DNA from: Escherichia coli
GTDB lineage: Bacteria > Pseudomonadota > Gammaproteobacteria > Enterobacterales > Enterobacteriaceae
NCBI RefSeq assembly: GCF_013315695.1
Contig: NZ_CP054353.1
Reading direction: 5' to 3' (one strand)
Length of the DNA: 64,000 nt
Part shown: positions 1 to 64,000 of the stretch, one piece after another
How the letters are laid out: the number at the start of each line of letters is the position of its first letter
Position numbering within the stretch: the first letter of the stretch is position 1
Notes under the pieces: model-generated
What the model saw: only the letters and a program-made list of their open reading frames with translations
What the model was told of the DNA's origin: nothing
Databases searched by the model: none
Position numbers and translations under genes: made by a program

Positions 1-26
1 CTTTCTATCAATTCTGACTTGGTCAT
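1..26 (-). CDS. ihfB: integration host factor beta subunit, first 8-9 codons only (gene runs off window start)
   Basis: Reverse complement of 1-26 reads ATGACCAAGTCAGAATTGATAGAAAG = MTKSELIE; GGAGG Shine-Dalgarno on minus strand at 31-35; lies downstream of rpsA as in E. coli. Confidence 0.6.
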
Positions 27-153
27 GATTCCTCCGGTTCCTTAAAGGCAAATTTAGCGGCTGCTGTTGCTGCATTGATTAAGGGCGGCCGTAGCCGCCC
101 TTAGTGCTTGATTACAGGACGAAACCTGCAATCTGTCAAGTAAACTCAACAAA

Positions 154-175
154 CTTCGGAATAAAAATCCCGAAG
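154..175 (-). terminator. stem-loop directly downstream of rpsA stop, candidate rpsA terminator (a second GC-rich hairpin GGGCGGC-CGTA-GCCGCCC lies at 83-100)
   Basis: CTTCGG (154-159) pairs with CCGAAG (170-175); on the minus strand it is followed by TTTGTTG. Confidence 0.4.
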
Positions 176-185
176 AGTCAGAGAA

Positions 186-1859
186 TTACTCGCCTTTAGC
201 TGCTTTGAAAGCTTCAGCCATTGCGTTGTTGGAGAAGTTTGCATCTTCCTGTTTGTTAACAGTTGCGATTGCATCTTTCTCGTCAGCTTCGTCTTTCGCA
301 CGAACAGACAGGCTGATTGCGCGGTTTTTACGATCAACGCCGGTGAATTTAGCTTCAACTTCGTCGCCAACGCTCAGAACCAGGGTAGCGTCTTCAACGC
401 GGTCACGGGATGCTTCAGAAGCACGCAGGTAACCTTCAACGCCGTCAGCCAGTTCTACGGTTGCGCCTTTAGCGTCAACTGCAGTTACTTTACCGGTTAC
501 GATAGCGCCTTTCTTGTTCAGAGCAACCCAGTTGTTGAACGGATCTTCTGCGAGCTGTTTAACGCCCAGGGAGATACGTTCACGTTCTGCGTCAACCTGC
601 AGAACAACTGCAGCGATTTCGTCGCCTTTTTTGTATTCACGAACTGCTTCTTCGCCTGCAACGTTCCAGGAGATGTCAGACAGGTGAACCAGGCCGTCGA
701 TGCCGCCGTCCAGGCCGATGAAGATACCGAAGTCAGTGATAGACTTGATTTTACCTTCAACACGGTCACCCTTGTTGTGGGTTTCCGCGAACTGCTGCCA
801 CGGGTTAGCTTTGCACTGTTTCAGACCCAGGGAGATACGACGACGTTCTTCGTCGATATCCAGAACCATAACTTCCACTACATCGCCAACGTTAACAACT
901 TTGGACGGGTGGATGTTTTTGTTGGTCCAATCCATTTCGGAAACGTGTACCAGGCCTTCAACACCTTCTTCGATTTCAACGAAGCAGCCGTAGTCGGTCA
1001 GGTTGGTCACGCGACCAGTCAGTTTGGTACCTTCCGGATAACGTTTAGCGATAGCTACCCACGGATCTTCACCCAGCTGTTTCAGGCCCAGGGATACACG
1101 GGTACGTTCGCGGTCGAACTTCAGCACTTTAACAGTGATTTCGTCGCCCACGTTGACGATTTCGCTCGGATGCTTAACGCGTTTCCAGGCCATATCAGTG
1201 ATGTGCAGCAGGCCGTCAACGCCGCCCAGATCAACGAATGCACCGTAGTCAGTGAGGTTCTTAACGATACCTTTAACTTCCATGCCTTCCTGCAGGTTTT
1301 CCAGCAGCTGATCGCGCTCTGCGCTGTTTTCGGATTCGATAACGGCACGACGAGAAACAACAACGTTGTTGCGCTTCTGATCCAGCTTGATTACTTTGAA
1401 TTCAAGCTCTTTGCCTTCCAGGTGCAGAGTGTCACGCACCGGACGAACGTCTACCAGAGAACCTGGCAGGAACGCACGAATACCGTTCAGCTCAACAGTG
1501 AAGCCGCCCTTAACTTTGCCGTTGATAACACCGGTAACAGTTTCAGCATCTTCGTAAGCTTTTTCCAGCGTGATCCAGGCTTCGTGACGTTTAGCTTTCT
1601 CACGGGACAGCAGAGTTTCACCGAAGCCGTCTTCTACTGCGTCCAGAGCAACGTCAACTTCGTCACCTACCTGGATTTCCAGCTCGCCCTGGGCGTTTTT
1701 GAACTGCTCAGCCGGGATGGCGGACTCAGATTTCAGACCAGCGTCAACCAGTACTACGTCTTTGTCGATAGCAACAACAACGCCACGAACGATAGAACCC
1801 GGGCGGGTTTCGATTTCTTTTAAGGACTCTTCAAAGAGTTGAGCAAAAGATTCAGTCAT
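186..1859 (-). CDS. rpsA: 30S ribosomal protein S1
   Basis: 557-aa ORF with six repeated S1 domains, starts [26 protein letters not shown]. Confidence 0.97.
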
Positions 1860-1969
1860 GTTTAATCTTCAGGTTTATATTTAACGTCCACCTGGCTCCA
1901 TGCCGGATGGGGTTGTTTAACATACCCGCTGTCATTCCATTGCAACGGGGGTACTGCAAATTCGGTCGC

Positions 1970-2653
1970 TTATGCGAGAGCCAATTTCTGGCGCGCGTAT
2001 TGTAGCGCTTTTTCAATCACTTGCTCAATGCTTAAGGTGGTGGAATCCAACACTAAAGCATCGGCTGCCGGAACCAGTGGCGCTACCGCTCGGTTACGAT
2101 CGCGGTCGTCGCGTTCTTTGATCTCGGCCAAAAGGCGCTCAAAGTTAACACTAAAGCCCTTCTCCTGCAACTGTAGCATGCGGCGATGCGCACGTTCTTC
2201 CGAGGAGGCGTCAAGGAAAATTTTCACTGGCGCATCAGGGAATACCACCGTTCCCATGTCGCGGCCATCGGCAATCAGGCCTGGTAATTCGCGAAACGCG
2301 CGTTGGCGACGCAATAATGCTTCACGAACGCGTGGGAATGCCGCGACTTGTGAAGCAGCATTCGCCACTTCCTGAGTACGAATTTCGCCGCTGACATCTT
2401 CCCCTTCGAGGATCACTTCCAGATTGCCATTGGTCGACACAAAACGTACATCCAGATGGGATGCCAGCGGCACCAGCGCATCTTCCGAAGCAACATCAAC
2501 ATGGTGATGTAATGCCGCCAGTGCCAGTACGCGATAAATTGCACCCGAATCCAGCAGATGCCATTGCAACGCTTCCGCCATAGCCTTACACAAGGTGCCT
2601 TTCCCTGCACCGCTTGGGCCATCAATGGTAATAACCGGGGCAATTGCCGTCAT
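1970..2653 (-). CDS. cmk: cytidylate kinase
   Basis: 227-aa ORF with P-loop GPSGAGKGT; position between rpsA and ycaL. Confidence 0.95.
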
Positions 2654-2825
2654 CTTTATCTCCTTAAAACAGGCGTACCGTTAACATAACCGCGCGCATT
2701 ATACGCGCCGACGCCACAAATCGTTAACGTTGTGTGCAAAAACCAGTTTTGTCTGTATTCAGATGGGGATTTATTGCGCAATTATAGCGGGCTGGCAGAA
2801 GACCAGCCCGAAAGATGACAATGAT

Positions 2826-3590
2826 TTACTTACCAGAGGCGATACGATCACGGATGTGTTGCGCACGCTCTGTTGATGGTGGGTGAGAGTCAAACATGGA
2901 CTGGGTACGACCGCCATCCAGGCTGGCCAATTTTTCAAAGCTGCCAACCAGCCCCTGGGTGCTGATGCCACGTTTCTTCAACAGATCAAAGGAGAAATCA
3001 TCTGCTTCGGACTCTTTATCGCGGGAGTATTTAGCATTGATCGCGCCTTCTGCGATATCACCTAATTGTGAGCGAGAAAGCTGGGAAGCCACACCGCTGG
3101 TAGCGGAAATCGCATCACGTGCGGCAACGATCGCATAAGAAGCTTTCATTTCAGCCAGCGAGTGACCCAACGCGACGTGGCCCAGTTCATGACCCAGAAC
3201 GCCTTCAATTTCGTTGTCGTTCATCATGTCCATCAGGCCACTGTAGACACGAACACAGCCGTTCGCCATCGCCCATGCGTTGACGTCGCTGGTCATATAA
3301 ACCTTATAGTTGACCGGCGTGCCATTAATATTGTTACCCAATGCTTTGGCGATTTTTGCCAGACGTTTACCGTACTTGCTGGATTTACTTGCGACTTGAT
3401 TGCCGCTGTCCATTTCGGCACAGCCCTGATTGGCAATCGCTTTTGCATCAGCATCGCTTAACGTTGCTGCTTTATAGGCATTTAAACCTGAGCTGATAGC
3501 CATATTGGTATCAATACCGTGGGTATTTTGACACCCTGTCAGTAATGCTGCAGAGGCCGCAATCGCCAGCAGTAATTTAGTATTCTTCAT
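2826..3590 (-). CDS. ycaL: M48-family metallopeptidase lipoprotein
   Basis: Lipoprotein signal MKNTKLLLAIAASAALLTGC and HELGH zinc motif; ORF track starts 8 codons upstream at 3614. Confidence 0.85.
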   Translation of the reverse strand: MKNTKLLLAIAASAALLTGCQNTHGIDTNMAISSGLNAYKAATLSDADAKAIANQGCAEMDSGNQVASKSSKYGKRLAKIAKALGNNINGTPVNYKVYMTSDVNAWAMANGCVRVYSGLMDMMNDNEIEGVLGHELGHVALGHSLAEMKASYAIVAARDAISATSGVASQLSRSQLGDIAEGAINAKYSRDKESEADDFSFDLLKKRGISTQGLVGSFEKLASLDGGRTQSMFDSHPPSTERAQHIRDRIASGK

Positions 3591-3699
3591 GTGAATCATC
3601 CGTTGATTAATCATATATAAATATTATGTATCAACAACTTACATTGACAAGCGACGCTACCATTAATCAAAATGACTCACAAGGTCCGAAAAAAAACGC

Positions 3700-3712
3700 C
3701 GACAATGTGCCG
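3700..3712. repeat. IS4 target-site duplication, left copy (CGACAATGTGCCG)
   Basis: Identical 13 bp at 5139-5151 immediately flank the element. Confidence 0.85.
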
Positions 3713-5138
3713 TAATGCCGATCAGTTAAGGATCAGTTGACCGATCCAGTGGCTGTGTAAGAATCCGGAAACGCTCACTTGTTTCCGGATTTTTTTATGC
3801 ACATTGGACAGGCTCTTGATCTGGTATCCCGTTACGATTCTCTGCGTAACCCACTGACTTCTCTGGGGGATTACCTCGACCCCGAACTCATCTCTCGTTG
3901 CCTTGCCGAATCAGGTACTGTAACGCTACGCAAGCGCCGTCTTCCCCTCGAAATGATGGTCTGGTGTATTGTTGGCATGGCGCTTGAGCGTAAAGAACCT
4001 CTTCACCAGATTGTGAATCGCCTGGACATCATGCTGCCGGGCAATCGCCCCTTCGTTGCCCCCAGTGCCGTTATTCAGGCCCGCCAGCGCCTGGGAAGTG
4101 AGGCTGTCCGCCGCGTGTTCACGAAAACAGCGCAGCTCTGGCATAACGCCACGCCGCATCCGCACTGGTGCGGCCTGACCCTGCTGGCCATCGATGGTGT
4201 GTTCTGGCGCACACCGGATACACCAGAGAACGATGCAGCCTTCCCCCGCCAGACACATGCCGGGAACCCGGCGCTCTACCCGCAGGTCAAAATGGTCTGC
4301 CAGATGGAACTGACCAGCCATCTGCTGACGGCTGCAGCCTTCGGCACGATGAAGAACAGCGAAAATGAGCTTGCTGAGCAACTTATAGAACAAACCGGCG
4401 ATAACACTCTGACGTTAATGGATAAAGGTTATTACTCACTGGGACTGTTAAATGCCTGGAGCCTGGCGGGAGAACACCGCCACTGGATGATACCTCTCAG
4501 AAAGGGAGCGCAATATGAAGAGATCAGAAAACTGGGTAAAGGCGATCATCTGGTGAAGCTGAAAACCAGCCCGCAGGCACGAAAAAAGTGGCCGGGACTG
4601 GGAAATGAAGTGACAGCCCGCCTGCTGACCGTGACGCGCAAAGGAAAAGTCTGCCATCTGCTGACGTCGATGACGGACGCCATGCGCTTCCCCGGAGGAG
4701 AAATGGCGGATCTGTACAGTCATCGCTGGGAAATCGAACTGGGATACAGGGAGATAAAACAGACGATGCAACTGAGCAGGCTGACGCTGAGAAGTAAAAA
4801 ACCGGAGCTTGTGGAGCAAGAGCTGTGGGGTGTCTTACTGGCTTATAATCTGGTGAGATATCAGATGATTAAAATGGCGGAACATCTGAAAGGTTACTGG
4901 CCGAATCAACTGAGTTTCTCAGAATCATGCGGAATGGTGATGAGAATGCTGATGACATTGCAGGGCGCTTCACCGGGACGTATACCGGAGCTGATGCGCG
5001 ATCTTGCAAGTATGGGACAACTTGTGAAATTACCGACAAGAAGGGAAAGGGCCTTCCCGAGAGTGGTAAAGGAGAGGCCCTGGAAATACCCCACAGCCCC
5101 GAAAAAGAGCCAGTCAGTTGCTTAACTGACTGGCATTA
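3713..5138 (+). mobile_element. IS4 insertion sequence, complete (1426 bp)
   Basis: Terminal inverted repeats TAATGCCGATCAGTTAAG (left) and CTTAACTGACTGGCATTA (right); single DDE transposase ORF; flanked by 13-bp direct repeat. Confidence 0.9.
3797..5125 (+). CDS. insG: IS4 transposase (InsG-like)
   Basis: 442-aa ORF from [16 protein letters not shown]; ORF track extends 6 codons upstream to 3779. Confidence 0.9.
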
Positions 5139-5151
5139 CGACAATGTGCCG
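5139..5151. repeat. IS4 target-site duplication, right copy (CGACAATGTGCCG)
   Basis: Matches 3700-3712. Confidence 0.85.
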
Positions 5152-5197
5152 ACGTTTTGATAAAGAAAGATTTGGCTATTTATTGCACGTTGTTCAT

Positions 5198-6481
5198 TCA
5201 GGCTGCCTGGCTAATCCGCGCCAGCTGCTCGAAATAATCCGGAAATGTTTTGGCCGTGCATTTGGGATCAAGAATCGTCACTGCCGTATCTGATAATGCG
5301 ACCAGCGAGAAACACATCGCCATCCGGTGATCATTATAAGTGGCGATCTCAGCAAATTTCAGTTTTTCCGGTGGCGTAATGCGAATAAAATCGTGCCCCT
5401 CTTCGACTTCCGCACCAACTTTACGCAGTTCTGTTGCCATCGCAAACAGGCGATCGGTCTCTTTAACACGCCAGTTATAGATATTGCGCAGCGTGGTGGT
5501 GCCTTTTGCAAATAACGCCGCCGTGGCAATGGTCATCGCCGCATCAGGAATATGGTTCATATCCATATCAATGGCGTTCAGTTCACCACGCGTGCAGGAA
5601 ATATAATCATCGCCCCAGCAAATGGTCGCACCCATTTTTTCCAGCACATCAGCAAAGCGAATATCACCCTGCATACTGTTGCGTCCAATGCCGGTCACTT
5701 TTACAGTGCCGCCTCTGATTGCTGCTGCTGCCAGGAAATAAGAAGCCGAGGATGCATCGCCTTCGACCAAATAAGTACCCGGAGACTGATAAGACTGCCC
5801 CCCTTTTACGACAAATTGTTGATAGTGCTGATTTTCAATTTCAACACCAAACGTCTTCATCAGATTGAGGGTGATGTCGATATAAGGTTTAGAAACCAGA
5901 TCGCCTTTAATACGAATCACCGTATCTTCCGACGCAAGAGGTGCAGTCATTAACAGTGCGGTGAGGAACTGGCTGGAAACGGAGCCATCAACGTCAACGT
6001 TGCCGCCAGTAAAGCCGCCCTGTAAACGCAATGGTGGATAATTTTCTTGTTCCAGGTAAGTGATCTTCGCCCCGCCCAGGCGCAGCGCATCCACCAGATG
6101 ACCAATGGGGCGTTCTTTCATACGCGGTTCACCGGTCAGCACAATATCATTGCTACCCAGACAAAGAGCTGCCGCCAGCGGACGCATTGCCGTTCCGGCG
6201 TTACCGAGGAACAACTCCAGGGCACTTTTTGCGTGTAATGGACCGCCGTTACCGATGATTTCGCAACGCGTACGATCGGCTGAAAGCGTATAGCTTACCC
6301 CTAACGCTGCTAATGCATTCAGCATATGGCGCACGTCATCGCTATCCAGCAGATTGGTTAATACTGTTTTGCCATGTGCTAATGCCGCCAGCAATAAAGC
6401 GCGGTTAGAAACGCTCTTGGAACCAGGCAGATTAATGGTGCCATCGACACGAGCGATGGGTTGTAACGTCAGGGATTCCAT
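5198..6481 (-). CDS. aroA: 3-phosphoshikimate 1-carboxyvinyltransferase (EPSP synthase)
   Basis: 427-aa ORF starting [23 protein letters not shown]. Confidence 0.97.
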
Positions 6482-6551
6482 GAACTCAACTCTCTACAAC
6501 AGAAATAAAAACCCCACAGGCTGGCTGTGGGGATTAAGCAAAATTTCGGCA

Positions 6552-7640
6552 TTAGCCGTGACGGCGTTCGAACTCAACCATGAAGTCTGTCAGCGCTTTA
6601 ACGCCTTCCAGCGGCATGGCGTTATAAATAGACGCGCGCATTCCGCCGACCACACGGTGACCTTTCAGCGCATGAAGGCCAGCAGCAAAAGACTCTTCAA
6701 GGAACAATTTGTCAAGCGCACTGTCCGCCAACTGGAACGGCACGTTCATCCGCGAACGGTTAGCTTTCGCCACGTCATTGCGGTAGAAATCGCTGTTATC
6801 AATCACCCCATACAGCAGTTCTGCTTTTTGCTGATTGATTTTATCCATTGCAGCTACACCGCCGTTCGCTTTCAGCCATTTAAAGACCAGACCAGACAGA
6901 TACCAGGCAAATGTCGGCGGCGTGTTGAACATGGAATCGTTATCGTTGAGGATGGAGTAATCCAGAATCGATGGGCAGGCGATATTCGCTTTGCCCAGCA
7001 AATCTTCACGAACGATGACGATTGTCAGGCCAGCCGGGCCGATATTTTTCTGCGCGCCAGCGTAAATTACCCCATAACGGCTGACATCAATCGGACGGGA
7101 AAGAATGGTTGAAGAGAAGTCGGCGGCGACCACCACATCTTTGCCGAAGTCTGGCGTTTCGTCGATGGCGATACCGTCGATGGTTTCATTCGGGCAGTAA
7201 TGCATATAAGCAGCATTATCAGAGAGCTGCCATTCTCGCATTGGCTTAACCGCGCGCAGACCATCAACAGTCACTTTGGCGTCAAAGACATTAGGCGTGC
7301 AGTATTTTTTCGCTTCTTTAATGGCACTTGCCGCCCAGTAACCGGCATCAACATAATCTGCAGTGGTTTTATCACCGAGAATATTCAGCGGAACAGCAGC
7401 AAACTGACCGCGACCGCCGCCATGGCAGAACAATACCTTGTAGTTGGAGGGGACATTAAGAAGATCGCGAAAATCCTTCTCGGCTTCCTCTGCAACCTGA
7501 ATGAACTCTTTGCCCCGGTGACTCACTTCCATCACCGACGTACCAAGACCGTTCCAGTCGCGCAGTTCCTGTTGAGCCTGTTTAAGCACCTCTGCCGGTA
7601 GCATTGCCGGACCAGAACTAAAATTGAAGATTTGAGCCAT
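6552..7640 (-). CDS. serC: phosphoserine aminotransferase
   Basis: 362-aa ORF starting [15 protein letters not shown]; upstream of aroA in the same orientation (serC-aroA operon). Confidence 0.97.
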
Positions 7641-7838
7641 TTCCCCTCACCACGTTGCGTTGCTATTAACCCGCGGTCAATCGATTGCGACCACAGGTAA
7701 TACATTATTCCTGTGGCTATCGGTTTTATCATTCAGTGACACACATCGCAATGAGTAAAACCGTTGAGGGCAAAAATGTGGCTTGCATCACACAAAAGAA
7801 TCTCTCGGATTATTAGCAAAAAGCCGATGTTTTTACTG

Positions 7839-8531
7839 TCACGTCACCCGTTTTGCCCGACTTGCCTTCGTCCATTCTGGATTTGCACAGCGCGGACATA
7901 ATTGTTTTTCCCCCGCGTTCATATGAATGATTTCACTGCAACGAATGCAGGCATAGTCCGCCGACTCGGGTACCACTTTGTAACGCTGAGTACAATCACT
8001 GGGTAAAATAAGTAAACCCGGTTTCACCTTGTCATCTTCAAAGAAATAGACACTGATTTGCCCGTTGGTTTCGAGAATCGCCAGACGTACCTGCCCCAAC
8101 TGCTCCACTCCACGCAGTCGCAGCTCCATAAAGAACTCAAATTCCGTCATGTTGGAGTTATTAAGTTTCGACCAGGCCAGCTCACCATCCTCAATAATGA
8201 CAACCGGCTTGCCTTCCAGAAGATCTTCCAGTTTTTCACTGTGCGCCATCAACCACATTACCAGGCGGTATAACAAAGCCAGAGTAATAAAGACGATAAG
8301 TACCGGGACCATCGGCACATCATCATAAAACGCCACATCTCCCGCCGCTGACCCCAGCGTCAGAATGATTAACACTTCAAAAAGCGACATCTGCCGCACA
8401 CCGCGTCTTCCGGTCATTTTGAGGAACAAAAAAACCAGTACAAAGGTATAAAGACTACGTAGTGCCACTTCGCCAAGGAAATCAAAAGGCACTTTATCAA
8501 ATGCCATACGGTGGAGATCGAACGCCTTCAT
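7839..8531 (-). CDS. ycaP: inner-membrane protein (DUF421-like)
   Basis: 230-aa ORF with N-terminal hydrophobic helices; synteny between serC and ycaO. Confidence 0.8.
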   Translation of the reverse strand: MKAFDLHRMAFDKVPFDFLGEVALRSLYTFVLVFLFLKMTGRRGVRQMSLFEVLIILTLGSAAGDVAFYDDVPMVPVLIVFITLALLYRLVMWLMAHSEKLEDLLEGKPVVIIEDGELAWSKLNNSNMTEFEFFMELRLRGVEQLGQVRLAILETNGQISVYFFEDDKVKPGLLILPSDCTQRYKVVPESADYACIRCSEIIHMNAGEKQLCPRCANPEWTKASRAKRVT

Positions 8532-8660
8532 TTTTATGCTCTTATCGTGGTTTATCCACTAAAAGCATAGTCAACAGTTCATCGGCATGGCGGCGGTGAT
8601 AGCGCCTTTGAGATAAAACCCGTATTATTGCGCGCTTTCCGTACGACTAAAGTGATTTTC

Positions 8661-10421
8661 ATGACGCAAACATTTATCCCCGGCAAAGATGCCGCACTGG
8701 AAGATTCCATCGCTCGCTTCCAGCAAAAACTTTCAGACCTCGGCTTTCAGATTGAAGAGGCCTCCTGGCTGAATCCCGTGCCTAACGTCTGGTCTGTACA
8801 TATTCGCGACAAAGAGTGCGCACTGTGTTTTACCAACGGTAAAGGCGCAACCAAAAAAGCGGCGCTGGCTTCTGCACTCGGTGAATATTTCGAGCGTCTC
8901 TCAACCAACTACTTTTTTGCTGACTTCTGGCTGGGCGAAACCATCGCCAACGGTCCGTTCGTGCATTATCCCAACGAAAAATGGTTCCCACTGAGCGAAA
9001 ATGACGATGTGCCAGAAGGGCTGCTCGATGACCGTCTGCGCGCATTTTACGATCCGGAGAATGAACTGACCGGCAGCATGCTGATTGACCTACAATCCGG
9101 TAACGAAGATCGTGGTATTTGCGGTCTACCGTTTACGCGCCAGTCCGACAATCAGACCATTTATATTCCGATGAATATCATTGGTAACTTGTACGTTTCT
9201 AACGGTATGTCTGCTGGCAATACCCGTAACGAAGCACGCGTTCAGGGGTTGTCCGAAGTTTTCGAACGTTACGTGAAAAACCGCATTATTGCTGAAAGCA
9301 TCAGCTTGCCGGAAATCCCGGCAGACGTGCTGGCGCGTTACCCAGCGGTGGTTGAAGCCATCGAAACACTGGAAGCAGAAGGTTTCCCAATCTTTGCTTA
9401 TGATGGTTCGCTTGGCGGCCAGTATCCGGTGATTTGCGTGGTACTGTTCAATCCTGCTAACGGTACCTGCTTTGCCTCTTTCGGTGCGCATCCTGATTTT
9501 GGCGTAGCACTGGAACGTACCGTGACCGAGCTGCTGCAAGGTCGTGGCCTGAAAGATTTGGATGTGTTTACTCCGCCAACCTTCGATGATGAAGAAGTTG
9601 CTGAACATACCAACCTCGAAACGCACTTTATCGATTCCAGCGGTTTAATCTCCTGGGACCTGTTCAAGCAGGATGCCGATTATCCGTTTGTGGACTGGAA
9701 TTTCTCCGGCACTACGGAAGAAGAGTTTGCTACGCTGATGGCTATCTTCAACAACGAAGATAAAGAAGTTTATATTGCCGATTACGAGCATCTGGGCGTT
9801 TATGCTTGCCGAATTATCGTGCCTGGCATGTCCGATATTTATCCGGCTGAAGATCTGTGGCTGGCGAATAACAGTATGGGCAGCCATTTACGTGAAACGA
9901 TTCTTTCGCTACCAGGTAGCGAGTGGGAAAAGGAAGATTACCTGAACCTCATCGAGCAACTGGATGAAGAAGGTTTTGATGACTTTACCCGCGTGCGTGA
10001 ACTGTTGGGTCTGGCGACCGGGTCGGATAACAGCTGGTACACTCTGCGTATCGGAGAATTAAAAGCCATGCTGGCGCTGGCTGGTGGCGATCTGGAACAG
10101 GCTCTGGTCTGGACCGAATGGACGATGGAGTTTAACTCATCAGTATTTAGTCCGGAACGCGCCAACTATTATCGCTGCCTGCAAACGTTGTTATTACTGG
10201 CGCAGGAAGAAGATCGCCAGCCGCTGCAATATTTGAATGCGTTTGTTCGCATGTACGGCGCAGATGCCGTGGAAGCCGCCAGTGCGGCAATGAGCGGTGA
10301 ATCGGCGTTTTATGGCCTGCAACCCGTAGATAGCGATCTGCACGCATTTGCTGCACATCAATCGTTGCTGAAGGCCTACGAAAAGCTGCAGCGCGCCAAA
10401 GCGGCATTCTGGGCAAAATAA
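8661..10421 (+). CDS. ycaO: YcaO-domain protein
   Basis: 586-aa product starting MTQTFIPGKDAALEDSIARF (ORF track begins 11 codons upstream at 8628). Confidence 0.9.
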   Translation: MTQTFIPGKDAALEDSIARFQQKLSDLGFQIEEASWLNPVPNVWSVHIRDKECALCFTNGKGATKKAALASALGEYFERLSTNYFFADFWLGETIANGPFVHYPNEKWFPLSENDDVPEGLLDDRLRAFYDPENELTGSMLIDLQSGNEDRGICGLPFTRQSDNQTIYIPMNIIGNLYVSNGMSAGNTRNEARVQGLSEVFERYVKNRIIAESISLPEIPADVLARYPAVVEAIETLEAEGFPIFAYDGSLGGQYPVICVVLFNPANGTCFASFGAHPDFGVALERTVTELLQGRGLKDLDVFTPPTFDDEEVAEHTNLETHFIDSSGLISWDLFKQDADYPFVDWNFSGTTEEEFATLMAIFNNEDKEVYIADYEHLGVYACRIIVPGMSDIYPAEDLWLANNSMGSHLRETILSLPGSEWEKEDYLNLIEQLDEEGFDDFTRVRELLGLATGSDNSWYTLRIGELKAMLALAGGDLEQALVWTEWTMEFNSSVFSPERANYYRCLQTLLLLAQEEDRQPLQYLNAFVRMYGADAVEAASAAMSGESAFYGLQPVDSDLHAFAAHQSLLKAYEKLQRAKAAFWAK

Positions 10422-10428
10422 AATCAAA

Positions 10429-10447
10429 TAGCCTACGCAATGTAGGC
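10429..10447 (+). terminator. stem-loop after ycaO stop (AGCCTAC-GCAAT-GTAGGCT)
   Basis: Perfect 7-bp inverted repeat; no strong U-tract. Confidence 0.35.
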
Positions 10448-10452
10448 TTAAT

Positions 10453-10826
10453 GATTCGTCTGAGTTATATTACGGGGCGTTTTTTTAATGCCCCGCTTTA
10501 CATATATTTGCATTAATAAAATAATTGTAATTATAAAGTTAAATATCGGTAATTTGTATTTAATAAATACGATCGATATTGTTACTTTATTCGCCTGGTG
10601 CTCCCTTTTAATTAACTGTTTTAGCGGAGGATGCGGAAAAAATTCAACTCATTTGTTAATTTTTAAAATTTATTTTTATTTGGATAATCAAATATTTACT
10701 CCGTATTTGCATAAAAACCATGCGAGTTACGGGCCTATAAGCCAGGCGAGATATGATCTATATCAATTTCTCATCTATAATGCTTTGTTAGTATCTCGTC
10801 GCCGACTTAATAAAGAGAGAGTTAGT
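10453..10826 (+). promoter_or_regulatory. AT-rich focA-pflB upstream regulatory region
   Basis: About 370-bp noncoding AT-rich segment ahead of focA; known in E. coli to carry multiple promoters with FNR/ArcA/IHF control, but individual sites were not mapped here. Confidence 0.5.
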
Positions 10827-11684
10827 GTGAAAGCTGACAACCCTTTTGATCTTTTACTTCCTGCAGCAATGGCCAAAGTGGCCGAAGAGGCAGGTGTCTA
10901 TAAAGCAACGAAACATCCGCTTAAGACTTTCTATCTGGCGATTACCGCCGGTGTTTTCATCTCAATCGCATTCGTCTTCTATATCACAGCAACCACTGGC
11001 ACAGGAACAATGCCCTTCGGCATGGCAAAACTGGTTGGCGGCATTTGCTTCTCTCTGGGGCTGATTCTTTGTGTTGTCTGCGGAGCCGATCTCTTTACTT
11101 CCACAGTGTTGATTGTTGTTGCTAAGGCGAGTGGGCGCATCACCTGGGGTCAGTTGGCGAAAAACTGGCTAAATGTTTATTTTGGCAACCTAGTCGGCGC
11201 ACTGCTGTTTGTACTTTTAATGTGGCTTTCCGGCGAGTATATGACCGCAAATGGTCAATGGGGACTAAACGTCCTACAAACCGCCGACCACAAAGTGCAC
11301 CATACTTTTATTGAGGCCGTCTGTCTTGGTATCCTGGCAAACCTGATGGTATGTCTGGCAGTATGGATGAGTTATTCTGGCCGCAGCCTGATGGACAAAG
11401 CGTTCATTATGGTGCTGCCGGTCGCGATGTTTGTTGCCAGCGGTTTTGAGCACAGTATCGCAAACATGTTTATGATCCCGATGGGTATTGTAATCCGCGA
11501 CTTCGCATCTCCGGAATTCTGGACCGCTGTCGGTTCTGCACCGGAAAATTTTTCTCACCTGACCGTGATGAATTTCATCACTGATAACCTGATTCCGGTT
11601 ACGATCGGTAATATTATCGGCGGTGGTTTGTTGGTTGGGTTGACATACTGGGTCATTTACCTGCGTGAAAACGATCACCATTAA
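10827..11684 (+). CDS. focA: formate channel
   Basis: GTG start giving VKADNPFDLLLPAAMAKVAEEAG, 285 aa, multi-pass membrane protein; ORF track is extended upstream to 10488. Confidence 0.9.
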   Translation: MKADNPFDLLLPAAMAKVAEEAGVYKATKHPLKTFYLAITAGVFISIAFVFYITATTGTGTMPFGMAKLVGGICFSLGLILCVVCGADLFTSTVLIVVAKASGRITWGQLAKNWLNVYFGNLVGALLFVLLMWLSGEYMTANGQWGLNVLQTADHKVHHTFIEAVCLGILANLMVCLAVWMSYSGRSLMDKAFIMVLPVAMFVASGFEHSIANMFMIPMGIVIRDFASPEFWTAVGSAPENFSHLTVMNFITDNLIPVTIGNIIGGGLLVGLTYWVIYLRENDHH

Positions 11685-11738
11685 TGGTTGTCGAAGTACG
11701 CAGTAAATAAAAAATCCACTTAAGAAGGTAGGTGTTAC

Positions 11739-14021
11739 ATGTCCGAGCTTAATGAAAAGTTAGCCACAGCCTGGGAAGGTTTTACCAAAGGTGACTGGCA
11801 GAATGAAGTAAACGTCCGTGACTTCATTCAGAAAAACTACACTCCGTACGAGGGTGACGAGTCCTTCCTGGCTGGCGCTACTGAAGCGACCACCACCCTG
11901 TGGGACAAAGTAATGGAAGGCGTTAAACTGGAAAACCGCACTCACGCGCCAGTTGACTTTGACACCGCTGTTGCTTCCACCATCACCTCTCACGACGCTG
12001 GTTACATCAACAAGCAGCTTGAGAAAATCGTTGGTCTGCAGACTGAAGCTCCGCTGAAACGTGCTCTTATCCCGTTCGGTGGTATCAAAATGATCGAAGG
12101 TTCCTGCAAAGCGTACAACCGCGAACTGGACCCGATGATCAAAAAAATCTTCACTGAATACCGTAAAACTCACAACCAGGGCGTGTTCGACGTTTACACT
12201 CCGGACATCCTGCGTTGCCGTAAATCCGGTGTTCTGACCGGTCTGCCAGATGCTTATGGCCGTGGTCGTATCATCGGTGACTACCGTCGCGTTGCGCTGT
12301 ACGGTATCGACTACCTGATGAAAGACAAACTTGCACAGTTCACCTCTCTGCAGGCTGATCTGGAAAACGGCGTAAACCTGGAACAGACTATCCGTCTGCG
12401 CGAAGAAATCGCTGAACAGCACCGCGCTCTGGGTCAGATGAAAGAAATGGCTGCGAAATACGGCTACGACATCTCTGGTCCGGCTACCAACGCTCAGGAA
12501 GCTATCCAGTGGACTTACTTCGGCTACCTGGCTGCTGTTAAGTCTCAGAACGGTGCTGCAATGTCCTTCGGTCGTACCTCCACCTTCCTGGATGTGTACA
12601 TCGAACGTGACCTGAAAGCTGGCAAGATCACCGAACAAGAAGCGCAGGAAATGGTTGACCACCTGGTCATGAAACTGCGTATGGTTCGCTTCCTGCGTAC
12701 TCCGGAATACGATGAACTGTTCTCTGGCGACCCGATCTGGGCAACCGAATCTATCGGTGGTATGGGCCTCGACGGTCGTACCCTGGTTACCAAAAACAGC
12801 TTCCGTTTCCTGAACACCCTGTACACCATGGGTCCGTCTCCGGAACCGAACATGACCATTCTGTGGTCTGAAAAACTGCCGCTGAACTTCAAGAAATTCG
12901 CCGCTAAAGTGTCCATCGACACCTCTTCTCTGCAGTATGAGAACGATGACCTGATGCGTCCGGACTTCAACAACGATGACTACGCTATCGCTTGCTGCGT
13001 AAGCCCGATGATCGTTGGTAAACAAATGCAGTTCTTCGGTGCGCGTGCAAACCTGGCGAAAACCATGCTGTACGCAATCAACGGCGGCGTTGACGAAAAA
13101 CTGAAAATGCAGGTTGGTCCGAAGTCTGAGCCGATCAAAGGCGATCTCCTGAACTACGATGAAGTGATGGAGCGCATGGATCACTTCATGGACTGGCTGG
13201 CTAAACAGTACATCACTGCACTGAACATCATCCACTACATGCACGACAAGTACAGCTACGAAGCCTCTCTGATGGCGCTGCACGACCGTGACGTTATCCG
13301 CACCATGGCGTGTGGTATCGCTGGTCTGTCCGTTGCTGCTGACTCCCTGTCTGCAATCAAATATGCGAAAGTTAAACCGATTCGTGACGAAGACGGTCTG
13401 GCTATCGACTTCGAAATCGAAGGCGAATACCCGCAGTTTGGTAACAACGATCCGCGTGTAGATGACCTGGCTGTTGACCTGGTAGAACGTTTCATGAAGA
13501 AAATTCAGAAACTGCACACCTACCGTGACGCTATCCCGACTCAGTCTGTTCTGACCATCACTTCTAACGTTGTGTATGGTAAGAAAACTGGTAACACCCC
13601 AGACGGTCGTCGTGCTGGCGCGCCGTTCGGACCAGGTGCTAACCCGATGCACGGTCGTGACCAGAAAGGTGCAGTAGCCTCTCTGACTTCCGTTGCTAAA
13701 CTGCCGTTTGCTTACGCTAAAGATGGTATCTCCTACACCTTCTCTATCGTTCCGAACGCACTGGGTAAAGACGACGAAGTTCGTAAGACCAACCTGGCTG
13801 GTCTGATGGATGGTTACTTCCACCACGAAGCATCCATCGAAGGTGGTCAGCACCTGAACGTTAACGTGATGAACCGTGAAATGCTGCTCGACGCGATGGA
13901 AAACCCGGAAAAATATCCGCAGCTGACCATCCGTGTATCTGGCTATGCAGTACGTTTCAACTCGCTGACTAAAGAACAGCAGCAGGACGTTATTACTCGT
14001 ACCTTCACTCAATCTATGTAA
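11739..14021 (+). CDS. pflB: pyruvate formate-lyase
   Basis: 760-aa ORF starting [15 protein letters not shown], ending with the glycyl-radical region RVSGYAVRF. Confidence 0.97.
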
Positions 14022-14063
14022 TTAGATTTGACTGAAATCGTACAGTAAAAAGCGTACAATAAA

Positions 14064-14089
14064 GGCTCCACGAAAGTGGGGCCTTTTTT
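14064..14089 (+). terminator. rho-independent terminator after pflB
   Basis: GGCTCCAC-GAAA-GTGGGGCC hairpin followed by TTTTTT. Confidence 0.6.
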
Positions 14090-14212
14090 AGCACGAGAGC
14101 CTTTTTTGTCAGCTATCTATACTTTAAGGTGACTGCCAAAACAGACTCGACGTAGCCTTCGAGCTGCGCACCAACACGGCCTCAGATGGGCCACATCTGG
14201 AGAAACACCGCA

Positions 14213-14953
14213 ATGTCAGTTATTGGTCGCATTCACTCCTTTGAATCCTGTGGAACCGTAGACGGCCCGGGTATTCGCTTTATCACCTTTTTCCAGGGCT
14301 GCCTGATGCGCTGCCTGTATTGTCATAACCGCGACACCTGGGATACGCATGGCGGTAAAGAAGTTACCGTTGAAGATTTGATGAAGGAAGTGGTGACCTA
14401 TCGCCACTTTATGAACGCTTCCGGCGGCGGCGTTACCGCATCCGGCGGTGAGGCAATCCTACAAGCTGAGTTTGTTCGTGACTGGTTCCGCGCCTGCAAA
14501 AAAGAAGGCATTCATACCTGTCTGGACACCAACGGTTTTGTTCGTCGTTACGATCCGGTGATTGATGAACTGCTGGAAGTAACCGACCTGGTAATGCTCG
14601 ATCTCAAACAGATGAACGACGAGATCCACCAAAATCTGGTTGGAGTTTCAAACCACCGCACGCTGGAGTTCGCCAAATATCTGGCGAACAAAAATGTGAA
14701 GGTGTGGATCCGCTACGTTGTTGTGCCAGGCTGGTCTGACGATGACGATTCAGCGCATCGCCTCGGTGAATTTACCCGTGATATGGGCAACGTTGAGAAA
14801 ATCGAGCTTCTCCCCTACCACGAACTGGGCAAACACAAATGGGTGGCGATGGGCGAAGAGTACAAGCTCGACGGTGTAAAACCACCGAAAAAAGAGACGA
14901 TGGAGCGAGTAAAAGGCATTCTTGAACAATATGGTCATAAAGTGATGTTTTAG
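14213..14953 (+). CDS. pflA: pyruvate formate-lyase activating enzyme (radical SAM)
   Basis: 246 aa from [20 protein letters not shown] with the CxxxCxxC cluster motif [10 protein letters not shown]. Confidence 0.95.
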
Positions 14954-15023
14954 AACATCATTGCAGGTTGAATGTCGACCTGTAATTTTGGCTCCTTCCC
15001 CCTTCTTTTAGTTAGAATAAATA

Positions 15024-15055
15024 AATCAGCGTTGAGTGTATGCTCGACGCTGATT
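15024..15055. terminator. inverted repeat between convergent pflA and BcsC-like gene
   Basis: AATCAGCGTTGAG / CTCGACGCTGATT arms with one mismatch; T-rich run follows on the minus strand. Confidence 0.5.
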
Positions 15056-15099
15056 TATTGAGCTTAATTTTCGTACTGTAACTTTCCGATGCTACGTTA

Positions 15100-18000
15100 C
15101 TACCCGTCGGCGTAAGGTATCAGCGGCTGTGGCGGTAAATCCATATCGCCCTGCCATCCGGCGGCGGAATACCGTACATAGAGCTGGAAGTGACTTGGCG
15201 CATAATCCTTCGCTTTCTGGATATCAATCGCCGTACCAACAAACCAGTTGGACGTGACGCGACGTTCAAGTAATGCCCGTGCCGTGTAACCAAAACCCTG
15301 ACTGCTGCTACCACTGTTGGATTGTTGTGCTGCTTCTTCCTGCCAGTCGCTCGGGATCAGGTTCATCAGCGGATAACGCGGCATGGTTTTGGTCCGTGAG
15401 TGCGACCATGAACCTGAAGCCCCCAGCTCCCACGACCAGTTTTCCGTCCGCTCGCGCCACATCACCGGCACCGCAAACGACAGGTATTCCTGCGGGCTGT
15501 AGTAACCGCCCTGACCCAGTGAGTACTCACTCAGGTCTTTGTCGTAATGCCAGATCATGTTGTTCAGGCCAATGGTAACGCGGCGGTTATTCTCGTTGAT
15601 AATTTTATAGTAATAGCCCGTCATCCAGCGCACGCGCCAGTTATCTTCGACATTTTTACCGGTTAACTGATCACCGCTAAGCGATGCCCAGACGCCGTTT
15701 GCTTCACCTTTATCGTAACTCAGACTTAGCCCCACGCCGTCGGCACGCACGCCGCCCCATTTTTTCCCGGTGTTGCCCGGAGAATCTTTCTGCCCGCCGA
15801 AGGCCAGCATTGAGCTGGAGACAGGCCGACGATGTGCGTCAACGGTATAGCCGAGTGGGCCGATACTGTCGCTGTAACTGACAGCGCCGACCACATCCAC
15901 CACGTTGAATCCCATCGGTGTGGTGCCAATATCCCAGCTCCAGGTGTCGTTGCGCCAGCCAACCGCCACGCTTGTGCCGGAGTCTGACTGACTGCGGTTG
16001 CCGCTACACTCCTGCAGCGTACAGGTTCCCCAGTTATCATCCCATTTGCCATCGGCATTAGTGGAGAAACTGCCGACGTTCATATTGACGAAATCACTGC
16101 GAAAGAACATCCGACCGTCAGAATACGGCGCATCCACCTGCAACATGGTGGTATGTGCTTTCAGGTCAGAATAGCCGCCAGTGCCGTTTGATCCCCAGTA
16201 GTCGTGCTCCAGGGTGACATTGAGATCCTGCTGACGATAAAGATCTGCCGCATCGCTGCGCACGCCACGTTTCAGCCAGTCATCCTGCTCATCATTACGG
16301 GTAAGGCGGGTAAAGGTGTCGTTATCCTGCGGACGTGTCGTCGTCACGCCGGAAGCGATCATCGCATCTTTGTAGGTTTCCAGCGCCTGTTGCGGTTCAC
16401 CCGCCTGCGCCTCAAATTTTGCGCCATCGCGCAGTACCATCGCGCTTTCCATCGACGGCGGCTGAGATTTTGCCTGCAGGATCAGCCTGTTAAATGTCTG
16501 CTGTGCCGCTGCGGTATCGCCAAGCTGTGCCTGCACCAACGCCACGCGCCGCTGAGTGTTCAGCGAGGCGTTATCGGTGGCGGGAAGTTTCGCCAGTTGA
16601 CTGCGCGCCGCGGCTTTGTCGCCTGCGGCAATATCCACTTCCGTCAGGCCAAGAATGGCATCGGCGTTATTCGACTCCCGCGCCAGCACATTCTGATACG
16701 CCGTGCGGGCGGCGGTGTAATCGCGTCGCTGTTGTGCCCAGTCAGCCAGCGTAAGATCAATGCGCGTGGAAGGCGGTTGCTGGCGTAGCATCGCCTCCGC
16801 ATCCTGTTCTTTGCCACTGTCACGCAGGCGATTAGCCGTTTCCAGAATCTGATCGCTTTGCAGGCGATTCACCAGTTCCTGAATGTTGCCGTTCCACCGG
16901 GCGCGCGGCAGATTGTTAATATGCGCCAGCGCCGCCCGCTCCTGATCGTGACCGGAGAGATACAGTCCGTAAGCGTAAACCTGGTCCGGGTCGTTCGGCT
17001 TCTGTTGCGCCAGGTTACGCATTAACGTATCAGCCTGGGTACGTTGTCCGGCCTGCCAGAGATCCTGCGAAAGCCGGTAAGTTACCCACACACTGCCGGG
17101 GTCCAGCGCCAGTCGTTGCCGCTGAAGTGCTGCCGCCTGCGCCCATTTACCCTGATTTTCCAGCGCCTCCGCCTGCTGCGATAAGCGATCGTTTTGCAGA
17201 CTGCGTTCGATATCATCAATACTGCGCCGCTGGCTGGCAGAAAGTGACGCAATAAACGCTTCAGCTTTTTCCGGCGATTGCTGCCGATAAATGTTCGCCA
17301 GTCCACGCACGGCGTTAGTGTTGCCGCTGTCCATACGCAGGGTCTGCTGATAATAACGTTCGGCGGCGGGGTAATCTTTTCGCGCCATTGCCACATCACC
17401 CAGCCCCAGCACCGCATAGCTGTCGGTGTTATCGACATTGCGTGCCTGCAGGAACAGGCGTTCCGCCTGATCAGGATTGTTCGCTTTCAGTGCGGCATCG
17501 CCCTGTTGGATCGCCAGCCAATAACGGTTCACTTTCAGCAAACTGTTCCATTTGTCGTTGTTGCTGCTGTGCGGGCCCAGCGCGAGGGCTTTTTCCAGAT
17601 TTGCCACCGCATTCGCGCGATCGCCTTTCTGTGAATAAGCCTGGCCCAGCGCCCCCAATATTGCACCAGAGTTTGGGTTATCAATATTAAGTTTTTTCAA
17701 CTGACTAATTGCCTCGTTGCGACGAGATGCAATTTGCGCCACTGCACTCCAGTATTCCAACGCCATGCCGACATCTGACGGTACTCCGTTAAATAGCTTG
17801 TCATAACTGACAATAGCCTCCTCGTATCGCCCGGAGATAGCTTGTAAACGCGCCATTTGCAATGCCTGGCGCCCCTCAAGCGAAGAAAGTCGCATGACCG
17901 TACGCGATGCTTTATATATTTTTGAATCTGGGGCGATCAGAGAAAGTCTGGCAAGTTGTTTGTGTGCTCCGTCAATATCCCCCTTGCGAAGCAGATAGCG

Positions 18001-18219
18001 AAACCGAGCCGCAACGACATCAGGATTATTGGGCTCCACCAATTCAAGGCGATAAAGCGACTGCTCCACCAGTTCTTCACGGTGAGAGTCTTCTCCCAAT
18101 CGAATCTGTGCCATCAGCAGTTGATAAGCAGTTGGCGTGGCTTTTGCCATCGACATTACCGCCAAACCAAGAGATATGGTGAGTAAATTTAGGGTGAATT
18201 TGTGCATACCTGGACTCAA
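15100..18219 (-). CDS. BcsC-like TPR-repeat / outer-membrane export subunit of a cellulose-synthase-like system
   Basis: 1039-aa ORF with signal peptide, long TPR region and C-terminal beta-barrel-like tail ending PLIPYADG; last gene of the minus-strand operon; GC-rich (about 55-60 percent). Confidence 0.8.
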   Translation of the reverse strand: MSPGMHKFTLNLLTISLGLAVMSMAKATPTAYQLLMAQIRLGEDSHREELVEQSLYRLELVEPNNPDVVAARFRYLLRKGDIDGAHKQLARLSLIAPDSKIYKASRTVMRLSSLEGRQALQMARLQAISGRYEEAIVSYDKLFNGVPSDVGMALEYWSAVAQIASRRNEAISQLKKLNIDNPNSGAILGALGQAYSQKGDRANAVANLEKALALGPHSSNNDKWNSLLKVNRYWLAIQQGDAALKANNPDQAERLFLQARNVDNTDSYAVLGLGDVAMARKDYPAAERYYQQTLRMDSGNTNAVRGLANIYRQQSPEKAEAFIASLSASQRRSIDDIERSLQNDRLSQQAEALENQGKWAQAAALQRQRLALDPGSVWVTYRLSQDLWQAGQRTQADTLMRNLAQQKPNDPDQVYAYGLYLSGHDQERAALAHINNLPRARWNGNIQELVNRLQSDQILETANRLRDSGKEQDAEAMLRQQPPSTRIDLTLADWAQQRRDYTAARTAYQNVLARESNNADAILGLTEVDIAAGDKAAARSQLAKLPATDNASLNTQRRVALVQAQLGDTAAAQQTFNRLILQAKSQPPSMESAMVLRDGAKFEAQAGEPQQALETYKDAMIASGVTTTRPQDNDTFTRLTRNDEQDDWLKRGVRSDAADLYRQQDLNVTLEHDYWGSNGTGGYSDLKAHTTMLQVDAPYSDGRMFFRSDFVNMNVGSFSTNADGKWDDNWGTCTLQECSGNRSQSDSGTSVAVGWRNDTWSWDIGTTPMGFNVVDVVGAVSYSDSIGPLGYTVDAHRRPVSSSMLAFGGQKDSPGNTGKKWGGVRADGVGLSLSYDKGEANGVWASLSGDQLTGKNVEDNWRVRWMTGYYYKIINENNRRVTIGLNNMIWHYDKDLSEYSLGQGGYYSPQEYLSFAVPVMWRERTENWSWELGASGSWSHSRTKTMPRYPLMNLIPSDWQEEAAQQSNSGSSSQGFGYTARALLERRVTSNWFVGTAIDIQKAKDYAPSHFQLYVRYSAAGWQGDMDLPPQPLIPYADG

Positions 18220-19968
18220 TCAGGTGTTAACTCACTTTTTATTAAAAAATGAATAAGCGCAGTTCCCTGCCCTGCCTGTTTAAGGCCAGAGCAGAGAGCT
18301 ACAAAGATGAATTACTGTTGATGAGGATTCAGACGACGATGGCTAATGATGCGTAGCAGACGCCAGACGACCCACGCCAGAAGCACCACACTCAGCATTG
18401 CCATTCCTGCCAGCAAAACAGGATGTTTCGCTAACATATATTGCGCGCGCTCAATCCAGGGAAGATGCCCCACATAATAGGTATCTCCAACCCGTAAACT
18501 ATCGACACCTGATTCACGAATAACCGCAACTGAGCCAAATATATTGCCACGTTTTGCACTATTAATTAGCGCATTATTAAGTAACTCGTCACCACGTGCC
18601 CCCTCGGTCATTAATGCAATTACGCTACGTTGGGGATGATATGGAGACTGGAAACCAACCACCGCGGCCATTGGCGATGGAGAGATCATGCTTGTTTGTG
18701 TTTCAGTTTTTTGGTTGTTTTCATCTGTCATAATTTGTGCGTTATCAGAGTGCCGCATTGGCGTTTTTACCCAACTAGCGGTTGCATCAATGAGCAGATT
18801 AATTTGCTGCTGACCTGCAAATTCTTGCGGAATTGCCCCTATCAGCAGGATGTCTGCATCCTTATTCTGGATGGAGCTTATATCATCAGTAACTGTCAGA
18901 TTAATTGCCGGAAATCCGGTTTGAGCACCAATCAATCCAAGGGTATTTAGCAATATTTCAACCTGCGTTGTACCAGGATGTTCAGGCATAACGATGACTG
19001 TTTCAGATAAATCGGCCATACGGCTAAAAGGAAAGCCTGAACTAGCAAAGGCGCGTAAATCTGGCATGGCGATAAAGTGATGATACTTTGAAAAATCGAT
19101 AGTAGAATCATCAGCAATAACTGCATGGTTATTCAGAGGCCGGGAAATAATACAACTCCCGTCATCAGTACTCGGTATCGTATTAACGTACTCAAAATTG
19201 AATCGTAATTGATTAAGTGCCCCCAATGTCAGCGCCGGAATGGTAATTTTATTATTGCTATCTGACAATTCTTGCAATAACGGTAAATGTAATAGCAGTC
19301 GATCAGTAGTCGAGCGCGGGCTTGGGCGAAAAGATTCAATGTACTGATTATTAAGATTAACATCAATACGAGAACCGCCTACCATTGGCGTGGTATAGCG
19401 ATAGTTAATCTTCATATCAACCCCACTATTACGTAACAGAAAGAGATCAGGCGGCAAATTGAATGAAACATTAATTGCTGCGATCTGCAGGGCACTTGCC
19501 TGTAACTGTCCTTCATAGTTTTTAAGCTCTGCGAAAGTTACAGGACGATCAGTGCGAACCCAGTTTGGCGCATCATAAGGTTTGCGTGGCAGCAGTGGTT
19601 TCACGTCATTTACAACCACACTATCGCCGCGAAACAGTATATTTCCCTGAGCGAGACCTTTTGCTGCCTGTAATAAATCTTTGTCATCGCGGCCCCAAAT
19701 TACCAACAATTTGACGAAAGGATTTTGTGGATGGTTAATCATCTTAATAACAGGTGCATTCACCAACGGATGATCACGCAAAAAGTCTGGCCGTCTATTG
19801 TTAGTGGCAAAGACTATAGCATTGCTTTCCGGTAACTGATTATAAAAAACTGGAAATTGATGACCACGCCACCCCGATTGCGAACCAAACCACGAAGCGA
19901 CAATTGCAGATGCTTGCTGCAAACCAGCCTCCGGTGGGCCAGCAAAAACCATCGGCAATGTATTAGTA

Positions 19969-19977
19969 CGGTTATCT
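19969..19977. repeat. IS1 target-site duplication, left copy (CGGTTATCT)
   Basis: Identical 9 bp at 20746-20754. Confidence 0.9.
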
Positions 19978-20032
19978 GGTGATGCTGCCAACTTACTGAT
20001 TTAGTGTATGATGGTGTTTTTGAGGTGCTCCA

Positions 20033-20308
20033 GTGGCTTCTGTTTCTATCAGCTGTCCCTCCTGTTCAGCTACTGACGGGGTGGTGCGTAACGGCAAAAG
20101 CACCGCCGGACATCAGCGCTATCTCTGCTCTCACTGCCGTAAAACATGGCAACTGCAGTTCACTTACACCGCTTCTCAACCCGGTACGCACCAGAAAATC
20201 ATTGATATGGCCATGAATGGCGTTGGATGCCGGGCAACAGCCCGCATTATGGGCGTTGGCCTCAACACGATTTTACGTCACTTAAAAAACTCAGGCCGCA
20301 GTCGGTAA
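20033..20308 (+). CDS. insA: IS1 InsA
   Basis: 91-aa [33 protein letters not shown]. Confidence 0.9.
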
Positions 20309-20730
20309 CCTCGCGCATACAGCCGGGCAGTGACGTCATCGTCTGCGCGGAAATGGACGAACAGTGGGGCTATGTCGGGGCTAAATCGCGCCAGCGCTGG
20401 CTGTTTTACGCGTATGACAGGCTCCGGAAGACGGTTGTTGCGCACGTATTCGGTGAACGCACTATGGCGACGCTGGGGCGTCTTATGAGCCTGCTGTCAC
20501 CCTTTGACGTGGTGATATGGATGACGGATGGCTGGCCGCTGTATGAATCCCGCCTGAAGGGAAAGCTGCACGTAATCAGCAAGCGATATACGCAGCGAAT
20601 TGAGCGGCATAACCTGAATCTGAGGCAGCACCTGGCACGGCTGGGACGGAAGTCGCTGTCGTTCTCAAAATCGGTGGAGCTGCATGACAAAGTCATCGGG
20701 CATTATCTGAACATAAAACACTATCAATAA
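20227..20730 (+). CDS. insB: IS1 InsB frame (expressed as InsAB' by programmed -1 frameshift)
   Basis: Overlapping -1 frame ORF downstream of insA, typical IS1 arrangement. Confidence 0.85.
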
Positions 20731-20745
20731 GTTGGAGTCATTACC

Positions 20746-20754
20746 CGGTTATCT
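20746..20754. repeat. IS1 target-site duplication, right copy (CGGTTATCT)
   Basis: Matches 19969-19977. Confidence 0.9.
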
Positions 20755-21455
20755 CGCGGATCAAAGAATGGCACAGGAAAATATGAAAGATCATTTTGCA
20801 GATTGAGTTTCTGGACGACCAGACCAAGTTCACTGTTACGTCCAATATCAAGCCACAAGTTATTGCTGGTTGAGATTTCACAGCTATTCTGATAATGGCC
20901 AATTAATTCAAAACGCAAACGATTAAAATCCGAGAAATACAATGGGTTAAGCGTTATTTCCGCCAACGTTTTTTTTCCCAGTTGTTCTTTGGTAATCGGT
21001 AATACTCCCATCAACTCATCATTAAGATAAACTTTAAGCTGCGACTGAACGGGGATCAATGACGGTGACGGAGTATATTCAAGCTTTAGTTTTGCATCTG
21101 AAACTATCTCATCACTGCGCATACCAAATTCAATATACCCCAGTGGGTTGACACCATTCAAAACGATGTTACCAGGCGCTGGTGATATTTGTGTAAATGG
21201 AAGTTTAAAATGATAAGAGGAATCTTTCGCATAAACAGAGACGTTAGACTTCTCTATAGCGGGTAATACTATCCCGGAGGGAGACTTATGGATTATGGTA
21301 TCTAAAGCTGATGCAGCATTTGCCTGGTATAACCATAAAAACCCTAAGCAAATTATTGCAGTAATAAATTTTAAATATTTTCTTTCCATTTTAAAAATTT
21401 CAAGAGACATAATCAACACAAATAATATATTTAGTTGGTTAAATATAATCTAAAA

Positions 21456-23570
21456 CTAATTCTCACGACTATTTTTTAGTGTCCGCAGAATATAAAAAAT
21501 CATATTGTAATACCCTTTAAGAGAGATGATACATACGTCAAAAAAGCTCTTTAGTATATTATCTTGCTTAATTTTATCATTCCACTCTTGCCATAATGAA
21601 TCACGTGAAAATGTTACTCTGACATAATTAATATTCTGTTCATAAGTCATTGGCAAAATCTTCAGACCAATTTTATTTTTGTAAGCATGAACAACTTTTA
21701 CAGGAATATCACATTCCCCTTTATTATCACTCAGATAAAGAGACAAATGCTGAGTTTTTTCGATTTCTTTTACATCGGAGATGTGATCAACAATAACCCC
21801 CAGGCCACCTTCGGAGAAATCAATAACAGAACAGGGATAGCACCGTCCATCTGCTAGTTTTATCACACCTTTAAAAGAAACATCTATCCGAGGAGAAAAG
21901 CGGACCTGCTTTTGTTCAATAGAGACTGCCAGGGTTGCGCCAATAATAATTGTATTATAAATCAACCAAATCAAACAAAATAAATTTAATATAACAAGAT
22001 GACCTTGCAATCTATAAATATTAATAACACCTATTATTAGTCCAATTAAATTTAAAATAGCAAAAATAAGATAAGGATATGAGATTCGCCAGTCAACAAA
22101 TTTATTTTTTATTAACCCGCCCTTGGCAGTAACGTTAAATCGCCCTTTAGCTGGCGCAAGTAAGGCAACAAGCGTTGGTAGTGTAATATACCAGGCCAGA
22201 ACCATTTCATAAATTTCATTCCAAAATGAATGTCTGTATTCACCCTGAACTCTTGAGTTAGTAAAAATAATCACAAATAGATAAGGTAGAACATAAGACA
22301 TAATATCTGCAACCGACGCATCTATCAAATTAACTGAAAAGAAAATAGGACATAGTGGCGCGAATAAAAAAATCAGCCGTGGAACCCCTGATAAAAAATG
22401 CATCATGCTACTGAGATAGCAAAGACGCTGTGATAACGTCAGCCCTTTGCCCAATAATGGATTATCAATACGTAAGATTTGGATCATGCCCCTGGCCCAC
22501 CGTATTCGTTGTCCGATATGAGCAGACAATGTTTCGGTAGCAAGTCCAGCGGCCAGAGGATAGCGAAGATATGCGGAGCTGTACCCTGCACGATGCAAGC
22601 GTAGCGATGTATGCGCATCTTCCGTTACCGTTTCAACTGCAATGCCTCCAACCTCATCTAATGCAGACCTACGGATAACCGCGCATGAACCACAAAAAAA
22701 TGAAGCATTCCATGTATCGGTGCCATTCTGGATTAAACCATAAAAAAGATGTCCTTCATTTGGTTTCTGCCGAAATTGCCCCAAGTTTCGCTCAAAAGGA
22801 TCGGGAGAGAAAAAATGATGTGGTGTTTGCAGCATCGATAGTTTTTTATCGGCAATAAACCAGCCCATCGTTTTTTTTAAAAAAGAAACGGAAGGAATAT
22901 GATCACAATCGAAAATAGCAACAAATTCGCCGTTAGCTATTTTAAGCGCATTGTTTATATTTCCAGCTTTCGCATGTTCATGCGTTTCTCTTGCAACATA
23001 GCAAATACCTGACTCATCAGCAAATTTCCTGAATTCGTCTCTGGCACCATCATCAAGAAGCCAGACATGTAATTTATCTTTTGGCCAGTCTAAAGCCAGC
23101 GCTCCATAAACTGTATTCTTCACGACAGTAAAGGGTTCATTATATGTAGGTATGAATATATCGACATCAGGCCATTCTTCTTTATTATCTGGTAAAGGTA
23201 TGCTTTCCCTGTTCAATGGGAAACAGACCTGAAAATAACCAAGTAATAAAACAAACCATGCATACGTTTCAGCAGCTAACAGCGTCAATGAAAAGAAGCT
23301 GTCAGGAAACTCATCAAGAATAACTGAAGAAGAGTAACGCCACCATAGATACCTTGTGGATATAAGTATACCAATACCCATTAAGATCAGGGTAATCATC
23401 CTTCCCCTGAGCAAATTGAGGAGAAAAACAGAGATACAAATGATAATCGAGAATAGTGTTTGTTGATAAAAACCGAGCGGCTGTTCAACAATTGACAAAA
23501 AAACAAAACATAGCAATATAGCAACAAAAAGAAAAATTTTGTTGTATATTTCTTTATTTTTTAAATTCAT
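21456..23570 (-). CDS. BcsA-like processive family-2 glycosyltransferase with C-terminal PilZ domain
   Basis: 704-aa multi-pass membrane ORF with FDCDH and QRIRWARG (QxxRW) motifs and PilZ signatures RFSPR / DFSEGGLG; AT-rich (about 25-35 percent GC). Confidence 0.85.
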   Translation of the reverse strand: MNLKNKEIYNKIFLFVAILLCFVFLSIVEQPLGFYQQTLFSIIICISVFLLNLLRGRMITLILMGIGILISTRYLWWRYSSSVILDEFPDSFFSLTLLAAETYAWFVLLLGYFQVCFPLNRESIPLPDNKEEWPDVDIFIPTYNEPFTVVKNTVYGALALDWPKDKLHVWLLDDGARDEFRKFADESGICYVARETHEHAKAGNINNALKIANGEFVAIFDCDHIPSVSFLKKTMGWFIADKKLSMLQTPHHFFSPDPFERNLGQFRQKPNEGHLFYGLIQNGTDTWNASFFCGSCAVIRRSALDEVGGIAVETVTEDAHTSLRLHRAGYSSAYLRYPLAAGLATETLSAHIGQRIRWARGMIQILRIDNPLLGKGLTLSQRLCYLSSMMHFLSGVPRLIFLFAPLCPIFFSVNLIDASVADIMSYVLPYLFVIIFTNSRVQGEYRHSFWNEIYEMVLAWYITLPTLVALLAPAKGRFNVTAKGGLIKNKFVDWRISYPYLIFAILNLIGLIIGVINIYRLQGHLVILNLFCLIWLIYNTIIIGATLAVSIEQKQVRFSPRIDVSFKGVIKLADGRCYPCSVIDFSEGGLGVIVDHISDVKEIEKTQHLSLYLSDNKGECDIPVKVVHAYKNKIGLKILPMTYEQNINYVRVTFSRDSLWQEWNDKIKQDNILKSFFDVCIISLKGYYNMIFYILRTLKNSREN

Positions 23571-23643
23571 GGTACGTAACTATTCATTAATACTATGATT
23601 TGACTTTAAAAAAACGAATGAATGATGTCATAAAAATAAAATT

Positions 23644-24984
23644 TTAACACCAGGTTACCTGTGCTCTTCCATTTTGCTTACTTTTGTATAATCGTTCATC
23701 TGCCAGTAATTTCAACCGTTCAATGTTATTCATGCACTCGTCAGTATTGGCAACACCAATACTGCAACTACAATTCAATCCACCTATTGAGAAATGGACT
23801 ATTCTGTGCAAAATTCTTGATAATTGATTTATATCTTTATCATGATAAATAATAGCGAACTCATCGCCACCAAATCGATAAACTTCACCTTTGCTGAGGG
23901 GTAATTCATCCTTAATAAGATTAACAAGTCTTATTAGTACTTCATCACCAAATAAATGACCAAACTTGTCATTAATGGTTTTAAACTTATCTACATCAAA
24001 CAGGCATAAATATCCAAAATCCTTACTCAGCATCCTGATATTTTTATCAAAAACACGACACCCAGAAGCTCGCGTCAATGCATCGTAAGTCCCGGAATCA
24101 TATATTTCTCTAATTGCATCAATCTCTTCAACGTTAAAGAATAGATTTTTTCCATGCAAATTATAATGATTATTCGATAATATAGATTCTTTTTCTGACT
24201 TACCCTTATTTATGATTTTTTGCATTAATTTAATGTAATGAAAATATATTAACCCCGCAGAAATCGCCGATGTGAAAACAAAAAACAAGCACATATAAAT
24301 ATACTTATCTTTTTTATAGGCAACAATAAACATTACTTCCGGGATATAAGAATAAGCAAGAGTGATCGCTGATTTCTCAAATACAGCATCATTAATCAAA
24401 AAATCATCACCCGCGATTTTCTTTTCATTATCATTGATATCATAAAATGAGACATATATATTTTCCCGTTCACCTGACTGATTTCTTATCAAAGCCAAAT
24501 AACGTTCAGGATCTACCACTGATATCAAACTTGTTCGTTTCGAAATAGGATGAGCATAATAAATATAATATTTATTATTTAAACTAATAATCCCTCTTTC
24601 AAAGATGTTACTTATACGGATAGAAGAAACTATGCCGTCACAAAAGTTATCCCCTTCCGTTGTAACTTTGGCGCATTTACCATCGCTAATGATATAGGGA
24701 CCTAGATCATAAATATATTCTGGTTTTTGAAAGTCAGCAAAACTATTGCGTATCCTTTTTAACAACTCTTCCGGAGAAATATCTAACCCATAAAATACAT
24801 TATTAAATACTAAGCGCCGATACTCAGACACATTAGCTATAGCAAGCCCACTATCTATGATCGATACCTTTACCGAATTGACTCGATCTTTAACGTAAAT
24901 AGTATACAGATAACATGTCATTACAGAGACACATAAAAAATACAAAAAACAGATCCCTGCTGCCTTTTTTTTATACTTAAACAT
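23644..24984 (-). CDS. membrane-anchored diguanylate cyclase (GGDEF)
   Basis: 446-aa ORF with two TM segments flanking a periplasmic domain and an intact RFGGDEF active site. Confidence 0.85.
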   Translation of the reverse strand: MFKYKKKAAGICFLYFLCVSVMTCYLYTIYVKDRVNSVKVSIIDSGLAIANVSEYRRLVFNNVFYGLDISPEELLKRIRNSFADFQKPEYIYDLGPYIISDGKCAKVTTEGDNFCDGIVSSIRISNIFERGIISLNNKYYIYYAHPISKRTSLISVVDPERYLALIRNQSGERENIYVSFYDINDNEKKIAGDDFLINDAVFEKSAITLAYSYIPEVMFIVAYKKDKYIYMCLFFVFTSAISAGLIYFHYIKLMQKIINKGKSEKESILSNNHYNLHGKNLFFNVEEIDAIREIYDSGTYDALTRASGCRVFDKNIRMLSKDFGYLCLFDVDKFKTINDKFGHLFGDEVLIRLVNLIKDELPLSKGEVYRFGGDEFAIIYHDKDINQLSRILHRIVHFSIGGLNCSCSIGVANTDECMNNIERLKLLADERLYKSKQNGRAQVTWC

Positions 24985-24988
24985 TGTG

Positions 24989-27337
24989 TTATTTTCTTTT
25001 TTTCGGTTTACTGTCTATATGCCACTCTGAAAACGGTAATGGTTTCTGGTATAAATATCCCTGAACATGGGAGAAGCCTAATTTTTGTAATTCTCTGGCC
25101 TGTCTTTCTGTTTCAACACCTTCAGCGATCACTGGCATATTTTCTTCTCGTGCAAGACTAGATATAAAACACACAACCCTGTTAGTTTCATCGAAAATAC
25201 CAGAAGTAAATTCTGAATCAATTTTGATGCTATCAGGTCTAACTTTGTATAATTTTTTCAAGTCAGCTAACCCACTGCCAAAATCATCAAGGGAAATTTT
25301 AATGCCATTTCTTCTTAAAAATTTTATATTATTATAAAAACTATCATTTATATCTTTCATTGCTGACTCGGTGATCTCCAGACAGATTTGTTCCGTATTT
25401 ACGCCAAATTTATTAATTAAATTCAAAACGCGGGTATGGAAATCAAATTCATTTAACTGCCAAGGTGAAACATTGATATGCAGAAGAAATTCTTTCGTAA
25501 TTTCATACTCACGACTAAATGAACCAAATTCACCAATAGCCGTTTCAAGAACAAAATCACCCAGTTCTTTAATTAAGCCAATTTCTTCAGCAACAGGCAC
25601 GAAAACTGATGGTGGTATTGCACCATTTTCAACGGACAACCAGCGGCATAACGCTTCGGCGCCAACAACATTATTACTATCCATATCAACAATCGGTTGA
25701 TATACTAAATAAAACTCACTACTCACAATTGCTTTTTTTATATTTCCAGCAACCCAAACCTTTTGATCAAGTTCATGAGCCTTAATATCATCATAAAATA
25801 TAAATTCAGATTCTTTATTTTCTCGCATAGCTGTTAATGCCAGTTTCAGTTTACCTTCATAAATCGACAAACTTTCCCCTGAAAAAGTTTCACAAATAGC
25901 AACCTTATGAACATAAATATTTCTTATGCAAAAAATATGCTCAGGAAAGTTTAAAACAGATAATCGTTCTATGAACTCTTCACAATGAGTGTGACACAGC
26001 AACAAATATGTTTCAGTAGAAATTTTTATAATATCACAATATTTAGAATACTTTGCTGATATCTTTGATTTTATATCATTAATGATCTCATAAAATTTCT
26101 GACTGCCATGTATAGCCTCTACAAACTCTAATCCATAGATACAAAGCATACCAACTGCTGAATAGGTTTTATTATTAGTTTCAATGACAGATTTGTTGAT
26201 ATAGAAACAACTTCCTTGTTCATAGGAAACAAGATTAAGTAACCGTTCCATCCGCTCTTTGTATTTGTCACTAATGTTATTAATGATTTTTTTGAGCTCA
26301 ATAATCTCACTACTGTCATTTTGCACGATTTCGATTTTATCATTTCGGTATACTGAGCTCGCTAATTTTTTCAGATGCTCAATTAGTTTACCAGAGTCGT
26401 TTCTAACCTTTTTTGTTATCTTTTCAAAAAGGTACCATAATAAACAGAAACAAACCAAACCACATACAAACATCAGTGTAAAATATTTATTTATGTTTGT
26501 GTCTTCTGCTTTTTGATAATGAAAATAATGAAATTTGACATCAGGAAGCCTGGGGAGTGAAATAATATCGTCCGTATAATTACCGTTATTATTACTTATG
26601 TTATAACGTCCAGATGCATCTCTAACAATAAGATGTAACATTGATTGTTCATTACCTACCATAATCCTTTTATTCTGTTCCATAAATAAAATATCTGCAT
26701 TTCCTCCTAATTTGTCCAGGAAATTGCTAAAATATCTTTCATCAAGATCTAAATGAATTAACTTCAGAGCAAATGAATCTTTTTCTGCTTCGGCTGGTCG
26801 TAATGAAAACGAAAAACATTTTTTCCCGGCAATGCCATAGCAGTTATACCATGGTGACCATTTTGAATAAGTCCCTGTTGGTAATTTATTCCAGGGACGG
26901 GATTCAGGATCAAAGTAGTTATCGTTAATTTCACCATCAGGGCTAGTAAAAGCATGACCTGGCTCTGATTGCCCCAAAAATTTAACATCACCATTATCAG
27001 TTCGAATAAAGCTAAGATACTTTCCATTATTTAGCATTATTCCGACTAAATTAACAGAATCTATCTTTTTCATCCGATGAAGAACTGCGCGTTTTATTTC
27101 ATTTTCATCGTGTAACAGATAAATGGCATCTTTTAAAGCATCCGCCTCTTTTTCAACTTTAGAAAAAAAGTTATTCAAATTATTATTGATAAGTATAAGA
27201 TTAATGCGTGAAGAGTTTTCTGCTATTTTTTTATAAAAATCAATGGCTGTAATAAATGATAAAATAATATAGACAGTGACAGCGAATATAAGCGCAGTGT
27301 TAAATCTTGAGTTTAATTTTTCTGTGATGCTATACAT
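24989..27337 (-). CDS. membrane-anchored c-di-GMP phosphodiesterase (EAL)
   Basis: 782-aa ORF with two TM segments and periplasmic domain; EAL signatures GAEALCRW, LDDFGSG, AEGVE; first gene of the operon, stop 4 bp before the GGDEF start. Confidence 0.85.
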   Translation of the reverse strand: MYSITEKLNSRFNTALIFAVTVYIILSFITAIDFYKKIAENSSRINLILINNNLNNFFSKVEKEADALKDAIYLLHDENEIKRAVLHRMKKIDSVNLVGIMLNNGKYLSFIRTDNGDVKFLGQSEPGHAFTSPDGEINDNYFDPESRPWNKLPTGTYSKWSPWYNCYGIAGKKCFSFSLRPAEAEKDSFALKLIHLDLDERYFSNFLDKLGGNADILFMEQNKRIMVGNEQSMLHLIVRDASGRYNISNNNGNYTDDIISLPRLPDVKFHYFHYQKAEDTNINKYFTLMFVCGLVCFCLLWYLFEKITKKVRNDSGKLIEHLKKLASSVYRNDKIEIVQNDSSEIIELKKIINNISDKYKERMERLLNLVSYEQGSCFYINKSVIETNNKTYSAVGMLCIYGLEFVEAIHGSQKFYEIINDIKSKISAKYSKYCDIIKISTETYLLLCHTHCEEFIERLSVLNFPEHIFCIRNIYVHKVAICETFSGESLSIYEGKLKLALTAMRENKESEFIFYDDIKAHELDQKVWVAGNIKKAIVSSEFYLVYQPIVDMDSNNVVGAEALCRWLSVENGAIPPSVFVPVAEEIGLIKELGDFVLETAIGEFGSFSREYEITKEFLLHINVSPWQLNEFDFHTRVLNLINKFGVNTEQICLEITESAMKDINDSFYNNIKFLRRNGIKISLDDFGSGLADLKKLYKVRPDSIKIDSEFTSGIFDETNRVVCFISSLAREENMPVIAEGVETERQARELQKLGFSHVQGYLYQKPLPFSEWHIDSKPKKRK

Positions 27338-28436
27338 ACTGGTGTTCTGACTAAAATGTTATCAATAATTTCGATATTACATTATATAAAGTTCGGTATA
27401 TGAAATGGTATTAATACTCCTCTTTATGATTTTCTGAATTAAATGATCTCCATTCTGTAAATATATCATAATGAGAAGATTGATTTTCTCTTAATTTACC
27501 AAAGTTATTATCATGCTTATTACTTTAACCAGAATGACATTATCATATATAGCGTTTATACTTTTGCATCTTCCACCCACGCTACCGCCTTTCGTTAATT
27601 TATCAACGAAATAATTTAGATATGAAAAAATCAATATATGACGCCTAAGCTATCACATTATGCATAGTTGCGACATTCACCTCTTTAATTATCCCAAAGA
27701 GGTATTAATGTGAATTCTCTATCATCCATTTTGCTGATTTATCTTTTTTCAGTCATGAGCAATCCGACTCTCTTAGCCAAAATAAATTAATAACCTTAAA
27801 ATGAGGTTTAATCAGAAAGTAGTAGCCACAGCTTGACTATTAAGACTATAAATTAGCCATAACGATGGACAGATAAATATGTTAATGAATACATGTTCAA
27901 TAAAACAATAAGGCACAACGCCAGGCCACCATTTTATTTTAAAAATAAAAGGCTGTGAACTATGCCAGGTATAATCTGATTCTATCGAGAGAGAATTTTT
28001 GTAAGTTACAAATACTGCAAAAGACACATTACACAAAATTTTTAACCACACAAACACCTTGTGTTCTGTATAACAGAACAATAGCTGTGGTCATTTTCAG
28101 CAAGTTTAACTAAAATTATCAAGAATTTTTTTTGATGTATATCAAAAACAATAGTCTTCGCGCATCCGTTACTGCTTAACATTTACCCACAAAGTTCATA
28201 TTTTCACCACACATAATCGTTCACTTCAGAACTTAAAATAATAACTTGCAAAATAACCAATAATTAAAACTATCACTGCATCTAAAAATAAAGATTAAGA
28301 TAACTAAAATTCGTATTATCACGGCATCGTTTATCGCCACCCGTCTCTTAAGAAAAATTTAACTTTGCTATTATCAGTCCTCTCCGAATTTCTCTTCTAT
28401 TTACTGCGATAACCCCGGCGAACCGGGGCATGATGA
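27338..28436 (-). promoter_or_regulatory. 1.1-kb AT-rich noncoding leader/promoter region upstream of the EAL-GGDEF-bcsA-like operon
   Basis: No convincing ORF; strongly AT-rich; sits at the 5' end of a minus-strand operon. Confidence 0.4.
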
Positions 28437-29856
28437 CTATTTCTTATTCGCTTTACGCGCAAGTAACGGGAATATCAGCCCCAGTCCAACCAGGACAAAT
28501 GGCGTCGCAATATTCAGCGCCAACTGAAAAGTCCACTCTGCGGTGAAGGCTTCCATTTTCGGGAAAATCCCTGTCAGGCAGGCAAAAGCGGTAAAGGTAA
28601 AACACCAGATCCCGACAGTCATCGCCAGCGGCCTGTTACGAATAAAGACATACTCTGGTTTATATTTCTGCGCCAGGCGAACGACTGCAATAAATGCAAC
28701 AAATACCCATAAATAACGCAGCGGCATCACTACCGAATTAAGGTTCAACAGCCATTTATAGAGATTGTTCATATCACCAATGCCGAGAGTCGGCAGCATA
28801 ATCAGAATCGCCACCAGTACCAGGGTCAGAAAATAGCCATTAACGGGCGTACCAGAAGCGTTGGTACGACATAAACTGGCTGGAATATATTTGCTATCAG
28901 CATCGCCTAATAGTACTTTAAGCGGCGCATCAATCGAGAATACCAGCGCAGCTACTTGTCCCAGGGTATTCGCAATGGCGTAAATCACCATTAAAGTATT
29001 ACCCATGTTGTAATACTCGCCCAGCTTCTGAAAGGCGTAATACTGACCGTTGGTCATTAAGTCATCCGGGATATTACGCGAATCAAACATCATCCCCATC
29101 GCCAGCGAGCCCAGAATGGCACAAACCGCAACCATCACCGCCAGGCATAACATCCCTTTTGGAAATTCTTTTCCTGGGTTGCGCGTTTGATTAACGTAAG
29201 GAGAAATCTTCTCTGCTCCGCCAACCGCGAAAACCAGCATTGAAATAGTGGTAATGTAGGTAAAGTCGATATGAGGAATGAACGTTTCCCAGGTAATGTT
29301 TGTGGTCGCAATATGCACTTCAGTAATTGCAGGCGCGGTTACCGCCATCGCCACATACAGGAGCGACATAACAAACATCGCAATCCCTGCCACAGAACCG
29401 ACGATTTTCAGCGATTTCATACCGCGTGAAGCAACCCACATAAAGAAGATAAACAGCACCAGCGTTAACCCCTGTAACGCTACGACTGAATATTCTTTGA
29501 TTAACGAACCGTCGCCTTTCATCGCCCAACCGAGCGCAATCAGTATTGCCTGGGGTTTTTGTGCCAGATAGGGAATATGCACTACCCAGTAGGTCCACGC
29601 GGCGAGGTAAGCCAGTCCGGGTCCCATCGTGTGTTTAATCCAGGTACTGACCCCGCCCTTCCCATCTTTGAAGGTCGAGCCTAACTGACCAACAATTAGC
29701 GCATAAGGTGTGAAATAGAGCGCAAAGATAAACACCCATGAAAAACCCCTGGTTGGCGTAGTTATTAACAACGTTGCCAAAACCCCAGACAGTGATAAAA
29801 GACATCAGCGCAATGTTGTACCATCGCAGCTGTTTTTCCTGAACATTCCCAGCCAT
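28437..29856 (-). pseudogene. ycaM: APC-family amino-acid transporter with a frameshift in a homopolymer tract
   Basis: N-terminal frame MAGNVQEKQLRWYNIALMSFITVWGFGNVVNNYANQGF (from 29856) and C-terminal 447-aa frame (28437-29780) overlap in different frames at the A5/C4 run at 29752-29760. Confidence 0.65.
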
Positions 29857-30065
29857 AGACAAATCCTTCGCCAAAATTAAAGGGGCATCTGTAAAACGAG
29901 GGATTATGCGCGGCAAATAAGAAGTGCGGAAATAGCGAAATGCAAAATTATAACCTGCTGCACATTTTATTTTGAAACGAATAAAATTTGGAATAAAGCA
30001 AGTCAGATAGAAGAAACAAAAAAGCAGAGTGTGAAACAGTAAGTTCACACTCTGCGTTAATTCAT

Positions 30066-31214
30066 TTACACGTGAGCAACGGGTTTCGGCGTATGACCGG
30101 CGTTGCGAAGCAGCATCAGCAAATAGATAAACGATACGCTGGCGATCATGATAAACAATAAATTATCGGAGAAATTCTGCATTAGCATGGCAGTAAATGA
30201 CGGGCCAAGCAGACTTCCCACGGTATAGCTCAACAGTAAGGCCTGGTTCATCGCCACCAGTTGATGATGTTCAACTTTCTCGCAAGCCCATGCCATCGCC
30301 ACCGGATATAGCGTAAAGCCAGCGGCACCGAGGATGAATAACGCTGGGGCCATCGCCGCCTGGCTAAGCATCGCGATACTGCCGAGAATGACGACAAAGA
30401 CCTGAACACGCAACACCAGCAGTCGACCAAACTTATCCGCCAGACGTCCAATCGGCCATTGTCCAAGGATACCCGCACTGACCAGTACCGCCATCCAGAA
30501 ACCAATGCTGGCATTGCTCACCCCTTTGTGATTGAGGTACAGCGGCATCAGGCCATATAGAGATCCCAGAACGATTCCTGAGATAATGCAGCCATTCACG
30601 CCAAGCCGCGCCTGACGGAGTTTTAGCATTGACGTAATTGACGTCGCATCATGGTTTTCAGCCTGCTGATTCAGCACACGCGTAAACAACAGCGGTAAGA
30701 TCCCTGCCAACGTCAAACCTGTAACCCACGGCAATACGGACATCAGCTCGGTTGAAACTTTGCTGACCAGTAACTGGCCTAAAAACGTTCCCACGTAATA
30801 AACCATCATATACGCAGCAAGCAAACGCCCACGGTTACGTGACGTCCCACTGCACATCAGCGCGCTCTCAACAACCACCCAAATCATGGCACAGCCGACA
30901 CCGGCGACAAAACGCCAAGCCAACCAGCTCCAGAATCCAATCATCAGGCCAAGGCCGGCACAGCCAGCGGCAAAAATGAAGGAGGCCAGATAATAGCTGC
31001 GGTTAAAGCCAATGCGCTTAATGACATACCCTGTCAGCAATGTACCGACCAGGTTGCCGGTAAAATAGGATGAGCTGACAACGCCTACCTGCCATGTGGA
31101 CATGTGTTCCTGGGCGAGCCAAAGCGGCACGAGTGTATTTAACACTGCGATCGCCAGAGTCAACAAAAGCAGGCCAGACAGCAAAAGCATGACAGGCCGG
31201 GTATACGTGGACAT
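30066..31214 (-). CDS. ycaD: MFS transporter
   Basis: 382-aa 12-TM ORF; synteny. Confidence 0.85.
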
Positions 31215-31528
31215 GAATTAAAACCGTGAGGAAGTTCAAATTTCATGCGCATCATGCCACCGCCAAAAACATTGTCAATGGGTGAAAATACGCGCATATC
31301 GCAGCGGAGGTATTATCGATTTATATTACTCATTCATAACGCTAATGCTGGAGAGACGATTAATCTCATCTGATTGTTTTTATTGATCTAACACAAATTT
31401 CATACGCTTCGTTCAGTCGAAAAATTTCATGGTCACAGCAAACTCATATTTCCCGTCTATGCTTTCAGAGCAATGCATCGCGTCTGACCGATTTCAGACG
31501 TACCACTGACTCTCGAAAGGAGAAGAGG

Positions 31529-32155
31529 ATGACCAAACCGTATGTTCGTCTTGATAAAAATGATGCTGCCGTTTTGCTTGTTGATCACCAGGCTGGTTTA
31601 CTTTCCCTTGTACGGGATATCGAACCCGATAAGTTTAAAAATAACGTGCTGGCGCTGGGTGATCTGGCTAAGTATTTCAACTTACCTACTATTCTTACCA
31701 CCAGTTTTGAAACCGGTCCTAACGGCCCATTAGTTCCAGAACTGAAAGCACAGTTTCCCGATGCACCTTACATTGCTCGCCCGGGAAATATTAACGCCTG
31801 GGATAACGAAGATTTTGTAAAAGCTGTCAAAGCGACAGGTAAAAAACAGTTAATTATTGCCGGTGTGGTAACCGAAGTTTGCGTGGCATTCCCGGCGCTT
31901 TCAGCCATTGAAGAAGGGTTTGACGTCTTTGTCGTGACTGACGCGTCAGGGACCTTTAATGAAATTACCCGGCATTCGGCGTGGGATCGCATGTCGCAAG
32001 CAGGTGCGCAATTGATGACATGGTTCGGCGTGGCTTGCGAGCTGCACCGTGACTGGCGTAATGATATTGAAGGACTGGCGACGTTGTTCTCTAACCACAT
32101 TCCTGATTATCGTAATTTGATGACCAGTTATGACACGTTAACGAAGCAGAAATAA
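31529..32155 (+). CDS. ycaC: isochorismatase-family hydrolase
   Basis: 208-aa ORF starting MTKPYVRLDKNDAAVLLVDHQ with catalytic Cys context VVTEVCV. Confidence 0.85.
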   Translation: MTKPYVRLDKNDAAVLLVDHQAGLLSLVRDIEPDKFKNNVLALGDLAKYFNLPTILTTSFETGPNGPLVPELKAQFPDAPYIARPGNINAWDNEDFVKAVKATGKKQLIIAGVVTEVCVAFPALSAIEEGFDVFVVTDASGTFNEITRHSAWDRMSQAGAQLMTWFGVACELHRDWRNDIEGLATLFSNHIPDYRNLMTSYDTLTKQK

Positions 32156-32160
32156 AAGAG

Positions 32161-32182
32161 AACCGGGGCCGAAACCCCGGTT
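32161..32182. terminator. hairpin between convergent ycaC and dmsC
   Basis: AACCGGGG-CCGAAA-CCCCGGTT; T-rich run follows on the minus strand. Confidence 0.5.
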
Positions 32183-32190
32183 GTTACTGA

Positions 32191-33054
32191 TTAGCTTGCG
32201 ACGGCCATCCCCACGGTCATATGCAAACCATAGAATACGCCGCGACCGATTAATTCCCCTGCCAGAAGCAGAATGAATGATACGGAAAGTAGCGGAACCG
32301 CAGGCTGATAACCTTTTAGCTGTGGTGCAATCCACAAGCACAGGGCAACGGCCAAAAGCACAATCCGCCAGGACATCAGCGCACCATAGTCCGGCACCAG
32401 CGCTGCGGCCTGCTGCACAGAGCTATGAATAGTCGCCAGCTCTGCGCCCTGCATCACTGACATCACGCCACTCACTACCAGTGCCAGAACAGAAATGGCT
32501 GGCAGCAGACGCATCGCCCAGCCATCGACGCCAGCCAGACTCAGCAACAGGTAACCCAGTAACGGGCCGCCCATAAACATCGTCAGGAAGAAGCCCGTCG
32601 GTGTCCAGATGCTGTACCAGGTGGGTACTGTATCGATGCTGTTATACACACGCACCATCATCCAGACAAAGACTGCGCCAAGAACCATCGTCACCACCAG
32701 CCAAAGCGTACGCAATGCCGGTGAAAGCTTTTTCAGCATTGCCAGCAACCAGCCGATGCCACCAACAGCAAAAAAGATCGAACCGCTGGCGATTTCGTTA
32801 CTGAGTGCTGAAGCCCCTACCCGATTGAGCGAGTTAAAAGCGCGCATCGGTGAACCAAGATGAAGCATAGAGGCGATAAAGCCAATGCCCATCAGCACCC
32901 ATAAACCCAACATGCAGGCAATAACACGCTGCTGGGCTTCTGCTCGCAGGTCGCCTTTGAGCAGCGCCAAAGCCAGAACGATAAAACCCCCCGCTACACA
33001 TTGCCCGAAGACCGTGAAGATCATCAGCGGCCATTCATGCCATCCACTTCCCAT
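32191..33054 (-). CDS. dmsC: DMSO reductase membrane anchor subunit
   Basis: 287 aa from MGSGWHEWPLMIFTVFGQ (ORF track extended to 33117); multi-pass membrane protein. Confidence 0.9.
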   Translation of the reverse strand: MGSGWHEWPLMIFTVFGQCVAGGFIVLALALLKGDLRAEAQQRVIACMLGLWVLMGIGFIASMLHLGSPMRAFNSLNRVGASALSNEIASGSIFFAVGGIGWLLAMLKKLSPALRTLWLVVTMVLGAVFVWMMVRVYNSIDTVPTWYSIWTPTGFFLTMFMGGPLLGYLLLSLAGVDGWAMRLLPAISVLALVVSGVMSVMQGAELATIHSSVQQAAALVPDYGALMSWRIVLLAVALCLWIAPQLKGYQPAVPLLSVSFILLLAGELIGRGVFYGLHMTVGMAVAS

Positions 33055-33055
33055 C

Positions 33056-33673
33056 TCACACCTCCTTCGGGTTTGCCAGATAGCCAGTGGTATCCCCGGT
33101 CGGGCGGCTGTTGGCATTGGGTTTGATCACAATATTCGGTTTGGTAAAGTGAGCTCGCGGCAACGGCGCAACGGCCGCCAGATCGCCATGTTTTTTACGC
33201 AGCTCGTCGATAGGGCCGAAATCCAGCGCCCGCAGCGGGCAAGATTCAACACAGATCGGCTTTTTCCCCTCCGCAACACGGTCATAACAACCATCGCATT
33301 TGGTCATATGGCCTTTCGTTTCGTTATATTGCGGTGCGCCATACGGGCAAGCCATATGGCAGTAGCGGCAGCCAATGCACACATCTTCATCGACCACAAC
33401 AAAACCATCTTCACGTTTATGCATCGCACCGCTCGGGCAGACTTTAGTACAAGCCGGATCTTCGCAGTGGTTACATGAAATCGACAGATAGTAGGCAAAC
33501 ACGTTCTGGTGCCAGACACCGTTATCTTCCTGCCAGTCGCCGCCAGCATATTCATAAATGCGGCGGAAACTGACTTCTGGCGTCAAATCTTTGTAGTCTT
33601 TACAGGCCAGCTCGCAGGTTTTGCAACCGGTGCAACGGCTGGAATCAATAAAAAATCCATACTGGGTTGTCAT
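33056..33673 (-). CDS. dmsB: DMSO reductase iron-sulfur subunit
   Basis: 205-aa ORF with four Cys clusters (CTGCKTCELAC etc.). Confidence 0.95.
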   Translation of the reverse strand: MTTQYGFFIDSSRCTGCKTCELACKDYKDLTPEVSFRRIYEYAGGDWQEDNGVWHQNVFAYYLSISCNHCEDPACTKVCPSGAMHKREDGFVVVDEDVCIGCRYCHMACPYGAPQYNETKGHMTKCDGCYDRVAEGKKPICVESCPLRALDFGPIDELRKKHGDLAAVAPLPRAHFTKPNIVIKPNANSRPTGDTTGYLANPKEV

Positions 33674-33683
33674 CGGTTACTCC

Positions 33684-36128
33684 TTACACCTTTTCAACCT
33701 GAACAAGGTTTGTATGTGACGGATTCCCCTTAGCGAGAGGAGACGGACGTTGAGTGGTCAGTACGTTGATACAACCGCCCTTATCGACACGTTTTGTATC
33801 CGGGTCATACCAGGCACCTTCACCCAGTGCGACCACACCCGGCATCATTCGTGGCGTCACTTTCGCCTCAATATGAACCTCACCACGATCGTTAAAAATC
33901 CTGACTTTATCGCCGTTGTTGATACCGCGTTTTTGCGCATCAAGCGGGTTGATCCACATTTCCTGACGGCAAGCTGCTTTCAGCACATCAACGTTGCCGT
34001 AAGTTGAGTGAACGCGAGATTTATAGTGGAAACCCGTAAGCTGCAGCGGATACTGTTTGTTCAGCGGATCCTGATAACTTTCAAAGCCCGGCGTGTAGAT
34101 CGGCAGTGGATCGATCACATCACCTTCTGGCAATTCCCAGGTCGCGGCAATGTCAGCCAGCGCCTGCGAATAAATCTCAATTTTCCCCGATGGCGTGGTC
34201 AGTGGATTTGCCTGCGGATCTTCACGGAAAGCTTTATAAGCAACGTGATGCCCTTGTGGGTCGCGCTTTTTAAAGATCCCCTGCTTACGGAACTCTTCAA
34301 ACGTTGGCAGTTCAGGAATCGCTTCCCGCGACTGGGCATACAGATGCCGCATCCACTCTTCCTGGGTACGGCCCTCAGTAAACTGTTGCTCAACGCCAAG
34401 ACGTTTTGCCAGTTCGCTGGTCATTTCATAGATGGTCTTACATTCAAAGCGTGGTTTAATCACCTGATCGTTGAAAATCACGTAAGACATATTCCCGCAG
34501 GATGCATCCAGCGCAAAGTCCATCTGTTCGGAAGCGGTGCAGTCAGGCAGCAGGATGTCAGCGTATTTCGCCGATGAGGTCATGTGGCAGTCGATAACCA
34601 CAATCAGCTCGCACTTCTTATCATCCTGAAGGATTTCATGGGTACGGTTGATTTCAGAATGCTGATTAATCAGGCAGTTACCGGCATAGTTCCAGATCAT
34701 TTTGATCGGCACATCCAGCTTATCTTTCCCGCGCACACCATCACGCAGCGCTGTCATTTCCGGGCCACGTTCAATGGCATCGGTCCACATAAACATCGAA
34801 ATGCTGGTCTGGATCGGGTTTTCGAGGGTCGGCATACGGACAAACGGTAAGCTGTATGAACCTTCACGCGCGCCGCTGTTGCCTCCGTTAATACCAACGT
34901 TACCGGTCAGAATCGCCAGCATCGAGATAGCACGGGTTGCGATTTCACCGTTAGCGTGACGCTGCGGGCCCCATCCCTGGCTGATAAACGCCGGTTTGGT
35001 ACTACCGATTTCACGAGCCAATTTGATGATTTTGTCTGCCGGAACACCAGTGATTTGCGAGGCCCATTCCGGCGTTTTAGCCACGCCATCTGGCCCTTCA
35101 CCCAGAATATAAGCTTTATAGTGACCATTTTTCGGCGCACTGGCTGGCAGTGTTTTCTCGTCGTAGCCAACGCAATATTTATCGAGGAATGCCTGATCCA
35201 CCAGGTTTTCGGTGATCATGACATACGCCAGACCGTTAACCAGTGCGGCATCTGTTCCCGGACGAATAGGGATCCACTCATCTTCGCGCCCGGCACCGGT
35301 GTCGGTATAGCGCGGATCGATGATGATCATGCGAGCATTAGATTTCTGGCGCGCCTGTTCAAGATAGTAAGTCACCCCACCGCCACTCATTCGCGTTTCG
35401 CCAGGGTTATTACCAAACAGCACTACCAGTTTACTGTTTTCGATATCCGACGGGCTGTTACCATCTGCCCAGCCGCCGTAGGTATAGTTCAAACCTTCCG
35501 CAATTTGCGCGGAAGAGTAGTCACCGTAATGGTTCAGATAACCGCCGCAGCAGTTCATCAGGCGAGCGACCAGGGTATTTCCCGGCGGCCAGGAGCGGGT
35601 CATGGTGCCGCCCAGCGTACCGGTACCATAGTTCAGATAGATAGACTCGTTGCCGTACTCTTTGATCAGGCGCTGCATATTGGTCGCGATGATGTCGTAG
35701 GCTTCTTCCCAGCTAATGCGCTCGAATTTGCCTTCACCGCGCGCCCCGACTCGTTTCATCGGATATTTCAGGCGGTCCGGATTGTAGACACGGCGACGCA
35801 TGGAACGCCCACGCAGACAGGCGCGCACCTGGTGCAGGCCGTCATAGTTGTCATCGCCGGTATTATCCGTTTCAACATATTTAATTTCACCGTCCACAAC
35901 GTGCATACGTAGCGGGCAGCGGCTACCACAGTTAACTGTACAGGCGCTCCAGATTACCTTTTCGTCTGACTTTGCCGGAAGGGCACTATCAACAGCGTGC
36001 GCAATCCGACTAAAAGGTAATGTTAATGCGCTGCTGGCCATTGCCAGGCCGCCGATCGCTGTCGTTTTTACCAAACCACGGCGACTCACCTCAGCAGCCA
36101 ATACCGCATCAGGGATTTTCGTTTTCAT
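33684..36128 (-). CDS. dmsA: DMSO reductase catalytic molybdopterin subunit
   Basis: 814-aa ORF with twin-arginine signal MKTKIPDAVLAAEVSRRGLVKTT. Confidence 0.95.
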   Translation of the reverse strand: MKTKIPDAVLAAEVSRRGLVKTTAIGGLAMASSALTLPFSRIAHAVDSALPAKSDEKVIWSACTVNCGSRCPLRMHVVDGEIKYVETDNTGDDNYDGLHQVRACLRGRSMRRRVYNPDRLKYPMKRVGARGEGKFERISWEEAYDIIATNMQRLIKEYGNESIYLNYGTGTLGGTMTRSWPPGNTLVARLMNCCGGYLNHYGDYSSAQIAEGLNYTYGGWADGNSPSDIENSKLVVLFGNNPGETRMSGGGVTYYLEQARQKSNARMIIIDPRYTDTGAGREDEWIPIRPGTDAALVNGLAYVMITENLVDQAFLDKYCVGYDEKTLPASAPKNGHYKAYILGEGPDGVAKTPEWASQITGVPADKIIKLAREIGSTKPAFISQGWGPQRHANGEIATRAISMLAILTGNVGINGGNSGAREGSYSLPFVRMPTLENPIQTSISMFMWTDAIERGPEMTALRDGVRGKDKLDVPIKMIWNYAGNCLINQHSEINRTHEILQDDKKCELIVVIDCHMTSSAKYADILLPDCTASEQMDFALDASCGNMSYVIFNDQVIKPRFECKTIYEMTSELAKRLGVEQQFTEGRTQEEWMRHLYAQSREAIPELPTFEEFRKQGIFKKRDPQGHHVAYKAFREDPQANPLTTPSGKIEIYSQALADIAATWELPEGDVIDPLPIYTPGFESYQDPLNKQYPLQLTGFHYKSRVHSTYGNVDVLKAACRQEMWINPLDAQKRGINNGDKVRIFNDRGEVHIEAKVTPRMMPGVVALGEGAWYDPDTKRVDKGGCINVLTTQRPSPLAKGNPSHTNLVQVEKV

Positions 36129-36427
36129 AATGGCTCACTCAAGCTTGCTCACGATTGATTCCAGTAACAAACCGTATTGTGTAATTATTTCTATAGCAGG
36201 TCGCTATATAGGATTGTATATATCGAATAATTTGAAAATCAAAGAGATAGGTAGATTTTCACTCGAAAGTAGTATTACGTGTAAGTGAGGAGTAATTATT
36301 GTTCGGTATCAAAGGGAGACAAAAAAAGCGCCCGCAGGAGATTTAACACACCTTACTCCCCTTGATGATTTACTTATTTTTCAATGACTAAATCAAAACA
36401 AGGGGAGCAAATTAACGCAAATTACAA
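36129..36427. promoter_or_regulatory. dmsA upstream region containing the presumed prophage attachment junction
   Basis: AT-rich 300-bp spacer between dmsA start and the 3' end of the phage integrase; segment AAAAAAAGCGCCCGCAGGAGATTT at about 36321-36344 partly resembles a P2-type att core as I recall it. Confidence 0.3.
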
Positions 36428-37420
36428 CTAGTCAATGGACAGTTTATGGACACTATCAGCCAGCGGATTAAAGCTAATCGCATCCTGTAAAAAGTCCGGT
36501 GAAAAATGCGCATACGTCATCGTTTGTTGAATCGTGGCGTGCCCAAGGATTCGCTGTAACGTAACGATATTTCCGCCGTTCATCATGAAATGCGTGGCGA
36601 ACGTGTGACGCATAACGTGAGTCGCCTGACCTTTGGGTAAATCCGGTTTCACCTCCTGAAGGATATCCCGAAAACGGATGTAATCAGCCTGGTACAATAG
36701 CCCGGTTTTTCGGGTTTTTATCAACGAAAGCACCGTATCAGAAACAGGAACCGCGCGGGATTTTCCATTCTTTGTGTTAAAGAACATTACGCGGTTACCA
36801 ACGATATGCTCACCACGTAAGCCAGCTGCTTCCCCCCACCTTGCGCCAGTGGAAAGACACAGAACAGCAACACGACGCGCATCCCCCTCGAGTCGTTCAA
36901 GCAGCCGATCAATCTCATCATCTGAAAGAAAGGCCATTTCTGTATTCCTGACCTTGAGCTTACGTATTCCACGCACCGGGTTTTCGTTATGGAAAACCTC
37001 CGCATCAATCAACGCAGTAAACATTGCAGACAAGGCGCACAAATCACGATTAACACTGGAGGGCATTAATCCGGCCTGTAATTTGTCTGAACGATACCCG
37101 AGCATAAACTTTCGCGTCATCTCACTGGCGCGGGGGTCCCTCATCTCACGGTTTATTTTTTCCAGCCTGACCCTGTAAGTATCCCCGTAAGGCTGATTCC
37201 GGCCATCAAGCACCCACCAGGCATCTATCAGTTCGGATAACCGACGCTGATCAGCTGGCTTGGCCTGCCACGGTTTATCGTGGAAATTCTGCAAAACATA
37301 CCTTTCAAACTCCTGTGCCTTTGACTTCAGGGTAAAAATCTTACGGATCCGCTTTCCTTCCGTCCCTTGCGGTCTTACATCAACCTTATAACGCCCGTCT
37401 TTGAGTTGCTTAATCGACAT
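36428..37420 (-). CDS. int: P2-type tyrosine integrase
   Basis: Start MSIKQLKDGRYKVDVRPQG; C-terminal tyrosine-recombinase catalytic motifs HVMRHTFATHF and LGHATIQQTMTYAH. Confidence 0.9.
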   Translation of the reverse strand: MSIKQLKDGRYKVDVRPQGTEGKRIRKIFTLKSKAQEFERYVLQNFHDKPWQAKPADQRRLSELIDAWWVLDGRNQPYGDTYRVRLEKINREMRDPRASEMTRKFMLGYRSDKLQAGLMPSSVNRDLCALSAMFTALIDAEVFHNENPVRGIRKLKVRNTEMAFLSDDEIDRLLERLEGDARRVAVLCLSTGARWGEAAGLRGEHIVGNRVMFFNTKNGKSRAVPVSDTVLSLIKTRKTGLLYQADYIRFRDILQEVKPDLPKGQATHVMRHTFATHFMMNGGNIVTLQRILGHATIQQTMTYAHFSPDFLQDAISFNPLADSVHKLSID

Positions 37421-37489
37421 GATTAGCCCCTCCAACGGATGAATCAGCCGTACACTCTCTACGGGATGAAACCCGCTCGATGTACAGCG

Positions 37490-37831
37490 TTAGCCAGCAT
37501 TGCGACGAGATCGGGGTGATTTTTGGGTAATGCCGATTGAAACCTGATCGCCCTCCGACTGAATGGAGCCATCAAGAGAGAGAGCCGGAGCTATCTGACC
37601 GGCAGCAGGCATTGTCTTATCTTTTATTAGCCACATCATGTATTTTTCAAACCGATCAACTTGGAGAACCATCTCAACAATTTTGGCTCTGGCGCTTTTT
37701 TGCCCTGATTCATAGTTCCTTATGGCAGCTAAAGACAACCCCGTAATATCCGCAAATTCCTTTTGCGTTAGCCCTTCAGCCTTGCGTATTTGACGTAGCT
37801 TTTTTGCATAGTCTATTGACAAGATAACCAT
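37490..37831 (-). CDS. P2 C-like immunity repressor (HTH)
   Basis: 113-aa ORF with HTH LTQKEFADITGLSLAAIRNYESG and GQIAPAL motif; adjacent to int in the same orientation. Confidence 0.75.
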   Translation of the reverse strand: MVILSIDYAKKLRQIRKAEGLTQKEFADITGLSLAAIRNYESGQKSARAKIVEMVLQVDRFEKYMMWLIKDKTMPAAGQIAPALSLDGSIQSEGDQVSIGITQKSPRSRRNAG

Positions 37832-37935
37832 TTGAGTATTAACCTCTCGCGAAAGATACTCGTGCGAGTATCTTTTATAAACCTAAACAAACCTTCATGA
37901 GGCGCGACAAGCGCACCAACGCAAGAGGATAGCAA
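37832..37935. promoter_or_regulatory. divergent lysogenic/early promoter switch region
   Basis: About 100-bp spacer between the divergent repressor and cox-like genes. Confidence 0.5.
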
Positions 37936-38460
37936 ATGCGGAAGTCAATTGCCGATAAAGAGTTATCTGACACACAAGCCCTTCAGGAAAACGACAGCAT
38001 CACCGAATCCGTTGGCGCGGCAAACGACGATGAACACCAAGAGGAAAAGAAAAAACGCACCTACAAAAAAGGGGCAACCTTGCGACTAGATGGCCCGGTA
38101 GCCGGACTTTGCTCACTTGAAAAAGGGGCAGCCTATATCGGGTTGACAAAAGCTGCATTGCGCGTGGCGCTTCAGCGAAATCAGATGCCTGGACACAAGA
38201 CCCGTTCAAACCCTGAAGATGAAAATTCGGATGGCGTGTGGTGGTTTAACGCCAGAGAGTGGGACAAGCTGGCTGACGAACTACCAGAATGCGAGCCGCC
38301 AGAATGGCACAACTGGAAAAGCTACTGGACATACGACCGACAGAAAAGAAAGTTTTCCCCGGCAAACAAAGAAGACTGCCAGACCATCAATGGAAAGCGG
38401 GTTTACACAGGAAGAAAGTCAAAACTGGAGCAACACCAATACAGTGGAGGCAACCAGTGA
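37936..38460 (+). CDS. Cox-like excisionase/regulator with N-terminal extension
   Basis: Region AAYIGLTKAALRVALQRNQMPG...DGVWWFNAREWDKL resembles the Cox HTH plus GEYWVY-type segment; true start may be internal. Confidence 0.5.
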   Translation: MRKSIADKELSDTQALQENDSITESVGAANDDEHQEEKKKRTYKKGATLRLDGPVAGLCSLEKGAAYIGLTKAALRVALQRNQMPGHKTRSNPEDENSDGVWWFNAREWDKLADELPECEPPEWHNWKSYWTYDRQKRKFSPANKEDCQTINGKRVYTGRKSKLEQHQYSGGNQ

Positions 38461-38544
38461 CATCAAAACAAACCGGCAACAGCGAAATCCCAGGAATGAG
38501 ATTTCGCCGCAGATGCTGTGGAAAATGGTTGTTATGCAAGCAGC

Positions 38545-38955
38545 CTACCAGGCTGATGGATGATCATCATCAATATCAAACACATTTCTGTAAAAACGAG
38601 AATGTTGCAAGGGATGAATAAGCGACCCCCAACAATCATAAATATCAGCCAGTTCGAACACATCGTATGAGAGATGTTGAGCAAACGATTCGGCACCTTC
38701 AAAAGACTCAAACACCTCATCATACAAGTGAATGTTTTCAGGATACGAAAGTGACAAGCAAAAACCAGACGTAGATTCCGTAACCAAGAAGACAAGGTGA
38801 TATTTATCATTCACCAGTGACTGAGCACATTTTTTTACAGAGCGAAGAATCACAGGGGAACGCGCGCCAATACGAAAGAGTTCTGCATGAGCACGGGCAT
38901 CAACAAAACTGTGAAACCCCTCACTTCTTGCAAGCTCACGTTCGGCAGCACGCAA
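38545..38955 (-). CDS. hypothetical protein, reverse-oriented inside the early operon
   Basis: 136-aa ORF on the opposite strand to the flanking early genes. Confidence 0.4.
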   Translation of the reverse strand: MRAAERELARSEGFHSFVDARAHAELFRIGARSPVILRSVKKCAQSLVNDKYHLVFLVTESTSGFCLSLSYPENIHLYDEVFESFEGAESFAQHLSYDVFELADIYDCWGSLIHPLQHSRFYRNVFDIDDDHPSAW

Positions 38956-39000
38956 AACCCAAAATCACCGCCCAGATTCGGATGTAAGGATAATTTTCAT

Positions 39001-39264
39001 ATGAATAAAGAGAAATCTCCGGATTATTTTGTGAAACGATTACAGGATGCAACAGAGTCAATGTTGATTGCCCTGAATAATTACTCTTACGAAGAGGCCG
39101 TAACGGTACTTGAGTGGATAAAGGAAAAAATAACGGAAGACAGCATCGTCAAGATGCAGAGTATCAACATCTCCCGTGACAAAACATTTCCACTGCGAAT
39201 ACCGCCAAAACGACGACTGGTTTACTCGATACCAGTCTCAATGCAGTGCAAATTGCCGAAATAG
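39001..39264 (+). CDS. hypothetical early protein
   Basis: 87 aa from MNKEKSPDYFVKRLQD with AAGGA Shine-Dalgarno upstream; divergent from 38545-38955. Confidence 0.4.
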   Translation: MNKEKSPDYFVKRLQDATESMLIALNNYSYEEAVTVLEWIKEKITEDSIVKMQSINISRDKTFPLRIPPKRRLVYSIPVSMQCKLPK

Positions 39265-39359
39265 TTTATGAGAAAACATAAATACTCCTTTGTGTGGTTG
39301 GTTATCGTTACAACAGTTCGGGCAAGAATTGCAAGGCGTAACGAAATTACCACAAAACC

Positions 39360-39761
39360 ATGCGCCGGGCATGGCTAAAAACCCGGCACAAATTCACAGC
39401 AGCAGTAGGGATTTTTATGAAGAAACCGGGAAATTTTTCACAGCAGAATTTTCGAACAAGTGCCGAACGCCACGTTGCACGCCAGCACTTCCGCAAAAAT
39501 AGTGCGACCACAACCACTGAAATCCATGCCACACCAGACGGTCACCCGGTAAAACAAACCGGCAAGCACACCTGGACGATTGGCGACACTGGCATCGTTA
39601 TTCACAAAAGTTTTCGCAGCCCTGTTACTGGCAGATTTAATTTCACCCTGACTCGCGGGGATGATTACTTCGGACAGGACTTCACATTTTTTGAAGCCTT
39701 AAGAACGGCAGACAGATTAATCAGCGGCCTGCGTTTTCAATATCCGGGAAGCAAGCACTGA
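39360..39761 (+). CDS. hypothetical early protein
   Basis: 133-aa ORF, start uncertain. Confidence 0.3.
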   Translation: MRRAWLKTRHKFTAAVGIFMKKPGNFSQQNFRTSAERHVARQHFRKNSATTTTEIHATPDGHPVKQTGKHTWTIGDTGIVIHKSFRSPVTGRFNFTLTRGDDYFGQDFTFFEALRTADRLISGLRFQYPGSKH

Positions 39762-39779
39762 TAAATAAAGGATTCAGCC

Positions 39780-40022
39780 ATGATCGAAGCCTACAAAATA
39801 CTTATCAATAACGCGTTGCAACGTTATCACTTTGAACTCGCAAACCGGGGCGTAACTAAGGATGAAAGCCTTCGTAACTCACTGCGCGGCGCAATTATGG
39901 GGCTATACAACTGCGCACTGGGCAGCGATGACCGTGAAGCGCTGGAAGAATTAAAGTCGATTATGACAGAACTGTTTGAAGGTGAAATTGTTGAGCCTTA
40001 CTTCACAGGGGTAGCCGCATGA
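39780..40022 (+). CDS. hypothetical early protein
   Basis: 80-aa ORF, stop overlaps the next start (ATGA). Confidence 0.45.
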   Translation: MIEAYKILINNALQRYHFELANRGVTKDESLRNSLRGAIMGLYNCALGSDDREALEELKSIMTELFEGEIVEPYFTGVAA

Positions 40023-40141
40023 GCATATTTCTTTCATGGGTAATTCTGATTATCTCCGTGCTTATGGCAATCGGCATTATGCGAATTATCTACACACTGA
40101 AGGATATCGAATTATTCTTTACCGGCGATAAACGCCGTAAA
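40016..40141 (+). CDS. small hydrophobic membrane peptide (41 aa)
   Basis: MSIFLSWVILIISVLMAIGIMRIIYTLKDIELFFTGDKRRK; translationally coupled start; below the ORF-track size cutoff. Confidence 0.35.
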
Positions 40142-40156
40142 TAAAGCGAAAACCTT

Positions 40157-40252
40157 ATGAAGAATGTAAAAGCAATACTCACCATCGCCACTGTATGGGT
40201 GATATTTCAGGTGAGTGCGCTTATCTGGTTAGCCCTGAAGATCTGGGAATAA
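40157..40252 (+). CDS. small hydrophobic membrane peptide (31 aa)
   Basis: MKNVKAILTIATVWVIFQVSALIWLALKIWE. Confidence 0.3.
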   Translation: MKNVKAILTIATVWVIFQVSALIWLALKIWE

Positions 40253-40333
40253 CCTGAAGCCGAAAGCAGGCGCGGAATAACACCAGAAAACACACGAGCA
40301 ATTAATTAAGGCATTCATGCCTTCGGGTTCCCT

Positions 40334-40588
40334 TTGTCTTTTTTCAGGAGTCAACAAATGAGAACAGCCGAATCACCCGGCAGAAAAATAACCGCCAGAC
40401 CAGCTAACCATCATGCACATATCAGCATTGCCGCAAGAAAAGCCGAGCGTGCGCATATCTGCGAATTGCTGCATGACCTGGTTAACACAGCGAGAGAGAA
40501 GCACACCTCCCCGGAGGAAACCTGTTCATCCATTGAACGACTGATTGCAATACTCGCCAACCCAGACGAACTGAAGGGGTGCGCATAA
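40334..40588 (+). CDS. hypothetical early protein
   Basis: 84-aa ORF, stop overlaps the exonuclease start. Confidence 0.35.
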   Translation: MSFFRSQQMRTAESPGRKITARPANHHAHISIAARKAERAHICELLHDLVNTAREKHTSPEETCSSIERLIAILANPDELKGCA

Positions 40589-41169
40589 TGAACCATCTCA
40601 TGATTGACACCGAAACACTGGGTAACGGACCGGACGCAGCCATATTCACGATTGGGGCGGTGTTTTTCGACCCGTTCACCGGAAAGCTGGGCAAGCAGTT
40701 TGAGAAATTCATCGACCCGGTGGATTCAGAACGCAACGGCGGAACCGTCAATGCAGCCACCGCTGTATGGTGGGCCGGACAATCCGTGGAAGCCAGAGCC
40801 TGCCTGCGCAACGCAGATGGAACAGAGCTGGCAGCAGTGACCGAATTTCTGGCGTTCATTTCACGCAATATGCATGACGAAAGCCCGGGCAATTCACTGA
40901 ACATATGGTGTAAGGGCGCATCCTTCGATTTCCCGATCCTGAAATCCGCCATAACACGCACAGCCGGAGAAAAAAGCATCCCCTGGTGCTACTGGAACGA
41001 GCGCTGTATGCGCCCGCTTATCGCCATGGCTGAATCAACTGGATGGAAAATGCCAGGCAGATCAGGCAAAGAGACCATTGCTCACACCGCGCTGGGCGAC
41101 GCCGTTTACCAGGCAAAGGTCGTGTCAGAAATCTGGCAGCGCTTCACAACACCATTCCTGAACATATGA
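40579..41169 (+). CDS. DnaQ-like 3'-5' exonuclease
   Basis: 196 aa, Exo I motif MIDTETLG near N-terminus and later HTALGDAV. Confidence 0.7.
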   Translation: MRIMNHLMIDTETLGNGPDAAIFTIGAVFFDPFTGKLGKQFEKFIDPVDSERNGGTVNAATAVWWAGQSVEARACLRNADGTELAAVTEFLAFISRNMHDESPGNSLNIWCKGASFDFPILKSAITRTAGEKSIPWCYWNERCMRPLIAMAESTGWKMPGRSGKETIAHTALGDAVYQAKVVSEIWQRFTTPFLNI

Positions 41170-41402
41170 GGTGAAGCCATGGTCGCCATCCTGAATGTGT
41201 GTTGCTGCCCCCCCCTGAACGTGGAAAGAAAAGCCCGCGCATCGCTGCGTTTATTCCGCGACGGCGTGCGGAATTTTTCACGCATAAAACCCCACGACTA
41301 CCTGGTAATAAGAATCGGTTTTCGCTGGCGATTGCTGAGCAAAAACAACGGGGCGTCATGGGATTTATTAACGCACGAAACCTATAACAAAGAGGCCGCG
41401 TT

Positions 41403-42347
41403 ATGAGCAAAGAACTGTTATCCGGCACGCCGCTTAAATGGGTGGGCGGAAAAAGTCGCATCATGAACACACTGAAGGCGCATCTGCCAGAAGCAGACTG
41501 CCTGGTTGAGCCGTTTGTGGGTGGCGCATCGGTATTCATGAACACCAGTTACAAGCGTTACATCCTGGGTGATTCCAATGGTGCGCTGATTAATTTCTAC
41601 CGGCAAGCCAGGGACAACACCGACAGCCTGATCGACGAGGCGAAAACCCTGTTCCTGAACCACAACAACAGGGGTGACTATCTCATCATTCGCGAAACCT
41701 TTAACGCAGAGAATCATGCCTTCCTGAACAGCAGAACGGGAATAAGCGACCGCCGTGAACTGCGACTGGCCGCCATGTTTTTGTACCTGAACCGACACAG
41801 CTTTAACGGTTTGTTCCGCGTGAACGGAAAAGGCGATTTTAACGTGCCTTTCGGCTGCTACCGCAAGCCCTACTTCCCTGAGCGTGAAATCCGCGCATTT
41901 GCAGACAAGGCAAACAGCACCCGAACGCTGCTTATCCACGCAGATTTTAAGGATACGCTGAACTCTGCCAGTCACCTGTTCGGCATGGGCAACACGCTTT
42001 GCGTGTACTGCGATCCCCCTTACCTGCAATTCAGTGGCCGGGACAATTTTACCGCCTACGGAAAACCATTCGATGAAGACGAGCACGTTCGTCTGAGGGC
42101 AGCGCTCGACCGCCTTTCACAGGAAACGGGCGGCATGACCAGCATCACCATCTCCAATTCCGACACACCGGAAACACGACGCATTTATCGGGGTTACCGG
42201 ATGAACTGCATACAGGCACCACGAAGCGTTGGCGCAAGAACCCGGGAATCAGCACCGGAGGTTATCGCCACCCTGAGATGCATCACATCCGCCTTATCAA
42301 CGGTTCGCACTTCTGCGCCACGAACATGGAAGAAGTACGCGTGCTGA
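41403..42347 (+). CDS. dam: DNA N6-adenine methyltransferase (Dam-like)
   Basis: 314 aa with CDPPY catalytic motif and FVGGASVF SAM-binding region. Confidence 0.85.
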   Translation: MSKELLSGTPLKWVGGKSRIMNTLKAHLPEADCLVEPFVGGASVFMNTSYKRYILGDSNGALINFYRQARDNTDSLIDEAKTLFLNHNNRGDYLIIRETFNAENHAFLNSRTGISDRRELRLAAMFLYLNRHSFNGLFRVNGKGDFNVPFGCYRKPYFPEREIRAFADKANSTRTLLIHADFKDTLNSASHLFGMGNTLCVYCDPPYLQFSGRDNFTAYGKPFDEDEHVRLRAALDRLSQETGGMTSITISNSDTPETRRIYRGYRMNCIQAPRSVGARTRESAPEVIATLRCITSALSTVRTSAPRTWKKYAC

Positions 42348-42375
42348 CAGCAACACGCAATACGGGAGGTAAAGC

Positions 42376-42726
42376 ATGGCAGTGATTTATATCGCCGGTC
42401 CCATGACCGGATGCAAAGACCACAACAGGACGGCATTTTGCGTGGAGGACCTGAAACTTCGGTGCGCCGGAAACATCGTTCTTAATCCTGCCGTACTGCC
42501 TGACGGATTAAGCCAGCAGCAGTACATGAGTATTTGTATTCCGATGCTCATGTGCGCCGATGCCATTTACTTACTGGATGGATGGGAAGAGTCCGCTGGC
42601 GCACGGGCTGAGTACGCAATGGCGCTCAAACTGAACATGCATGTGTCATTCCCGGAAAACCGGGCAGCCGGCGAAACCGTCGCGCAGCTGCTTCACAAAT
42701 CAAAAGCCGCACAGGCGACTGAGTAA
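42376..42726 (+). CDS. nucleoside 2-deoxyribosyltransferase-like / DUF4406-like small protein
   Basis: 116 aa starting MAVIYIAGPMTG (Rossmann-like YxAGP motif). Confidence 0.45.
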   Translation: MAVIYIAGPMTGCKDHNRTAFCVEDLKLRCAGNIVLNPAVLPDGLSQQQYMSICIPMLMCADAIYLLDGWEESAGARAEYAMALKLNMHVSFPENRAAGETVAQLLHKSKAAQATE

Positions 42727-43164
42727 CCGACCGGAGATCGAAACATGATTGCGCGCAGAGCTACCAACCGTCTCACAGGCTTTATTCCAGGCAAGGTTGA
42801 TCATGCACTCCATCACGGGGCTGTCACTTTCCTCAACAAAGGAGAGGCGCGCAATCATGCATTCCGGGGTGAGCATGTGGCGCTGGCTAATCAGTCTTTG
42901 ATAGCTAAGCGCCTGCCATTCAGCCTTTTCAGCTCTGATAGAAAGAGAGGAAGCCATGACCTGCCACACCAGAAAGAGCACCACACTGGCGAAAACAAAC
43001 GTTGCGCTGTCGCAAAAAATGAATGCGGCAACAATCGCAAGGAAAGCGCTAATCCTCAGAACCAAGGAAGCGCGACGGTGGAGAAGGCTTGTCATGTGTT
43101 CAAGCCAGTAGCTGTACCACAGGTCAAAAAGAATTTCGTAATCAGAAGGGAGCTTATCACTCAT
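42700..43164 (-). CDS. hypothetical membrane protein, convergent with the dam module
   Basis: About 154 aa from MSDKLPSDYEILFDLWYSYW with two hydrophobic helices; start lies 16 bp from the left edge of the tandem repeat. Confidence 0.4.
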   Translation of the reverse strand: MSDKLPSDYEILFDLWYSYWLEHMTSLLHRRASLVLRISAFLAIVAAFIFCDSATFVFASVVLFLVWQVMASSLSIRAEKAEWQALSYQRLISQRHMLTPECMIARLSFVEESDSPVMECMINLAWNKACETVGSSARNHVSISGRLLSRLCGF

Positions 43165-43547
43165 CAGAAACACCCCGCGTATGCAGACAATCACCAGTTG
43201 CCAGGTGATATTAATTCGCAACATTCTAACCACATCAGCACGCAACACAAAAACCGCTTGCCAGCGCTCGTCGTGTCAGGTTACATTTCCGCTGCACCTC
43301 ATAAAACGGGTGCCGGGTTTCGCAGCCTGCTGACAACCAAAGCGCACAACCGCGCCAGCGGTTTTTTTGTGCGTACTGTATTGCCACGTCTTTTTCGCGT
43401 CAGAATTATGGCGGGGCGTACGGGGCCGACTTCGGTCGGGCCGGGTTCTTTGCTAGCCGGTACTGCGAACCTCGTACGTCTCGCCACCCACAGTTTCGCA
43501 GCTCTGGATGGTGAGTTTTCACAACTTACTAGCAAAGAGGCCACACC

Positions 43548-43769
43548 ATGGCAAACCGCAAGCAACAGCGCGCCCGCGCTGAGCGTCTTCACATCCGCAG
43601 CGAAATCAACCGCAGACTTTTCCGCGCAACACGCGTCGCGCAAATCATGCATATCAACATGCTGCATGAGCGCACGCACGCACTATCAAACCGTTACTGC
43701 GCTGCTGTCTTCAGCTATCTCGCCGAAGATCTGGCAGAACTGCAAAGCCTCATCAACCAGCACCGATAA
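43548..43769 (+). CDS. small basic protein (73 aa), copy 1
   Basis: MANRKQQRARAERLHIRSEINRRLFRATRVAQ..., AAAGAGG Shine-Dalgarno; identical copy at 44377-44598. Confidence 0.45.
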   Translation: MANRKQQRARAERLHIRSEINRRLFRATRVAQIMHINMLHERTHALSNRYCAAVFSYLAEDLAELQSLINQHR

Positions 43770-43837
43770 ACCACATCCGGAAGCTATCCCACACCTGCAC
43801 GCGGGAGGCTTCCGCACGTCTGTTACCGGAGGTTCTC

Positions 43838-44008
43838 ATGAAGAGCGTTAAGGGACTTTCAGATATTCAGGACTTCTTTAACTGGATGTGGGCGGTGGAT
43901 CCCCTGCTGGCTTCCCGCCTGAACAACTGGCACGACTATTACCGCCGCGCCTGTAAACAGGCTGCCCGCAGCGTCACCACATACGGGGCTTTCTCCTTCA
44001 CCGTTGAC
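43838..44008 (+). pseudogene. 5'-truncated duplicate of the 138-aa pre-A gene
   Basis: First 57 codons match 44667-44837, then the frame runs into repeat unit 2. Confidence 0.5.
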
Positions 44009-44837
44009 TATGCAGACAATCACCAGTTGCCAGGTGATATTAATTCGCAACATTCTAACCACATCAGCACGCAACACAAAAACCGCTTGCCAGCGCTCGT
44101 CGTGTCGGGTTACATTTCCGCTGCACCTCATAAAACGGGTGCCGGGTTTCGCAGCCTGCCGACTAGCAAAGCGCACAACCGCGCCAGCGGTTTTTTTGTG
44201 CGTACTGTATTGCCACGTCTTTTTCGCGTCAGAATTATGGCGGGGCGTACGGGGCCGACTTCGGTCGGGCCGGGTTCTTTGCTAGCCGGTACTGCGAACC
44301 TCGTACGTCTCGCCACCCACAGTTTCGCAGCTCTGGATGGTGAGTTTTCACAACTTACTAGCAAAGAGGCCACACCATGGCAAACCGCAAGCAACAGCGC
44401 GCCCGCGCTGAGCGTCTTCACATCCGCAGCGAAATCAACCGCAGACTTTTCCGCGCAACACGCGTCGCGCAAATCATGCATATCAACATGCTGCATGAGC
44501 GCACGCACGCACTATCAAACCGTTACTGCGCTGCTGTCTTCAGCTATCTCGCCGAAGATCTGGCAGAACTGCAAAGCCTCATCAACCAGCACCGATAAAC
44601 CACATCCGGAAGCTATCCCACACCTGCACGCGGGAGGCTTCCGCACGTCTGTTACCGGAGGTTCTCATGAAGAGCGTTAAGGGACTTTCAGATATTCAGG
44701 ACTTCTTTAACTGGATGTGGGCGGTGGATCCCCTGCTGGCTTCCCGCCTGAACAACTGGCACGACTATTACCGCCGCGCCTGTAAACAGGCTGCCCGCAG
44801 CGTCACCACATACGGGGATTTCTCCTTCACCGTGGAC
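44009..44837 (+). repeat. tandem duplication, unit 2 (829 bp)
   Basis: See unit 1. Confidence 0.85.
44377..44598 (+). CDS. small basic protein (73 aa), copy 2
   Basis: Identical translation to 43548-43769. Confidence 0.45.
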   Translation: MANRKQQRARAERLHIRSEINRRLFRATRVAQIMHINMLHERTHALSNRYCAAVFSYLAEDLAELQSLINQHR

Positions 44838-45083
44838 GGTCGTTACCGCGTGGACGTGAAAGGTGATGGTGATGGACTGGGTTTATTTCACATCAACGGC
44901 ACCGACAGTACCGCCATCAGCTGGTCGTCATCAGAGATGGCGCTGGTTCTGGAAATGACAACCCACAGCGTGGCCGTGAAAGGTATATACACCGCAGAAG
45001 GTTTTATCGGCGAATACCAGCGCCTTCTCGTGCTGTACCGCGCGGCGTTTCAGGTGGCAACTGCCGGGGAGTGCGACGCATGA
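44667..45083 (+). CDS. hypothetical protein immediately upstream of gene A
   Basis: 138 aa, GGAGG Shine-Dalgarno, stop overlaps the A start. Confidence 0.5.
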   Translation: MKSVKGLSDIQDFFNWMWAVDPLLASRLNNWHDYYRRACKQAARSVTTYGDFSFTVDGRYRVDVKGDGDGLGLFHINGTDSTAISWSSSEMALVLEMTTHSVAVKGIYTAEGFIGEYQRLLVLYRAAFQVATAGECDA

Positions 45084-47593
45084 GCGACCATAACGCACAA
45101 CTGGCGTACCCGTGGAACGCCCCGCTACCGGTTATCGATCCTGAAACGTTCGGCAGAGCACAGCCAACCGCATTACGCCAGGCCATTCAGAGCTACATCA
45201 ACGAGGACATTCGCATTGATGCCAGACTGGATGAAGAAACCGTCGCCTTTCTGACAACCACAGACGAAGGGAAGCGAATTAATTCGCACCTTCACCACAA
45301 CGAAGAGCGTCGGATCAGACTGGAAAAACTGGCGCGGCACAAACGCGAGAATCCGCCCACGGTGGTATCGGAAGCCATGGCAGAACTTCGCGCCCTGCCC
45401 TCGTTTCTTGGCAACGCGCTCATTCGTGATCTGGCGCGTTTAAACCGCAAACAGCAAAGCGCCCGCCATGAAGGCGTGAAAAACAACAATACACACGTGG
45501 CTGATAACTTTGTTCGCCGTGGACTGCGCACACGCCTGAAACGCATCGAACAGGTGAATGAATGCTTCGCCACGACGGCATTCAAAGCCACCGCAGCACG
45601 CCATCGCCTTGATGAATTACTCATGCTGCCACAACTCAACCGTGATCAAATTCAGCGCCTTGCCACACTAACGGCGGCGGCATTTTCCACCGAACTGGAA
45701 CGCATATGTGATGAAGTTACTGAGCGGACAGGAAAAGGCGACGATAACCTGTTTACCTGGTTGCTGACTTACCAGCAGCTGGCGCGCATGGCAATAAAAC
45801 TGGGCGTGAACCCACCATACTGGCCGTCACTCGAGATCAGACGTGACCGCCGCACGGCACCAGACCCTGAACTGGTACCGGGCGCGGTAATGCGTATCAC
45901 CTGCGCCACCTGGTGGAACAACCAGCTGCGCCACCTCGCTGATCTCTGGCGGGAGGAATTACTGCGTGCCGCCGGAAGAGTATCGCGCAAGGCATCCCCC
46001 TACATCAGCCATGAGTCACTCCAGGAATTCCGGGAGAAACGCCAGCGCACCCGTGATTTTCTCAAAAGCTGGGACATTGAAAACGAAGACGGTGAACGCC
46101 TGAGCCTGGAGGACGTGTACTGGTCAGGGCTGGGGAATCCGCGCAACCGCCGCAACGAGATGATGGCCTGCGTCAGAGGGATGGAACAGGTCGCCGAATC
46201 GCGTGGTGACTCCGCGTTCTTCGTGACAGTGACCTGCCCTTCCCGCTTTCACAGCGTAAACGAGGACGGCAGCCTGAACCCGAAATACAACGGTGCCACC
46301 GTGCGCGATGCCAGTGATTATCTGGTTTACGACGTCTTTGCAGCTGCAAGAAAAAAACTCAACAAAGAAGGCCTGAGCTGGTACGGGGTGCGCACCGTTG
46401 AGCCACACCATGACGGCACACCGCACTGGCACATGCTGGTATTCACCGCCCCGGACAATGAAGAACGCATCATTGAAATCATGCGTGACGCAGCAATCAA
46501 ATCAGATCGCGCAGAACTGGGGAATGATATTTCTCCGCGCTTCAAGTGCGAAAAAATCGACCCGGCAAAAGGCACACCGGCAAGCTACATCGCAACCTAT
46601 ATTGGCAAGAACCTGGACGCCAGCACCTTTCACGACAATGACCCGAAAACCGGCAAACCTTACGCCGATAAAGAATCGGGAAAAACCATGGCGGAAACCG
46701 TGGAAAACGCCATTGCCTGGGCGAGTCTCCACCGCATCCGGCAGTTCCAGTTCTTCGGTATCCCGCCCCGCCAGGTATGGCGTGAACTCCGCCGCCTTGC
46801 CGGACAAATGGAGCGTAACCCCGCATCACCGAAGCGCCTGGACCATGACGACATTGACGCCATTCTGGCCGCCGCTGACGTGGGGTGTTTTGCCACCTAC
46901 ATCAACCGTCAGGGCGGCGTGCTCATTCCACGCAACCTGTACCTGATCCGCACCGCATACGAAACCGCAGATGAGGCCAACGACTACGGCGAATTCCCGC
47001 AGCGCATCTACGGAATTTGTGCCCCGTCGCTCGGCGAGCGCTACACCATCTGCACCCATCCGGACGAGTGGAAACTGGTCAGAAAAGAAGCGAAAGCCGA
47101 CAACAGCACGGACGAGGATTTTGACGTTGGGGGCGGCTTCGCCGCACCTTGGACTCGTGGCAATAACTGTCGCCATGATGAAAAAACAGACACCGAAGAG
47201 GGTAAAAACCCACCACCGGAAACCAGGAAAGAACAAAAACTGGTCGTCCCGGAAGGTGATTTGGGCGAGTGGTTAAGGTCACTGACCCCCACAGAGCGAA
47301 AACAACTCACCAGGCAGCTGAAAGATGCGCCATCTGACACAAAAACCGTGAAAACCGGCGGCCCCACCACGCCCGATGACGTCATACATGTGCGTACCGC
47401 ATTGCCGCTGGCTGACGTCACCACCACCGTGATCAAGTCGGCACTGAGCACGACGGGCGAGGAGCTGCACAGTGGCGCGGCACTTTCCGTACACAGAGGT
47501 GCACGCGTTCGCCTGCCTGACGGGCGGATTGTGCACTGGGATGAGAAATCACGAAGCCTGGTGGCAGCAGATCAACCGGAGGTGAACCCATGA
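45071..47593 (+). CDS. P2 gpA-like rolling-circle replication initiator
   Basis: 840 aa with HUH-type motif HHDGTPHWHMLVF. Confidence 0.9.
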   Translation: MRRMSDHNAQLAYPWNAPLPVIDPETFGRAQPTALRQAIQSYINEDIRIDARLDEETVAFLTTTDEGKRINSHLHHNEERRIRLEKLARHKRENPPTVVSEAMAELRALPSFLGNALIRDLARLNRKQQSARHEGVKNNNTHVADNFVRRGLRTRLKRIEQVNECFATTAFKATAARHRLDELLMLPQLNRDQIQRLATLTAAAFSTELERICDEVTERTGKGDDNLFTWLLTYQQLARMAIKLGVNPPYWPSLEIRRDRRTAPDPELVPGAVMRITCATWWNNQLRHLADLWREELLRAAGRVSRKASPYISHESLQEFREKRQRTRDFLKSWDIENEDGERLSLEDVYWSGLGNPRNRRNEMMACVRGMEQVAESRGDSAFFVTVTCPSRFHSVNEDGSLNPKYNGATVRDASDYLVYDVFAAARKKLNKEGLSWYGVRTVEPHHDGTPHWHMLVFTAPDNEERIIEIMRDAAIKSDRAELGNDISPRFKCEKIDPAKGTPASYIATYIGKNLDASTFHDNDPKTGKPYADKESGKTMAETVENAIAWASLHRIRQFQFFGIPPRQVWRELRRLAGQMERNPASPKRLDHDDIDAILAAADVGCFATYINRQGGVLIPRNLYLIRTAYETADEANDYGEFPQRIYGICAPSLGERYTICTHPDEWKLVRKEAKADNSTDEDFDVGGGFAAPWTRGNNCRHDEKTDTEEGKNPPPETRKEQKLVVPEGDLGEWLRSLTPTERKQLTRQLKDAPSDTKTVKTGGPTTPDDVIHVRTALPLADVTTTVIKSALSTTGEELHSGAALSVHRGARVRLPDGRIVHWDEKSRSLVAADQPEVNP

Positions 47594-47994
47594 CACGATT
47601 CCATTGCGTACTCCAGCGCCATGATTTCAGCACCATCATGAGTGGACGCATTCCGGCACTGACGCTGAGCGGCGTCAGTGTTCGGCCACAGCCAGGCGAC
47701 GAACTGGAGATCACGATCGCAAACCCCGATCGCAGCACAGATACCGTCATGACCGACATCCTGACTGCAAGAATCAACGCCGACAGAAGCGCATTCATCG
47801 TTGCCGTGCGTCCTCGTCGCGCCATATCAGAGCCTGAACCACTGACCCCCGTCGGAAAAATCATGCAGGCATACCACGAAAAACAGACCAGAAAACTCAA
47901 TGAAGAGCTGGCAAGAACGTTGGCCGTCGTTAACCGAAAAGCGGCAATTGCCCGCTATGTGCATTCAGCCGCCAACAGGCAATCACGCAGGTAA
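47590..47994 (+). CDS. hypothetical protein
   Basis: 134-aa ORF, translationally coupled to A. Confidence 0.4.
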   Translation: MTRFHCVLQRHDFSTIMSGRIPALTLSGVSVRPQPGDELEITIANPDRSTDTVMTDILTARINADRSAFIVAVRPRRAISEPEPLTPVGKIMQAYHEKQTRKLNEELARTLAVVNRKAAIARYVHSAANRQSRR

Positions 47995-48003
47995 CAAAAG
48001 ACC

Positions 48004-48213
48004 ATGAACATGACCAAAAACACCAAACTGAAGGAGCACACCATGAACGACATCAGGAAGATCAGCGACAAAGACCTGAAGAAAATGATTGAGTCGGCGC
48101 AGCAGCTGCTCTCACGACGAAATCCGGTTGTGGAAGAAACATGGTGGGAAAATTTACTGGCAGCGCTGACCGAACTCCGCGAACGCCGGAACAACGAAGG
48201 AGCTGCCAAATGA
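48004..48213 (+). CDS. hypothetical small protein
   Basis: 69-aa ORF; stop overlaps the next start. Confidence 0.35.
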   Translation: MNMTKNTKLKEHTMNDIRKISDKDLKKMIESAQQLLSRRNPVVEETWWENLLAALTELRERRNNEGAAK

Positions 48214-48548
48214 AGACACCCAGAATGACCGGAAAGGAAATCATTTTACGCTACCTGAAAACGCACGCACGCTTCAGCGCACCAGAGCTGGTTGAAAAAC
48301 TGGGCGTGAAAAGGACCGTCATTAATCAGGCTGCCGGAAAGATGGTGCGCGAAGGGCTGCTGGTTGTGGATGGGTACACGGACAAGATAACGCATTACCG
48401 GAAGCCAACGAAAAAGGAGCTGCGGGAGCTGAAACGACGGGCAGAATGGCAACAGGAGCCGTCAGTAATTGAAGCCTGCAAGCGCAGCGAAATCATGAAG
48501 AGAATTCTGTTTATCTACGGCGCTGGCGAAGAGCTGCCCGTCATCTGA
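48210..48548 (+). CDS. putative winged-helix DNA-binding protein
   Basis: 112 aa from MKTPRMTGKEIILRYLKTHARFSAPELVEKLGV. Confidence 0.45.
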   Translation: MKTPRMTGKEIILRYLKTHARFSAPELVEKLGVKRTVINQAAGKMVREGLLVVDGYTDKITHYRKPTKKELRELKRRAEWQQEPSVIEACKRSEIMKRILFIYGAGEELPVI

Positions 48549-48580
48549 ACCCAACAATAAAACCAACACGGGAGACAAAT

Positions 48581-48898
48581 ATGCCAACACAGGTTGCAAC
48601 AGAGGGACGACTGGCAGCAGACCCGAACACAAGGAGAACAGCCAAAGGTACCAGCGTCACAACAGCACAACTGGCGGTATCACTACCCTGCCATGGCGCA
48701 GAACAGCCAACCACAATGTGGCTTTACCTTATCGCGTTCGGGAAGCAACACGAAGAACTGGCAAAACACAGAAAAGGCGATCTGATCCTGGTGCACGGGA
48801 ACTTGCAGGTAAACAGGTATCAGGACAAGTACGAGCAACAGAAAGAGGGCTGGCAGCTGCTGACGCAAAGCATTATCAGCTCAAGAACCGGGCGATGA
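48581..48898 (+). CDS. short SSB-like OB-fold protein
   Basis: 105 aa; pattern GRLAADPNTRRTAKGTSVTTAQLAV...WLYLIAFGKQHEELAKHRKGDLILVHGNLQ resembles the SSB N-terminal OB-fold without a C-terminal tail. Confidence 0.45.
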   Translation: MPTQVATEGRLAADPNTRRTAKGTSVTTAQLAVSLPCHGAEQPTTMWLYLIAFGKQHEELAKHRKGDLILVHGNLQVNRYQDKYEQQKEGWQLLTQSIISSRTGR

Positions 48899-48947
48899 CT
48901 TCACGCATGTTACCCTCAGCAGCGAGGGTAACACAGGATTTCTTTTT

Positions 48948-49592
48948 TCAGTCAAACCGAAATCGGCCGCTTGTCGCGTATGCATAGGTGACCACCGCAC
49001 CCAGCGCATTCACACGCTTCTTCACATAAATCACATTACCATCCTGATAGTCACCGTATGGGTAGCAAATAAAGATTGTTTTTTGCAAATCAGGATCATC
49101 AACAAATGCCCCTGAACAACTTTTTGAGCTACCGCGACTGTACTCATAGGGAGCGGAATAGAATGAATCTTCACCCGGAAGAAAATATATCAGCGTAACC
49201 AGGAGGGTAAACAGAATCATCCAGGTAAGAAGGCACATACCCGAAAAAAACTTAAGATACGATGTAACCCCGGTAAATTTAGACCGATCAACCAGGTTCT
49301 TTTTCAACAGGCACAGTGAGACAAAAACCGAAAGCACCACAGACACTGAAACAAGGCAGTTTGTCGTGAACGAATAAAGGTAGGTAATTCTGTAAACATC
49401 GTTTCGCCACCAAATAAAAAGAAAAATCCCCCCCAAAACAGAAAGCGTGACAAAAGTTAAATAAGGATATGAGTAATTTTTCACAGTTCTCACCCGGCAA
49501 TACACCACTGATTCAGACAGATGATTATCATCACCACCCACCCCCAAAAATCGCAAGATAAAAAATGCACAAAAGCGCACGAAATTGCACAA
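48948..49592 (-). CDS. hypothetical multi-pass membrane protein at the tin/old-equivalent position
   Basis: 214-aa ORF on the opposite strand, AT-rich, several hydrophobic helices. Confidence 0.45.
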   Translation of the reverse strand: MCNFVRFCAFFILRFLGVGGDDNHLSESVVYCRVRTVKNYSYPYLTFVTLSVLGGIFLFIWWRNDVYRITYLYSFTTNCLVSVSVVLSVFVSLCLLKKNLVDRSKFTGVTSYLKFFSGMCLLTWMILFTLLVTLIYFLPGEDSFYSAPYEYSRGSSKSCSGAFVDDPDLQKTIFICYPYGDYQDGNVIYVKKRVNALGAVVTYAYATSGRFRFD

Positions 49593-49987
49593 TTTTTCTT
49601 ATGTGTTTCATCCCCATTCAGCCCAGTAACGGCGCTGGCTGAGGCCGGTTTGCACGGTGCACGAAAAACGAGGCAATTGCAGCGCGCAGGCGACGAGGGA
49701 AGGGCGCCCGAATTGAGGGGTGGAAGGCAGGTTGCTTTATTTGGGGTCGTATTGCGCGTGATACGCACGCAGTGAAGCCGGTTCTGAAAAAACCACACCG
49801 AAACAGAGTCAGAAAAACAGGCCGCCAGAATGCGTCTGGTTGAGTTTTACGGGGTCGGGATTAAATGCGGAAACATCACACCGCAGGCATGACGCGAAAA
49901 AGAGAAAAACCACAGCAAAACATAATGTTAAATGTTATTGATGAGTTGAGAAGCGAGAGGTGTATTGCGTTGACAGAGCTGGAGAGT
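49593..49987. other. noncoding segment expected to contain the phage cos / packaging site
   Basis: In P2 cos lies between the old end and Q; GC-rich motif GGCGACGAGGGAAGGGCGC at about 49688 resembles the P2 cohesive-end sequence as recalled. Confidence 0.3.
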
Positions 49988-50012
49988 CGGGGCATAAATT
50001 TTTTATGCCCCG
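49988..50012 (-). terminator. palindromic hairpin downstream of Q
   Basis: CGGGGCATAAA-TTT-TTTATGCCCCG. Confidence 0.45.
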
Positions 50013-50038
50013 GCGAAGCAGCCGACAAGCGAAGCGCG

Positions 50039-51082
50039 TCAGCTGGCGTTATCCTGAAGCAACGCATAGGGGTTAAAGCGCATTACCTCGCTTCCCAGCC
50101 ATTCATTGACATGCTTCATGGCCTCCATGACAGGTTGCAGCTCGTTGATGAAAAACACCCTCGCCGCTTTCTCAACGTCACCGAGCGCCGCGTTCCCGTC
50201 AGGCATTGCCCCCATCAGCTGAGGCGGTACACGGTGAGCCGCAAGGATATCGTCACGGGCGGTACCCTTGATGTTAAGGAATTCGTCCTTCGCGGTGATT
50301 TGCTGGAACGGCAGTATTTGCACACCATCCTTGCCGCCACCTGGCGCGTGCAGAAGGATATTGCGGAACGCCCCCTTGCCACGGGATTCCGTGAGGGTTT
50401 TCTTTACCGCCTCCACGCTTTCAGCGTTTGCCTGGGCGGCCCCGACATAGACAATGCACCCGGCATGTGAGCCGTTGTCATAGTAGAGCTTGCGGAACGT
50501 GTCCGCCGAGTTCGACAGGCTCACCGACAGCAGCCCACCGATATACTCCGGCATCCCGTAGATTTCCTGGTTGATATCAGGGTTCAGAACATGGCACACA
50601 GCCCCCTTCCGGAACGCGAATTCAGAACCATCATCATTGAGGTACCAGTACGTATCGAGATCACTGCCCCGCCGCGTGTATTTCGCCAGCGCCGGGCGGA
50701 GCGCAATGGGCTCACCGAACCTGTTACGGCGCACCTCAAGATAGGCATTACCGAACACAAACCAGTCGAGTGCAAACGCTGAAAACGCCTGGCGGGACAG
50801 GAGCGGATGAGGAACAAAGCACCCGTTCAGGGCGTTGCGCTTAAAATACAGGGCCGACTGGTGCCATGACGCACGACGGGAGGCGCGAGCAATGGCGTTC
50901 CAGTCCATGGGGGTGTCATAGTAGCGGCCATTATCGGCGCACGACATATTATCAAGAAGATCAAGACGGCTTGCTTCATAAGGACCGTCAAACGTGAAAG
51001 CACTGAGTGACGGCGCTGATTTCAGTGCATCGGCCAGTGAGCCCGTGCCGCGCTTTCCGGTGTATTTTTTACGTTTACTCAT
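50039..51082 (-). CDS. P2 gpQ-like portal protein
   Basis: 347 aa, leftward, paired with the terminase gene. Confidence 0.85.
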   Translation of the reverse strand: MSKRKKYTGKRGTGSLADALKSAPSLSAFTFDGPYEASRLDLLDNMSCADNGRYYDTPMDWNAIARASRRASWHQSALYFKRNALNGCFVPHPLLSRQAFSAFALDWFVFGNAYLEVRRNRFGEPIALRPALAKYTRRGSDLDTYWYLNDDGSEFAFRKGAVCHVLNPDINQEIYGMPEYIGGLLSVSLSNSADTFRKLYYDNGSHAGCIVYVGAAQANAESVEAVKKTLTESRGKGAFRNILLHAPGGGKDGVQILPFQQITAKDEFLNIKGTARDDILAAHRVPPQLMGAMPDGNAALGDVEKAARVFFINELQPVMEAMKHVNEWLGSEVMRFNPYALLQDNAS

Positions 51083-51087
51083 TGTGT

Positions 51088-52821
51088 TCAGAACTCCATT
51101 GCAAAGCCACGATTATCCTCACGCTCTGCGCCGATTGGCTCATTGATAACAGCAAGCATGGTTGCCCAGGCGAGATCACCATGACTGACACCCCGGGAGC
51201 GGTCAGTGTCATAGGTGATATAGCCGCCGGGCGTCTGTATTTTTCGCACCGATGAAAATGCCTGTATCAGGTCGCGTTCGCTGCGGTCATACTCCCACCG
51301 TCCGGCGCGGACCACCTGAAGCATCTTCATGACCAGCGCCCGTTTGGACGCGATATTGAAGTTGTACGGAACAGCCAGGGGGAAGAGCTTTTTCACAATC
51401 TGATAAACCCCTTCGCCGTTACCACCGGTCACATCAATACCAATATGTTTCACGTTATATTTCTTCGTGTACTCCTCGATCAGGGCAGCTTGTTGTTCAA
51501 ACTCCATACCCTGAACCCTGACTGTCTCCACCGTGCGAAAACGCCCACCGGCAACAAGGGGTGGCACGCACACCGACAGCGCCCCGCAGTCCCCTTTCCC
51601 GCTGCTGCCGTTGGCATCATAGCCAAGCCAGACCTCCCGAACGCCCATCGGACGGGACGCAAAAGGTTTCCAGTCAGGCCATTCATCGTAACCATCCACG
51701 CCGCAGCCGATGAGCGCATTCAGGCTGAAGGCCGCCTCACCATCACGGACAAATTCGCACATGTACAGATTGCGAAATTCACTTTCTGTATTCTCATCGC
51801 GAATATCATCAATACTGGTGAACTGCCATCCGTTAGCGACAGCATCCTCGATAGTGACAATCTGCCGCCACGTTTTATCGGGAAAGAGCACGCCCCCCTT
51901 CAGGTGGGCATGTGAAACATCAAATTCATTGCGTTTTGAGCGCGGCCGCTCGCTGTTCCAGCGGTCCCCTGTCCAGAACTGATACGCCTCATGCGTCTCA
52001 CCTGACGGCGTAGAGAAGTAAGTGCGCGTAAGCCCTTTCAGCGTCGCCATTGCCCCGGCAACCTTCCTGAGGTTCACAAAGTTACTGACCCAGAAAAATT
52101 CGTCGAATTTCAGATGACCGGTATAGGACTGCGCGGTGGCAGCTGACGTACCGAGGAAGTGCAGCTCGGCACCGTTGGACAGCACAATTTTGTCGCCGCC
52201 TTTGAGCTCAACATCCACCTCCTGAGCAGCCTGCTGAATGAAATGCTTGAACTGATACGCCTGACGACGGGAGGCGGACAAAAATATCTGGTTGCGCTGA
52301 TACCCGGCGGAGACATCATCACGCAGTGCATCAAGGAGCGCCTCGCGCGCAAAATACCAGGTCGCACCAATCTGACGCGACTTCAGGATCATGCGGTTGC
52401 GGTGGTGGCGGTTTTCGTACCATTCGCGTTGATGCCAGGCCAGTGACGGCAGGATTTTTTCCCTGAGCGCAGCAATCTGTTCTTCGGTGAAGTGATTTTT
52501 CAGTCTGCGTTTACGGGGCTTTTTACCGGAAACGGCATGCTCTCCCTGACTGTCATTCAGTTTTTTCAGCTGGCGCGTGAGAAGGTCAATTTCCTTAAAA
52601 TCGCTGCCGCTTTTCTCTGTTTTTGTGGTGAGCTGGATGAGGCGCGCATCAATGGACTGGGTGACCCGCTGGATCGGGGGGGTGGCATCCCACTCATCGC
52701 GTTTTTTCCATGAGTAAATCGTGTTCTGGCTGATCCCCATCAGTTGCGAGATTTCCGCAGGCGTGTACCCTTGCCAGTAAAGTTGTCTCGCTCCTATGCG
52801 GACAAATGCATCCTGAATCAT
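51088..52821 (-). CDS. P2 gpP-like terminase ATPase subunit
   Basis: 577 aa, N-terminal HTH MIQDAFVRIGARQLYWQGYTPAEISQLMGISQNTIYSW. Confidence 0.9.
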   Translation of the reverse strand: MIQDAFVRIGARQLYWQGYTPAEISQLMGISQNTIYSWKKRDEWDATPPIQRVTQSIDARLIQLTTKTEKSGSDFKEIDLLTRQLKKLNDSQGEHAVSGKKPRKRRLKNHFTEEQIAALREKILPSLAWHQREWYENRHHRNRMILKSRQIGATWYFAREALLDALRDDVSAGYQRNQIFLSASRRQAYQFKHFIQQAAQEVDVELKGGDKIVLSNGAELHFLGTSAATAQSYTGHLKFDEFFWVSNFVNLRKVAGAMATLKGLTRTYFSTPSGETHEAYQFWTGDRWNSERPRSKRNEFDVSHAHLKGGVLFPDKTWRQIVTIEDAVANGWQFTSIDDIRDENTESEFRNLYMCEFVRDGEAAFSLNALIGCGVDGYDEWPDWKPFASRPMGVREVWLGYDANGSSGKGDCGALSVCVPPLVAGGRFRTVETVRVQGMEFEQQAALIEEYTKKYNVKHIGIDVTGGNGEGVYQIVKKLFPLAVPYNFNIASKRALVMKMLQVVRAGRWEYDRSERDLIQAFSSVRKIQTPGGYITYDTDRSRGVSHGDLAWATMLAVINEPIGAEREDNRGFAMEF

Positions 52822-52977
52822 GCGCCCCCCTTCATTAGCTGAAACAAAGAGTAAACGCCCCGCCCTTTACCGGATATTCGGCGCCGTTGTAGCGGTGTTC
52901 TTACAACAACCCCGCCTTGAGATGCCATCCCCTCCCCCCGCATGATGGAATACACCATTCCGGAAAGGAGATTTTTC

Positions 52978-53814
52978 ATGGCATCCAAAAACGCGCCAGT
53001 ACGAAAAAAATTCCGCGTCGCCGTCTCGGGCACAACCATCGACGGACGTGAAATTTCAGGCCAGATGTTGCGTCAGGCCGCAGAGAACTACGACCCGGAC
53101 GTGTGGGGATCACGGGTGAACGTGGAGCATATGCTTTCACGAATGCCGTCCAGTGAATTCAGTGCTGTGGGGGATGTGATTTCACTCTCCACCAAAGAAA
53201 TCACGGAAGGCAAGCTGGCCGGTCGCACCGCACTGTATGCCGAAATAGAGCCAACCCACCGTATGACGGAGATGTTGCGAGACGGCAAGAAAATCTACTC
53301 AAGCATCGAGCTTGAACCCAACATTGATGCCGTTGGCGGACCTTACGTAACCGGCCTGGCAATGACCGACACCCCGGCAAGTCTCGGCACTGAACGACTG
53401 AAATTTGCCGCTCAACAGCGCGCCAGCATCATGCAGTTCAGCAACCGCGCCGGTGAAGTTGCCATGTTCACCGAATGCATGGAAGCGGAACTGGTGGCAT
53501 CCGTCCAGGACAGCAGCGAAGAAAGCCGGAAGTGGTTTTCGCGCGTCATGGCACTCATCAGCAAAACCCGTGACACGGACAGCGAGCAGTTCGCTCACGT
53601 GCGCGAAGCCGTCGAGAGCATTGCCACGGAACAGGCCGGCCTTCTGGATCGCTTCCATGCGATGGAAGAGCAACAGCGCAGTGATAAGGCATCAATGGAA
53701 GCCCTGACCCGCGAACTGACTGAACTGAAGGCGCAGCTGAAAACCGAAGACGCAGACAAGGAACAGCGCTTTGCTTCAACCGGTGGCAACAGCCACGCCC
53801 TGGCTGATTTTTAA
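52978..53814 (+). CDS. P2 gpO-like capsid scaffolding protein
   Basis: Start MASKNAPVRKK after AAAGGAG; divergent from P. Confidence 0.85.
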   Translation: MASKNAPVRKKFRVAVSGTTIDGREISGQMLRQAAENYDPDVWGSRVNVEHMLSRMPSSEFSAVGDVISLSTKEITEGKLAGRTALYAEIEPTHRMTEMLRDGKKIYSSIELEPNIDAVGGPYVTGLAMTDTPASLGTERLKFAAQQRASIMQFSNRAGEVAMFTECMEAELVASVQDSSEESRKWFSRVMALISKTRDTDSEQFAHVREAVESIATEQAGLLDRFHAMEEQQRSDKASMEALTRELTELKAQLKTEDADKEQRFASTGGNSHALADF

Positions 53815-53829
53815 CAGAGGAACAAAATC

Positions 53830-54924
53830 ATGGGAAACCGCTTAACGCTTTCTCGCGAAGGCCGCAGCAATCTTGAGGCCTATCTTGCACGCCAGGCAGA
53901 ACTGGCCGAAACCACCGTAGAACGACTGGGGAAAACCTTCAGCGTTGATCCGGCTGTTCATCAGAAGATGGAAAACGCCATCAAAGAGAGCGACGAGCTG
54001 CTGAAAAGAATCAACAGCATCGGAGTTGACGATCAGGAGGGTGAAAAAGTCCTGGTGAATACCAGCGGCCCCATCGCCAGCACCAACTCAACCAGTGACG
54101 GCGTGAAGCGACGCAATCCAGCTGACGTCTCTGATCTGGCATCACGTCGTTATCGCTGCGAACAGGTGAACTACGACACTTTCATCAGCTACGCACAGAT
54201 TGACGCGTGGAGCAGCCAGAAAAACTTCCAGCAACTGCTGAGTGCACAAATCACCCGACAGATTGCACTGGACCGTATCATGATTGGCTTTAACGGTGAG
54301 TCGCACGCCCTCATCTCCGATCGTTCTGCCAACCAGAAACTTCAGGACGTTAACACCGGGTGGCTGAAACACATCCGTGAACACGCCGCGACGCGTGTCG
54401 TGAAGGCAATGACGCTGACCCGTCGCGATCATGAAAACAAACTGGTTGCAAAAGGCGACTACGGCAACGCTGACGCGATGGTTAACGACATTCGCTCTTC
54501 CGTACTGGATGAGTGGCACAAGGACGCCCCGGATCTGGTTGTTGTCATGGGCCGCAACCTGTTCAACACGCTGCGTCTGCCTATGATTAACGCCATCAGC
54601 ACCACCAACCCGAACACGGAGCTGGTCGCTGGACAGCTGATTACAGCCTCCCGCACCATTGGCGCGCTGCCAACCTTCTTTGCGCCGTACTTCCCGGACG
54701 ATGCCATGCTGATCACGTCGTTCAGCAACCTTTCGGTGTACTTCCAGAAAGGGTCACTGCGTCGCTTCATCCGTGAAGAGCCGGAGTACAACCGCATCGC
54801 CACCTACCAGTCCATGAACGACTGCTACGTGGTGGAAGACTACGGCAAATGTGCGCTGATTGAGGGTATTTCTTTCGCCGGTGAAGATCCGGAAGACAAG
54901 GAAGAGCCAGAAGAACGGGCGTAA
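53830..54924 (+). CDS. P2 gpN-like major capsid protein
   Basis: 364 aa, position after the scaffold gene. Confidence 0.9.
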   Translation: MGNRLTLSREGRSNLEAYLARQAELAETTVERLGKTFSVDPAVHQKMENAIKESDELLKRINSIGVDDQEGEKVLVNTSGPIASTNSTSDGVKRRNPADVSDLASRRYRCEQVNYDTFISYAQIDAWSSQKNFQQLLSAQITRQIALDRIMIGFNGESHALISDRSANQKLQDVNTGWLKHIREHAATRVVKAMTLTRRDHENKLVAKGDYGNADAMVNDIRSSVLDEWHKDAPDLVVVMGRNLFNTLRLPMINAISTTNPNTELVAGQLITASRTIGALPTFFAPYFPDDAMLITSFSNLSVYFQKGSLRRFIREEPEYNRIATYQSMNDCYVVEDYGKCALIEGISFAGEDPEDKEEPEERA

Positions 54925-54973
54925 CGCATCATGGCGGGCACATGCGCCCGCCGGTTAATCAGGAGTCGAACAC

Positions 54974-55783
54974 ATGCTGACACCGGCACAACGATACCTT
55001 CAGCGCACGATGGCGCATCATAGGGCTGATCCATTCAATCGCGAAGAGCAGAGAACACGAACGGCACATGAACAGGTTCTTCACCAGTTACGCCTCGCAC
55101 AGTTGCAGCTGAAGGGCGTGCAGTCAAACATCGCGAAAGCGGAGCTGAAGAAGCACCTGATACCGAATTTTGAAGGCTGGATCGACGGCACACTGGCAGG
55201 CGACAGCGGACGCCAGGACGAAGTCATTACCACCATGATGGTGTGGGCCATTGACTGCCGGGATTATCCGCTGGCGCTGCGTATCGGTGAGTACGTTATT
55301 CGTCACCGGCTGGCACTGCCGGACAACTTCGGGCGCGATGCGGCGACCGTACTCACCGAAGAAATTGCCGAAGTTGTGCTGACAGAAGCCGCCACCAACA
55401 GCGAAACCGACTTATCCGGCTATATCCGTATGCTGGACGAGCTGGATGCACTGGTTCACGACCAGGACATGCCGGATCAGGTCCGTGCAAAACTGCATAA
55501 GGCGCGGGCATTTTCACGACGCGCATCAGGCAGCACGGAAGACCTGACTGTGTCGCTTGGTCTGCTGCGTGAAGCCATGCGCATCAATCCGGCTGCGGGC
55601 GTGAAACGTGAAATCGCCACGCTGGCCAGAAAAGTGTCAAAGGTTCAGCCGGAACAGGAAAAACCGGCAGAAGAGAAAAGTAAATCGAAAGCAACATCAG
55701 GGCGCAAAAAGCCGGCTACAAAAGCGACGGCCAGAAAAGCCACGAAAAAAACCGCCGCAAAAGCGGCGCGTAAGGCGACCTGA
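54974..55783 (+). CDS. P2 gpM-like terminase small/endonuclease subunit
   Basis: 269 aa with lysine/alanine-rich basic C-terminal tail. Confidence 0.8.
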   Translation: MLTPAQRYLQRTMAHHRADPFNREEQRTRTAHEQVLHQLRLAQLQLKGVQSNIAKAELKKHLIPNFEGWIDGTLAGDSGRQDEVITTMMVWAIDCRDYPLALRIGEYVIRHRLALPDNFGRDAATVLTEEIAEVVLTEAATNSETDLSGYIRMLDELDALVHDQDMPDQVRAKLHKARAFSRRASGSTEDLTVSLGLLREAMRINPAAGVKREIATLARKVSKVQPEQEKPAEEKSKSKATSGRKKPATKATARKATKKTAAKAARKAT

Positions 55784-55891
55784 TAACACCGGACCCGACC
55801 TCGTCGGCAGGCGGCGCGACCGGTGATCTGATCGCTGACTCCCGGTCATTTTCACCAGTCGCCCACCGCCTGATCTACAGGAGAAGACACC

Positions 55892-56386
55892 ATGAGCATG
55901 GTAGCCAGACCCCGTGTGAACGACGCCACGGATGACACGACAGACACCGAAGACGGCGAAGCGCGCATCAGTACAGACGCGTTCTGGCCGGATATCGTGC
56001 TGAAGGAGCTGCGGCTTGCCATGCGTATCCCGGGGCGAACCACAACGTCACGTCTGCTGCATGCCGCCACCGAAGCTGTTGCTCATGTGACGGCAGAGCT
56101 TGACGCCTGGAAGCAGGAACAGGAGGCGGCGGGACGGTCGACACTGGCGGACGTTCCGGCAGCACACATCAACGGTGAGAGCGTGAACGTGCACCGGTAC
56201 CGCCGGGCGGTGTATGCACTGACCCGTGCGGGTGTTCTTGAGCGTTCCCGGGATGTGGACACCACCGACAAAGGTGATCGCCGTGCCGATGCCCTGGACA
56301 TGCAGATTGAAGATATGTGGCGCGATGCGCGATGGGCCATATCGGACATCCGGGGCGTGAAACGGATTTATGCGGAGCTGATTTAA
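55892..56386 (+). CDS. P2 gpL-like head completion protein
   Basis: 164 aa; synteny. Confidence 0.8.
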   Translation: MSMVARPRVNDATDDTTDTEDGEARISTDAFWPDIVLKELRLAMRIPGRTTTSRLLHAATEAVAHVTAELDAWKQEQEAAGRSTLADVPAAHINGESVNVHRYRRAVYALTRAGVLERSRDVDTTDKGDRRADALDMQIEDMWRDARWAISDIRGVKRIYAELI

Positions 56387-56586
56387 TGAAAGTGATAGCG
56401 CAGGATGGCGACACCGTTGATTTACTCTGCCAGCGTCATTACGGCATGACAAAAGGCGTGACGGAGCGCGTCCTGGCAGCCAATCCGGGGCTGAGCAGCA
56501 CCGTATTTCTGGCGACAGGTCAGGAAGTGGAGCTGCCGGAAATCACACAGGAAAAACAGCGCGAAACCGTTCAGTTGTGGGATTGA
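56386..56586 (+). CDS. P2 gpX-like tail protein (LysM-like)
   Basis: 66 aa from MKVIAQDGDTVDLLCQRHYG; start overlaps the L stop (TAATG). Confidence 0.7.
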   Translation: MKVIAQDGDTVDLLCQRHYGMTKGVTERVLAANPGLSSTVFLATGQEVELPEITQEKQRETVQLWD

Positions 56587-56588
56587 TT

Positions 56589-56879
56589 ATGTTTCAGAGA
56601 ATTTACGACCACATTACGTTTTTCACATCCGTCATGGTCACCGGTATAGGGGTTATGACGCTGAGCGAGAAGATGGCGCTGGCCGGGCTGATTCTGGGGG
56701 CTCTTTCTCTGCTGCGTGGATGGATGCACAGAACACGTATGGAGCAGGCACAGGAGCGCCGCAACGAGCTTATTGCACGCATAGCCGACCAGATGCAGCA
56801 ACGACCACTAAAAGGCAGCGAGAAACGCGCTCTGGAGGCGCTGAAAGCAGACGGAGATACTCATGGGAAACCAGGTTAA
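56589..56879 (+). CDS. holin (gpY-like)
   Basis: 96 aa from MFQRIYDHITFFTSVMVTGIGVMTL with TM segments. Confidence 0.7.
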   Translation: MFQRIYDHITFFTSVMVTGIGVMTLSEKMALAGLILGALSLLRGWMHRTRMEQAQERRNELIARIADQMQQRPLKGSEKRALEALKADGDTHGKPG

Positions 56880-57402
56880 ACGTTATACCGTTGCCGCCAT
56901 CGTGGCGCTGGGTTTTTCGCTGGCCCCCGGGGAACTGAGAACCTCACAGGAGGCACAGGAAAAAATAGCCACGTGGGAAGACTGCCGGGCCGTTCCGTAC
57001 AGGGATATCGCCGGGGTGAAAACCGTGGGCTGCGGCTCAACGGGAAACGTGCCCGACCGCCACCACACCCAACAGGAGGTTGCCGGTCGCTGGGTGAATG
57101 ATTTGCGACGGGCAGAGAACTGCATCAATCAGAACTTCAATGGCCGCGACATGCCACAGCGCCACTTCGAGGCAATGACGGATGCCGCCTTTAATCTGGG
57201 GTGCAAAGGTCTGATGTGGTTTAAGGGGCGTGACGGGAGAATGCACAGAACAACCATCTGGAAGTTCGCTCAGGGAAAGAACTGGAACGCAATGTGCGGC
57301 AGGCTGACGGATTTTGTGAACAGCGGCGGACGCTATTCACAGGGGCTGTTTAACCGACGGGACGACTTCCGGAAATGGTGTTCACAGGAGAACAAAACAT
57401 GA
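56863..57402 (+). CDS. endolysin (gpK-like lysozyme)
   Basis: 179 aa; lysozyme family context and position after the holin. Confidence 0.8.
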   Translation: MGNQVKRYTVAAIVALGFSLAPGELRTSQEAQEKIATWEDCRAVPYRDIAGVKTVGCGSTGNVPDRHHTQQEVAGRWVNDLRRAENCINQNFNGRDMPQRHFEAMTDAAFNLGCKGLMWFKGRDGRMHRTTIWKFAQGKNWNAMCGRLTDFVNSGGRYSQGLFNRRDDFRKWCSQENKT

Positions 57403-57842
57403 GAGTCACCGTCATCATTGTCTGGCTGGTTGTGACGCTTCTGTTATGTGGGCTGGTCGGCTGGGAAGCATACCGCAAGGGGCAGGAAAGTCTGGGGAGA
57501 CAACAAATGATGGATGTCATCGAGGACAACCGGGCCGCCATGCATGAAGTCCGCGAGGCATACAGCGATTTTTCGCGGGTGATTAACATCATCCGGATCC
57601 TGGACCAGCAACGCATCACCGAAGGAGAGCAACGACGTGAAGCTATGCAGAAGGCCGCACAGAATGATGCGTGTGCTGGCGCTCATCCTCCTGGCGCTGT
57701 CACTGAGCGGCTGCAACAGCACATCGCACACGTTGAAAACCAGACTCGTTTACGAGCCGGTGCCGGAAGTACTGACAAGGCAGACGCCGATCCCCTTTCT
57801 GGAGCGACCGGTGACCTGGTACCGGATAACCGAATGGAGTGA
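57396..57842 (+). CDS. i-spanin (Rz/LysB-like)
   Basis: N-terminal TM MRVTVIIVWLVVTLLLCGLVGW followed by a charged helical domain. Confidence 0.6.
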   Translation, partial: NMRVTVIIVWLVVTLLLCGLVGWEAYRKGQESLGRQQMMDVIEDNRAAMHEVREAYSDFSRVINIIRILDQQRITEGEQRREAMQKAAQNDACAGAHPPGAVTERLQQHIAHVENQTRLRAGAGSTDKADADPLSGATGDLVPDNRME

Positions 57843-57948
57843 CCAGTTACTGGCTGCGCTGGATACATGCAACACAGACAAAGCCGCAATAGCCTGGCTG
57901 GACAAGCAGAGGGCAGAACGGGCGCAAGATGCACCCAATCAGGAGTAG
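57637..57948 (+). CDS. o-spanin lipoprotein (Rz1/LysC-like), embedded/overlapping frame
   Basis: Lipobox LALSLSGC; likely real start at the internal Met near 57664. Confidence 0.6.
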   Translation: MKLCRRPHRMMRVLALILLALSLSGCNSTSHTLKTRLVYEPVPEVLTRQTPIPFLERPVTWYRITEWSDQLLAALDTCNTDKAAIAWLDKQRAERAQDAPNQE

Positions 57949-57951
57949 ACG

Positions 57952-59889
57952 ATGAGCAAAAAACATTTTGAGTTGATTACCGCCATGAGCCGTACGGAGC
58001 TGGCTGAGAAAGTTAACGAACGTCTGGCGCTGGGCTGGCAGCTTCAGGGCGACGCACAGGTTGCGTCAGAGCCGGGCGTGCCGTGGTATTTGATGCAGGC
58101 CATGACCGGTGATCAGCCCGTCACCGACGAGCCGCAAATTGCTGTGGATGACGAAGGGAACACAATCAACGAACCGGAATACTACTTCGTCATTGCTCTG
58201 GCCGGGCAATCCAACGGCATGGCGTATGGCGAAGGTCTGCCGCTGCCTGAGACATACGATCGCCCCGATCAGCGCATTAAGCAACTGGCACGCCGCAGTA
58301 CTGTCACGCCGGGTGGTGCGTCCTGTAATTACAACGACATTATTCCTGCGGACCACTGCCTGCATGATGTTCAGGATTTGAGTAAGTTTTCACACCCGAA
58401 AGCCAGCGCAGCTCAGTATGGATGCGTGGGGCAGGGATTACATATCGCGAAGAAATTGTTGCCGTTTATTCCGGCGAATGCGGGCATTCTTCTGGTTCCG
58501 TGCTGTCGTGGTGGATCTGCGTTTACTACAGGGGGTGATGGCGCTTTCAGTGAAACAACCGGTGCAACAGAAGCATCGTCTCGTTGGGGGGTCGATAAAC
58601 CGTTATACAAGGATCTACTCACCCGAACAAAAGCCGCACTGAAAACCAACCCTAAAAACATTCTGCTTGCAGTGGTCTGGATGCAGGGCGAGTTTGACTT
58701 AAAACAAACAACGGCATATTCCAACCAGCCAGCGGCGTTTGATGCCATGGTGGCAAAATACCGCTCCGATCTGGCGGGCGTATCAGGTCAGTGCGTTGGT
58801 GGCTCTTCATCATCAGTACCCTGGATTTGTGGTGATACAACTTATTACTGGAAAGAGACATATCCAACCGAGTACGGTGTTGTCTATGGCGCATACAAAA
58901 ACAAGCAGGCTAAAAACATCTTCTTTGTGCCGTTTATGACGGATGAAAACGGTCAGAATGTTGGCACCAACGAGCCAGATGAAGATCCTGATATCACTGA
59001 AATCGACTATTACGGTTCTGGATGGCGCAAAGATAAAACCACATGGACAACGGCAGATCGTAAAACTCACTTTGGCTCATGGGCACGTCGGGGAATTATT
59101 TCAGATCGTCTTGCTACAGCAATAATTGAGCATGCAGGTAAAACGGAAGCACTTGTTTATGGCAGGGTAACGCTCAGTAAAGAGGAAGAGCGCCCGGAAG
59201 AGGAAGATGAACCCATTGTAAAACCCACAGCTGAACAGTCAGTTATACTTTACGACGCTAAAAATGCCTCAGATACCAATTTACAGGCGCTGAACTGGGA
59301 GTTGAAGGATGTCACCCCCTCTCTGATTCAGGAGGGAAGTAATAAGGCGTTGCGTCTTGAGAAAAGCAACAGTGCGAAACCATGGTCATTACTTCATAGT
59401 ATTGCAGCCGAAAAATCAGGACAACTTCTGGAAAAAGGCGGAGAAATTTCCGTTCGCTTCAAAATACCTGAAAACACCTCTCTTGATACAGGAAAAAATA
59501 AGTATGTGTTAGGGCTGTACTGGAAAATAGCGGGATGGCCAGGTGATGGCGGAGAAGGCTATCTGAGTTCTTTTCTTGTTCAGACAGATAAAGCAAACCT
59601 GGATGTTGTTTACCATTACAACAGTAATCAACTGAAAGATATTGGTACATTTGATGAGTTTGATCATGACTGGCATACGCTCGCATTCAGGTTTGAAGGC
59701 GGTAACAGCCTCAGCGTTACACCGGTGCTCGATGGTAAAGATGGTCAGGCGTTTGATCTTGTTAAGTGGACTAATTCAGCTAATGAGGCCAATAAGTTTA
59801 TTTTGACCGATATTACTGGCACAGCTGAAACGTATCCTGTCCTTATTGAGACAATCGAAGTTAAAGCAAACCAGGCAGCAGCGAAATAA
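57952..59889 (+). CDS. NanS-p-like SGNH/sialate O-acetylesterase-family protein (DUF1737-type N-terminus + esterase + C-terminal domain)
   Basis: 645 aa; N-terminus MSKKHFELITAMSRTELAEKVNERLALGWQLQGDAQV; esterase motif VIALAGQSNGMAYGE (GQSN). Confidence 0.75.
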   Translation: MSKKHFELITAMSRTELAEKVNERLALGWQLQGDAQVASEPGVPWYLMQAMTGDQPVTDEPQIAVDDEGNTINEPEYYFVIALAGQSNGMAYGEGLPLPETYDRPDQRIKQLARRSTVTPGGASCNYNDIIPADHCLHDVQDLSKFSHPKASAAQYGCVGQGLHIAKKLLPFIPANAGILLVPCCRGGSAFTTGGDGAFSETTGATEASSRWGVDKPLYKDLLTRTKAALKTNPKNILLAVVWMQGEFDLKQTTAYSNQPAAFDAMVAKYRSDLAGVSGQCVGGSSSSVPWICGDTTYYWKETYPTEYGVVYGAYKNKQAKNIFFVPFMTDENGQNVGTNEPDEDPDITEIDYYGSGWRKDKTTWTTADRKTHFGSWARRGIISDRLATAIIEHAGKTEALVYGRVTLSKEEERPEEEDEPIVKPTAEQSVILYDAKNASDTNLQALNWELKDVTPSLIQEGSNKALRLEKSNSAKPWSLLHSIAAEKSGQLLEKGGEISVRFKIPENTSLDTGKNKYVLGLYWKIAGWPGDGGEGYLSSFLVQTDKANLDVVYHYNSNQLKDIGTFDEFDHDWHTLAFRFEGGNSLSVTPVLDGKDGQAFDLVKWTNSANEANKFILTDITGTAETYPVLIETIEVKANQAAAK

Positions 59890-59896
59890 TAAAAAA

Positions 59897-59919
59897 CCCC
59901 CTCCGGCATTCGGAGGGGG
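59897..59919 (+). terminator. hairpin terminator immediately after the esterase gene
   Basis: CCCCCTCCG-GCATT-CGGAGGGGG directly after the stop codon. Confidence 0.55.
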
Positions 59920-60189
59920 AGAGAAACTAACCATTAAAAACGAATATCTATAAGCATCTCAATTCTGGCGTTTTACACCATCACACGCAATGCAAAGGAG
60001 CAATGTATGAATTTATTTCAACAGTCCATGTTGTATTTCAGTGCTGCAGTATGCGTCATATGGGTGTGATAAGGCAGACAGAACTTCCGGAACAAAAAAC
60101 AAATAAGGCAGCAGTAAGAAAAGCAGCTGGCGGTACAACTAACCGATCCTGAAATAGCCTGCCATACACAACAAACAGACGGTGTTTTT

Positions 60190-60660
60190 ATGCTGAAAAT
60201 GAACTCATTACGCGAAGCACTGACCAGCAACTGCCGGTGGTGCAAAGCCAATCCGGAAAAATTCACGGTATTCACTGAGTCCGGAGGCATTGAGACCACC
60301 GCAGAAAGACCGTCATTTCTGTATCGCTACAACCTGGTCGTTTTCATCATGGATTTCACGGAAAGCATCGACAACATCATGCTGCCGGTAATGGCGTGGC
60401 TGTACCGCAACCAGCCTGACCTGCTGCTTAATCCGGAGAAGAACAAAAGCATTAAATTTTCGACGGCCATTAACGACGATGACAGCGCCGATATCCTGCT
60501 GGAAATCCCGGTATGGGAACGCGTGATTGTACGCCGCAACGATGACGGCACGGTAACGGCAGAGCATATCGGTGAGCCACCGATAAGCCGGGCACTGGAA
60601 GCATGGCGAGTGGTCTTTGAAGACATGACATGGAAAACCGCAGAAGAGGCCGGGGCATGA
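60190..60660 (+). CDS. P2 gpR-like tail completion protein
   Basis: 156 aa; synteny R-S-V-W-J-I. Confidence 0.8.
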   Translation: MLKMNSLREALTSNCRWCKANPEKFTVFTESGGIETTAERPSFLYRYNLVVFIMDFTESIDNIMLPVMAWLYRNQPDLLLNPEKNKSIKFSTAINDDDSADILLEIPVWERVIVRRNDDGTVTAEHIGEPPISRALEAWRVVFEDMTWKTAEEAGA

Positions 60661-61292
60661 GAGACGCTCACGAACTGGATGCCATCTTTCAGGATATTCT
60701 TTCCGGCCTGTCGGCTGCTGGCATTCAGCGCACAGCAATGAACGTGGGTAAGATTATCCGGCAGCAACAGGCCAGGCGCATCAGAAACCAGGTATCCCCG
60801 GAAGGCCAGCCCTGGGAGAAACGAAAACGCCGCATAATGCGTATACAAAAAGGCGTGAAGTTTATCTGGAAAGACGGACAGGTGAGAAACCTGAAAAACT
60901 GGAGCACATCCCGGGGACGGTTCGGGCAGAAAATTACCGGCTACGATACAGACACCGGGGGTATCCGGACGTTTTACAAAGCGGATATCGAAGATTACCT
61001 GGAAATTAACACTCTGCGTGTTGGCGCGAAAACAACTCGCCCTTCCCCCATGTTTGAAAAGCTGAGAACGCCGCGCTTCATGAAAATAACCCCGGCTCCT
61101 GACGGCGTAAGCGTTGGGTTTCAGGGGCGGGCCGCGCGTATTGCCAGGGTACATCAGTTCGGAGAAGTGAGCCTGGTATCACCCGGGAACGCCACGAAAT
61201 ACCCCGTGCGCGAGCTGCTGGGCCTGAACGGGAAAGACAAACAGCAAATCACAGAAACCGTGATAGCCGGACTGGGGAAAGCGACGAAATGA
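60657..61292 (+). CDS. P2 gpS-like tail completion protein
   Basis: Start MRDAHELD overlaps the R stop (ATGA). Confidence 0.8.
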   Translation: MRDAHELDAIFQDILSGLSAAGIQRTAMNVGKIIRQQQARRIRNQVSPEGQPWEKRKRRIMRIQKGVKFIWKDGQVRNLKNWSTSRGRFGQKITGYDTDTGGIRTFYKADIEDYLEINTLRVGAKTTRPSPMFEKLRTPRFMKITPAPDGVSVGFQGRAARIARVHQFGEVSLVSPGNATKYPVRELLGLNGKDKQQITETVIAGLGKATK

Positions 61293-61870
61293 ACATCGAG
61301 CTTATGCGACTGCTGCACAACATTGTCCGCATTGGCGTGGTCACAGAAATCAACACCGACAACTGGGAGGTTCGCGTGCAGAGCGGCGGACTGACCACCA
61401 ACTGGATCAGATGGAACTGCGGGCGGGCCGGAAAATTCAGAATCTGGATCCCGCCATCACCGGGCGAACAGGTGCTTATCCTGTGCCCCGGCGGCAACCC
61501 GGAAACCGCCGTCAGCGCGGGTAGCCTGTACAGTAATGACAACCCACCGCCGGACTCGCTGGAAAACGAAATGGTCATCACCGCACCGGACGGTGCAGTG
61601 TTTCGCTATAACGCACAGGAAAGCGCGCTGACTGCAACAGGCATTAAAACCGCAACCATCACAGCGGAAACCCGCATCACGCTGGACACGCCAAGGGTGG
61701 AATGCACGCAGCACCTGAAGGCAAAAACATTCGAGCTGACCGAAGGCGGGAAGATGACCGGTAACATCACGCACACCGGAGGAAGCCTGACCTCCAACGG
61801 CATCACGGTACACAGCCACGTACACGGCGGAGTCAGAAGCGGCGGAGACACAAGCGGAGGTCCACAGTGA
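61289..61870 (+). CDS. P2 gpV-like baseplate spike
   Basis: 193 aa from MNIELMRLLHNIVRIGVVTEI. Confidence 0.85.
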   Translation: MNIELMRLLHNIVRIGVVTEINTDNWEVRVQSGGLTTNWIRWNCGRAGKFRIWIPPSPGEQVLILCPGGNPETAVSAGSLYSNDNPPPDSLENEMVITAPDGAVFRYNAQESALTATGIKTATITAETRITLDTPRVECTQHLKAKTFELTEGGKMTGNITHTGGSLTSNGITVHSHVHGGVRSGGDTSGGPQ

Positions 61871-62235
61871 GCATTGACTACACCGGCATGAATCCGCACG
61901 GCACGGGAACAATTTCAGGGCACGAACACCTGAAGAACGCCATCATGGACATCATCATGACACCTGTCGGAACACGCGTCATGAGACGGGACTATGGCAG
62001 CCTGGTTCCCGGACTCATCGACAGCCCGATGAATGATGTAACCCGCCTTCAGTGCATGAGTGCAGCTGTAATAGCAATCAGCCGCTGGGAGCCGCGCGTG
62101 GCCGTGAGCGCCGTTGATGTGGCATGGGATAAACAGGGGCGGGCCATGCTGTCCCTGAACTGCCTGATTGTAAACACCATGGAAAAACTGGAGTTTTCTG
62201 TAGAGATGGGAGGAAAGGCGGATGCCGGCCATTGA
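61867..62235 (+). CDS. P2 gpW-like baseplate wedge protein
   Basis: 122 aa, overlapping start/stop with neighbours. Confidence 0.85.
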   Translation: MSIDYTGMNPHGTGTISGHEHLKNAIMDIIMTPVGTRVMRRDYGSLVPGLIDSPMNDVTRLQCMSAAVIAISRWEPRVAVSAVDVAWDKQGRAMLSLNCLIVNTMEKLEFSVEMGGKADAGH

Positions 62236-63118
62236 TTTATCTGAACTGCCAAAACCGAACGTTATCGAAACGCTGGATTACGAGGTGATACTGGCAGAAA
62301 CGAAAGCATTCATCACCGGTCTTTACCCGGCAGAAATGCAGGCAGCCGTCACTGCCGCAATGACGCTGGAATCAGAACCCCTGAACATTATTGCCCAGGG
62401 CATGGCTTTTCGTGAGCTCATTATTCGCCAGAGAATCAATGACGCCGCAGGTGCCGTTTTGCTGAGCCATGCGGTATCCACAGACCTGGATCATGTTGCC
62501 GCGAACCTGAACACCATTCGCCTTGTCACCACACCTGCAACAGATACCCGTGACGCCATCATGGAAAGTGATACCGCTCTGCGTCTTCGGGCACAGTCTG
62601 CCTTTGACGGACTGAGTGTTGCCGGACCGGCAGGTGCATATGAGTATTTTGCCCGAAGTGTGAGCGGAAGCATTGCCGATGTAAGGGCGACGAGCCCATC
62701 CCCCGCCCAGGTCACCGTGGCAGTATTGTCCACTGACGGCGACGGCAGAGCTTCCGAAGACTTGATCGAAAAAGTCAGAACCGCACTGAGCGCGGAGGAC
62801 GTCCGCCCGGTGGGAGACCGTCTTACCGTAAAGAGCGCTGAAATCATTAACTACCAAATCAACGCCAGACTCTATTTTTATCCGGGACCGGAATCAGAGC
62901 CGATACTGAATGCGGCAAAAAACAACCTGGAAGCCTGGATCAGGGAGCAAAGAAAGATAGGCCGTGACGTTGCGCTTTCGGCCATCATGGCGGTACTGCA
63001 TGTTCAGGGGGTTCAGCGGGTGGAGCTGATTGAGCCAAAGCAAAACATTACCGTCAGTGATGTGCAGTCAGCCTATTGCACGTCATTCAATGTAAGCACC
63101 GGGGGAACCAATGAATAA
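62222..63118 (+). CDS. P2 gpJ-like baseplate assembly protein
   Basis: 298 aa; synteny. Confidence 0.85.
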   Translation: MPAIDLSELPKPNVIETLDYEVILAETKAFITGLYPAEMQAAVTAAMTLESEPLNIIAQGMAFRELIIRQRINDAAGAVLLSHAVSTDLDHVAANLNTIRLVTTPATDTRDAIMESDTALRLRAQSAFDGLSVAGPAGAYEYFARSVSGSIADVRATSPSPAQVTVAVLSTDGDGRASEDLIEKVRTALSAEDVRPVGDRLTVKSAEIINYQINARLYFYPGPESEPILNAAKNNLEAWIREQRKIGRDVALSAIMAVLHVQGVQRVELIEPKQNITVSDVQSAYCTSFNVSTGGTNE

Positions 63119-63644
63119 GACATCATTGCTGCCCCCTTCCGCCACAGAATTCATACGCAAAGCAGAGCGTGGCGGTGAACGGTTAATGGCGCTGCCCGTC
63201 GGTATTCGCCATCTCTGGGATCCTGACTCATGCCCCGTGCAGCTGCTGCCTTATCTGGCATGGGCGTTGTCGGTTGACAGATGGGATCAGAACTGGCCGG
63301 AGGAAACCAAGCGGCAGGTCATTCGCGATTCATGGGATATTCACCGGCATAAAGGCACCATCAAAGCCATTCGCCGGGTTGTTGAGCCGTTTGGTTATGT
63401 GATCAGGGTAACCGAATGGTGGGAAACCAACGAAACACCAGGAACATTCCGGCTGGATATCGGCGTACTGGATATCGGGATCACCGAAGAGATGTACAGG
63501 GAAGTCGAACGCCTGGTGGCCGACGCGCGCCCGGTCAGTCGCCACCTGATCGGCCTGAACATCATTCAGGACGTACCGGGTTACATGTACACCGGCGGCA
63601 TCGCCTACGACGGCGACATCATTACAATTTATCCGGCAGAGTAG
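63111..63644 (+). CDS. P2 gpI-like baseplate/tail-fibre attachment protein
   Basis: 177 aa; synteny. Confidence 0.85.
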   Translation: MNKTSLLPPSATEFIRKAERGGERLMALPVGIRHLWDPDSCPVQLLPYLAWALSVDRWDQNWPEETKRQVIRDSWDIHRHKGTIKAIRRVVEPFGYVIRVTEWWETNETPGTFRLDIGVLDIGITEEMYREVERLVADARPVSRHLIGLNIIQDVPGYMYTGGIAYDGDIITIYPAE

Positions 63645-63650
63645 AGCACT

Positions 63651-64000
63651 ATGAGCGTGAAATTTAAAACTGTGATCACTAAAAGCGGCGCAGCAAAAAT
63701 CGCCGCAGCGACCAGCGCATCAGGAAAAAAAGTCAACATCACGCACATGGCCGTTGGTGATGGTGACGGTAATTTACCTACCCCCTCCTCATCCCAGAAA
63801 AAACTTATTCGTGAGGTCTGGCGCGGCACACCAAATAAGGTCGTTCAGGACAGCAAAAAACCAAACCAGATTATTGCTGAGCTGGTCATCCCTCCTGATG
63901 CCGGTGGATTCTGGATGCGTGAAATTGGGTTGTTTGATGACTCGGGAACGCTGATCGCTGTTGCCAATATGGCCGAAAGCTACAAACCGCTGCTGTCTGA
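63651..64000 (+). CDS. P2 gpH-like tail fibre protein, N-terminal part (continues beyond window)
   Basis: Start MSVKFKTVITKSGAAKIAAATSASGKKVNITHMAVGDGDG, the conserved N-terminus of P2-type tail fibres; open to the window end. Confidence 0.8.
   Translation, partial: MSVKFKTVITKSGAAKIAAATSASGKKVNITHMAVGDGDGNLPTPSSSQKKLIREVWRGTPNKVVQDSKKPNQIIAELVIPPDAGGFWMREIGLFDDSGTLIAVANMAESYKPLLS

Follow-up and report, generated by a model that had tools for sequence, protein, structure and literature searches.

A head-to-head pair of genes in a P2-like (Peduoviridae) prophage of E. coli, with start codons that abut and a conserved structured element alongside, constitutes a rare, acquired and replaceable accessory cassette of P2-like prophages. 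The pair is read here, with a probability of roughly 40%, as a lysogeny-oriented cargo gene and a lytic-oriented partner whose expression would be mutually exclusive and coupled by antisense transcription. The locus was analysed within the window, a stretch of 64,000 nucleotides from an E. coli chromosome, in which the prophage lies beside dmsA (Table 1). The architecture of the pair and the neighbouring element appear to be undescribed, and the protein families are rare and uncharacterised.

Table 1 Positions of the gene pair, the conserved element and flanking features in the window
Feature	Position	Strand	Remarks
Integrase	36428-37435	-	
HTH repressor	37490-37831	-	
Cox-like early gene, 174 aa	37936-38460	+	convergent with the large gene
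Replaceable cassette	38477-39462		breakpoints 38476/38477 and 39462/39463 against L002 (BLAST)
Hairpin GCGAAATC...GATTTCGC	38482-38507	-	38 nt past the large-gene stop
Large gene, 151 codons when intact	38545-39000	-	interrupted here; the 136-aa TTG ORF 38545-38955 is the remainder
Premature TGA, codon 12	38965-38967	-	TGG (Trp) in other alleles
Junction CATATG	38998-39003		start codons abut with zero spacer; identical in 12/12 loci, 7 lineages
Small gene, 87 aa	39001-39264	+	co-oriented with the early lytic operon
Putative mini-ORF, 13 codons	39238-39279	-	13-27 codons in other lineages; SD AAGGAG is the complement of 39285-39290
Conserved unannotated structured element	39284-39388	+	covariance model, 84.4 bits, one copy in the window
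DUF4761 early gene	39417-39761	+	RefSeq start

Architecture and conservation of the gene pair

The pair is adjacent and divergent in 12 of 12 loci, among them loci of E. coli, Salmonella enterica, Trabulsiella odontotermitis and metagenomic contigs, with identities as low as 28% for the large protein, which diverges the faster of the two, and 46% for the small one. At every locus examined the small gene is accompanied by the large gene, which shares the direction of the repressor and integrase; the small gene itself reads the same way as cox and the early operon. Where the pair lies with respect to cox is not constant: it comes before cox in L019 and L021 and after it in the window, L006, L023 and L025. 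Both genes have dN/dS values of 0.12-0.53, indicating purifying selection and hence that both encode proteins. The ORFs described in the first-pass annotation, which had left it to comparison with related prophages to show whether they were conserved and coding, are therefore conserved in 7 lineages and are not chance ORFs.

SD-like purine runs are found 7-12 nt upstream of each start, within codons 3-5 of the partner gene, as read from the junction alignment; on sequence reading, loci of the E. coli lineage have a degraded SD for the large gene. As each ribosome binding site lies inside the codons of the partner, spacer would be neither gained nor lost, which is our explanation for the invariant junction. 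The abutting starts and the placement of each ribosome binding site within the other gene also mean that the two mRNAs would have to overlap in antisense over the initiation regions of both genes. The possibility that the mRNAs are leaderless at the junction was rejected, given that both starts are preceded by conserved SD-like motifs. A position-weight scan detected no positionally conserved sigma-70 promoter near the junction for either gene.

One locus, L022 (a Logan contig, SRR28961935), is a mosaic: compared with the Salmonella type, identity is 93% in the small gene (dS 0.06) and only 48% in the large gene (dS 1.35). Its junction at 346/347 is, judged by this divergence, a recombination boundary between the two genes.

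A 136-aa reverse gene and an 87-aa forward gene had been described in the first-pass annotation as a divergent pair, with coordinates that leave a 45-bp gap between them. Both ORFs are present, and RefSeq annotates the same two in a 99%-identical genome (WP_225374596, 136 aa, and WP_001031145, 87 aa). The divergent orientation was right and the small gene is as described; the reverse ORF, however, is what remains of a 151-codon gene, and the supposed gap (38956-39000) is coding in intact alleles. Where the reverse gene really begins, that a stop codon interrupts it early and that the two start codons touch had all been missed. Homologues of the large protein are 148-162 aa long and start 45 nt upstream of the annotated TTG start, and intact alleles of 151 aa begin at the ATG at 39000-38998. 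From this ATG the window reads MKIILTSESGR*FWVLRAAE..., the asterisk marking the premature TGA. The TTG at 38953-38955 lies 9 nt downstream of this stop, where weak re-initiation could occur; the resulting product would, according to the structural model described below, have lost the whole first strand and most of the second strand of repeat 1. Judged from its reading frame, the large gene is probably non-functional here, and the module in the window probably fails to supply the large protein.

The same nonsense allele is found in two other complete genomes, MSB1_4I and STEC17-183. The large gene is intact in E. coli ED1a, for whose locus tags a literature search found nothing, and is annotated as an intact 151-aa gene in G1/2; G6/7 and G8 were matched at the same 99.7% identity as G1/2, the allele state being read from the G1/2 annotation alone. 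In a large protein collection the truncated allele is in the minority (approximately 163 contigs, against approximately 796 with the intact allele), and the 87-aa protein is present on at least 1000 contigs of the same collection.

The hairpin that follows the large gene folds at -27.6 kcal/mol on the minus strand and -24.2 kcal/mol on the plus strand, with a z of -1.7 that is not significant. Its minus-strand stem is longer owing to G-U pairs and a U-rich stretch follows at a distance, making it a possible weak terminator of the leftward transcript. No canonical terminator was found by consensus scan, including after the large gene and between the mini-ORF and the large gene.

The small protein is predicted to form a helical hairpin (residues ~7-46) followed by a conserved basic proline-rich tail (FPLRIPPKRRLVY); this secondary structure is taken from a low-confidence fused model, in which the tail is predicted to be disordered. 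The 3' end of the small gene is overlapped in antisense by the putative mini-ORF, whose strong SD and start are kept in 6 of 7 lineages. The mini-ORF sits where cargo genes begin in other phages, and in pair-carrying loci the large gene begins approximately 280 nt further on.

A variable slot and its conserved element

Comparison with L002, a 97-99% identical prophage at the same site, shows that the two differ only between the breakpoints of the cassette, where L002 has 292 bp with a single 64-aa forward gene instead of the pair. Another relative carries a 131-aa forward gene and a 64-aa reverse gene. The slot between the cox-like and DUF4761 genes thus holds three different contents in dmsA-site prophages, being replaced at the same position between near-identical phages in the manner of a moron. 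The alignment with related prophages that had been proposed in the first-pass annotation therefore bears out its suggestion of an acquired module. The pair was found in 5 of 5426 complete E. coli genomes and in none of 50,697 phage records (INPHARED), a relative of it in 1 of 100,044 species-representative genomes, and the large protein is encoded by 4 IMG/VR contigs. Word-indexed deep searches returned tiny families, of 2 and 4 clusters, and an exhaustive representative search gave 11 matches.

Rightward of the pair, the plus strand carries genes for DUF4761, DUF4754, a 3'-5' exonuclease, a ParE-like protein and a Dam methylase. The first ~15 codons of the DUF4761 gene lie inside the cassette and differ among its variants; a longer ORF (39360-39761) starts inside the conserved element, and the RefSeq start is preferred because it avoids this overlap. 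The cox-like protein matches Pfam Phage_Cox at E 1.4e-5, just under threshold, and PHROG 23196, a transcriptional regulator. Phage_Cox and Phage_GPA genes are present in relatives of the locus, and the left end of the prophage is 83% identical to P88-like Escherichia phages.

Several other features of the prophage were observed. At its insertion edge, between dmsA and the integrase gene, lies the STnc130 sRNA (36219-36353, plus strand, 126 bits). A palindrome with perfect 10-bp arms, AAGATACTCG-TG-CGAGTATCTT, is located at 37853-37874 between the repressor and the cox-like gene, and is likely the immunity operator at the switch between the early and lysogenic promoters. A small ORF at 41179-41406 (plus strand) lies just 5' of the Dam methylase gene; its counterpart in near-identical genomes carries the annotation ParE family toxin-like protein, and no evident partner antitoxin is annotated there. 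Rfam gathering-level matches identified two identical copies of an isrK sRNA with a C4 antisense RNA behind it (43294-43491 and 44123-44320), within a direct repeat of at least 300 nt (43180-43479 and 44009-44308, spacing 829 nt) in the same prophage; long plus-strand ORFs over this repeat are probably artefacts of translating RNA genes. In the corresponding prophage part of the relative L016 there is a 73-aa gene with a weak match to 'Derepression' (PF25738), whose counterpart in the window may be the ORF at 43548-43769, also 73 aa, on equal length alone. A second backward-facing gene in the rightward block, at 42700-43248 (minus strand), encodes a 182-aa predicted membrane protein related, at 23-34% identity and E values as low as 1e-22, to the cargo family most often found beside the element described below in other phages; it adjoins the isrK/C4 repeat, and no copy of the element is found there.

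The conserved element lies just outside the coordinates given in the first-pass annotation, in a 152-bp spacer after the small gene that is conserved across lineages otherwise sharing little DNA. It consists of an outer helix, TTTGTGG/CCACAAA, around a variable hairpin, followed by two overlapping GC hairpins made up of a core, CCATGCGCCGGGCATGG (39358-39374), and then CTAAAAACCCGGC. The hairpin shows clear covariation, 6 of its 11 pairs having changed on both sides. Paired cells amount to 83%, compared with 35-45% in slid controls, and there are 38 compensatory cells, compared with 13.9 in shuffles (0 of 500 shuffles). No Rfam match was obtained at E up to 1 between 37000 and 41000, and none over the element at gathering thresholds in a scan of the whole window; in E. 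coli genomes no annotated feature underlies the element, among the matches listed. A relaxed pattern scan for element variants was set aside, as it returned almost entirely chance matches.

The core is found exactly in 79 IMG/VR contigs, approximately 70 of which share the same extended context. Nearly all of these contigs have, to the left of the element, a leftward-reading cargo gene that is preceded by a good SD and begins at a distance of 37-180 nt, mostly ~80 nt. The 64 cargo proteins fall into 21 unrelated clusters, are 39-161 aa long, are almost without annotation and have no match to PADLOC models. When the element is set in the same direction as in the window, the minus strand to its left carries the integrase in 49 of 50 contigs and the repressor in 39 of 39, and the plus strand to its right carries gpA in 43 of 43 and the Dam methylase in 27 of 27. 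A counter-oriented gene had been called atypical of a P2 early operon in the first-pass annotation. It may be unusual for P2 itself, but is common in the wider clade, where ~70 P2-like viral contigs carry one at the equivalent place. These observations support the assignment of the large gene as the lysogeny-oriented cargo of the slot, with the small gene read together with the lytic early operon.

In phage SEN5 the order is repressor (minus), a 158-aa gene (plus), a 60-aa gene (minus), the element and cox (plus). In the alternative E. coli cassette the covariance model also placed a variant copy of the element, immediately 5' of the reverse 64-aa gene, which belongs to the commonest cargo family. 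Two copies are present in L019 (3934-4035 and 4602-4709), the second of them directly beside another reverse gene, and three in L025 (3543-3651, 3672-3773 and 4645-4697), the strongest of the additional ones having a reverse gene nearby. Units of element plus cargo thus seem able to be stacked inside the early operon. An integron-like cassette reading of such units was rejected, since the element and the breakpoints of the cassette fall at different places.

Signals for the functional strand of the element are weak and conflicting, G-U wobble counts slightly favouring the rightward strand and folding energies slightly favouring the leftward one. Sequence reading identified a candidate leftward extended -10 (TGnTAATTT) within the element. 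Transcription from it would start inside the covarying hairpin, so that reading the element simply as a promoter with a 5' leader is not secure.

The same region bears on whether the pair could instead be a lysis-lysogeny module, in which the 87-aa protein would be a CII- or anti-repressor-type regulator of a leftward promoter in the element, the leftward transcript would interfere with early transcription, and the large protein would aid the establishment or maintenance of lysogeny. Such a geometry resembles that of lambda pRE inside cII or of 186 pE. The small gene always adjoins the element, whose 17-bp inverted repeat is operator-like, and a leftward path with no strong terminator after the large gene runs antisense through cox to the repressor and integrase. 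However, the element occurs in ~70 phages that do not have the small gene, most sister prophages have unrelated slot content and not the module, and the module is not fixed in position relative to cox. Searches with the small protein revealed neither an HTH nor any other domain that binds DNA, and the repressor region of the window has a different palindrome (37853-37874), which bears no relation to the 17-bp repeat. A regulatory module of this type is considered unlikely.

Protein folds and rival functions

Neither protein has a family in Pfam, NCBIfam or PADLOC (PADLOC-DB v2 at E up to 1). In PHROGs the large protein matches phrog_28512, which is the same protein and has no function assigned. 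A confident AF2 model of the intact large protein, built from a 10-sequence alignment (pLDDT 87.7, pTM 0.82), contains two beta-beta-beta-alpha repeats and, after them, a C-terminal segment that is packed except for its flexible acidic end. The unit that characterises the YegP/UPF0339 fold, approximately 50 residues of beta-beta-beta-alpha arranged in tandem as a pseudo-dimer, is present in the model, and the assignment of a tandem YegP/UPF0339 (DUF1508)-like fold to the large protein is moderately well supported by this prediction. The likeness to YegP/UPF0339 structures (2K49, 2K8E, 3BID and 6Q2Z) is one of fold, the sequence remaining under Pfam thresholds: the gathering score of PF07411 (DUF1508) was not reached by the window protein, P0001 or P0002, and 1 of 10 family members gave a weak, sub-threshold match (E 0.005). 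A profile search of PDB sequences returned no UPF0339 entry, and Foldseek with the model gave nothing significant and did not recover the YegP match.

In contrast to YegP, the large protein has an additional conserved C-terminal motif of ~25 residues, is confined to P2-like prophages and is always accompanied by a head-to-head partner gene. The motif, HPLQHSRxYRxxFDIxDDHPS (residues ~129-151; 38545-38616, minus strand), is the most conserved part of the protein, comprises two conserved histidines and an acidic run, after which come 2-6 variable residues, and has no family match. The acidic end is opposite in charge to the basic PPKRR motif of the partner. It also faintly recalls the C-terminal tip of SSB, a likeness that was set aside because the acidic motif stops short of the end of the chain. 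No function is reported in the literature for the YegP/DUF1508 family. Tandem DUF1508 has been described as a pseudo-dimer and proposed as the nucleic-acid-sensing N-terminal domain of the Menshen protein NsnA, and YegP genes are located downstream of capK/capS regulators.

A fold of this kind could also serve as a small, anti-CRISPR-like inhibitor scaffold, one or both proteins binding and inhibiting a host immune system or enzyme in an anti-defence or host-takeover role. The similarity of the large protein to AcrIF5, however, is at the level of generic fold matches, and the large gene is everywhere antisense to the early operon, so that it would be silenced just when needed. This role is judged quite unlikely.

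The toxin-antitoxin module suggested in the first-pass annotation, with one protein as toxin and the other as antitoxin in prophage stabilisation or abortive infection, was not borne out. Two small genes that are strictly co-inherited would suit such an addiction system, the appreciable frequency of the nonsense allele of the large gene could reflect a cost, and the acidic and basic tails could interact. However, classical type II systems are adjacent, co-transcribed operons, and here the genes are divergent in all 12 loci, a layout that favours exclusive over joint expression. Pfam, NCBIfam, PHROGs and PADLOC contain no toxin or antitoxin domain matching either protein; of the remote-homology and structure checks that had been proposed, the YegP-like fold was the positive outcome, and no toxin, antitoxin or defence family emerged. 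A fused-chain AF2 model, in which a GS linker joined the large protein to the small one and 8 paired sequences were used, reached a pTM of 0.52 with a pLDDT of 45-67 in the small part; at this low confidence it gives no support for a complex of the two, nor does it speak against one. In L022, a small protein 93% identical to the Salmonella type is found with a partner only 48% identical, which argues against tight cognate pairing. Addiction is thus very unlikely, and among the rival functions it is the one that the divergent arrangement and the swapping of alleles fit least well.

A proposed antisense-coupled cargo model and its implications

The preferred reading, of a lysogeny-oriented cargo gene with a lytic-oriented partner, may be set out as follows. 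In the lysogen, with the early promoter repressed, leftward transcription would begin in or near the conserved element, cross the small gene in antisense and then express the large protein as an accessory function of the prophage. By analogy, this function would most likely be interference with other phages, or the binding of nucleic acid or a host factor. On infection or induction, transcription from the early promoter would run antisense through the large gene, silencing it, and express the 87-aa protein, which may neutralise or replace the activity of the large protein and so permit phage replication. Mutually exclusive expression is predicted from the forced antisense overlap, as in an excludon, and an exclusion-type role is favoured by analogy with P22 sieB/esc/sas, P2 old/tin and BstA self-immunity. 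The fuller proposal is put forward only tentatively, and we regard it as doubtful: an undescribed cargo slot, marked by an orientation-fixed element (~105 nt) that combines a covarying hairpin with an almost invariant inverted repeat of 17 bp, would here hold a two-component CATATG pair whose YegP-like protein acts in the lysogen and, in the lytic cycle, is shut off by the obligatory antisense overlap and possibly neutralised by its 87-aa partner.

The sieB gene is embedded in the early region, is expressed counter to or independently of early transcription, and shares its locus with a phage escape function. A sas-sieB translational switch of P22 is mentioned in PMC7067206. The present pair may resemble P22 sieB/esc/sas, and lambda sieB, as a prophage accessory exclusion function under antisense RNA, exclusion here being drawn by analogy. 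It differs in having no sequence or fold relation to sieB and in that the partner is a separate divergent gene and not an internal in-frame product.

Excludons, described in Listeria, are divergent genes with overlapping antisense 5' transcripts. The pair shares with them divergent genes, an obligate transcript overlap and predicted exclusive expression, the 5' transcript regions being forced to overlap antisense by geometry alone. In contrast to the excludon, the overlap here is imposed by zero start-codon spacing and is set in the lysis-lysogeny switch of a phage.

In the BstA system the immunity determinant, aba, is a DNA element. BstA itself is presented as a prophage defence protein with cognate self-immunity (PMC8585504). 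The resemblance would be one of concept, an anti-phage protein of a prophage being cancelled for the phage's own lytic cycle; there is no homology, and the candidate canceller here is a protein and/or antisense transcription.

P2-like phages are known to carry a cargo hotspot between gpA and gpQ (Rousset et al. 2022, PMC9122126), and P2 has the exclusion genes old, tin and fun. The slot resembles these loci in being variable in cargo between near-identical phages. Unlike the gpA-gpQ hotspot, it lies inside the early operon, between the repressor and replication genes and not beside cos, and its cargo consists of single small genes or a pair with no PADLOC match, accompanied by the conserved element.

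The biological impact of the window's own copy is limited by the premature stop in the large gene. The pair nevertheless provides a natural test case for the control of expression by forced antisense overlap of two initiation regions, and would place a YegP/DUF1508-like protein in a setting open to phenotypic testing. Variable loci of prophages have been a productive source of new anti-phage and anti-defence systems; the slot described here differs from the cos-proximal hotspot already published, and the small uncharacterised proteins encoded in it belong to at least 21 unrelated families. The conserved element offers a simple sequence handle for locating such cargo.

Follow-up and report, generated by a model that had tools for sequence, protein, structure and literature searches.

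The window analysed here, a stretch of 64,000 nt of Escherichia coli DNA, carries a chromosomal prophage that adjoins dmsABC and is P88-like (Xuanwuvirus, P2-family); among sequenced phages it is closest to P88, Citrobacter phiSM and further Peduoviridae of the genus Xuanwuvirus. Two small open reading frames, designated ORF1 and ORF2, lie back to back in this prophage behind a gene for a DUF4754 protein, in the following arrangement.

39780-40022, plus strand: DUF4754 gene (80 aa), upstream partner of ORF1; match to Pfam PF15946 (E 1e-15) and phrog_2549
40007-40011, plus strand: Shine-Dalgarno site of ORF1, AGGGG, within the 3' end of the DUF4754 gene and 7 nt upstream of the ATG
40019-40144, plus strand: ORF1 (ATG to TAA), predicted 41-aa single-pass membrane peptide, homologue of P88 gp07; sequence MSIFLSWVILIISVLMAIGIMRIIYTLKDIELFFTGDKRRK
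40145-40156, plus strand: 12-nt spacer from the ORF1 stop to the ORF2 ATG, which keeps both ORFs in one frame
About 40145-40276, plus strand: 132-bp indel segment carrying ORF2, flanked by an AATAA direct repeat
40157-40252, plus strand: ORF2 (ATG to TAA), predicted 31-aa single-pass membrane peptide; sequence MKNVKAILTIATVWVIFQVSALIWLALKIWE
40277-40357, plus strand: conserved intergenic region at the end of the ORF1/ORF2 block

The first-pass annotation had placed two consecutive small ORFs of 41 and 31 aa at 40016-40252. Both are confirmed, at 40019-40144 and 40157-40252; the span as given starts 3 nt upstream of the ATG of ORF1. The region is 100% identical to that of E. coli MSB1_4I (NZ_LR898874), in which a P2-family prophage is integrated at dmsABC with the annotated gene order integrase, HTH repressor (minus strand), Cox-like protein, DUF4761, DUF4754 and ORF1, followed by a 76-aa protein, a 3'-5' exonuclease, a ParE-like protein, a Dam methylase and, further on, a replication endonuclease, portal and terminase. 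This gene order, from the integrase, HTH repressor and Cox-like protein to the replication endonuclease, makes the earlier assignment of the peptides to the early region correct: ORF1 and ORF2 follow cox and precede the gene for the replication endonuclease. The two genes upstream of ORF1 match Pfam DUF4761 and DUF4754. The arrangement of the genes indicates that ORF1 and ORF2 are co-transcribed in the early operon; this operon is under repressor control, and both peptides would therefore be made only after infection or induction and not in the lysogen.

The intergenic region at 40277-40357 contains a palindrome (AAGGCAT-TC-ATGCCTT), a T-rich run and the Shine-Dalgarno site of the next gene, and it is 93-96% identical in three related loci (L008, L009 and L010) versus 70-84% for the flanking genes. 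Its hairpin is weak (RNA z = -0.5), and the terminator scan makes no call there.

The stop codon of the DUF4754 gene (TGA, 40020-40022) overlaps the ATG of ORF1 in an ATGA motif, and ORF1 has a Shine-Dalgarno site of its own, in agreement with the initial proposal that the first peptide is translationally coupled to the upstream gene. The duplex of this site with the anti-Shine-Dalgarno sequence has an energy of -6.6 kcal/mol, versus a background mean of -1.9, and falls in the top 6% of background positions. GGGG, GGAG or GGGA is found 8-12 nt upstream of the ORF1 ATG in 36/36 distinct haplotypes, even where the DUF4754 genes differ. All 36 haplotypes, which represent 96 loci, also have the junction sequence ...GCATGA..., with which the existing annotations are in accord, and the frame homologous to ORF1 is open from this junction in every one of the 96 loci with a tblastn match.

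Each of the two peptides is predicted, as the first-pass annotation had it, to be essentially one hydrophobic helix, with best 19-residue Kyte-Doolittle means of 2.75 (ORF1) and 2.15 (ORF2) and single helices in AlphaFold2 models. The ORF1 value is the highest among the 296 small ATG ORFs of the window (that of P88 gp07 is 2.68), and its model, made from a small alignment, is one continuous helix over residues 2-38 (pLDDT 82). The peptide consists of an uncharged N-terminus, a hydrophobic helix at residues 3-21 and a basic tail, predicted to be cytoplasmic, that has six basic and three acidic residues and a conserved FFTG motif; M1, F4, S6, W7, L10-S13, A17, G19, I23 and I24 are invariant. The positive-inside rule predicts an N-out/C-in topology. 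A PDB search with ORF1 gave no match.

ORF1 is not an overlooked gene: it is already annotated in RefSeq by PGAP as a hypothetical protein (WP_000021704.1), and its homologue in phage P88, gp07 (YP_009113050), is already labelled 'membrane protein'. By tblastn, ORF1 matches P88 and Citrobacter phiSM with 66-68% identity over 41/41 residues (E 5e-10 to 8e-10), and by phmmer its homologues, with 61-100% identity, form 24 protein clusters. The RefSeq counterparts of gp07 (WP_000021704.1, WP_000021655.1 and WP_000110304.1) are 66-100% identical to ORF1. P88 gp07 and ORF1 share the ATGA junction after DUF4754, the N-terminal helix and the FFTG tail; they differ in that the P88-type protein has 37 aa and ends in FFTGE, whereas the type found here has 41 aa with an extra basic KRRK end, and in that the P88 group is without ORF2. 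Relatives of ORF1 occur in 262 stretches of IMG/VR and in 1089/5426 complete E. coli genomes (approximately 20%), O157:H7 among them, and a profile search of 100,044 species-representative genomes with the ORF1 alignment found it in E. albertii only.

Variation among the 96 loci includes an altered C-terminus (L016, 45 aa) and a shortened one (L017, 30 aa), and in two further loci (L124 and L125) a 1-nt deletion cuts ORF1 to 22 aa, so that the gene is dispensable in at least one lineage. The frame bears the marks of a coding sequence: pN/pS is 0.29 in frame versus 1.1 and 2.1 in the other plus-strand frames, variable columns are distributed over the three codon positions as 23/9/31, and 43 synonymous events were counted versus 46 nonsynonymous ones where the expected synonymous fraction is 0.23-0.27 (P 2e-7 to 2e-5). 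Both parts of the peptide carry this signal, the tail (P 0.004-0.05) less strongly than the helix. Of all six frames, that of ORF1 shows the largest synonymous fraction and is the only one open in nearly all haplotypes. This substitution pattern shows purifying selection on ORF1, on helix and tail alike.

DUF4754 behaves differently. It is highly variable across prophages (25-43% amino-acid identity), and at loci where ORF1 is 87-97% identical it has only 41-51% nucleotide and 25-43% protein identity, so that a mosaic boundary coincides exactly with the ORF1 start. Unrelated DUF4754 alleles can be followed by one and the same ORF1 tail variant; thus comparison of the loci shows ORF1 recombining freely among very different DUF4754 alleles, and part of its high nucleotide conservation may reflect recent recombination and not selection.

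These observations bear on the main rival reading, in which ORF1 anchors the DUF4754 protein to the membrane or is its partner there, the two being made in fixed proportion by coupling and acting together as a two-subunit membrane module, with ORF2 as an optional third component. DUF4754 is directly upstream, with the ATGA overlap, at 96/96 ORF1 loci, and it adjoins ORF1 in all of the genome matches listed; the conserved FFTG motif of the tail could bind a soluble partner. Divergent DUF4754 lineages (30% identity) still encode a peptide of one helix from this ATGA junction, in sequences that are barely recognisable and whose homology is undetectable: one is an unannotated peptide of 34 aa in L010 (MSSTLIIIASWVILLASFVVSYFVVKLLTQYLNL), which the ORF1 HMM matches at E = 5.8, and another has 48 aa (L123, MSTNIPVLISWLFVGLSIVAALMLVKLWRLISKLDEENSADINKHNHK). 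Against this stand the sharp mosaic boundary between the two genes and the lack of co-variation between them, the same tail variant occurring with DUF4754 alleles that are 25-42% identical (L002 versus L011; the window versus L003); furthermore, the coupling may merely reflect compact operon packing. We therefore regard an anchor or partner function as unlikely, if still worth weighing. Database proteins of 103-116 aa that have the appearance of DUF4754-ORF1 fusions were also considered and discarded, as the sequences represent frameshifted assemblies or mis-called starts. A PDB search with DUF4754 matched designed helical repeats only.

ORF2 is a different case. It is carried by the 132-bp segment, which always directly follows ORF1 and is precisely missing from L008 and L009, where both ORF1 and the downstream intergenic region are retained. 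The segment was found in about 20 of 5426 complete E. coli genomes, in 9 IMG/VR contigs and in 13 metagenome contigs. In every ORF2-bearing RefSeq E. coli locus examined, PGAP leaves ORF2 unannotated, and a few GenBank records have it as a 'hypothetical protein' (KGM81220.1, DAU42316.1). No homologue was detected by tblastn against the phage collection, which returned noise only, and no relative of ORF2 was found by HMM at any other position in the loci retrieved. The ORF1 HMM does not match ORF2, and the ORF2 HMM matches ORF2 copies only, indicating that ORF2 is not homologous to ORF1 or gp07. The two ORFs are thus not equivalent: judged from these comparisons, ORF1 is a conserved part of a P88-like DUF4754 module, and ORF2 is a lineage-restricted add-on.

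The ORF2 peptide has a basic N-terminus (MKNVK), a helix at residues 6-27 and invariant W14, F17 and Q18, and AlphaFold2 gives, from a small alignment, one continuous helix (pLDDT 93). Its predicted topology, again by the positive-inside rule, is N-in/C-out. No Shine-Dalgarno site was found for ORF2, the anti-Shine-Dalgarno energy of -1.8 kcal/mol being equal to the background mean. The spacer between the two ORFs is 12 nt long in every haplotype while 5/12 of its positions vary, and this fixed length with varying sequence suggests that ribosomes probably reach ORF2 by termination-reinitiation once they have translated ORF1.

A reading frame that is open by chance within a non-coding spacer or indel, with ORF1 alone being translated, has to be weighed against a genuine ORF2 gene. 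The hydropathy of ORF2 ranks 7th among the 296 small ATG ORFs in the window, of which approximately 8% exceed the usual threshold of 1.6, so that the hydrophobicity of ORF2 is not by itself above chance. A non-gene would also fit the background-level ribosome-binding signal, the missing PGAP annotation and phage-collection homologue, the absence of the segment from the close relatives L008 and L009, a common allele in which Leu8 inside the helix is replaced by His (L8H), and the C-terminus of the window's allele, which a 1-nt deletion has changed to ...LKIWE (31 aa) from what is likely, by comparison of the haplotypes, to be the ancestral ...LKNLGII (33 aa). Moreover, ORF2 is known from 10 nucleotide haplotypes only, and those from the metagenome scan were picked by a pattern that fixes residues 17-28.

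The comparative evidence, unlike the hydropathy of the lone sequence, exceeds chance. ORF2 is intact in 41/41 loci, and the most divergent haplotypes (L024 and L025, 82-85% nucleotide identity), which were found via ORF1 or DUF4754 and hence without the bias of the search pattern, keep the frame, L024 with an in-frame 3-nt insertion. Synonymous events number 13 and nonsynonymous events 10, where the expected synonymous fraction is 0.23-0.28 (P 5e-4 to 3e-3, about 1e-3). The other five frames, with 1-8 synonymous of the 23 events, look neutral, and pN/pS is 0.28 in frame versus 1.45 and 1.56 in off frames. Of the six frames, that of ORF2 has the highest synonymous fraction and is one of two open in all haplotypes; the other, plus frame 2, has 3/23 synonymous events. 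All five additional differences seen inside the 33-aa clade are synonymous, and most of the nonsynonymous changes are conservative (V/L/I/A, S/C, T/S). These patterns show purifying selection on ORF2, which is probably a real, if lineage-restricted, gene, and we consider a chance reading frame improbable. Antisense or off-frame coding was excluded for both ORFs by the event counts and stop codons. Conservation of the reading frames, examined by synonymous pattern, was the check that the first-pass annotation had named as able to refute its proposal; both frames proved to be conserved, which supports the description of the pair as two tiny hydrophobic phage peptides, the first of them coupled.

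Neither peptide could be assigned to a known family. Pfam gave no family match for ORF1 or ORF2, the best PHROG and NCBIfam matches (E 0.02-0.3) were far below the curated cut-offs, and PADLOC assigned 0 families to either peptide; membership of a known defence family was rejected on these results. No Rfam family was matched at E <= 1. The promoter scan found 3 sites versus 3.0 expected from shuffled sequences, which is not above chance, and terminator-like sites were not above shuffled controls and enclosed no terminator-bounded unit. Neither strand of the ORF2 insert (z-scores -1.4 and -0.25) nor the downstream intergenic region folded better than shuffled RNA (z -0.25 to -1.4 overall). An interpretation of the segment as a structured RNA or small RNA was rejected because of the missing Rfam match, the promoter and terminator scans at or below chance and the unremarkable folds.

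Type I toxins are peptides of 19-52 aa, and those such as Hok, TisB, Ibs, Ldr and ShoB are small hydrophobic helical peptides like ORF1 and ORF2. Type I systems occur in prophages [PMC12648545]. One or both ORFs could accordingly be membrane-depolarising toxins, of type I or holin-like, with ORF2 or an antisense RNA as the antidote, and their size and hydrophobicity would fit. Characteristic of type I toxins, however, are a dedicated promoter, a structured mRNA and an antisense RNA, and ORF1/ORF2 showed none of these features: promoter-like sites on either strand are not above shuffles, there is no terminator-bounded unit or Rfam match, and RNA structure is unremarkable over the same range of z-scores. 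The genes are, moreover, co-oriented within an operon far from the lysis cassette. A holin or antiholin was judged unlikely since the genes belong to the early operon, from cox to the replication endonuclease, and not to the lysis cassette, and since neither ORF has a holin match in Pfam or PHROG. The null family, Rfam, promoter, terminator and fold results, together with an operon that is the wrong one for a holin, thus disfavour a type I toxin-antitoxin unit, a small RNA, a holin and a known defence family alike, and a toxin function appears very improbable.

Superinfection exclusion, in which the peptides would be anti-phage factors that block the entry of incoming phage DNA at the inner membrane, was considered as well; the first-pass annotation had suggested it together with division inhibition and toxicity. 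Exclusion factors are commonly small inner-membrane phage proteins, and T4 Imm and HK97 gp15 are factors that block DNA entry at this membrane. ORF1 and ORF2 would share this common form, and ORF2, as a lineage-specific insertion, resembles a moron. On the other hand, neither peptide matches PADLOC, Pfam or PHROGs, and exclusion benefits a prophage most in the lysogen, where these genes should be silent: they belong to the early lytic operon, which the repressor controls, and promoter-like sites do not exceed the shuffled expectation (3 versus 3.0). Exclusion in the lysogenic state is thus unlikely and exclusion during lytic growth is possible; as a whole we give the exclusion hypothesis a low probability.

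The position of the two genes has a counterpart in coliphage 186, also of the P2 family, whose early lytic operon contains two small non-essential host-takeover genes, fil and dhr. In the 186 record, fil is described by 'overexpression blocks cell division' and dhr by 'inhibits host DNA replication', and both genes stand just before the first early terminator, upstream of an exonuclease gene and the replication gene A. There are differences: with 75 and 66 aa, respectively, Fil and Dhr exceed ORF1 and ORF2 in size and are not clear single-helix membrane peptides, and the intergenic element after ORF1/ORF2 is not a convincing terminator, unlike the first early terminator of 186. Comparison of both translations with ORF1 and ORF2 revealed no sequence similarity and ruled out homology. 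The analogy with 186 is thus positional only, Fil and Dhr being neither homologous to either ORF nor clear membrane proteins.

Models for how such short peptides might act come from elsewhere. SidA and DidA of Caulobacter, YneA of Bacillus subtilis and gp56 of phage SPO1 are single-pass membrane peptides of about 30-80 aa that are made transiently and act by binding late divisome membrane proteins. The E. coli peptides AcrZ, MgtS, MgrB, PmrR and SgrT are single helices of 29-49 aa that act by binding a larger membrane protein. The former class of small membrane-bound division inhibitors has been described [PMC6051672], and the small inner-membrane regulators of E. coli have been reviewed [PMC12648545]. 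The division inhibitors share their small size and single-pass form with ORF1 and ORF2 and, as the family scans were empty, no homology; they serve here as a model of mechanism and not as a family assignment. The E. coli regulators differ in being chromosomal, stress-regulated and transcribed from their own promoters, and likewise have no sequence similarity to either ORF. A literature search found no paper mentioning the ORF1 or ORF2 proteins, their accessions, DUF4754 or DUF4761, and nothing usable on CP-933T transcriptomes or 186 fil/dhr.

Considering these results together, both ORFs are best explained as genuine early-operon genes for bitopic inner-membrane peptides, an explanation that we consider somewhat more probable than not. 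Within it, a host-takeover role through binding of a host inner-membrane complex can be put forward by analogy, as a tentative suggestion, and any specific target would be much more doubtful. Small host-takeover proteins of other phages alter host processes in this manner, and host takeover is our best guess because fil and dhr of 186 occupy the corresponding position of the early operon. In this scheme, ORF1 and, by termination-reinitiation behind it, ORF2 would be made early in lytic growth; once inserted in the inner membrane, the peptides would pair with membrane proteins of the host by helix-helix packing, using conserved helix residues that are small or polar, with the invariant residues S6, W7, S13, A17 and G19 and the cytoplasmic FFTG tail of ORF1, and W14, F17 and Q18 of ORF2, as candidate contacts. 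Division, transport or a comparable process of the host envelope would thereby be altered for a short time.

A bolder proposal, which we regard as having a slim chance of being right, is that in Escherichia P88-like phages DUF4754 and its coupled membrane peptide constitute an early module of two genes that is conserved as a unit. A hypervariable soluble protein engaged in an arms race would here be combined with a conserved peptide acting on an invariant inner-membrane target of the host, and ORF2 could be an accessory partner of ORF1 or its antagonist. ORF2, with its opposite predicted topology, could then form an antiparallel helix pair with ORF1, and because the two are in the same frame, separated by one UAA and four codons, rare readthrough of the stop codon might yield a two-helix product. 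If this were true, the module would represent a previously undescribed micro-protein system of host takeover or anti-defence.

As annotation, the gain from this analysis is small: ORF1 is widespread and already annotated, ORF2 is a minor addition, and both peptides are of an ordinary kind among phage early accessory genes. Small membrane proteins are, nevertheless, systematically under-annotated, and here a 31-aa gene was missed by the standard RefSeq pipeline despite a clear signature of selection, while a peptide of the 37-41-aa ORF1 type, present in about one-fifth of complete E. coli genomes, is without a family model. Should either peptide prove to inhibit a membrane process of the host, it would offer a compact tool or an antibacterial lead.

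The two single-helix membrane peptide genes ORF1 (40019-40144, plus strand, 41 aa) and ORF2 (40157-40252, plus strand, 31 aa) lie in the same reading frame and are separated solely by one TAA and four codons (40142-40159), and this common frame is kept in every haplotype among the loci that carry ORF2. Since the predicted topologies of the two peptides are complementary, a readthrough product would form a coherent two-helix protein. Frame sharing could also be a matter of chance (1 in 3). In two independent assemblies of related prophages (L124 and L125, both at 937-1005), a 1-nt deletion has cut ORF1 to 22 aa, consisting of the helix only, and ORF2 is intact just 3' of it; thus, ORF2 is able to persist without full-length ORF1.

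Single-helix peptides that differ from ORF1 occupy the same ATGA junction in divergent DUF4754 lineages, as in two related prophage loci:

L010 1279-1383: 34-aa single-helix peptide at the ATGA junction after a divergent DUF4754 gene
L123 361-507: 48-aa single-helix peptide at the ATGA junction after a divergent DUF4754 gene

The L010 peptide, left unannotated by PGAP, was the one of these two scored with the ORF1 HMM, which did not recognise it (E 5.8). Many database 'DUF4754' proteins of 103-116 aa (among P0031-P0087) were considered as real fusions and rejected as frameshifted read-throughs into the ORF1 region that originate from low-quality assemblies.

Other small genes of the early region were also noted. 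A 136-aa hypothetical gene (38545-38955, minus strand), annotated between the Cox-like gene and DUF4761, lies within the early region but on the other strand and looks like a moron, judging from its absence from other P88-like prophages (e.g., L002 and L014). The Dam methylase gene (41403) begins within a small gene at 41199-41405, annotated as a 'ParE family toxin-like protein', which has no evident antitoxin gene beside it. At a related locus in strain JNEC-KY203 (L012 689-1386), there is an IS1 element next to ycaD, together with a shortened form of the 76-aa gene; ORF1, ORF2 and the other prophage genes found elsewhere 5' of the 76-aa gene are missing from the retrieved stretch.

ORF2 is followed by a conserved intergenic region:

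40277-40357: perfect palindrome AAGGCAT-TC-ATGCCTT, T-rich run, and Shine-Dalgarno sequence of the next gene

In prophages L008, L009 and L010 this region is 93-96% identical, versus only 70-84% for the flanking genes. The palindrome is weak as an RNA hairpin (z -0.5), and a terminator scan of the region called no terminator. The region may be a protein-binding site, or the counterpart of tR1 of the P2-family coliphage 186.

Follow-up and report, generated by a model that had tools for sequence, protein, structure and literature searches.

P2-like prophages carry a defence hotspot between gpA and gpQ (portal), downstream of gpA and beside cos (Rousset et al. 2022, PMC9122126), a small, high-turnover locus between conserved genes that holds defence systems expressed in the lysogen. 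Orphan Dam methylases of 186/P2-like elements, such as Fels-2 STM2730 and the "retron Ec67 DNA adenine methylase", match TIGR00571; they lack a restriction partner, and their genes precede that of the replication endonuclease in the early operon. In Fels-2, Dam abuts gpA directly and no DUF4406 gene is present. SLATT membrane proteins of ~150 aa are defence effectors associated with reverse transcriptases (DRT10/UG17), CBASS or SLOG, and in DRT10, SLATT is the effector (bioRxiv 10.64898/2026.04.29.721553). The NDT/DNPH1 (Rcl)/MilB-BcmB superfamily comprises proteins of 130–160 aa that share with DUF4406 a fold, an N-terminal Y-I-A-G-P strand-loop, and a Glu. A literature search returned no published function or activity for any DUF4406 member and no assigned role for any phage Rv2179c-like exonuclease.

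Here we describe a locus in which members of these families lie side by side, within a 64,000-nt window of the Escherichia coli contig NZ_CP054353.1 (assembly GCF_013315695.1). We interpret positions 40.35–43.17 kb as a variable accessory segment in the rightward early operon of a P2/186-like (Peduoviridae) prophage, composed of independently exchangeable single-gene modules rather than of one multi-component system (probability approximately 0.6). Every gene type in the segment had already been annotated, and the locus adds a further member of each. Its membrane-protein gene shows an allele turnover similar to that of the gpA–gpQ hotspot; however, the segment lies upstream of gpA and inside the early operon, away from the hotspot location, and its other genes encode accessory enzymes of the lytic cycle, not defence systems expressed in the lysogen.

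The block was present in 30 of 5,426 complete E. coli genomes, whereas the query including the flanking module was found in 1,277; among 50,697 phage records, no match to the block reached 85% identity. These counts show that it is not universal P2 backbone, in agreement with the first-pass annotation, which had regarded it as cargo. Relatives carry the genes in diverse combinations. Among E. coli loci, one has the exonuclease and Dam genes without the ParE-like, DUF4406, and SLATT-like genes (L091), two have the exonuclease alone (H191 and H192), and one has two additional, unrelated small genes between Dam and DUF4406 (L002). In phage 3LV2017, the exonuclease and Dam precede gpA, and, judging from coordinates, a ParE-like ORF probably lies inside the annotated methylase CDS; the order is Dam–ParE–Dcm–gpA in SW5 and exonuclease–ParE–gpA in ESSI2_ev239. 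Gene content across these genomes thus points to genes that probably travel as separate pieces and not as one machine.

The forward array consists of five tightly packed genes, encoding a 76-aa protein, an exonuclease, a ParE-like protein, Dam, and a DUF4406 protein, and is met by a convergent membrane-protein gene. The first-pass annotation had listed four genes, for the exonuclease, Dam, the deoxyribosyltransferase-like protein, and the membrane protein; ORF and profile matches placed all four where it had put them, while the 76-aa gene and the ParE-like gene had been overlooked. Comparison with a diverged relative (L008) gave substitutions by codon position of 9/9/33 for Dam, 2/2/10 for DUF4406, and 24/14/45 for the membrane-protein gene, patterns indicating that the block genes are real rather than chance ORFs. 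The 76-aa gene (40358–40588, + strand, read from ATG) opens the array just inside the point at which homology to the block begins on the left in variant genomes (~40354), matches phrog_22206 (1.5e-52), and appears as a hypothetical CDS in the annotation of relatives. Its stop codon overlaps the ATG of the exonuclease gene (40588–41169, +), whose 193-aa product is a DEDDh 3′-5′ exonuclease of the Rv2179c-like type (PF16473, 7.7e-51, model positions 1–177 of 177; phrog_255 "exonuclease", 7.8e-60; PADLOC DEDDh, 2.3e-5). Like the phage Rv2179c-like/DEDDh exonucleases of phrog_255, it is full length and retains the DEDDh set, D-x-E, D, and H-x4-D, read in the translation as IDTET, SFDFP, and HTALGD. 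The ATG at 40588, used in RefSeq relatives, replaces the GTG start at 40579 proposed earlier for this DnaQ-like gene. Homologues occur in 1,525 of the 50,697 phage records.

The Dam gene (41403–42347, +) encodes an orphan N6-adenine DNA methyltransferase of 314 aa with a DPPY motif (CDPPYL in the translation), scoring 226 bits against the TIGR00571 cut-off of 115, which bears out its initial assignment as Dam-type. Against NF008152, the model of the E. coli host Dam, it scored 218 bits, under the cut-off of 441, and it is therefore not the host-type orthologue. Its best PADLOC model was "orphan methyltransferase" (8.7e-76), and no PADLOC model for a restriction-endonuclease partner matched any of the scanned neighbour genes. 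By homology, Dam is the sole DNA-modifying enzyme in the block. It resembles the Fels-2 and Ec67 enzymes in family, operon position, and lack of a restriction partner; unlike in Fels-2, the ParE-like and exonuclease genes precede it, DUF4406 follows, and the SLATT-like gene and a C4/derepression module separate it from gpA.

The 116-aa protein encoded at 42376–42726 (+), a putative N-glycosidase or transferase, belongs to DUF4406 (PF14359, 1.4e-32, model positions 2–90 of 91), also matches phrog_355 "nucleoside 2-deoxyribosyltransferase" (2.6e-38), and retains every invariant or near-invariant position in an alignment of 85 sequences. Its AlphaFold model (pLDDT 95) was compared with the PDB using Foldseek, yielding 2a0k as the best match (E = 1.3e-4, TM 0.63), followed by MilB and DNPH1; matches to 2a0k, 6qai, 8pq*, 4jel/4jem, and the DNPH1 entries 8qhr and 4p5e had TM scores of 0.57–0.64 with probability 1.0. 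In a profile alignment to 2a0k, E79 (conserved in ≥90%) fell on the Glu of the conserved GTAFE stretch, which we take to be the catalytic nucleophile of the NDT superfamily, and Y5 on the Tyr of YIAGP. As modelled, the protein has the NDT/DNPH1/MilB fold and is a typical DUF4406 member, so that domain search and fold agree with the initial suggestion of an NDT/DUF4406-like, nucleoside-processing protein. DUF4406 nevertheless stands apart from the NDT superfamily as its own Pfam family: the block protein is shorter (116 aa versus 130–160), has Ser73 in place of the Asp six residues before the catalytic-position Glu, carries the family's own invariant motifs (NR-AF, LNPA-LP-GL, and GW-x-S), and reaches the nearest solved sequence with an E-value of only 0.0016.

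The first-pass annotation had proposed that the combination serves DNA modification or anti-restriction, that is, that exonuclease, Dam, and DUF4406 form one system in which DUF4406 supplies or removes a base or nucleotide for a modification beyond m6A. We assessed this against 85 DUF4406 loci, namely 80 viral contigs, a biased sample representing the best 80 of at least 596 matches and all enterobacterial, and five GenBank/RefSeq loci. Dam lies upstream of DUF4406 in 13 of the 85, all P2-like, with direct adjacency in 10; the adjacency is kept in two P2-like lineages whose DUF4406 proteins are only 63–64% identical, with an ATGA overlap in one locus (L010). In Aeromonas phage 4_D05 and in four lambdoid contigs (cluster C23), the gene immediately upstream of DUF4406 encodes an adenine methylase of another family, and in one locus (L036) an Rv2179c-like exonuclease follows DUF4406. 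Given this recurrence across lineages and unrelated methylases, some functional tie of DUF4406 to DNA methylation may exist. A separate Pfam family with the same fold, NDT (PF05014), has been suggested to assist the phage diaminopurine pathway (bioRxiv 10.1101/2025.10.22.683976). However, any Dam-family match in the flank was found at only 17 of the 85 loci by a single-sequence search, which misses other methylase families, and in ~65 of the 80 viral contigs (enterobacterial, lambdoid) DUF4406 follows replication genes such as DnaB, and no Dam-family gene occurs up to a distance of 8 kb. DnaB is immediately upstream in 26 of the 85 loci, and more distant members adjoin Prim-Pol, AAA_25, and RusA genes. 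Conversely, exonuclease and Dam occur without DUF4406, the Fels-2 Dam stands alone before gpA, other Peduoviridae show further combinations, and unrelated genes can part Dam from DUF4406. The components thus lack the obligate co-occurrence of a multi-gene DNA hypermodification system, and the block contains no enzymes of base synthesis or transfer, such as PurZ, DpdA, or a glycosyl- or amino-transferase. Co-occurrence thus speaks against a single modification system, which we regard as unlikely.

DUF4406 might instead counter host defence early in infection, as an enzyme or sponge acting on a nucleotide-derived immune signal or its precursor (ADP-ribose-derived or a cyclic nucleotide). Its small Rossmann-like nucleotide-binding fold and early-operon expression suit such a role, as does its wide spread among unrelated phages (443 phage records and 7,732 representative clusters), including accessory regions with methylases and other host-takeover genes. 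Tad2 (DUF2493), a small Rossmann-like phage protein that sequesters a signal as a sponge, provides a precedent. However, DUF4406 showed no homology to a known anti-defence family and matched no PADLOC model, and its constant neighbours are replication genes rather than anti-defence islands. The conserved Glu and Tyr, typical of deoxyribosyl-transfer or N-glycosidase chemistry, argue for a (deoxy)nucleoside or nucleotide enzyme rather than a sponge, leaving a counter-defence role doubtful.

The convergent gene (42700–43164, − strand; phrog_6315, 1.3e-65) encodes a 154-aa, minimal SLATT-like two-transmembrane protein, and shares 27 nt at its 3′ end with the DUF4406 gene. One hydrophobic hairpin spans residues ~33–75, and the all-helical AlphaFold model (pLDDT 86) has the SLATT architecture of an N-terminal helix, a two-transmembrane hairpin, and a C-terminal helical region. 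A structure search of AFDB50, comparing predicted with predicted models, gave 67 matches at E ≤ 1e-3, and more than half of the top 50 were annotated as SLATT/DUF4231 (TM 0.7–0.85); one match was a 32%-identical Salmonella protein annotated as SLATT. The Pfam/NCBIfam SLATT models did not match the block protein, SLATT_4 and SLATT_1 were sub-threshold in two relatives only (E ~0.015, 15 bits against cut-offs of 41–55), and no PADLOC model matched. Judged by its predicted fold, the protein resembles the SLATT-type membrane effectors that serve in anti-phage defence. It shares predicted architecture and size with the DRT10, CBASS, and SLOG-associated SLATTs; unlike them, it is encoded alone, with no SMODS, cyclase, SLOG, or reverse-transcriptase partner in the same operon, within a phage early operon and on the opposite strand, its sole Rossmann-like neighbour being the convergent DUF4406. 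The gene is opposite in strand to gpA in all 50 viral contigs holding both. Its DNA identity to L008 is 80.6%, compared with 94–96% for the flanking genes, and another relative (L092) has a 35%-identical allele at the same site. By these sequence comparisons, its alleles turn over fast. The convergent membrane protein recognized initially is present, but it is more than the closing element of the block that it had been taken for, given its SLATT-like fold and its usual occurrence, as an independent gene, without DUF4406.

A terminator-like hairpin with a T-run (42705–42720, −), found by consensus scan, marks the end of the SLATT-like gene inside the DUF4406 3′ end, and the same scan reported no + strand terminator-like site between 42726 and 43348; early-operon transcripts therefore probably run antisense through the gene. 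A weak candidate promoter (43223–43250, −; TTGTGT, 16-nt spacer, TAGAAT), identified by eye, matches 8 of 12 consensus positions, below the scan threshold. As a separate module, the gene probably encodes an exclusion or abortive-infection membrane effector expressed in the lysogen, and its expression would be damped by convergent early transcription once the prophage enters the lytic cycle. A fuller version, in which this solo effector, carried antisense in the early operon by many P2-like phages, is disarmed at induction by the phage's own neighbouring early genes, with convergent transcription as the means or with its nucleotide or nucleic-acid trigger destroyed by DUF4406 or the exonuclease, is speculative, and we give it little credence; if true, DUF4406 would be the first member of a new class of phage immune modulators that act as nucleotide glycosidases.

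Still less probable is a nucleotide-centric conflict system of two genes, of the SLOG/SLATT type, in which DUF4406, as the Rossmann-like enzyme, would make or destroy a ligand gating the SLATT-like effector. The name SLATT reflects an association with nucleotide enzymes of the SLOG and SMODS groups, which are Rossmann-like and related to the deoxyribosyltransferase fold. In 11 P2-like viral contigs, the DUF4406 and SLATT-like genes are immediate neighbours whose 3′ ends overlap, an arrangement kept even where identity of the SLATT-like allele falls to 35–40%, and two lambdoid contigs (L038 and L039) have a SLATT-like gene of 26% identity at a distance of 1.8 kb from DUF4406. However, 53 of the 66 contigs with a SLATT-like gene have no DUF4406 within 6 kb, a profile search found SLATT-like genes at only 9 of the 85 DUF4406 loci, and in Fels-2 and Yersinia 42.18 the SLATT-like homologues lie antisense elsewhere in the early region. 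The genes are also convergent and opposed in regulatory logic, with DUF4406 part of the lytic operon and the SLATT-like gene antisense to that operon.

The ParE-like gene (41179–41406, +), labelled "ParE family toxin-like protein" in RefSeq relatives, encodes a 75-aa protein covering model positions 2–67 of 67 of the toxin-fold domain ParE_like (PF24732, 1.2e-17; phrog_1525, 5.5e-27). It begins 9 nt after the exonuclease gene, and its stop codon overlaps the Dam ATG (ATGA, 4-nt overlap). The family is found in 60 phage records, near a methylase in some and without one in others. Although the Pfam match, the overlap with Dam, and the recurrence beside methylases in SW5, L121, and probably 3LV2017 could indicate the toxin of an addiction module stabilizing the cargo with Dam or the exonuclease as partner, this is highly improbable, as no small antitoxin ORF adjoins the gene, whose neighbours here are the exonuclease and Dam and vary in relatives, the product is shorter than classical ParE toxins, the family also occurs in virulent phages without an annotated methylase nearby and before gpA without a methylase (ESSI2_ev239), and the gene sits in a lytic operon repressed in the lysogen.

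For the preferred reading of independent accessory modules, the five forward genes and the replication genes probably share a transcript made after induction or infection, as suggested by their shared orientation, overlapping stops and starts, and lack of + strand terminators. The exonuclease would trim nucleic-acid 3′ ends, and Dam would place N6-methyladenine on replicating phage DNA, with the probable benefit of self-protection against methylation-sensitive restriction and of full methylation when host Dam is outpaced. DUF4406 most likely acts on a nucleoside or nucleotide of the replication pool, cleaving off its base or swapping it for another, an activity suggested by its fold, its conserved residues, and its constant place beside replication genes in unrelated phages.

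Downstream of the block, an 829-bp unit (repeat family D1) occurs twice in tandem at 43180–44837 (+), with three mismatch sites along the periodicity. Each copy contains an isrK RNA (43294–43368 and 44123–44197, +; Rfam 65.9 and 64.3 bits, gathering score 50), a C4 antisense RNA (43404–43491 and 44233–44320, +; 82.8 bits, gathering score 45), and a 73-aa derepression-protein gene (43548–43769 and 44377–44598, +). A phrog_3237 gene (44667–45083, +; 7.4e-52) precedes the gpA-type gene (45071–47593, +), annotated as "replication endonuclease" in relatives. The earlier placement of the block before gene A thus holds in being upstream, but not directly so, since ~1.9 kb comprising the tandemly duplicated isrK/C4-RNA/derepression module and the phrog_3237 gene intervenes. 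A 368-aa + strand ORF (42745–43851) is probably spurious, as it runs antisense across the membrane-protein gene and also crosses both small RNAs.

The window carries a P2/186-type E. coli prophage, with an integrase and an HTH repressor in its upstream part and a gpA-type replication endonuclease (gene A) at 45071-47593; the insertion site of its relatives adjoins the pseudogenes yfaT and DUF2138. In the stretch of 40.35-43.17 kb, hereafter the block, five forward genes follow one another nearly without gaps. The first encodes a 76-aa protein (phrog_22206), and its stop overlaps the start of the gene for a DEDDh exonuclease (Pfam Rv2179c-like, 7.7e-51). These are followed by a 75-aa ParE-like gene (41179-41406; PF24732, 1.2e-17; phrog_1525), whose stop overlaps the start of a Dam-family methylase (226 bits to TIGR00571, cut-off 115; top PADLOC model "orphan methyltransferase"), and, 28 nt further on and behind a strong ribosome-binding site, by the gene for a 116-aa DUF4406 protein (42376-42726; PF14359, 1.4e-32). 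A 154-aa membrane protein with one hydrophobic hairpin is encoded on the opposite strand (42700-43164), overlapping the 3′ end of the DUF4406 gene by 27 nt. Substitutions relative to a diverged relative were distributed by codon position as 9/9/33 in Dam, 2/2/10 in DUF4406, and 24/14/45 in the membrane gene, indicating coding constraint on all three.

The first-pass annotation had described 40579-43164 as a cargo block lying before gene A, with a suggested DNA-modification or anti-restriction function. The exonuclease, Dam, the 116-aa protein, and the convergent membrane gene were all confirmed, although the ParE-like and 76-aa genes had been missed, the likely exonuclease start is 40588, not 40579, and the block, while upstream of gene A, is separated from it by ~1.9 kb. 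The observation thus stands, and its interpretation is partly supported. In itself the block is ordinary: every component belongs to a kind already known, and the exonuclease, ParE-like, Dam, and DUF4406 genes all carry names in standard RefSeq annotation. Among the block proteins, NCBIfam models matched Dam only, and no PADLOC model matched the DUF4406, ParE-like, or membrane protein. The literature searched contained no functional reports on Rv2179c in phages. The interest of the block is modest and lies chiefly in DUF4406, a very common phage family, and in the membrane gene, an unannotated solo SLATT-like gene.

Among 5,426 complete E. coli genomes, 30 carried the block, compared with 1,277 when the query reached into the flanking module. 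We therefore regard it, as the first description did, as cargo, and on this frequency reject the idea that it is P2 backbone. Natural variants show that its genes can be separated. Strain Bongo carries the exonuclease and Dam without the ParE-like, DUF4406, and membrane genes; some variants retain the exonuclease alone, and in others Dam and DUF4406 are parted by two extra small genes. A second P2-like lineage has the order ParE-like, two unrelated genes, Dam, DUF4406, and an HTH protein that replaces the membrane gene, and other Peduoviridae carry exonuclease, ParE-like, Dam, and Dcm genes in differing orders upstream of gpA. Elsewhere in Peduoviridae, the ParE-like small gene reappears upstream of Dam, Dcm, or gpA, and it is also present in unrelated virulent phages. 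A functional ParE-methylase pair was rejected, as members of the ParE-like family turn up in virulent phages that have no methylase annotated close by, and also upstream of gpA where a methylase is lacking. In the window, the ParE-like gene lies between the exonuclease and Dam and has no antitoxin partner.

We then compared the neighborhoods of DUF4406 in 85 loci, comprising 80 viral contigs, the best of at least 596 hits, and five GenBank/RefSeq loci, all viral contigs being enterobacterial and the counts ignoring phylogeny. The search used a 17-sequence subset, the 85-sequence alignment being too diverse. Dam lay upstream of DUF4406 in 13 of these 85 loci, all P2-like and 10 directly adjacent; any Dam-family match within 8 kb was found at only 17 of the 85. 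The upstream gene was a DnaB helicase in 26 of the 85 and, in most of the remainder, another replication or nin-region gene. More distant DUF4406 members adjoin Prim-Pol, AAA_25, and RusA genes. From these neighborhoods, we conclude that the constant partner of DUF4406 is the replication module, not a methylase. A joint function of exonuclease, Dam, and DUF4406 is thus not supported, given that natural variants split the genes and DUF4406 keeps company with replication functions. DUF4406 may still have a residual link to DNA methylation, as unrelated adenine methylases lie immediately upstream of it in one Aeromonas phage and four lambdoid contigs. In one lambdoid viral contig (L036, 7923-8892), an Rv2179c-like exonuclease (E 2e-8) directly follows DUF4406, reversing the order in the window.

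The 116-aa protein keeps all invariant or near-invariant columns of the 85-sequence alignment (YIAGPMTG, NR-AF, LNPA-LP-GL, YM-I, and GW-x-S-x-GA-x-x-E). A PDB sequence search with the protein returned nothing relevant, and the alignment profile retrieved 2a0k alone (E 0.0016). An AlphaFold model built from the 85-sequence alignment reached pLDDT 95 and pTM 0.87, and its top matches among solved structures, at TM ~0.6, belong to a single superfamily: nucleoside 2-deoxyribosyltransferases from trypanosomes and cyanobacteria, the CMP N-glycosidases MilB and BcmB, and human DNPH1. In a profile alignment with the T. brucei enzyme, E79 falls on the Glu of "GTAFE", which acts as the nucleophile in the established chemistry of this superfamily, and Y5 on the Tyr of "YIAGP"; six residues before the glutamate, a serine stands where the T. 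brucei enzyme has an aspartate. PDB titles name CtNDT mutants at E88, Y7, and D62, the same kind of positions. Together, the model, structural matches, and residue alignment show the superfamily fold and catalytic core, bearing out the earlier expectation of a nucleoside-processing fold.

At 50% identity, the family forms 7,732 representative clusters, and 443 of 50,697 phage records (~0.9%) contain a member. Domain fusions were uninformative: when 47 longer homologs were compared with Pfam, the partners recovered were DUF7768, DUF551, HTH, and one ClpX zinc finger, and the ORFs are probably miscalled. Actinophage homologs labeled "dCMP deaminase" or "MazG" were likewise rejected as fusions, as the proteins are single-domain, including Arthrobacter phage Cote gp55 (L163) and Mycobacterium phage Optimus gp161 (L164), and the names guessed. 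Actinophage names are inconsistent, ranging over "deoxycytidylate deaminase", "MazG-like pyrophosphatase", "hydrolase", and "nucleoside deoxyribosyltransferase". The literature searched contained no functional study of DUF4406, its mentions there being unrelated, and nothing on PF14359, phrog_355, DUF1937, or PF24732. DUF4406 is thus a large, phage-centered family with an intact deoxyribosyltransferase-type active site and a constant place beside replication genes, and identifying its substrate would close a gap in the picture of nucleotide metabolism in phages.

For the 154-aa membrane protein, sequence libraries gave nothing firm, with hits to phrog_6315 (function not assigned) and weak Pfam matches to DUF6239 (E 0.005) and DUF6136, and none in PADLOC or NCBIfam; a candidate identity emerged instead from predicted structures. 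Modeling from seven aligned sequences gave an all-helical structure (pLDDT 86), with two long hairpin helices and three short C-terminal helices. Foldseek against the PDB returned generic helical hairpins only (E>0.2). AFDB50 yielded 67 matches at E<=1e-3. Most of the top 50 bore the annotation "SMODS and SLOG-associating 2TM effector domain", SLATT, or DUF4231 and aligned over the whole length at TM 0.7-0.85; these included a Salmonella protein with 32% identity as well as a "Fels-2 prophage protein". We therefore call the protein SLATT-like, a predicted assignment that compares models with models and that the curated sequence models do not recover.

The SLATT-like gene behaves independently of the rest of the block. 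It was found in 66 viral contigs, of which 50 also carry gpA, on the opposite strand in 50/50, and only 13 of the 66 have DUF4406 within 6 kb. Homologs in Fels-2 (NC_010463, 4995-5453) and Yersinia phage vB_YenM_42.18 (4995-5465) occupy a different early-region position, again antisense; the CDSs deposited over them on the opposite strand, STM2733.1 and vBYenM4218_008, are probably mis-annotations. In the window, a 368-aa ORF (42745-43851, +) that crosses the gene in antisense and extends over the isrK and C4 RNAs is probably spurious, its composition resembling that of non-coding sequence. DNA identity to a diverged relative (L008) was 80.6% for the SLATT-like gene and 94-96% for the flanking genes, and some alleles at the same site in other strains (L092 and L100-L105 compared) were only 35-40% identical, which suggests diversifying selection or cassette exchange. 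Independence and fast evolution of this kind would be expected of a gene that serves in exclusion or abortive infection. A role of SLATT as a defense effector is documented, for example in DRT10 (bioRxiv 10.64898/2026.04.29.721553). The known P2 defense hotspot lies between gpA and gpQ (PMC9122126), whereas the SLATT-like gene, which annotation misses, sits elsewhere, alone and antisense in the early region of many P2-like phages. The turnover of its alleles, much faster than that of the neighboring genes, suggests that Peduoviridae have a second site of conflict between phages, not described before.

No + strand terminator was predicted between DUF4406 and the isrK terminator, and the antisense SLATT-like gene has a terminator-like hairpin. 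We propose that an early promoter would express the forward genes along with the replication functions; Dam would methylate newly made phage DNA, DUF4406 may act on a nucleoside or nucleotide from the replication-time pool, and the exonuclease could trim 3′ ends. In the lysogen, the SLATT-like gene would be expressed from a weak candidate promoter (TTGTGT-16-TAGAAT), and convergent early transcription may damp it at induction.

An 829-bp tandem duplication (43180-44008 and 44009-44837) adjoins the block on its right, the copies differing at three sites (43278, 43331-43337, and 43989). Each copy contains isrK, a C4 antisense RNA (82.8 bits; gathering score, 45), and a gene for a 73-aa derepression protein, an arrangement that resembles the immI antirepressor control module of phage P1. 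Among relatives, L001 has one copy and L002 (strain G6/7) two. The duplication junction (~44004-44009) truncates the first phrog_3237 copy and fuses it to upstream sequence, producing a chimeric 280-aa ORF (43838-44680); the intact copy lies at 44667-45083. Upstream of the prophage regulatory genes, 36219-36353 (+) matches the enterobacterial sRNA STnc130 in Rfam (126 bits; gathering score, 55). A long stretch of low G+C content (0.29-0.40, compared with ~0.5 elsewhere) spans 21000-28000, outside the early region of the prophage.

Follow-up and report, generated by a model that had tools for sequence, protein, structure and literature searches.

The 64,000-nucleotide stretch of Escherichia coli DNA analyzed here (assembly GCF_013315695.1, contig NZ_CP054353.1; referred to as the window) contains a near-perfect tandem repeat upstream of a prophage replication gene, which raises the question of what has been duplicated and whether the second copy is real. 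We consider it likely that the repeat is a genuine, inherited array of two P4-type antisense RNA immunity cassettes, situated in a P2-family prophage upstream of orf138 and gene A, with the copy number in this assembly resting on one sequence.

An 829-bp tandem repeat in a P2-family prophage

The repeat consists of two head-to-tail units of 829 bp (Table 1) that, in an ungapped comparison, differ at six unit positions: 99, 152, 156, 158, 810, and 826 (99.3% identity; window coordinates in units 1 and 2, 43278/44107, 43331/44160, 43335/44164, 43337/44166, 43989/44818, and 44005/44834). A separate repeat search also returned the 829-bp spacing, and two units of this length with just six mismatches cannot have arisen by chance. 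Tandem Repeats Finder gave no match because its longest period, 500, is shorter than the unit. Since the unit boundaries share no base on either side, the junction is devoid of microhomology.

The tandem duplication that the first-pass annotation had described was thus borne out, as was its account of the unit content: each unit holds a 368-nucleotide noncoding leader, a 73-amino-acid ORF (orf73), and the first 171 nucleotides of a 138-amino-acid ORF (orf138), the first copy of this pre-A gene being truncated and the second intact. Each unit does have its own sigma-70-type promoter, found upstream of the IsrK-like RNA in both. The leader, described at the time as structured and noncoding, is indeed noncoding; what had been overlooked is that it contains two known RNA genes, one IsrK/seqA-like and one C4/CI-like, both recognized by Rfam.

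The array is embedded in a complete prophage of the P2 family that has gene A as well as portal, terminase, capsid, tail, and lysis genes and is integrated beside dmsA. P4-like satellites, by comparison, are elements of approximately 11 kb without structural genes, whose core genes are psu, delta, sid, alpA, alpha, and an integrase gene. We ruled out such a satellite as the identity of the element in the window, which is a complete prophage with gene A, not alpha, for replication. Of 70 related loci, 69 have a homologue of gene A that follows orf73 at a distance of approximately 0.5 kb. To the left of the array, the start codon of the divergent 154-amino-acid gene lies 16 nucleotides away.

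The orf73 product falls within the Derepression family (PF25738; E = 1.8e-6, residues 10 to 65) and shows modest BLASTP similarity to P4 epsilon (32% identity over 50 amino acids; E = 8e-8). A hallmark of the P4 epsilon family is binding and inactivation of a P2-type C repressor; the prophage encodes a 113-amino-acid helix-turn-helix (HTH) repressor (37490 to 37831; phrog_147). As a homologue of P4 epsilon, orf73 is a putative anti-repressor. In a tblastn search of phages, orf73 was found in just nine P88-like records. A search of NCBIfam with five proteins gave no matches; orf138 retrieved nothing from Pfam, a PDB sequence search, or PADLOC, and neither did orf73 or the 154-amino-acid protein from the latter two. 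The truncated orf138' carries a unit 1-specific Asp51-to-Ala change, and its reading frame continues beyond the junction in another register until the stop at 44680; the 280-amino-acid fusion ORF that the duplication created in this way had no Pfam match and was treated as nonfunctional.

Table 1. Features of the tandem array and its immediate surroundings (window coordinates)
Feature	Coordinates	Strand	Basis or remark
Unit 1 of the array, 829 bp	43180..44008	+	Ungapped comparison, repeat search
Unit 2 of the array, 829 bp; junction at 44008/44009	44009..44837	+	Same junction in other genomes
Sigma-70-type promoter, unit 1 (TTGCCA, 17 nt, TTACAT)	43258..43286	+	Promoter scan, which itself lists an 18-nt spacer and TACATT
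Sigma-70-type promoter, unit 2	44087..44115	+	One spacer base differs (44107 G versus 43278 A)
IsrK/seqA-like leader RNA, unit 1	43294..43368	+	Rfam RF01394, 65.9 bits (gathering score 50)
IsrK/seqA-like leader RNA, unit 2	44123..44197	+	Rfam, 64.3 bits
C4/CI-type antisense RNA, unit 1	43404..43491	+	Rfam RF01695, 82.8 bits (gathering score 45)
C4/CI-type antisense RNA, unit 2; identical to unit 1 copy	44233..44320	+	Rfam, ungapped comparison
Predicted operator, unit 1	43495..43540	+	Complementarity, covariation with C4, duplex energy of -19.6 kcal/mol
Predicted operator, unit 2 (a2, 44324-44330; b2 and Shine-Dalgarno, 44358-44369)	44324..44369	+	Complementarity
orf73 copy 1, epsilon-like "derepression" protein (putative anti-repressor)	43548..43769	+	Pfam PF25738, phrog_3688
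orf73 copy 2, identical protein	44377..44598	+	ORF comparison
Truncated orf138', first 57 codons	43838..44008	+	ORF translation
Intact orf138, 138 aa, phrog_3237	44667..45083	+	Stop overlaps gene A ATG (ATGA)
Gene A, P2-type replication endonuclease	45080..47593	+	phrog_91, E = 1.9e-244; RefSeq annotation of relatives
Divergent 154-aa gene, phrog_6315, left neighbor, single copy	42700..43164	-	ORF list, phrog match

Antisense RNA and matching targets in each unit

Across 80 related loci, the -35 element of the promoter is invariant, the -10 element is kept in 78, and the spacer is fixed in length and variable in sequence; in unit 1, the promoter ends 7 nucleotides before position 1 of the IsrK match. 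Another promoter-like site, located before C4 (43381 to 43409), was discarded, as its -35 element is not conserved in relatives (T/C) and its start would fall inside the C4 stem.

The IsrK-like leader of unit 1 contains the target a1 (UUCGCAG, 43319 to 43325) in a hairpin loop, followed by the target b1 in the form of a variant allele (CAACCAAAG, 43334 to 43342), and ends in an intrinsic terminator (43348 to 43368). In unit 2, a1 is found at 44148 to 44154 and b1 reads CUAGCAAAG (44163 to 44171), perfectly complementary to the b' segment of C4. The C4 match is full length in both units (1 to 87) and covers the long closing stem, the two internal hairpins, and the single-stranded junction of the C4 fold. 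Its b' segment (CUUUGCUAG; 43448 to 43456 in unit 1 and 44277 to 44285 in unit 2) lies in a hairpin loop, and its a' segment (CUGCGAA; 43463 to 43469 and 44292 to 44298, respectively) lies in the single-stranded junction. The predicted operator of unit 1 then provides a second set of targets, a2 (UUCGCAG, 43495 to 43501) and b2 (CUAGCAAAG, 43529 to 43537), the latter of which overlaps the Shine-Dalgarno sequence AAGAGG (43535 to 43540), 7 nucleotides ahead of the ATG of orf73, so that the downstream b target and the ribosome-binding site of the first ORF read together as CUAGCAAAGAGG.

Complementarity between a and a' and between b and b' was exact throughout, with the exception of unit 1 b1, which has 2 mismatches; the energies of the duplexes with the C4 b' loop were -19.6 kcal/mol for b2, -13.2 kcal/mol for unit 2 b1, and -3.9 kcal/mol for unit 1 b1. 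Extra copies of the 9-mers elsewhere in the window (19042, 12450, and 39612) are within chance expectation.

Covariation of the recognition segments

In a sample of 86 cassettes, 47 of them distinct, the six pairing elements were both hypervariable and covarying. C4 and a2/b2 were paired at 97.5% of positions (39 to 51% in slid controls), and both partners had changed in 10 of 17 pairs; for a1/b1 and C4, pairing reached 99.1%, with changes on both sides in 11 of 16 pairs (slid controls over both comparisons, 27 to 51%). Variation was concentrated in the pairing columns (0.875 versus 0.188 bit). At least 6 a alleles and at least 12 b alleles occur in about 29 combinations, and three different a/b pairs are present within one genome. 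From these coordinated changes in a/a' and b/b', we infer that the segments set immunity specificity. One locus (L081) has a single C4 with two b' loops, which is an independent route to dual specificity.

The same junction in other genomes and a probable allele relic in unit 1

The same junction, with different allele pairs, was found in G6/7, G8, G1/2, and STEC2018-607, as well as in an IMG/VR contig and a metagenome contig. Of 5426 complete E. coli genomes, 4 contain it, and these four were assembled independently and come from two laboratories; the 80 IMG/VR loci recovered with orf73 include one such case, L007, which is cut by the contig end. A search for the exact junction in one-genome-per-species GTDB contigs did not find it. 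In several of these other arrays, the units differ at 43 to 64 positions, and both fully sequenced ones (G6/7 and STEC2018-607) combine two units of two different specificities. The Asp-to-Ala marker of unit 1 recurs in all four arrays in which that part of unit 1 was sequenced, and orf73 of unit 1 is intact in all four in which unit 1 was sequenced. All 6 nucleotide differences inside orf73 between the units of G6/7 are synonymous. In G1/2, the -35 element of the unit 2 promoter has been lost by deletion, and L089 has homogenized units, as in the window. A single-copy version, which had been suggested as something to look for among related prophages, does exist: strain MSB1_4I carries the same prophage with one cassette, which is of type B; the rest of the prophage is 99.8 to 99.9% identical.

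Within the window, the three clustered differences (unit positions 152, 156, and 158) are assigned to the b1 target site and reproduce the allele CAACCAAAG, type C, which L025 and L013 both have in a complete cassette. Both of these loci agree with unit 1 of the window at the three positions, and L025 also does so at position 99; at the b' and b2 positions of L025 and L013 (274/276 and 351/353), unit 1 of the window is type A, like unit 2. The remaining two of the six differences are common to unit 1 of arrays in other genomes. Judged by these allele assignments, unit 1 is homogenized to unit 2 except at b1, a presumptive relic of a third allele that is intact elsewhere. Unit 1 of the window would once have been a type-C cassette (b = CAACCAAAG) and would have been converted to the unit 2 sequence over a tract that starts somewhere in the interval from unit position 159 to 219 and extends to position 809. 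The history may have been either such a conversion of a C+A array or the duplication of an A cassette into which a patch was then imported. The present array would then supply a double dose of one C4 species and two identical operators, with one IsrK copy now presenting a b1 site that does not match C4.

Alternative explanations

The first-pass annotation had considered an assembly artifact, in which a single-copy region was wrongly expanded. While near-identical 0.8-kb repeats are difficult for short-read assemblers and two metagenome contigs end within the array, the identical junction occurs in four independent complete assemblies and in two metagenome contigs; because the units of other arrays differ at 43 to 64 positions, neither collapse nor expansion during assembly could have produced these arrays. 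In the window, too, the six differences fit alleles rather than noise, and we regard an artifact as highly improbable. A simple, recent in-place duplication in this strain, followed by six random point mutations, would be in line with the original reading of the repeat as a tandem duplication, and the head-to-tail geometry and near identity of the units are in keeping with it. However, four of the six differences, including the three clustered ones, reproduce the existing type-C allele of L025, the other two recur in unit 1 of arrays elsewhere, and the same junction in unrelated strains separates units that are far more divergent, which makes this history very unlikely. Units 1 and 2 need not, on this comparison, derive from each other in this genome. 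It has also been put forward for prophage IsrK-C4 systems (PMC3632133) that the cassettes serve mainly as a helper-phage defense against P4-like satellites, with C4 RNA cross-repressing the epsilon and alpha operon of the satellite. The system is homologous to P4 immunity, but the 56 P4-like and 80 P2-like cassettes have neither an a allele nor a b allele nor an a/b pair in common, and C4 matches targets within its own cassette; because no alleles are shared, we reject such cross-immunity as extremely doubtful.

A different objection accepts the C4-cassette array as real but takes it for a selectively neutral, unstable by-product of recombination among related, often coresident prophages, in which the second cassette is useless and is being homogenized, deleted, or collapsed. 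The rarity of the junction in complete genomes and IMG/VR loci and the lack of tandem pairs among 57 P4-like loci would agree with this, as would the loss of the unit 2 -35 element in G1/2, the homogenized units of the window and L089, the single cassette of MSB1_4I, and the presence in STEC2018-607 of several related prophages able to recombine. On the other hand, the array has persisted long enough for five lineages to carry different allele pairs, orf73 of unit 1 has stayed intact wherever sequenced (with exclusively synonymous differences in G6/7), and dual specificity was reached independently by the two-b'-loop C4 of L081. We therefore regard neutrality as rather unlikely and favor an inherited array of two immunity cassettes.

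Proposed mechanism and origin of the two-cassette array

Each cassette of the array runs in the order sigma-70 promoter, IsrK/seqA-like leader (a1, b1, and terminator), C4/CI-type RNA (a' and b'), a2/b2, and orf73. By homology and covariation, and by analogy with P1 c4, P4 CI, and N15 CA RNA, the promoter would be constitutively active in a lysogen, and transcripts passing the IsrK terminator would be processed into C4 RNA, probably by RNase P, as reported for C4 and CI RNAs (PMC5499578). C4 would then pair with a2/b2 in cis and in trans and block translation of orf73, in line with the blocking of the ribosome-binding site by the b' loop (PMC5320573, summarizing Citron and Schuster 1990). The epsilon-like protein, orf138, and gene A would be kept off in this way, probably via polarity on downstream transcription; Rho-dependent polarity on gene A is an assumption taken from P1 and P4. 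The short IsrK RNA, the counterpart of seqA just as C4 is the counterpart of CI RNA (PMC3632133, PMC4825925), might act as a carrier of decoy target copies. It had been suggested that the duplication doubles the dose of a promoter and a small protein; since the doubled content is mainly an antisense RNA repressor with its own targets, a simple increase in dose is probably not its net effect.

The array probably arose once, by an illegitimate join of codon 57 of orf138 to a site 78 nucleotides upstream of the promoter -35 element, and then spread among prophages. Exchange of specificity segments, through homologous recombination or gene conversion, would have led to relatives carrying two different specificities in series, which we read as two locks, or double immunity.

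Implications for P2-family phages

P2-type phages are the textbook noninducible temperate phages, under the control of the C/Cox protein switch, and epsilon is the weapon of the P4 satellite against that switch. In the present case, it is the helper-type phage that has an epsilon homologue, directly upstream of its own replication gene and apparently under P4-style antisense RNA control. According to a survey of P4-like elements (PMC8628076), P2-like phages have clear homologues of just one P4-specific gene, delta. The cassette family also represents a large natural set of covarying intermolecular RNA pairs, usable for testing the rules of antisense specificity, and a possible source of orthogonal RNA repressor/operator pairs.

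As the tandem arrays suggest, immunity of this RNA-based kind may be stackable. We tentatively speculate, as a possibility that is open to considerable doubt, that the recognition loops of this P4-like RNA immunity and anti-repressor module of P2-family phages form a combinatorial a-by-b "barcode" and that tandem arrays and the two-b'-loop C4 are evolved ways to hold two barcodes. If so, a two-barcode prophage would keep out two groups of competing P2-family phages or withstand derepression by them; its replication gene would be gated by two independent RNA locks, and the nearly homogenized array in the window would be a snapshot of fast cassette turnover driven by conflict between prophages.

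Relation to known antisense RNA immunity systems

The cassette is of a known kind, P4/P1-type C4 immunity; new are its position in the replication operon of a P2-family prophage and the tandem array. A literature search, incomplete in coverage, turned up neither a P2-family phage described as having this cassette nor any account of C4 genes in tandem. In P4 (seqA, CI RNA, seqC, epsilon, orf151, cnr, and alpha), members of both Rfam families are likewise arranged with isrK/seqA ahead of C4/CI, and two antisense segments are complementary to upstream and downstream targets; as here, the downstream b target extends into the Shine-Dalgarno sequence, and an epsilon-family protein is followed by a replication gene. 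P4-like satellites likewise have combinatorial specificity alleles. Unlike P4, a satellite, the element described here is a complete, helper-type prophage of the P2 family; its epsilon-like ORF encodes 73 rather than 95 amino acids and is the first ORF behind b2, a position held by another small ORF in P4, and the downstream replication gene encodes a P2-type nickase (A) instead of the P4 alpha primase. In addition, orf138 is unrelated to P4 orf151, with no similarity between the two, the alleles form sets that do not overlap with those of P4-like elements, and none of the 57 P4-like loci retrieved has a tandem pair (56 with one C4 match, none with two).

The cassette resembles the P1/P7 immI locus (c4, icd, and ant) in having an antisense RNA that is cotranscribed with its target and processed (as predicted here), flanked by a1/b1 on the upstream side and by a2/b2 on the downstream side, where b2 lies at the ribosome-binding site of the first ORF, a small one; in both systems, an anti-repressor is under control (a putative one in the present case). 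Heteroimmunity of P1 and P7 comes about via compensatory changes in a/a' and b/b' (Citron and Schuster 1990, as summarized in PMC3632133 and PMC5320573). The differences lie in the anti-repressor candidate, which is epsilon-like here and showed no similarity to P1 Icd or Ant in a tblastn comparison, in the location within a P2-family replication operon, in the many more specificity alleles, and in the tandem array. The isrK-orf45-anrP locus of Salmonella Gifsy-1 similarly has an IsrK-family leader with a partly read-through intrinsic terminator, a processed stable RNA downstream (STnc1160), control over an anti-repressor-like gene, and an influence on prophage induction (PMC4825925), although Gifsy-1 is a lambdoid prophage with a single copy and with orf45 and anrP as the downstream genes. 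In its published model, short IsrK activates its own mRNA directly (Hershko-Shalev et al. 2016, PMC4825925). In N15, a phage of a different type, the anti-repressor operon with antC is controlled by CA RNA, which is small and processed and belongs to the same structural class (Ravin et al. 1999, as cited in PMC3632133).

A duplicated antisense RNA cassette precedes gene A

Ungapped comparison bore out the near-perfect 829-bp head-to-tail repeat described in the first-pass annotation, with six mismatches between the units (at unit positions 99, 152, 156, 158, 810, and 826) and no junction microhomology between them; that Tandem Repeats Finder did not report it is due solely to a period above that program's limit of 500. 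The content ascribed to each unit was likewise recovered: a 368-nt leader, a 73-aa ORF (orf73), intact in both copies, and the initial 171 nt of the 138-aa ORF (orf138) upstream of gene A. Two Rfam families, IsrK and C4 antisense RNA, score above their gathering thresholds in both units, and an intrinsic terminator forms the end of the IsrK match. A sigma-70-type promoter (TTGCCA-17 nt-TTACAT) ends 7 nt upstream of IsrK position 1 and, lying within the unit, is therefore duplicated too; across 80 related loci, its -35 element is invariant, its -10 element is retained in 78, and its spacer is constant in length and variable in sequence.

The C4 RNA carries two segments whose complements each occur twice in the cassette. 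Its hairpin loop, b' (CUUUGCUAG), is complementary to the 9-mer CUAGCAAAG, present just upstream of the IsrK terminator (b1) and directly upstream of orf73 (b2), where it continues into the Shine-Dalgarno sequence AAGAGG. Its junction segment, a' (CUGCGAA), is complementary to the 7-mer UUCGCAG, present in an IsrK hairpin loop (a1) and again, 4 nt beyond the C4 match, as a2. This layout of targets and antisense segments is that of P1/P7 c4 and P4 CI RNA (PMC3632133, PMC5320573, PMC4825925).

Features of the tandem array and its surroundings
Feature	Position in window	Remarks
Unit 1	43180-44008	
Unit 2	44009-44837	
IsrK	43294-43368 (unit 1), 44123-44197 (unit 2)	Rfam, 64-66 bits
C4 antisense RNA	43404-43491 (unit 1), 44233-44320 (unit 2)	Rfam, 82.8 bits
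Second promoter-like site	43381-43409, 44210-44238	TTGCCA-17 nt-AATTAT
Long open frames, + strand	42745-43851, 43838-44680	across RNA genes
Long open frames, - strand	43299-43679, 44128-44508	across RNA genes
orf138, intact	44667-45083	overlaps gene A start
Gene A, P2-type replication endonuclease	45080-47593	phrog_91, E 1.9e-244
STnc130 sRNA	36219-36353	Rfam, 126 bits

The second promoter-like site follows the IsrK terminator and precedes C4. The -35 element of this site is not conserved among relatives, and its predicted start is inside the C4 stem. Some of the frames running across the RNA genes carry the RefSeq names "hypothetical protein" or "ash family protein" in relatives; a Pfam search with the 280-aa frame returned zero matches, and these long frames are probably not genes.

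The orf73 product, already called "derepression protein" in databases, matches the Pfam family of that name (PF25738, E = 1.8e-6) and shares 32% identity with P4 epsilon over 50 residues (E = 8e-8). P4 epsilon acts as an anti-repressor by inactivating the C repressor of P2. Family and similarity searches gave no informative match for orf138. The P4 PLE operon is ordered in the same way, running from isrK/seqA through C4/CI and a b2 joined to a Shine-Dalgarno sequence to epsilon, followed by two small ORFs and alpha, the replication gene. The window's array is housed in a complete P2-family prophage adjoining dmsA, which encodes an integrase and a 113-aa HTH repressor and also contains an early operon, gene A, and genes for portal, terminase, capsid, tail, and lysis functions. 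Among 70 related IMG/VR loci, orf73 is followed ~0.5 kb downstream by a gene A homologue in 69. The STnc130 sRNA borders the integration site, between dmsA and the integrase gene.

Pairing elements are hypervariable and covary

We surveyed 86 cassettes, taken from 80 IMG/VR loci (each retrieved with orf73 and each with one C4), phage P88, E. coli genomes, and the window. The six pairing elements proved hypervariable, with at least 6 a alleles and at least 12 b alleles in ~29 combinations; column entropy was 0.875 bit in pairing columns versus 0.188 bit elsewhere. Between C4 and a2/b2, 97.5% of cells were paired (slid controls, 39 to 51%), with both-sided change in 10 of 17 pairs; between C4 and a1/b1, the values were 99.1% and 11 of 16. 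P4-like satellites from IMG/VR (L091 to L147) also carry a and b alleles in varied combinations (16 in 56 cassettes); these cassettes share no allele with those of the P2 family, and no two-C4 locus was found among L091 to L147. In one IMG/VR locus (L081, positions 236-340; IMGVR_UViG_2582580934_000004), the C4 gene has an additional hairpin, so that a single RNA bears two b' loops of different alleles, one of the GAGCAAAG type and its own of the CUACACAAG type, possibly another route to dual specificity.

Neither the RNA families nor the antisense logic is new, and heteroimmunity via compensatory changes is known as well. In the searchable literature, we found no description of C4 control over an epsilon-family gene within the replication operon of P2-family helper-type phages, of the extent of combinatorial a/b diversity, or of tandem arrays with two specificities.

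Related arrays share one junction

A 120-nt query centered on the junction matched over its full length in three complete E. coli genomes (strains G6/7, G8, and STEC2018-607) and also matched G1/2, a clonal relative of G6/7 and G8, with a further 79-bp deletion. This deletion, inside the array and equivalent to window positions 44024-44102, removes the -35 element of the unit-2 promoter together with some of its spacer, so that only the unit-1 promoter is left to drive the array. One IMG/VR contig and one metagenome contig contain an exact copy of the junction 30-mer, and each ends within the array. In all four arrays whose sequence covers this stretch of unit 1, a unit-1-specific Asp-to-Ala change 20 nt from the junction is present as well, and these shared features point to inheritance of the array from a single origin.

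Specificities of the units in related arrays
Array	Unit 1	Unit 2	Differences between units
G6/7	a UUUCCAC, b CAAACGAAG; all six elements coordinated	type A, as in window	43
STEC2018-607	a UUGGAAC, b CUAGCAAAG	a UUCGCAG, b CAAACGUAG	64
Metagenome contig (L089)	type B	type B (first 446 nt)	0 over 446 nt
IMG/VR contig (L007/L088)		chimeric, with IsrK and C4 of different types (only unit sequenced)	

In the window, both C4 genes and both operators are identical and of type A. The three clustered differences singled out in the first-pass annotation lie in or beside b1 of unit 1, and this b1 reads CAACCAAAG, the b allele of the complete type C cassette in two related loci (L025 and L013). At unit positions 152, 156, and 158, type C and unit 1 agree, and L025 also agrees with unit 1 at position 99; from 159 to 809, units 1 and 2 are the same. 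A parsimonious reading is that unit 1 is a former type C cassette, largely converted to type A. With a type C b1 left beside a type A C4, the predicted pairing of unit-1 IsrK with the b' loop is weakened from -13.2 to -3.9 kcal/mol. The only other surveyed cassette with such an IsrK/C4 mismatch is that of the IMG/VR contig; as both belong to arrays, this suggests that units have recombined with each other.

Possible roles of the array

By analogy with P1, P4, and N15, the cassette would be transcribed constitutively in the lysogen and its C4 processed by RNase P; translation of orf73 would be blocked, with polarity onto orf138 and gene A, and IsrK might serve as a decoy or in termination control. 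Two unlike cassettes could provide the prophage with two immunity specificities and gene A with two upstream checkpoints; in the window's array, the two specificities would have been reduced to one, at double dose. In STEC2018-607, a third related cassette, in a second prophage at dmsA, has yet another allele pair, and three different (a, b) pairs in one strain (L085 and L090) are what would be expected if each pair marks a separate immunity group. A serious alternative is that the array is a neutral, unstable by-product, a view favored by its rarity, by the loss of the second promoter in one relative, and by the homogenization of two arrays.

Cassette exchange in a near-identical prophage

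E. coli MSB1_4I (L148; NZ_LR898874.1, 1905438-1923209) has the window's prophage (window 35183-53297) integrated at the identical dmsA site; outside the cassette, the two are 99.8 to 99.9% identical, and MSB1_4I has one cassette only, of type B. Differences cluster in two segments, 43317-43672 and 44107-44501, and small patches affect the DUF4406 gene (42402-42504) and the repressor gene (37589-37658); the cassette region has thus been exchanged on a nearly constant backbone. At 42273-42278, the window lacks ~480 bp found in MSB1_4I and strain STEC17-183 (the 3' end of a Dam methylase gene plus a 78-aa gene), so that its Dam ORF has 314 aa, not 326. Near the prophage, a 13.5- to 13.6-kb island (14949-28438) with a second cellulose synthase (bcsA/B/C) cluster and GGDEF/EAL genes stands in place of ~1.7 kb (ycaK-ycaN) of STEC17-183 and is found at 100% identity in MSB1_4I and NZ_OZ547117.1.

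Follow-up and report, generated by a model that had tools for sequence, protein, structure and literature searches.

The original prediction singled out positions 43190-43547 of the window (the whole 64,000-nucleotide stretch of Escherichia coli DNA analysed here, from contig NZ_CP054353.1) as an ORF-free, structured leader and left two possibilities side by side, a regulatory RNA and an operator cluster. What is this leader, and what does it control? The answer proposed here is that it very probably serves a P88-like (P2-family) prophage as its immunity leader, with a construction like that of the immunity region in the satellite phage P4 and of immI in phage P1. The kind is known, since curated families already cover its RNAs and P4 immunity is a homologous system.

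The element surrounding the leader is a P2-family prophage of the P88/Xuanwuvirus type, and its integration site adjoins the E. coli dmsA gene. It encodes an integrase, a Cox-like regulator and a repressor that is 35% identical to P2 C. Its early genes (among them those for an exonuclease, a Dam methylase and a DUF4406 protein) are followed by a duplicated leader with one 73-aa ORF per copy, then by orf138 and a homologue of P2 gene A; SSB, portal and terminase genes lie further along the same prophage. The interval in question is inside the first copy of this head-to-tail duplication. The replication endonuclease (31% identity to P2 A, E = 5e-82) is presumably the ultimate target of leader control. 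NCBIfam supplies no name for the 73-aa, 138-aa or 840-aa proteins, which have been characterised by PHROGs, Pfam and pairwise comparison instead. (A proposed kinship of orf138 with P4 orf151 was rejected when comparison revealed no relationship, and there is no Ant-like match among the PHROG hits of orf138.) When P2 itself was scanned, neither of the RNA families described below was found in its early region; the module is therefore not shared by the P2 family at large.

RNA elements of the leader

A scan of the whole window against Rfam at gathering thresholds places isrK and C4 on the plus strand of both repeat copies (Table 1). The candidate regulatory RNA of the original prediction is thus resolved into two, an IsrK-family sRNA and, downstream of it, a C4/CI-family antisense RNA. 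The C4 match covers the full-length model (1-87) with E about 1e-14 in both copies. The Rfam c4-a1b1 model (RF03163) reaches only 20.5 bits in a permissive scan, against a threshold of 46.7, and the upstream element is therefore filed under isrK; its counterparts are seqA in P4 and, in P1, the c4-a1b1 motif. The minimum-free-energy fold of C4 is the Rfam consensus (z = -4.8), with a 17-bp outer stem around a UUCG hairpin and a second hairpin whose loop is the segment designated b'. IsrK alone folds no better than shuffled sequence (z = -0.9).

Table 1. Features of the leader, its duplicated copy and the flanking genes (window coordinates)
Feature	Position	Strand	Sequence, basis or remark
Divergent neighbour gene, function unknown	42700-43164	-	phrog_6315, PHROG E = 8e-66
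Eta-like frame through leader 1	42745-43851	+	5' part (42745-43164) is a shadow ORF
Tandem repeat copy 1	43180-44008	+	leader, epsilon-like gene, first 57 codons of orf138
Palindrome	43190-43209; 44019-44038		ATCACC-N8-GGTGAT
Promoter-like site for IsrK	43258-43287; copy 2, 44087-44116	+	TTGCCA-N18-TACATT; consensus scan, sigma-70-like
IsrK-family sRNA, copy 1	43294-43368	+	Rfam RF01394, 65.9 bits (threshold 50)
a1, copy 1	43319-43325	+	loop of second IsrK hairpin; pairs with a'
b1, copy 1	43334-43342	+	CAACCAAAG; mismatched allele (allele table)
IsrK terminator hairpin and U7, copy 1	43348-43368	+	terminator scan
C4/CI-family antisense RNA, copy 1	43404-43491	+	Rfam RF01695, 82.8 bits (threshold 45)
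b'	43447-43456	+	UCUUUGCUAG; loop of second C4 hairpin
a'	43463-43469	+	CUGCGAA; unpaired C4 segment
a2	43495-43501; copy 2, 44324-44330	+	UUCGCAG; exact complement of a'
b2	43529-43538; copy 2, 44358-44367	+	CUAGCAAAGA; pairs with b'
73-aa epsilon-like ('derepression') protein gene, copy 1	43548-43769	+	Pfam PF25738, E = 1.8e-6
Chimeric open frame, 280 codons	43838-44680	+	ORF list, PHROG hits, frame analysis
Tandem repeat copy 2	44009-44837	+	runs on into intact orf138 and gene A
IsrK-family sRNA, copy 2	44123-44197	+	Rfam RF01394, 64.3 bits (threshold 50)
a1, copy 2	44148-44154	+	matches own C4
b1, copy 2	44163-44171	+	CUAGCAAAG; IsrK linker; matches own C4
C4/CI-family antisense RNA, copy 2	44233-44320	+	82.8 bits; sequence identical to copy 1
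73-aa epsilon-like gene, copy 2	44377-44598	+	
orf138, function unknown, first gene past duplicated unit	44667-45083	+	phrog_3237
P2 gene A-type replication endonuclease	45071-47593	+	phrog_91, E = 2e-244

Three structural features had been named at the outset, and all are present within 1-3 nt of the positions claimed for them. The hairpin CCGC-GCCA-GCGG with its run of seven T residues (43350-43368), which a terminator scan also picks up, forms the IsrK 3' end; the hairpin with the UUCG loop (core CCGAC-UUCG-GUCGG at 43426-43439; longer version, 43424-43442) is the first inner hairpin of C4. Because both lie inside Rfam matches that score well above the gathering threshold, they are far beyond chance.

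The palindrome is the only candidate for the other half of the original prediction. Were the leader mainly a protein-binding operator cluster, with the palindrome and the remaining inverted repeats serving as repressor sites for divergent promoters, a location between the start of the minus-strand gene (43164) and the IsrK promoter would be suitable, and the exact pattern is rare (0.17 expected per window). On the other hand, perfect inverted repeats with 6-bp arms and 4- to 12-nt spacers are common as a class: the window contains 262 of them, which amounts to about 1.6 per 400 nt, and the leader has 2. Moreover, the palindrome is found only in relatives that share the neighbouring minus-strand gene, most homologous leaders doing without it while keeping the RNA module intact, and the other inverted repeats are RNA stems, for which both covariation and the Rfam assignments speak. 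The palindrome is no more than chance would produce and lies outside the conserved module; with it the operator cluster loses its only candidate, and we regard a leader that is mainly an operator as highly improbable.

The isrK model begins 6 nt past the end of the -10 element in the promoter-like site upstream of IsrK. The -35 element of this site, TTGCCA, is kept in 45/45 distinct upstream sequences, whatever gene precedes, and the -10 element is TACATT in all of these except two (TACAGT, in leaders L010 and L013). An A-tract (43249-43253) precedes the site. The segment at 43245-43261, a complement of the terminator's 3' half, was considered as an antiterminator, but was dropped because it lies upstream of the inferred transcription start; the simpler reading, an A-tract/UP-like element followed by the -35 hexamer, is favoured. 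A second promoter-like site (43381-43409), overlapping the 5' end of C4, has also been dropped, since its -35 element is not conserved (column 93 is T or C).

Pairing sites, covariation and the epsilon-like gene

Two unpaired segments of C4, a' and b', have exact complements elsewhere in the leader, as a complementarity search reveals: a' matches a2 over 7 nt and b' matches b2 over 10 nt. The second of these targets overlaps the Shine-Dalgarno sequence AAGAGG (43535-43540) of the 73-aa ORF, 7 nt from its ATG at 43548. The same two C4 segments face a1 and b1 within IsrK. (In the older nomenclature the three sites are seqA, CI(seqB) and seqC in P4, and a1b1, c4 and a2b2 in P1; PMC4825925; PMC3632133; PMC2864571.)

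The original prediction had proposed a search against ncRNA family models, the outcome of which is given above, and an analysis of structure and covariance across related prophages. The latter was carried out on leaders from 80 IMG/VR loci encoding relatives of the 73-aa protein, from phage P88 and from E. coli genomes, which reduce to 48 distinct leaders; 38 of the 48 align gap-free over 270 columns. It bears out the structures as well as the pairings between segments. Mean column identity in the 38-leader alignment is 91%, and the variable positions cluster in the six short pairing blocks (a1, b1, b', a', a2 and b2), the rest of the scaffold being nearly invariant. The three helices of C4 are 100% paired, with four compensatory pairs. 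Between segments, the proportion of cells paired is 100% for a':a2, 95.5% for b':b2, 99.2% for a1:a' and 98.5% for b1:b', and the pairs changed on both sides number 4/7, 6/10, 4/7 and 7/9, respectively, most inter-segment pairs occurring as three to five pair types. Register-shifted controls pair in 28-52% of cells, and none of 500 shuffles reaches the observed pairing percentage or covariation score. This constitutes strong evidence, at the level of sequence, that all four pairings are under selection.

The alleles of the two sites number 5-6 for a and 11 for b, and they occur in 17 combinations, which implies that the two sites re-assort independently. The C4 of one leader, L081, carries two b' segments. 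That the a and b blocks set immunity specificity would fit the classical difference between P1 and P7. The C4-plus-target segment is present in 1,096 of 5,426 complete E. coli genomes (about 20%), with up to four such leaders in a genome.

The 73-aa ORF under b2 is a real gene, as its polymorphism is concentrated at third codon positions (16/15/44 at positions 1/2/3). Its product shares 32% identity with P4 epsilon (E = 8e-8); its Pfam and PHROG hits are confined to the Derepression family (PF25738 and phrog_3688), and no resemblance to Icd or Ant was detected. It can be thought of as a candidate anti-repressor.

The arrangement suggests the following mechanism, in which RNA ends, processing and abundance are read across from homologous systems. 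Transcription would start at about 43294 from the conserved, constitutive-type promoter, and most transcripts would end at the IsrK terminator, yielding an RNA of roughly 75 nt that carries a1 and b1. Transcripts that read through would contain the C4/CI-like RNA, presumably released, like its P1 and P4 counterparts, through RNase P cleavage and trimming of the 3' end. Pairing of a' with a2, and of b' with b2, would cover the ribosome-binding site of the epsilon-like gene, and the resulting translation block would entail loss of coupling and premature termination. The epsilon-like anti-repressor candidate, orf138 and gene A would consequently be silent in a lysogen, and equally in any incoming phage that shares its a/b type; the system would have its specificity code in the a and b blocks. 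The C4 segments are also predicted to pair with a1 and b1 of IsrK, and this could serve either as P4-like feedback on termination at the IsrK terminator or as Gifsy-1-like titration of C4 by free IsrK. The effects on termination and translation, like RNA processing and the immunity phenotype, are what we infer from this layout, and the downstream logic could differ from that of P4 and P1, the first gene being epsilon-like and the replication protein a rolling-circle initiator.

The open frame and the relation to known immunity systems

The original prediction had described the leader as ORF-free, its long ORFs being antisense or frame artefacts. This stands to the extent that there is no protein-level constraint in any frame across the leader, as judged by codon-position polymorphism; it does not stand as a description of the sense strand, on which one frame is open through the leader in 45/48 distinct homologues. 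In most loci this frame opens with a conserved ATG that precedes the leader promoter, 57-60 nt ahead of IsrK, and closes with a stop about 558 nt downstream, 14 nt past the orf138 ATG, giving roughly 205 codons. The hypervariable-block alleles contain 35 stop triplets, of which none is in the open frame and 22 and 13 are in the other two.

Does the leader then encode a protein, the matches to RNA families being incidental? Many records say so, in effect, by naming a 'transcriptional regulator/repressor', and the translation of the open frame matches PHROG families of that name with E about 1e-15; the persistence of the frame, its fixed start and stop in most loci and the exclusion of stop triplets from it point the same way. 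The pattern of polymorphism does not. It is flat over the codon positions of the open frame (33/41/36), which implies that the openness of the frame is conserved and its amino-acid sequence is not, and within the overlap with epsilon it peaks at the open frame's second codon position. Three homologues have frameshifting indels, and the covariation of the variable blocks follows RNA pairing, not codons. The PHROG labels, for their part, probably descend from a legacy 'cI protein' annotation of the same frame in P4, whose immunity factor is described as an RNA (PMC4825925). A protein-coding function of the leader is thus very unlikely. What is filed by RefSeq and PHROGs as 'hypothetical protein', as 'transcriptional regulator' or as an antisense ORF is corrected here to two regulatory RNAs and their targets.

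The register of the open frame relative to C4, by frame calculation, is the same as that of the long frame through the P4 leader (eta, or the 'cI ORF'). P4 eta is reportedly a 197-199-aa ORF of just this leader-spanning kind, whose translation is said to render transcripts from the upstream promoter insensitive to P4 immunity. (These details of eta, and those of the P4 terminators t1, t4 and timm, are said to go back to Forti and coworkers in 1999 and Briani in 2000.) By analogy, an eta-like role for the open frame is plausible here, and on the best reading what would matter is the act of translating the frame, not its protein product.

In the subgroup to which the window belongs, the ATG at -57 is absent and the open frame extends upstream, antisense to the divergent gene at 42700-43164. 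The ORF that begins at 42745 (GGAG-N8-ATG, directly after the upstream gene) was rejected as a gene, its first 140 codons being a shadow of the minus-strand gene; codon-position polymorphism (29/17/48 in the minus-strand gene) favours the latter over its plus-strand shadow.

The likeness to P4 extends through the entire cassette. The P4 immunity region has the order PLE - seqA/t1 - CI RNA - seqC - kil/eta - epsilon - alpha. Like the window, it yields isrK and C4 Rfam matches, in the same order and upstream of epsilon; its six pairing sites (a1/b1, a'/b', a2/b2) are laid out alike, and b2 covers the ribosome-binding site of the first leader ORF; and it has an epsilon-family gene downstream and replication genes at the end of the operon. 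IsrK corresponds to P4 seqA and C4 to the CI RNA, which pairs with seqA and seqC and thereby brings about premature termination (PMC4825925; PMC3632133). Three-site complementarity of this type is present in the window leader, and the promoter-like site is conserved, its constitutive activity being putative. In P4, pairing at a1/b1 drives C4-dependent termination at the first terminator, an autoregulatory loop. In contrast to P4, which is a satellite, the window element is a full-size, helper-type P2-like phage with its own P2 C-like repressor: it has gene A, portal and terminase genes, not the alpha primase and sid/delta/psu genes of P4-like satellites, and its replication protein is a gene A nickase instead of the alpha primase-helicase. 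P4 has kil nested in eta, whereas the first ORF after b2 in the window is epsilon-like, sits in another frame than the eta-like frame, and has no kil nested with it. The tandem duplication of the window cassette is a further difference from P4.

Phage P1/P7 immI (c4 - icd - ant; Citron & Schuster 1990, cited in PMC2864571, which lists both the c4 and the c4-a1b1 motif) has a C4 of the same Rfam family. As in the window, a' and b' have partners on either side, a1/b1 upstream and a2/b2 downstream, and the RNA is directed at the ribosome-binding site of a short leader ORF; as proposed for the window, an anti-repressor function is under RNA control. P1/P7 heteroimmunity, which arises from changes in the pairing segments, is likened to the allelic variation described above. 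Genes icd and ant have no counterparts in the window, where the downstream genes are replication genes.

The third system to be compared is the isrK - orf45(STnc1160) - anrP locus of Gifsy-1 in Salmonella (PMC4825925), in which IsrK has its own promoter and a leaky terminator, as in the window; next come a processed RNA resembling C4 and a gene whose translation is locked, an order to which that of the window can be likened. Complementarity of IsrK to the downstream RNA decides the translation state, and free IsrK, acting in trans, switches the locked transcript on (PMC4825925). The Gifsy-1 locus differs from that of the window in residing in a lambdoid prophage, in having as its output an Ant-like anti-repressor and then the AntQ antiterminator, and in having no replication genes and no epsilon homologue; tandem duplication has not been described for it.

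To our knowledge, the literature searched does not describe the presence of the RNA module together with an epsilon homologue in a widespread lineage of P2-like prophages, nor the combinatorial a/b allele code, nor the tandem cassettes, heterospecific or chimeric. This places an RNA immunity switch of the P4/P1 type, along with a homologue of the P4 helper-derepression protein, in widespread P2-like prophages. It bears on the induction of P88-like prophages, P2 itself being without the module, and on the origin of the immunity and epsilon genes of P4. The three-way covariation, moreover, constitutes a map of specificity alleles for phage immunity experiments.

Tandem cassettes

The duplication has a period of 829 nt and an identity of 99.3%, with six differences, as found by a repeat search and a direct periodicity scan (Tandem Repeats Finder, at a longest period of 500, reports nothing). 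The original prediction had noted that differences between the copies cluster in the leader, and this is borne out: four of the six (43278, 43331, 43335, 43337) are in the leader, three of them at the b1 target site of the IsrK of copy 1, and two (43989, 44005) are outside it. The consequence is that b1 is complementary to C4 in copy 2 only. In copy 1, 7/9 positions of b1:b' are paired, and the predicted energy of the b':b1 duplex is -3.9 kcal/mol, as against -13.2 kcal/mol in copy 2. The IsrK of copy 1 would accordingly pair with C4 through a1 only, its b1 being that of another specificity type.

Repeats of 829 bp at 99.3% identity are hard for short-read assembly, and E. coli genomes can hold several such leaders, so that reads from two related prophages might conceivably have been collapsed or mis-joined, with the copy differences as a by-product. 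The junction, CACCGTTGAC|TATGCAGACAAT, speaks against such an artefact: it is identical in three independent complete genomes (G6/7, G8 and STEC2018-607, among 5,426 complete E. coli genomes) and at the end of one metagenomic viral contig, L007, and the two variants near it (43989 and 44005) are likewise in common. We consider an assembly artefact exceedingly improbable. That the exact junction is common to few genomes implies, rather, that the duplication is real, rare and of single origin; no second leader was found within 2.5 kb at any of the 80 viral-contig loci.

The cassettes of G6/7 and STEC2018-607 have been compared with those of the window, G8 being known from its junction match alone. 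In G6/7 the first cassette is of a/b type UUUCCAC/CAAACGAAG and the second of type UUCGCAG/CUAGCAAAG; in STEC2018-607 they are UUGGAAC/CUAGCAAAG and UUCGCAG/CAAACGUAG. The two cassettes of each of these genomes thus differ in specificity, and each is internally matched. In the window both cassettes are UUCGCAG/CUAGCAAAG, with identical C4 RNAs and a2/b2 targets, but b1 of copy 1 is CAACCAAAG, the allele found in L013/L025-type leaders, in which the C4 loop reads CUUUGGUUG. The clustered differences between the copies are, then, a specificity-site swap. Only two of the 38 aligned leaders are mismatched, window copy 1 and L007, and both are in tandem arrangements; this confinement indicates recombination between cassettes, and the sequence of window copy 1 points to its being a product of such an event.

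The second frame listed for this region in Table 1, the chimeric one, arises at the duplication junction: the truncated orf138' (57 codons, 43838-44008) is fused in frame to the eta-like frame of leader 2, and the fusion ends 14 nt after the ATG of intact orf138.

A more far-reaching proposal, which we put forward as speculative and rather unlikely, is that P88-like prophages use a combinatorial two-site RNA immunity code (5 or more a alleles and 11 or more b alleles, freely re-assorting) in which a tandem cassette confers two specificities. If it were true, G6/7 and STEC2018-607 would have two specificities at once, and L081 would have two within a single RNA. Recombination between cassettes would create 'orphan' IsrK RNAs that are mismatched to their own C4, like that of window copy 1, and an orphan IsrK could weaken C4 autoregulation or could be a decoy for the C4 of a different co-resident or incoming phage. 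The orf138'-eta-like fusion would let ribosomes carry transcripts that escape cassette 1 through cassette 2. Heteroimmune co-residence of cassettes has anecdotal support in the one genome checked for it, STEC2018-607, where a third leader, a single one, lies apart from the tandem and the three a alleles are all different.

Allele differences and target specificity of C4

E. coli STEC2018-607 carries three leaders, that is, three cassettes of the IsrK sRNA and the C4 antisense RNA (homologous loci L085 and L087): two of them form a tandem pair, and the third stands alone in another P88-like prophage. The a alleles of all three are different, and one b allele is common to two of them, which suggests, from the alleles of this one genome, that a difference at one site may suffice for co-residence.

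In the C4 homologue of leader locus L081 (236-340; IMG/VR UViG_2582580934_000004) a 17-nt insertion creates an additional, second b'-type segment. The two b' sequences, CUUUGCUCU (first) and CUUGUGUAG (second), differ in specificity, and only the second matches the locus's own b1 (in IsrK) and b2 (downstream). Despite the insertion, the RNA still scores 73.9 bits as a C4 RNA (fold z = -4.0); its minimum-free-energy fold places the first b' in a hairpin loop and leaves the second partly paired. This C4 could be a dual-specificity immunity RNA.

Open frames across the leaders

The shadow ORF upstream of and across the leader (see table) has a good start, GGAG-N8-ATG, 19 nt downstream of the DUF4406 gene. 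It overlaps a real gene on the opposite strand, for which RefSeq gives lengths that vary by genome (465, 525 and 648 nt). The antisense ORF is annotated by RefSeq in strain G6/7 as a 'hypothetical protein' (WP_250998453.1). Because no PHROG match to this ORF was found, and because it overlaps both RNA genes, that call is probably a mis-annotation.

The duplication junction joins codons 1-57 of orf138 (the phrog_3237 gene) in frame with a conserved open frame that crosses the second leader, and the stop of the resulting fused frame lies 14 nt past the ATG of intact orf138. E. coli G6/7, G8 and STEC2018-607 share this junction, and thus have the same orf138 fusion.

Features of the prophage and window, with coordinates
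Feature	Position	Strand	Remark
low-GC island	21000-28000		GC 0.29-0.40 vs ~0.50 elsewhere
STnc130 (enterobacterial sRNA)	36219-36353		full-length match, 126 bits
75-codon ORF	41179-41406		in prophage early operon
Dam-family methylase gene	41403-42347		start overlapped by 75-codon ORF
phrog_6315 gene (real)	42700-43164	-	overlapped by shadow ORF
shadow ORF, 368 codons	42745-43851	+	overlaps phrog_6315 gene
antisense ORF, 126 codons	43299-43679	-	crosses IsrK and C4
fused open frame	43838-44680	+	first 57 codons of orf138 joined to frame through second leader

Other features of the prophage and its surroundings

The 75-codon ORF is the positional counterpart of a gene that RefSeq annotates in related prophages as 'ParE family toxin-like protein'. 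The STnc130 match directly adjoins the integrase end of the prophage, in the dmsA-proximal attachment region. The low-GC island, in which GC skew is strongly negative, probably represents a region of its own that was gained by horizontal transfer.
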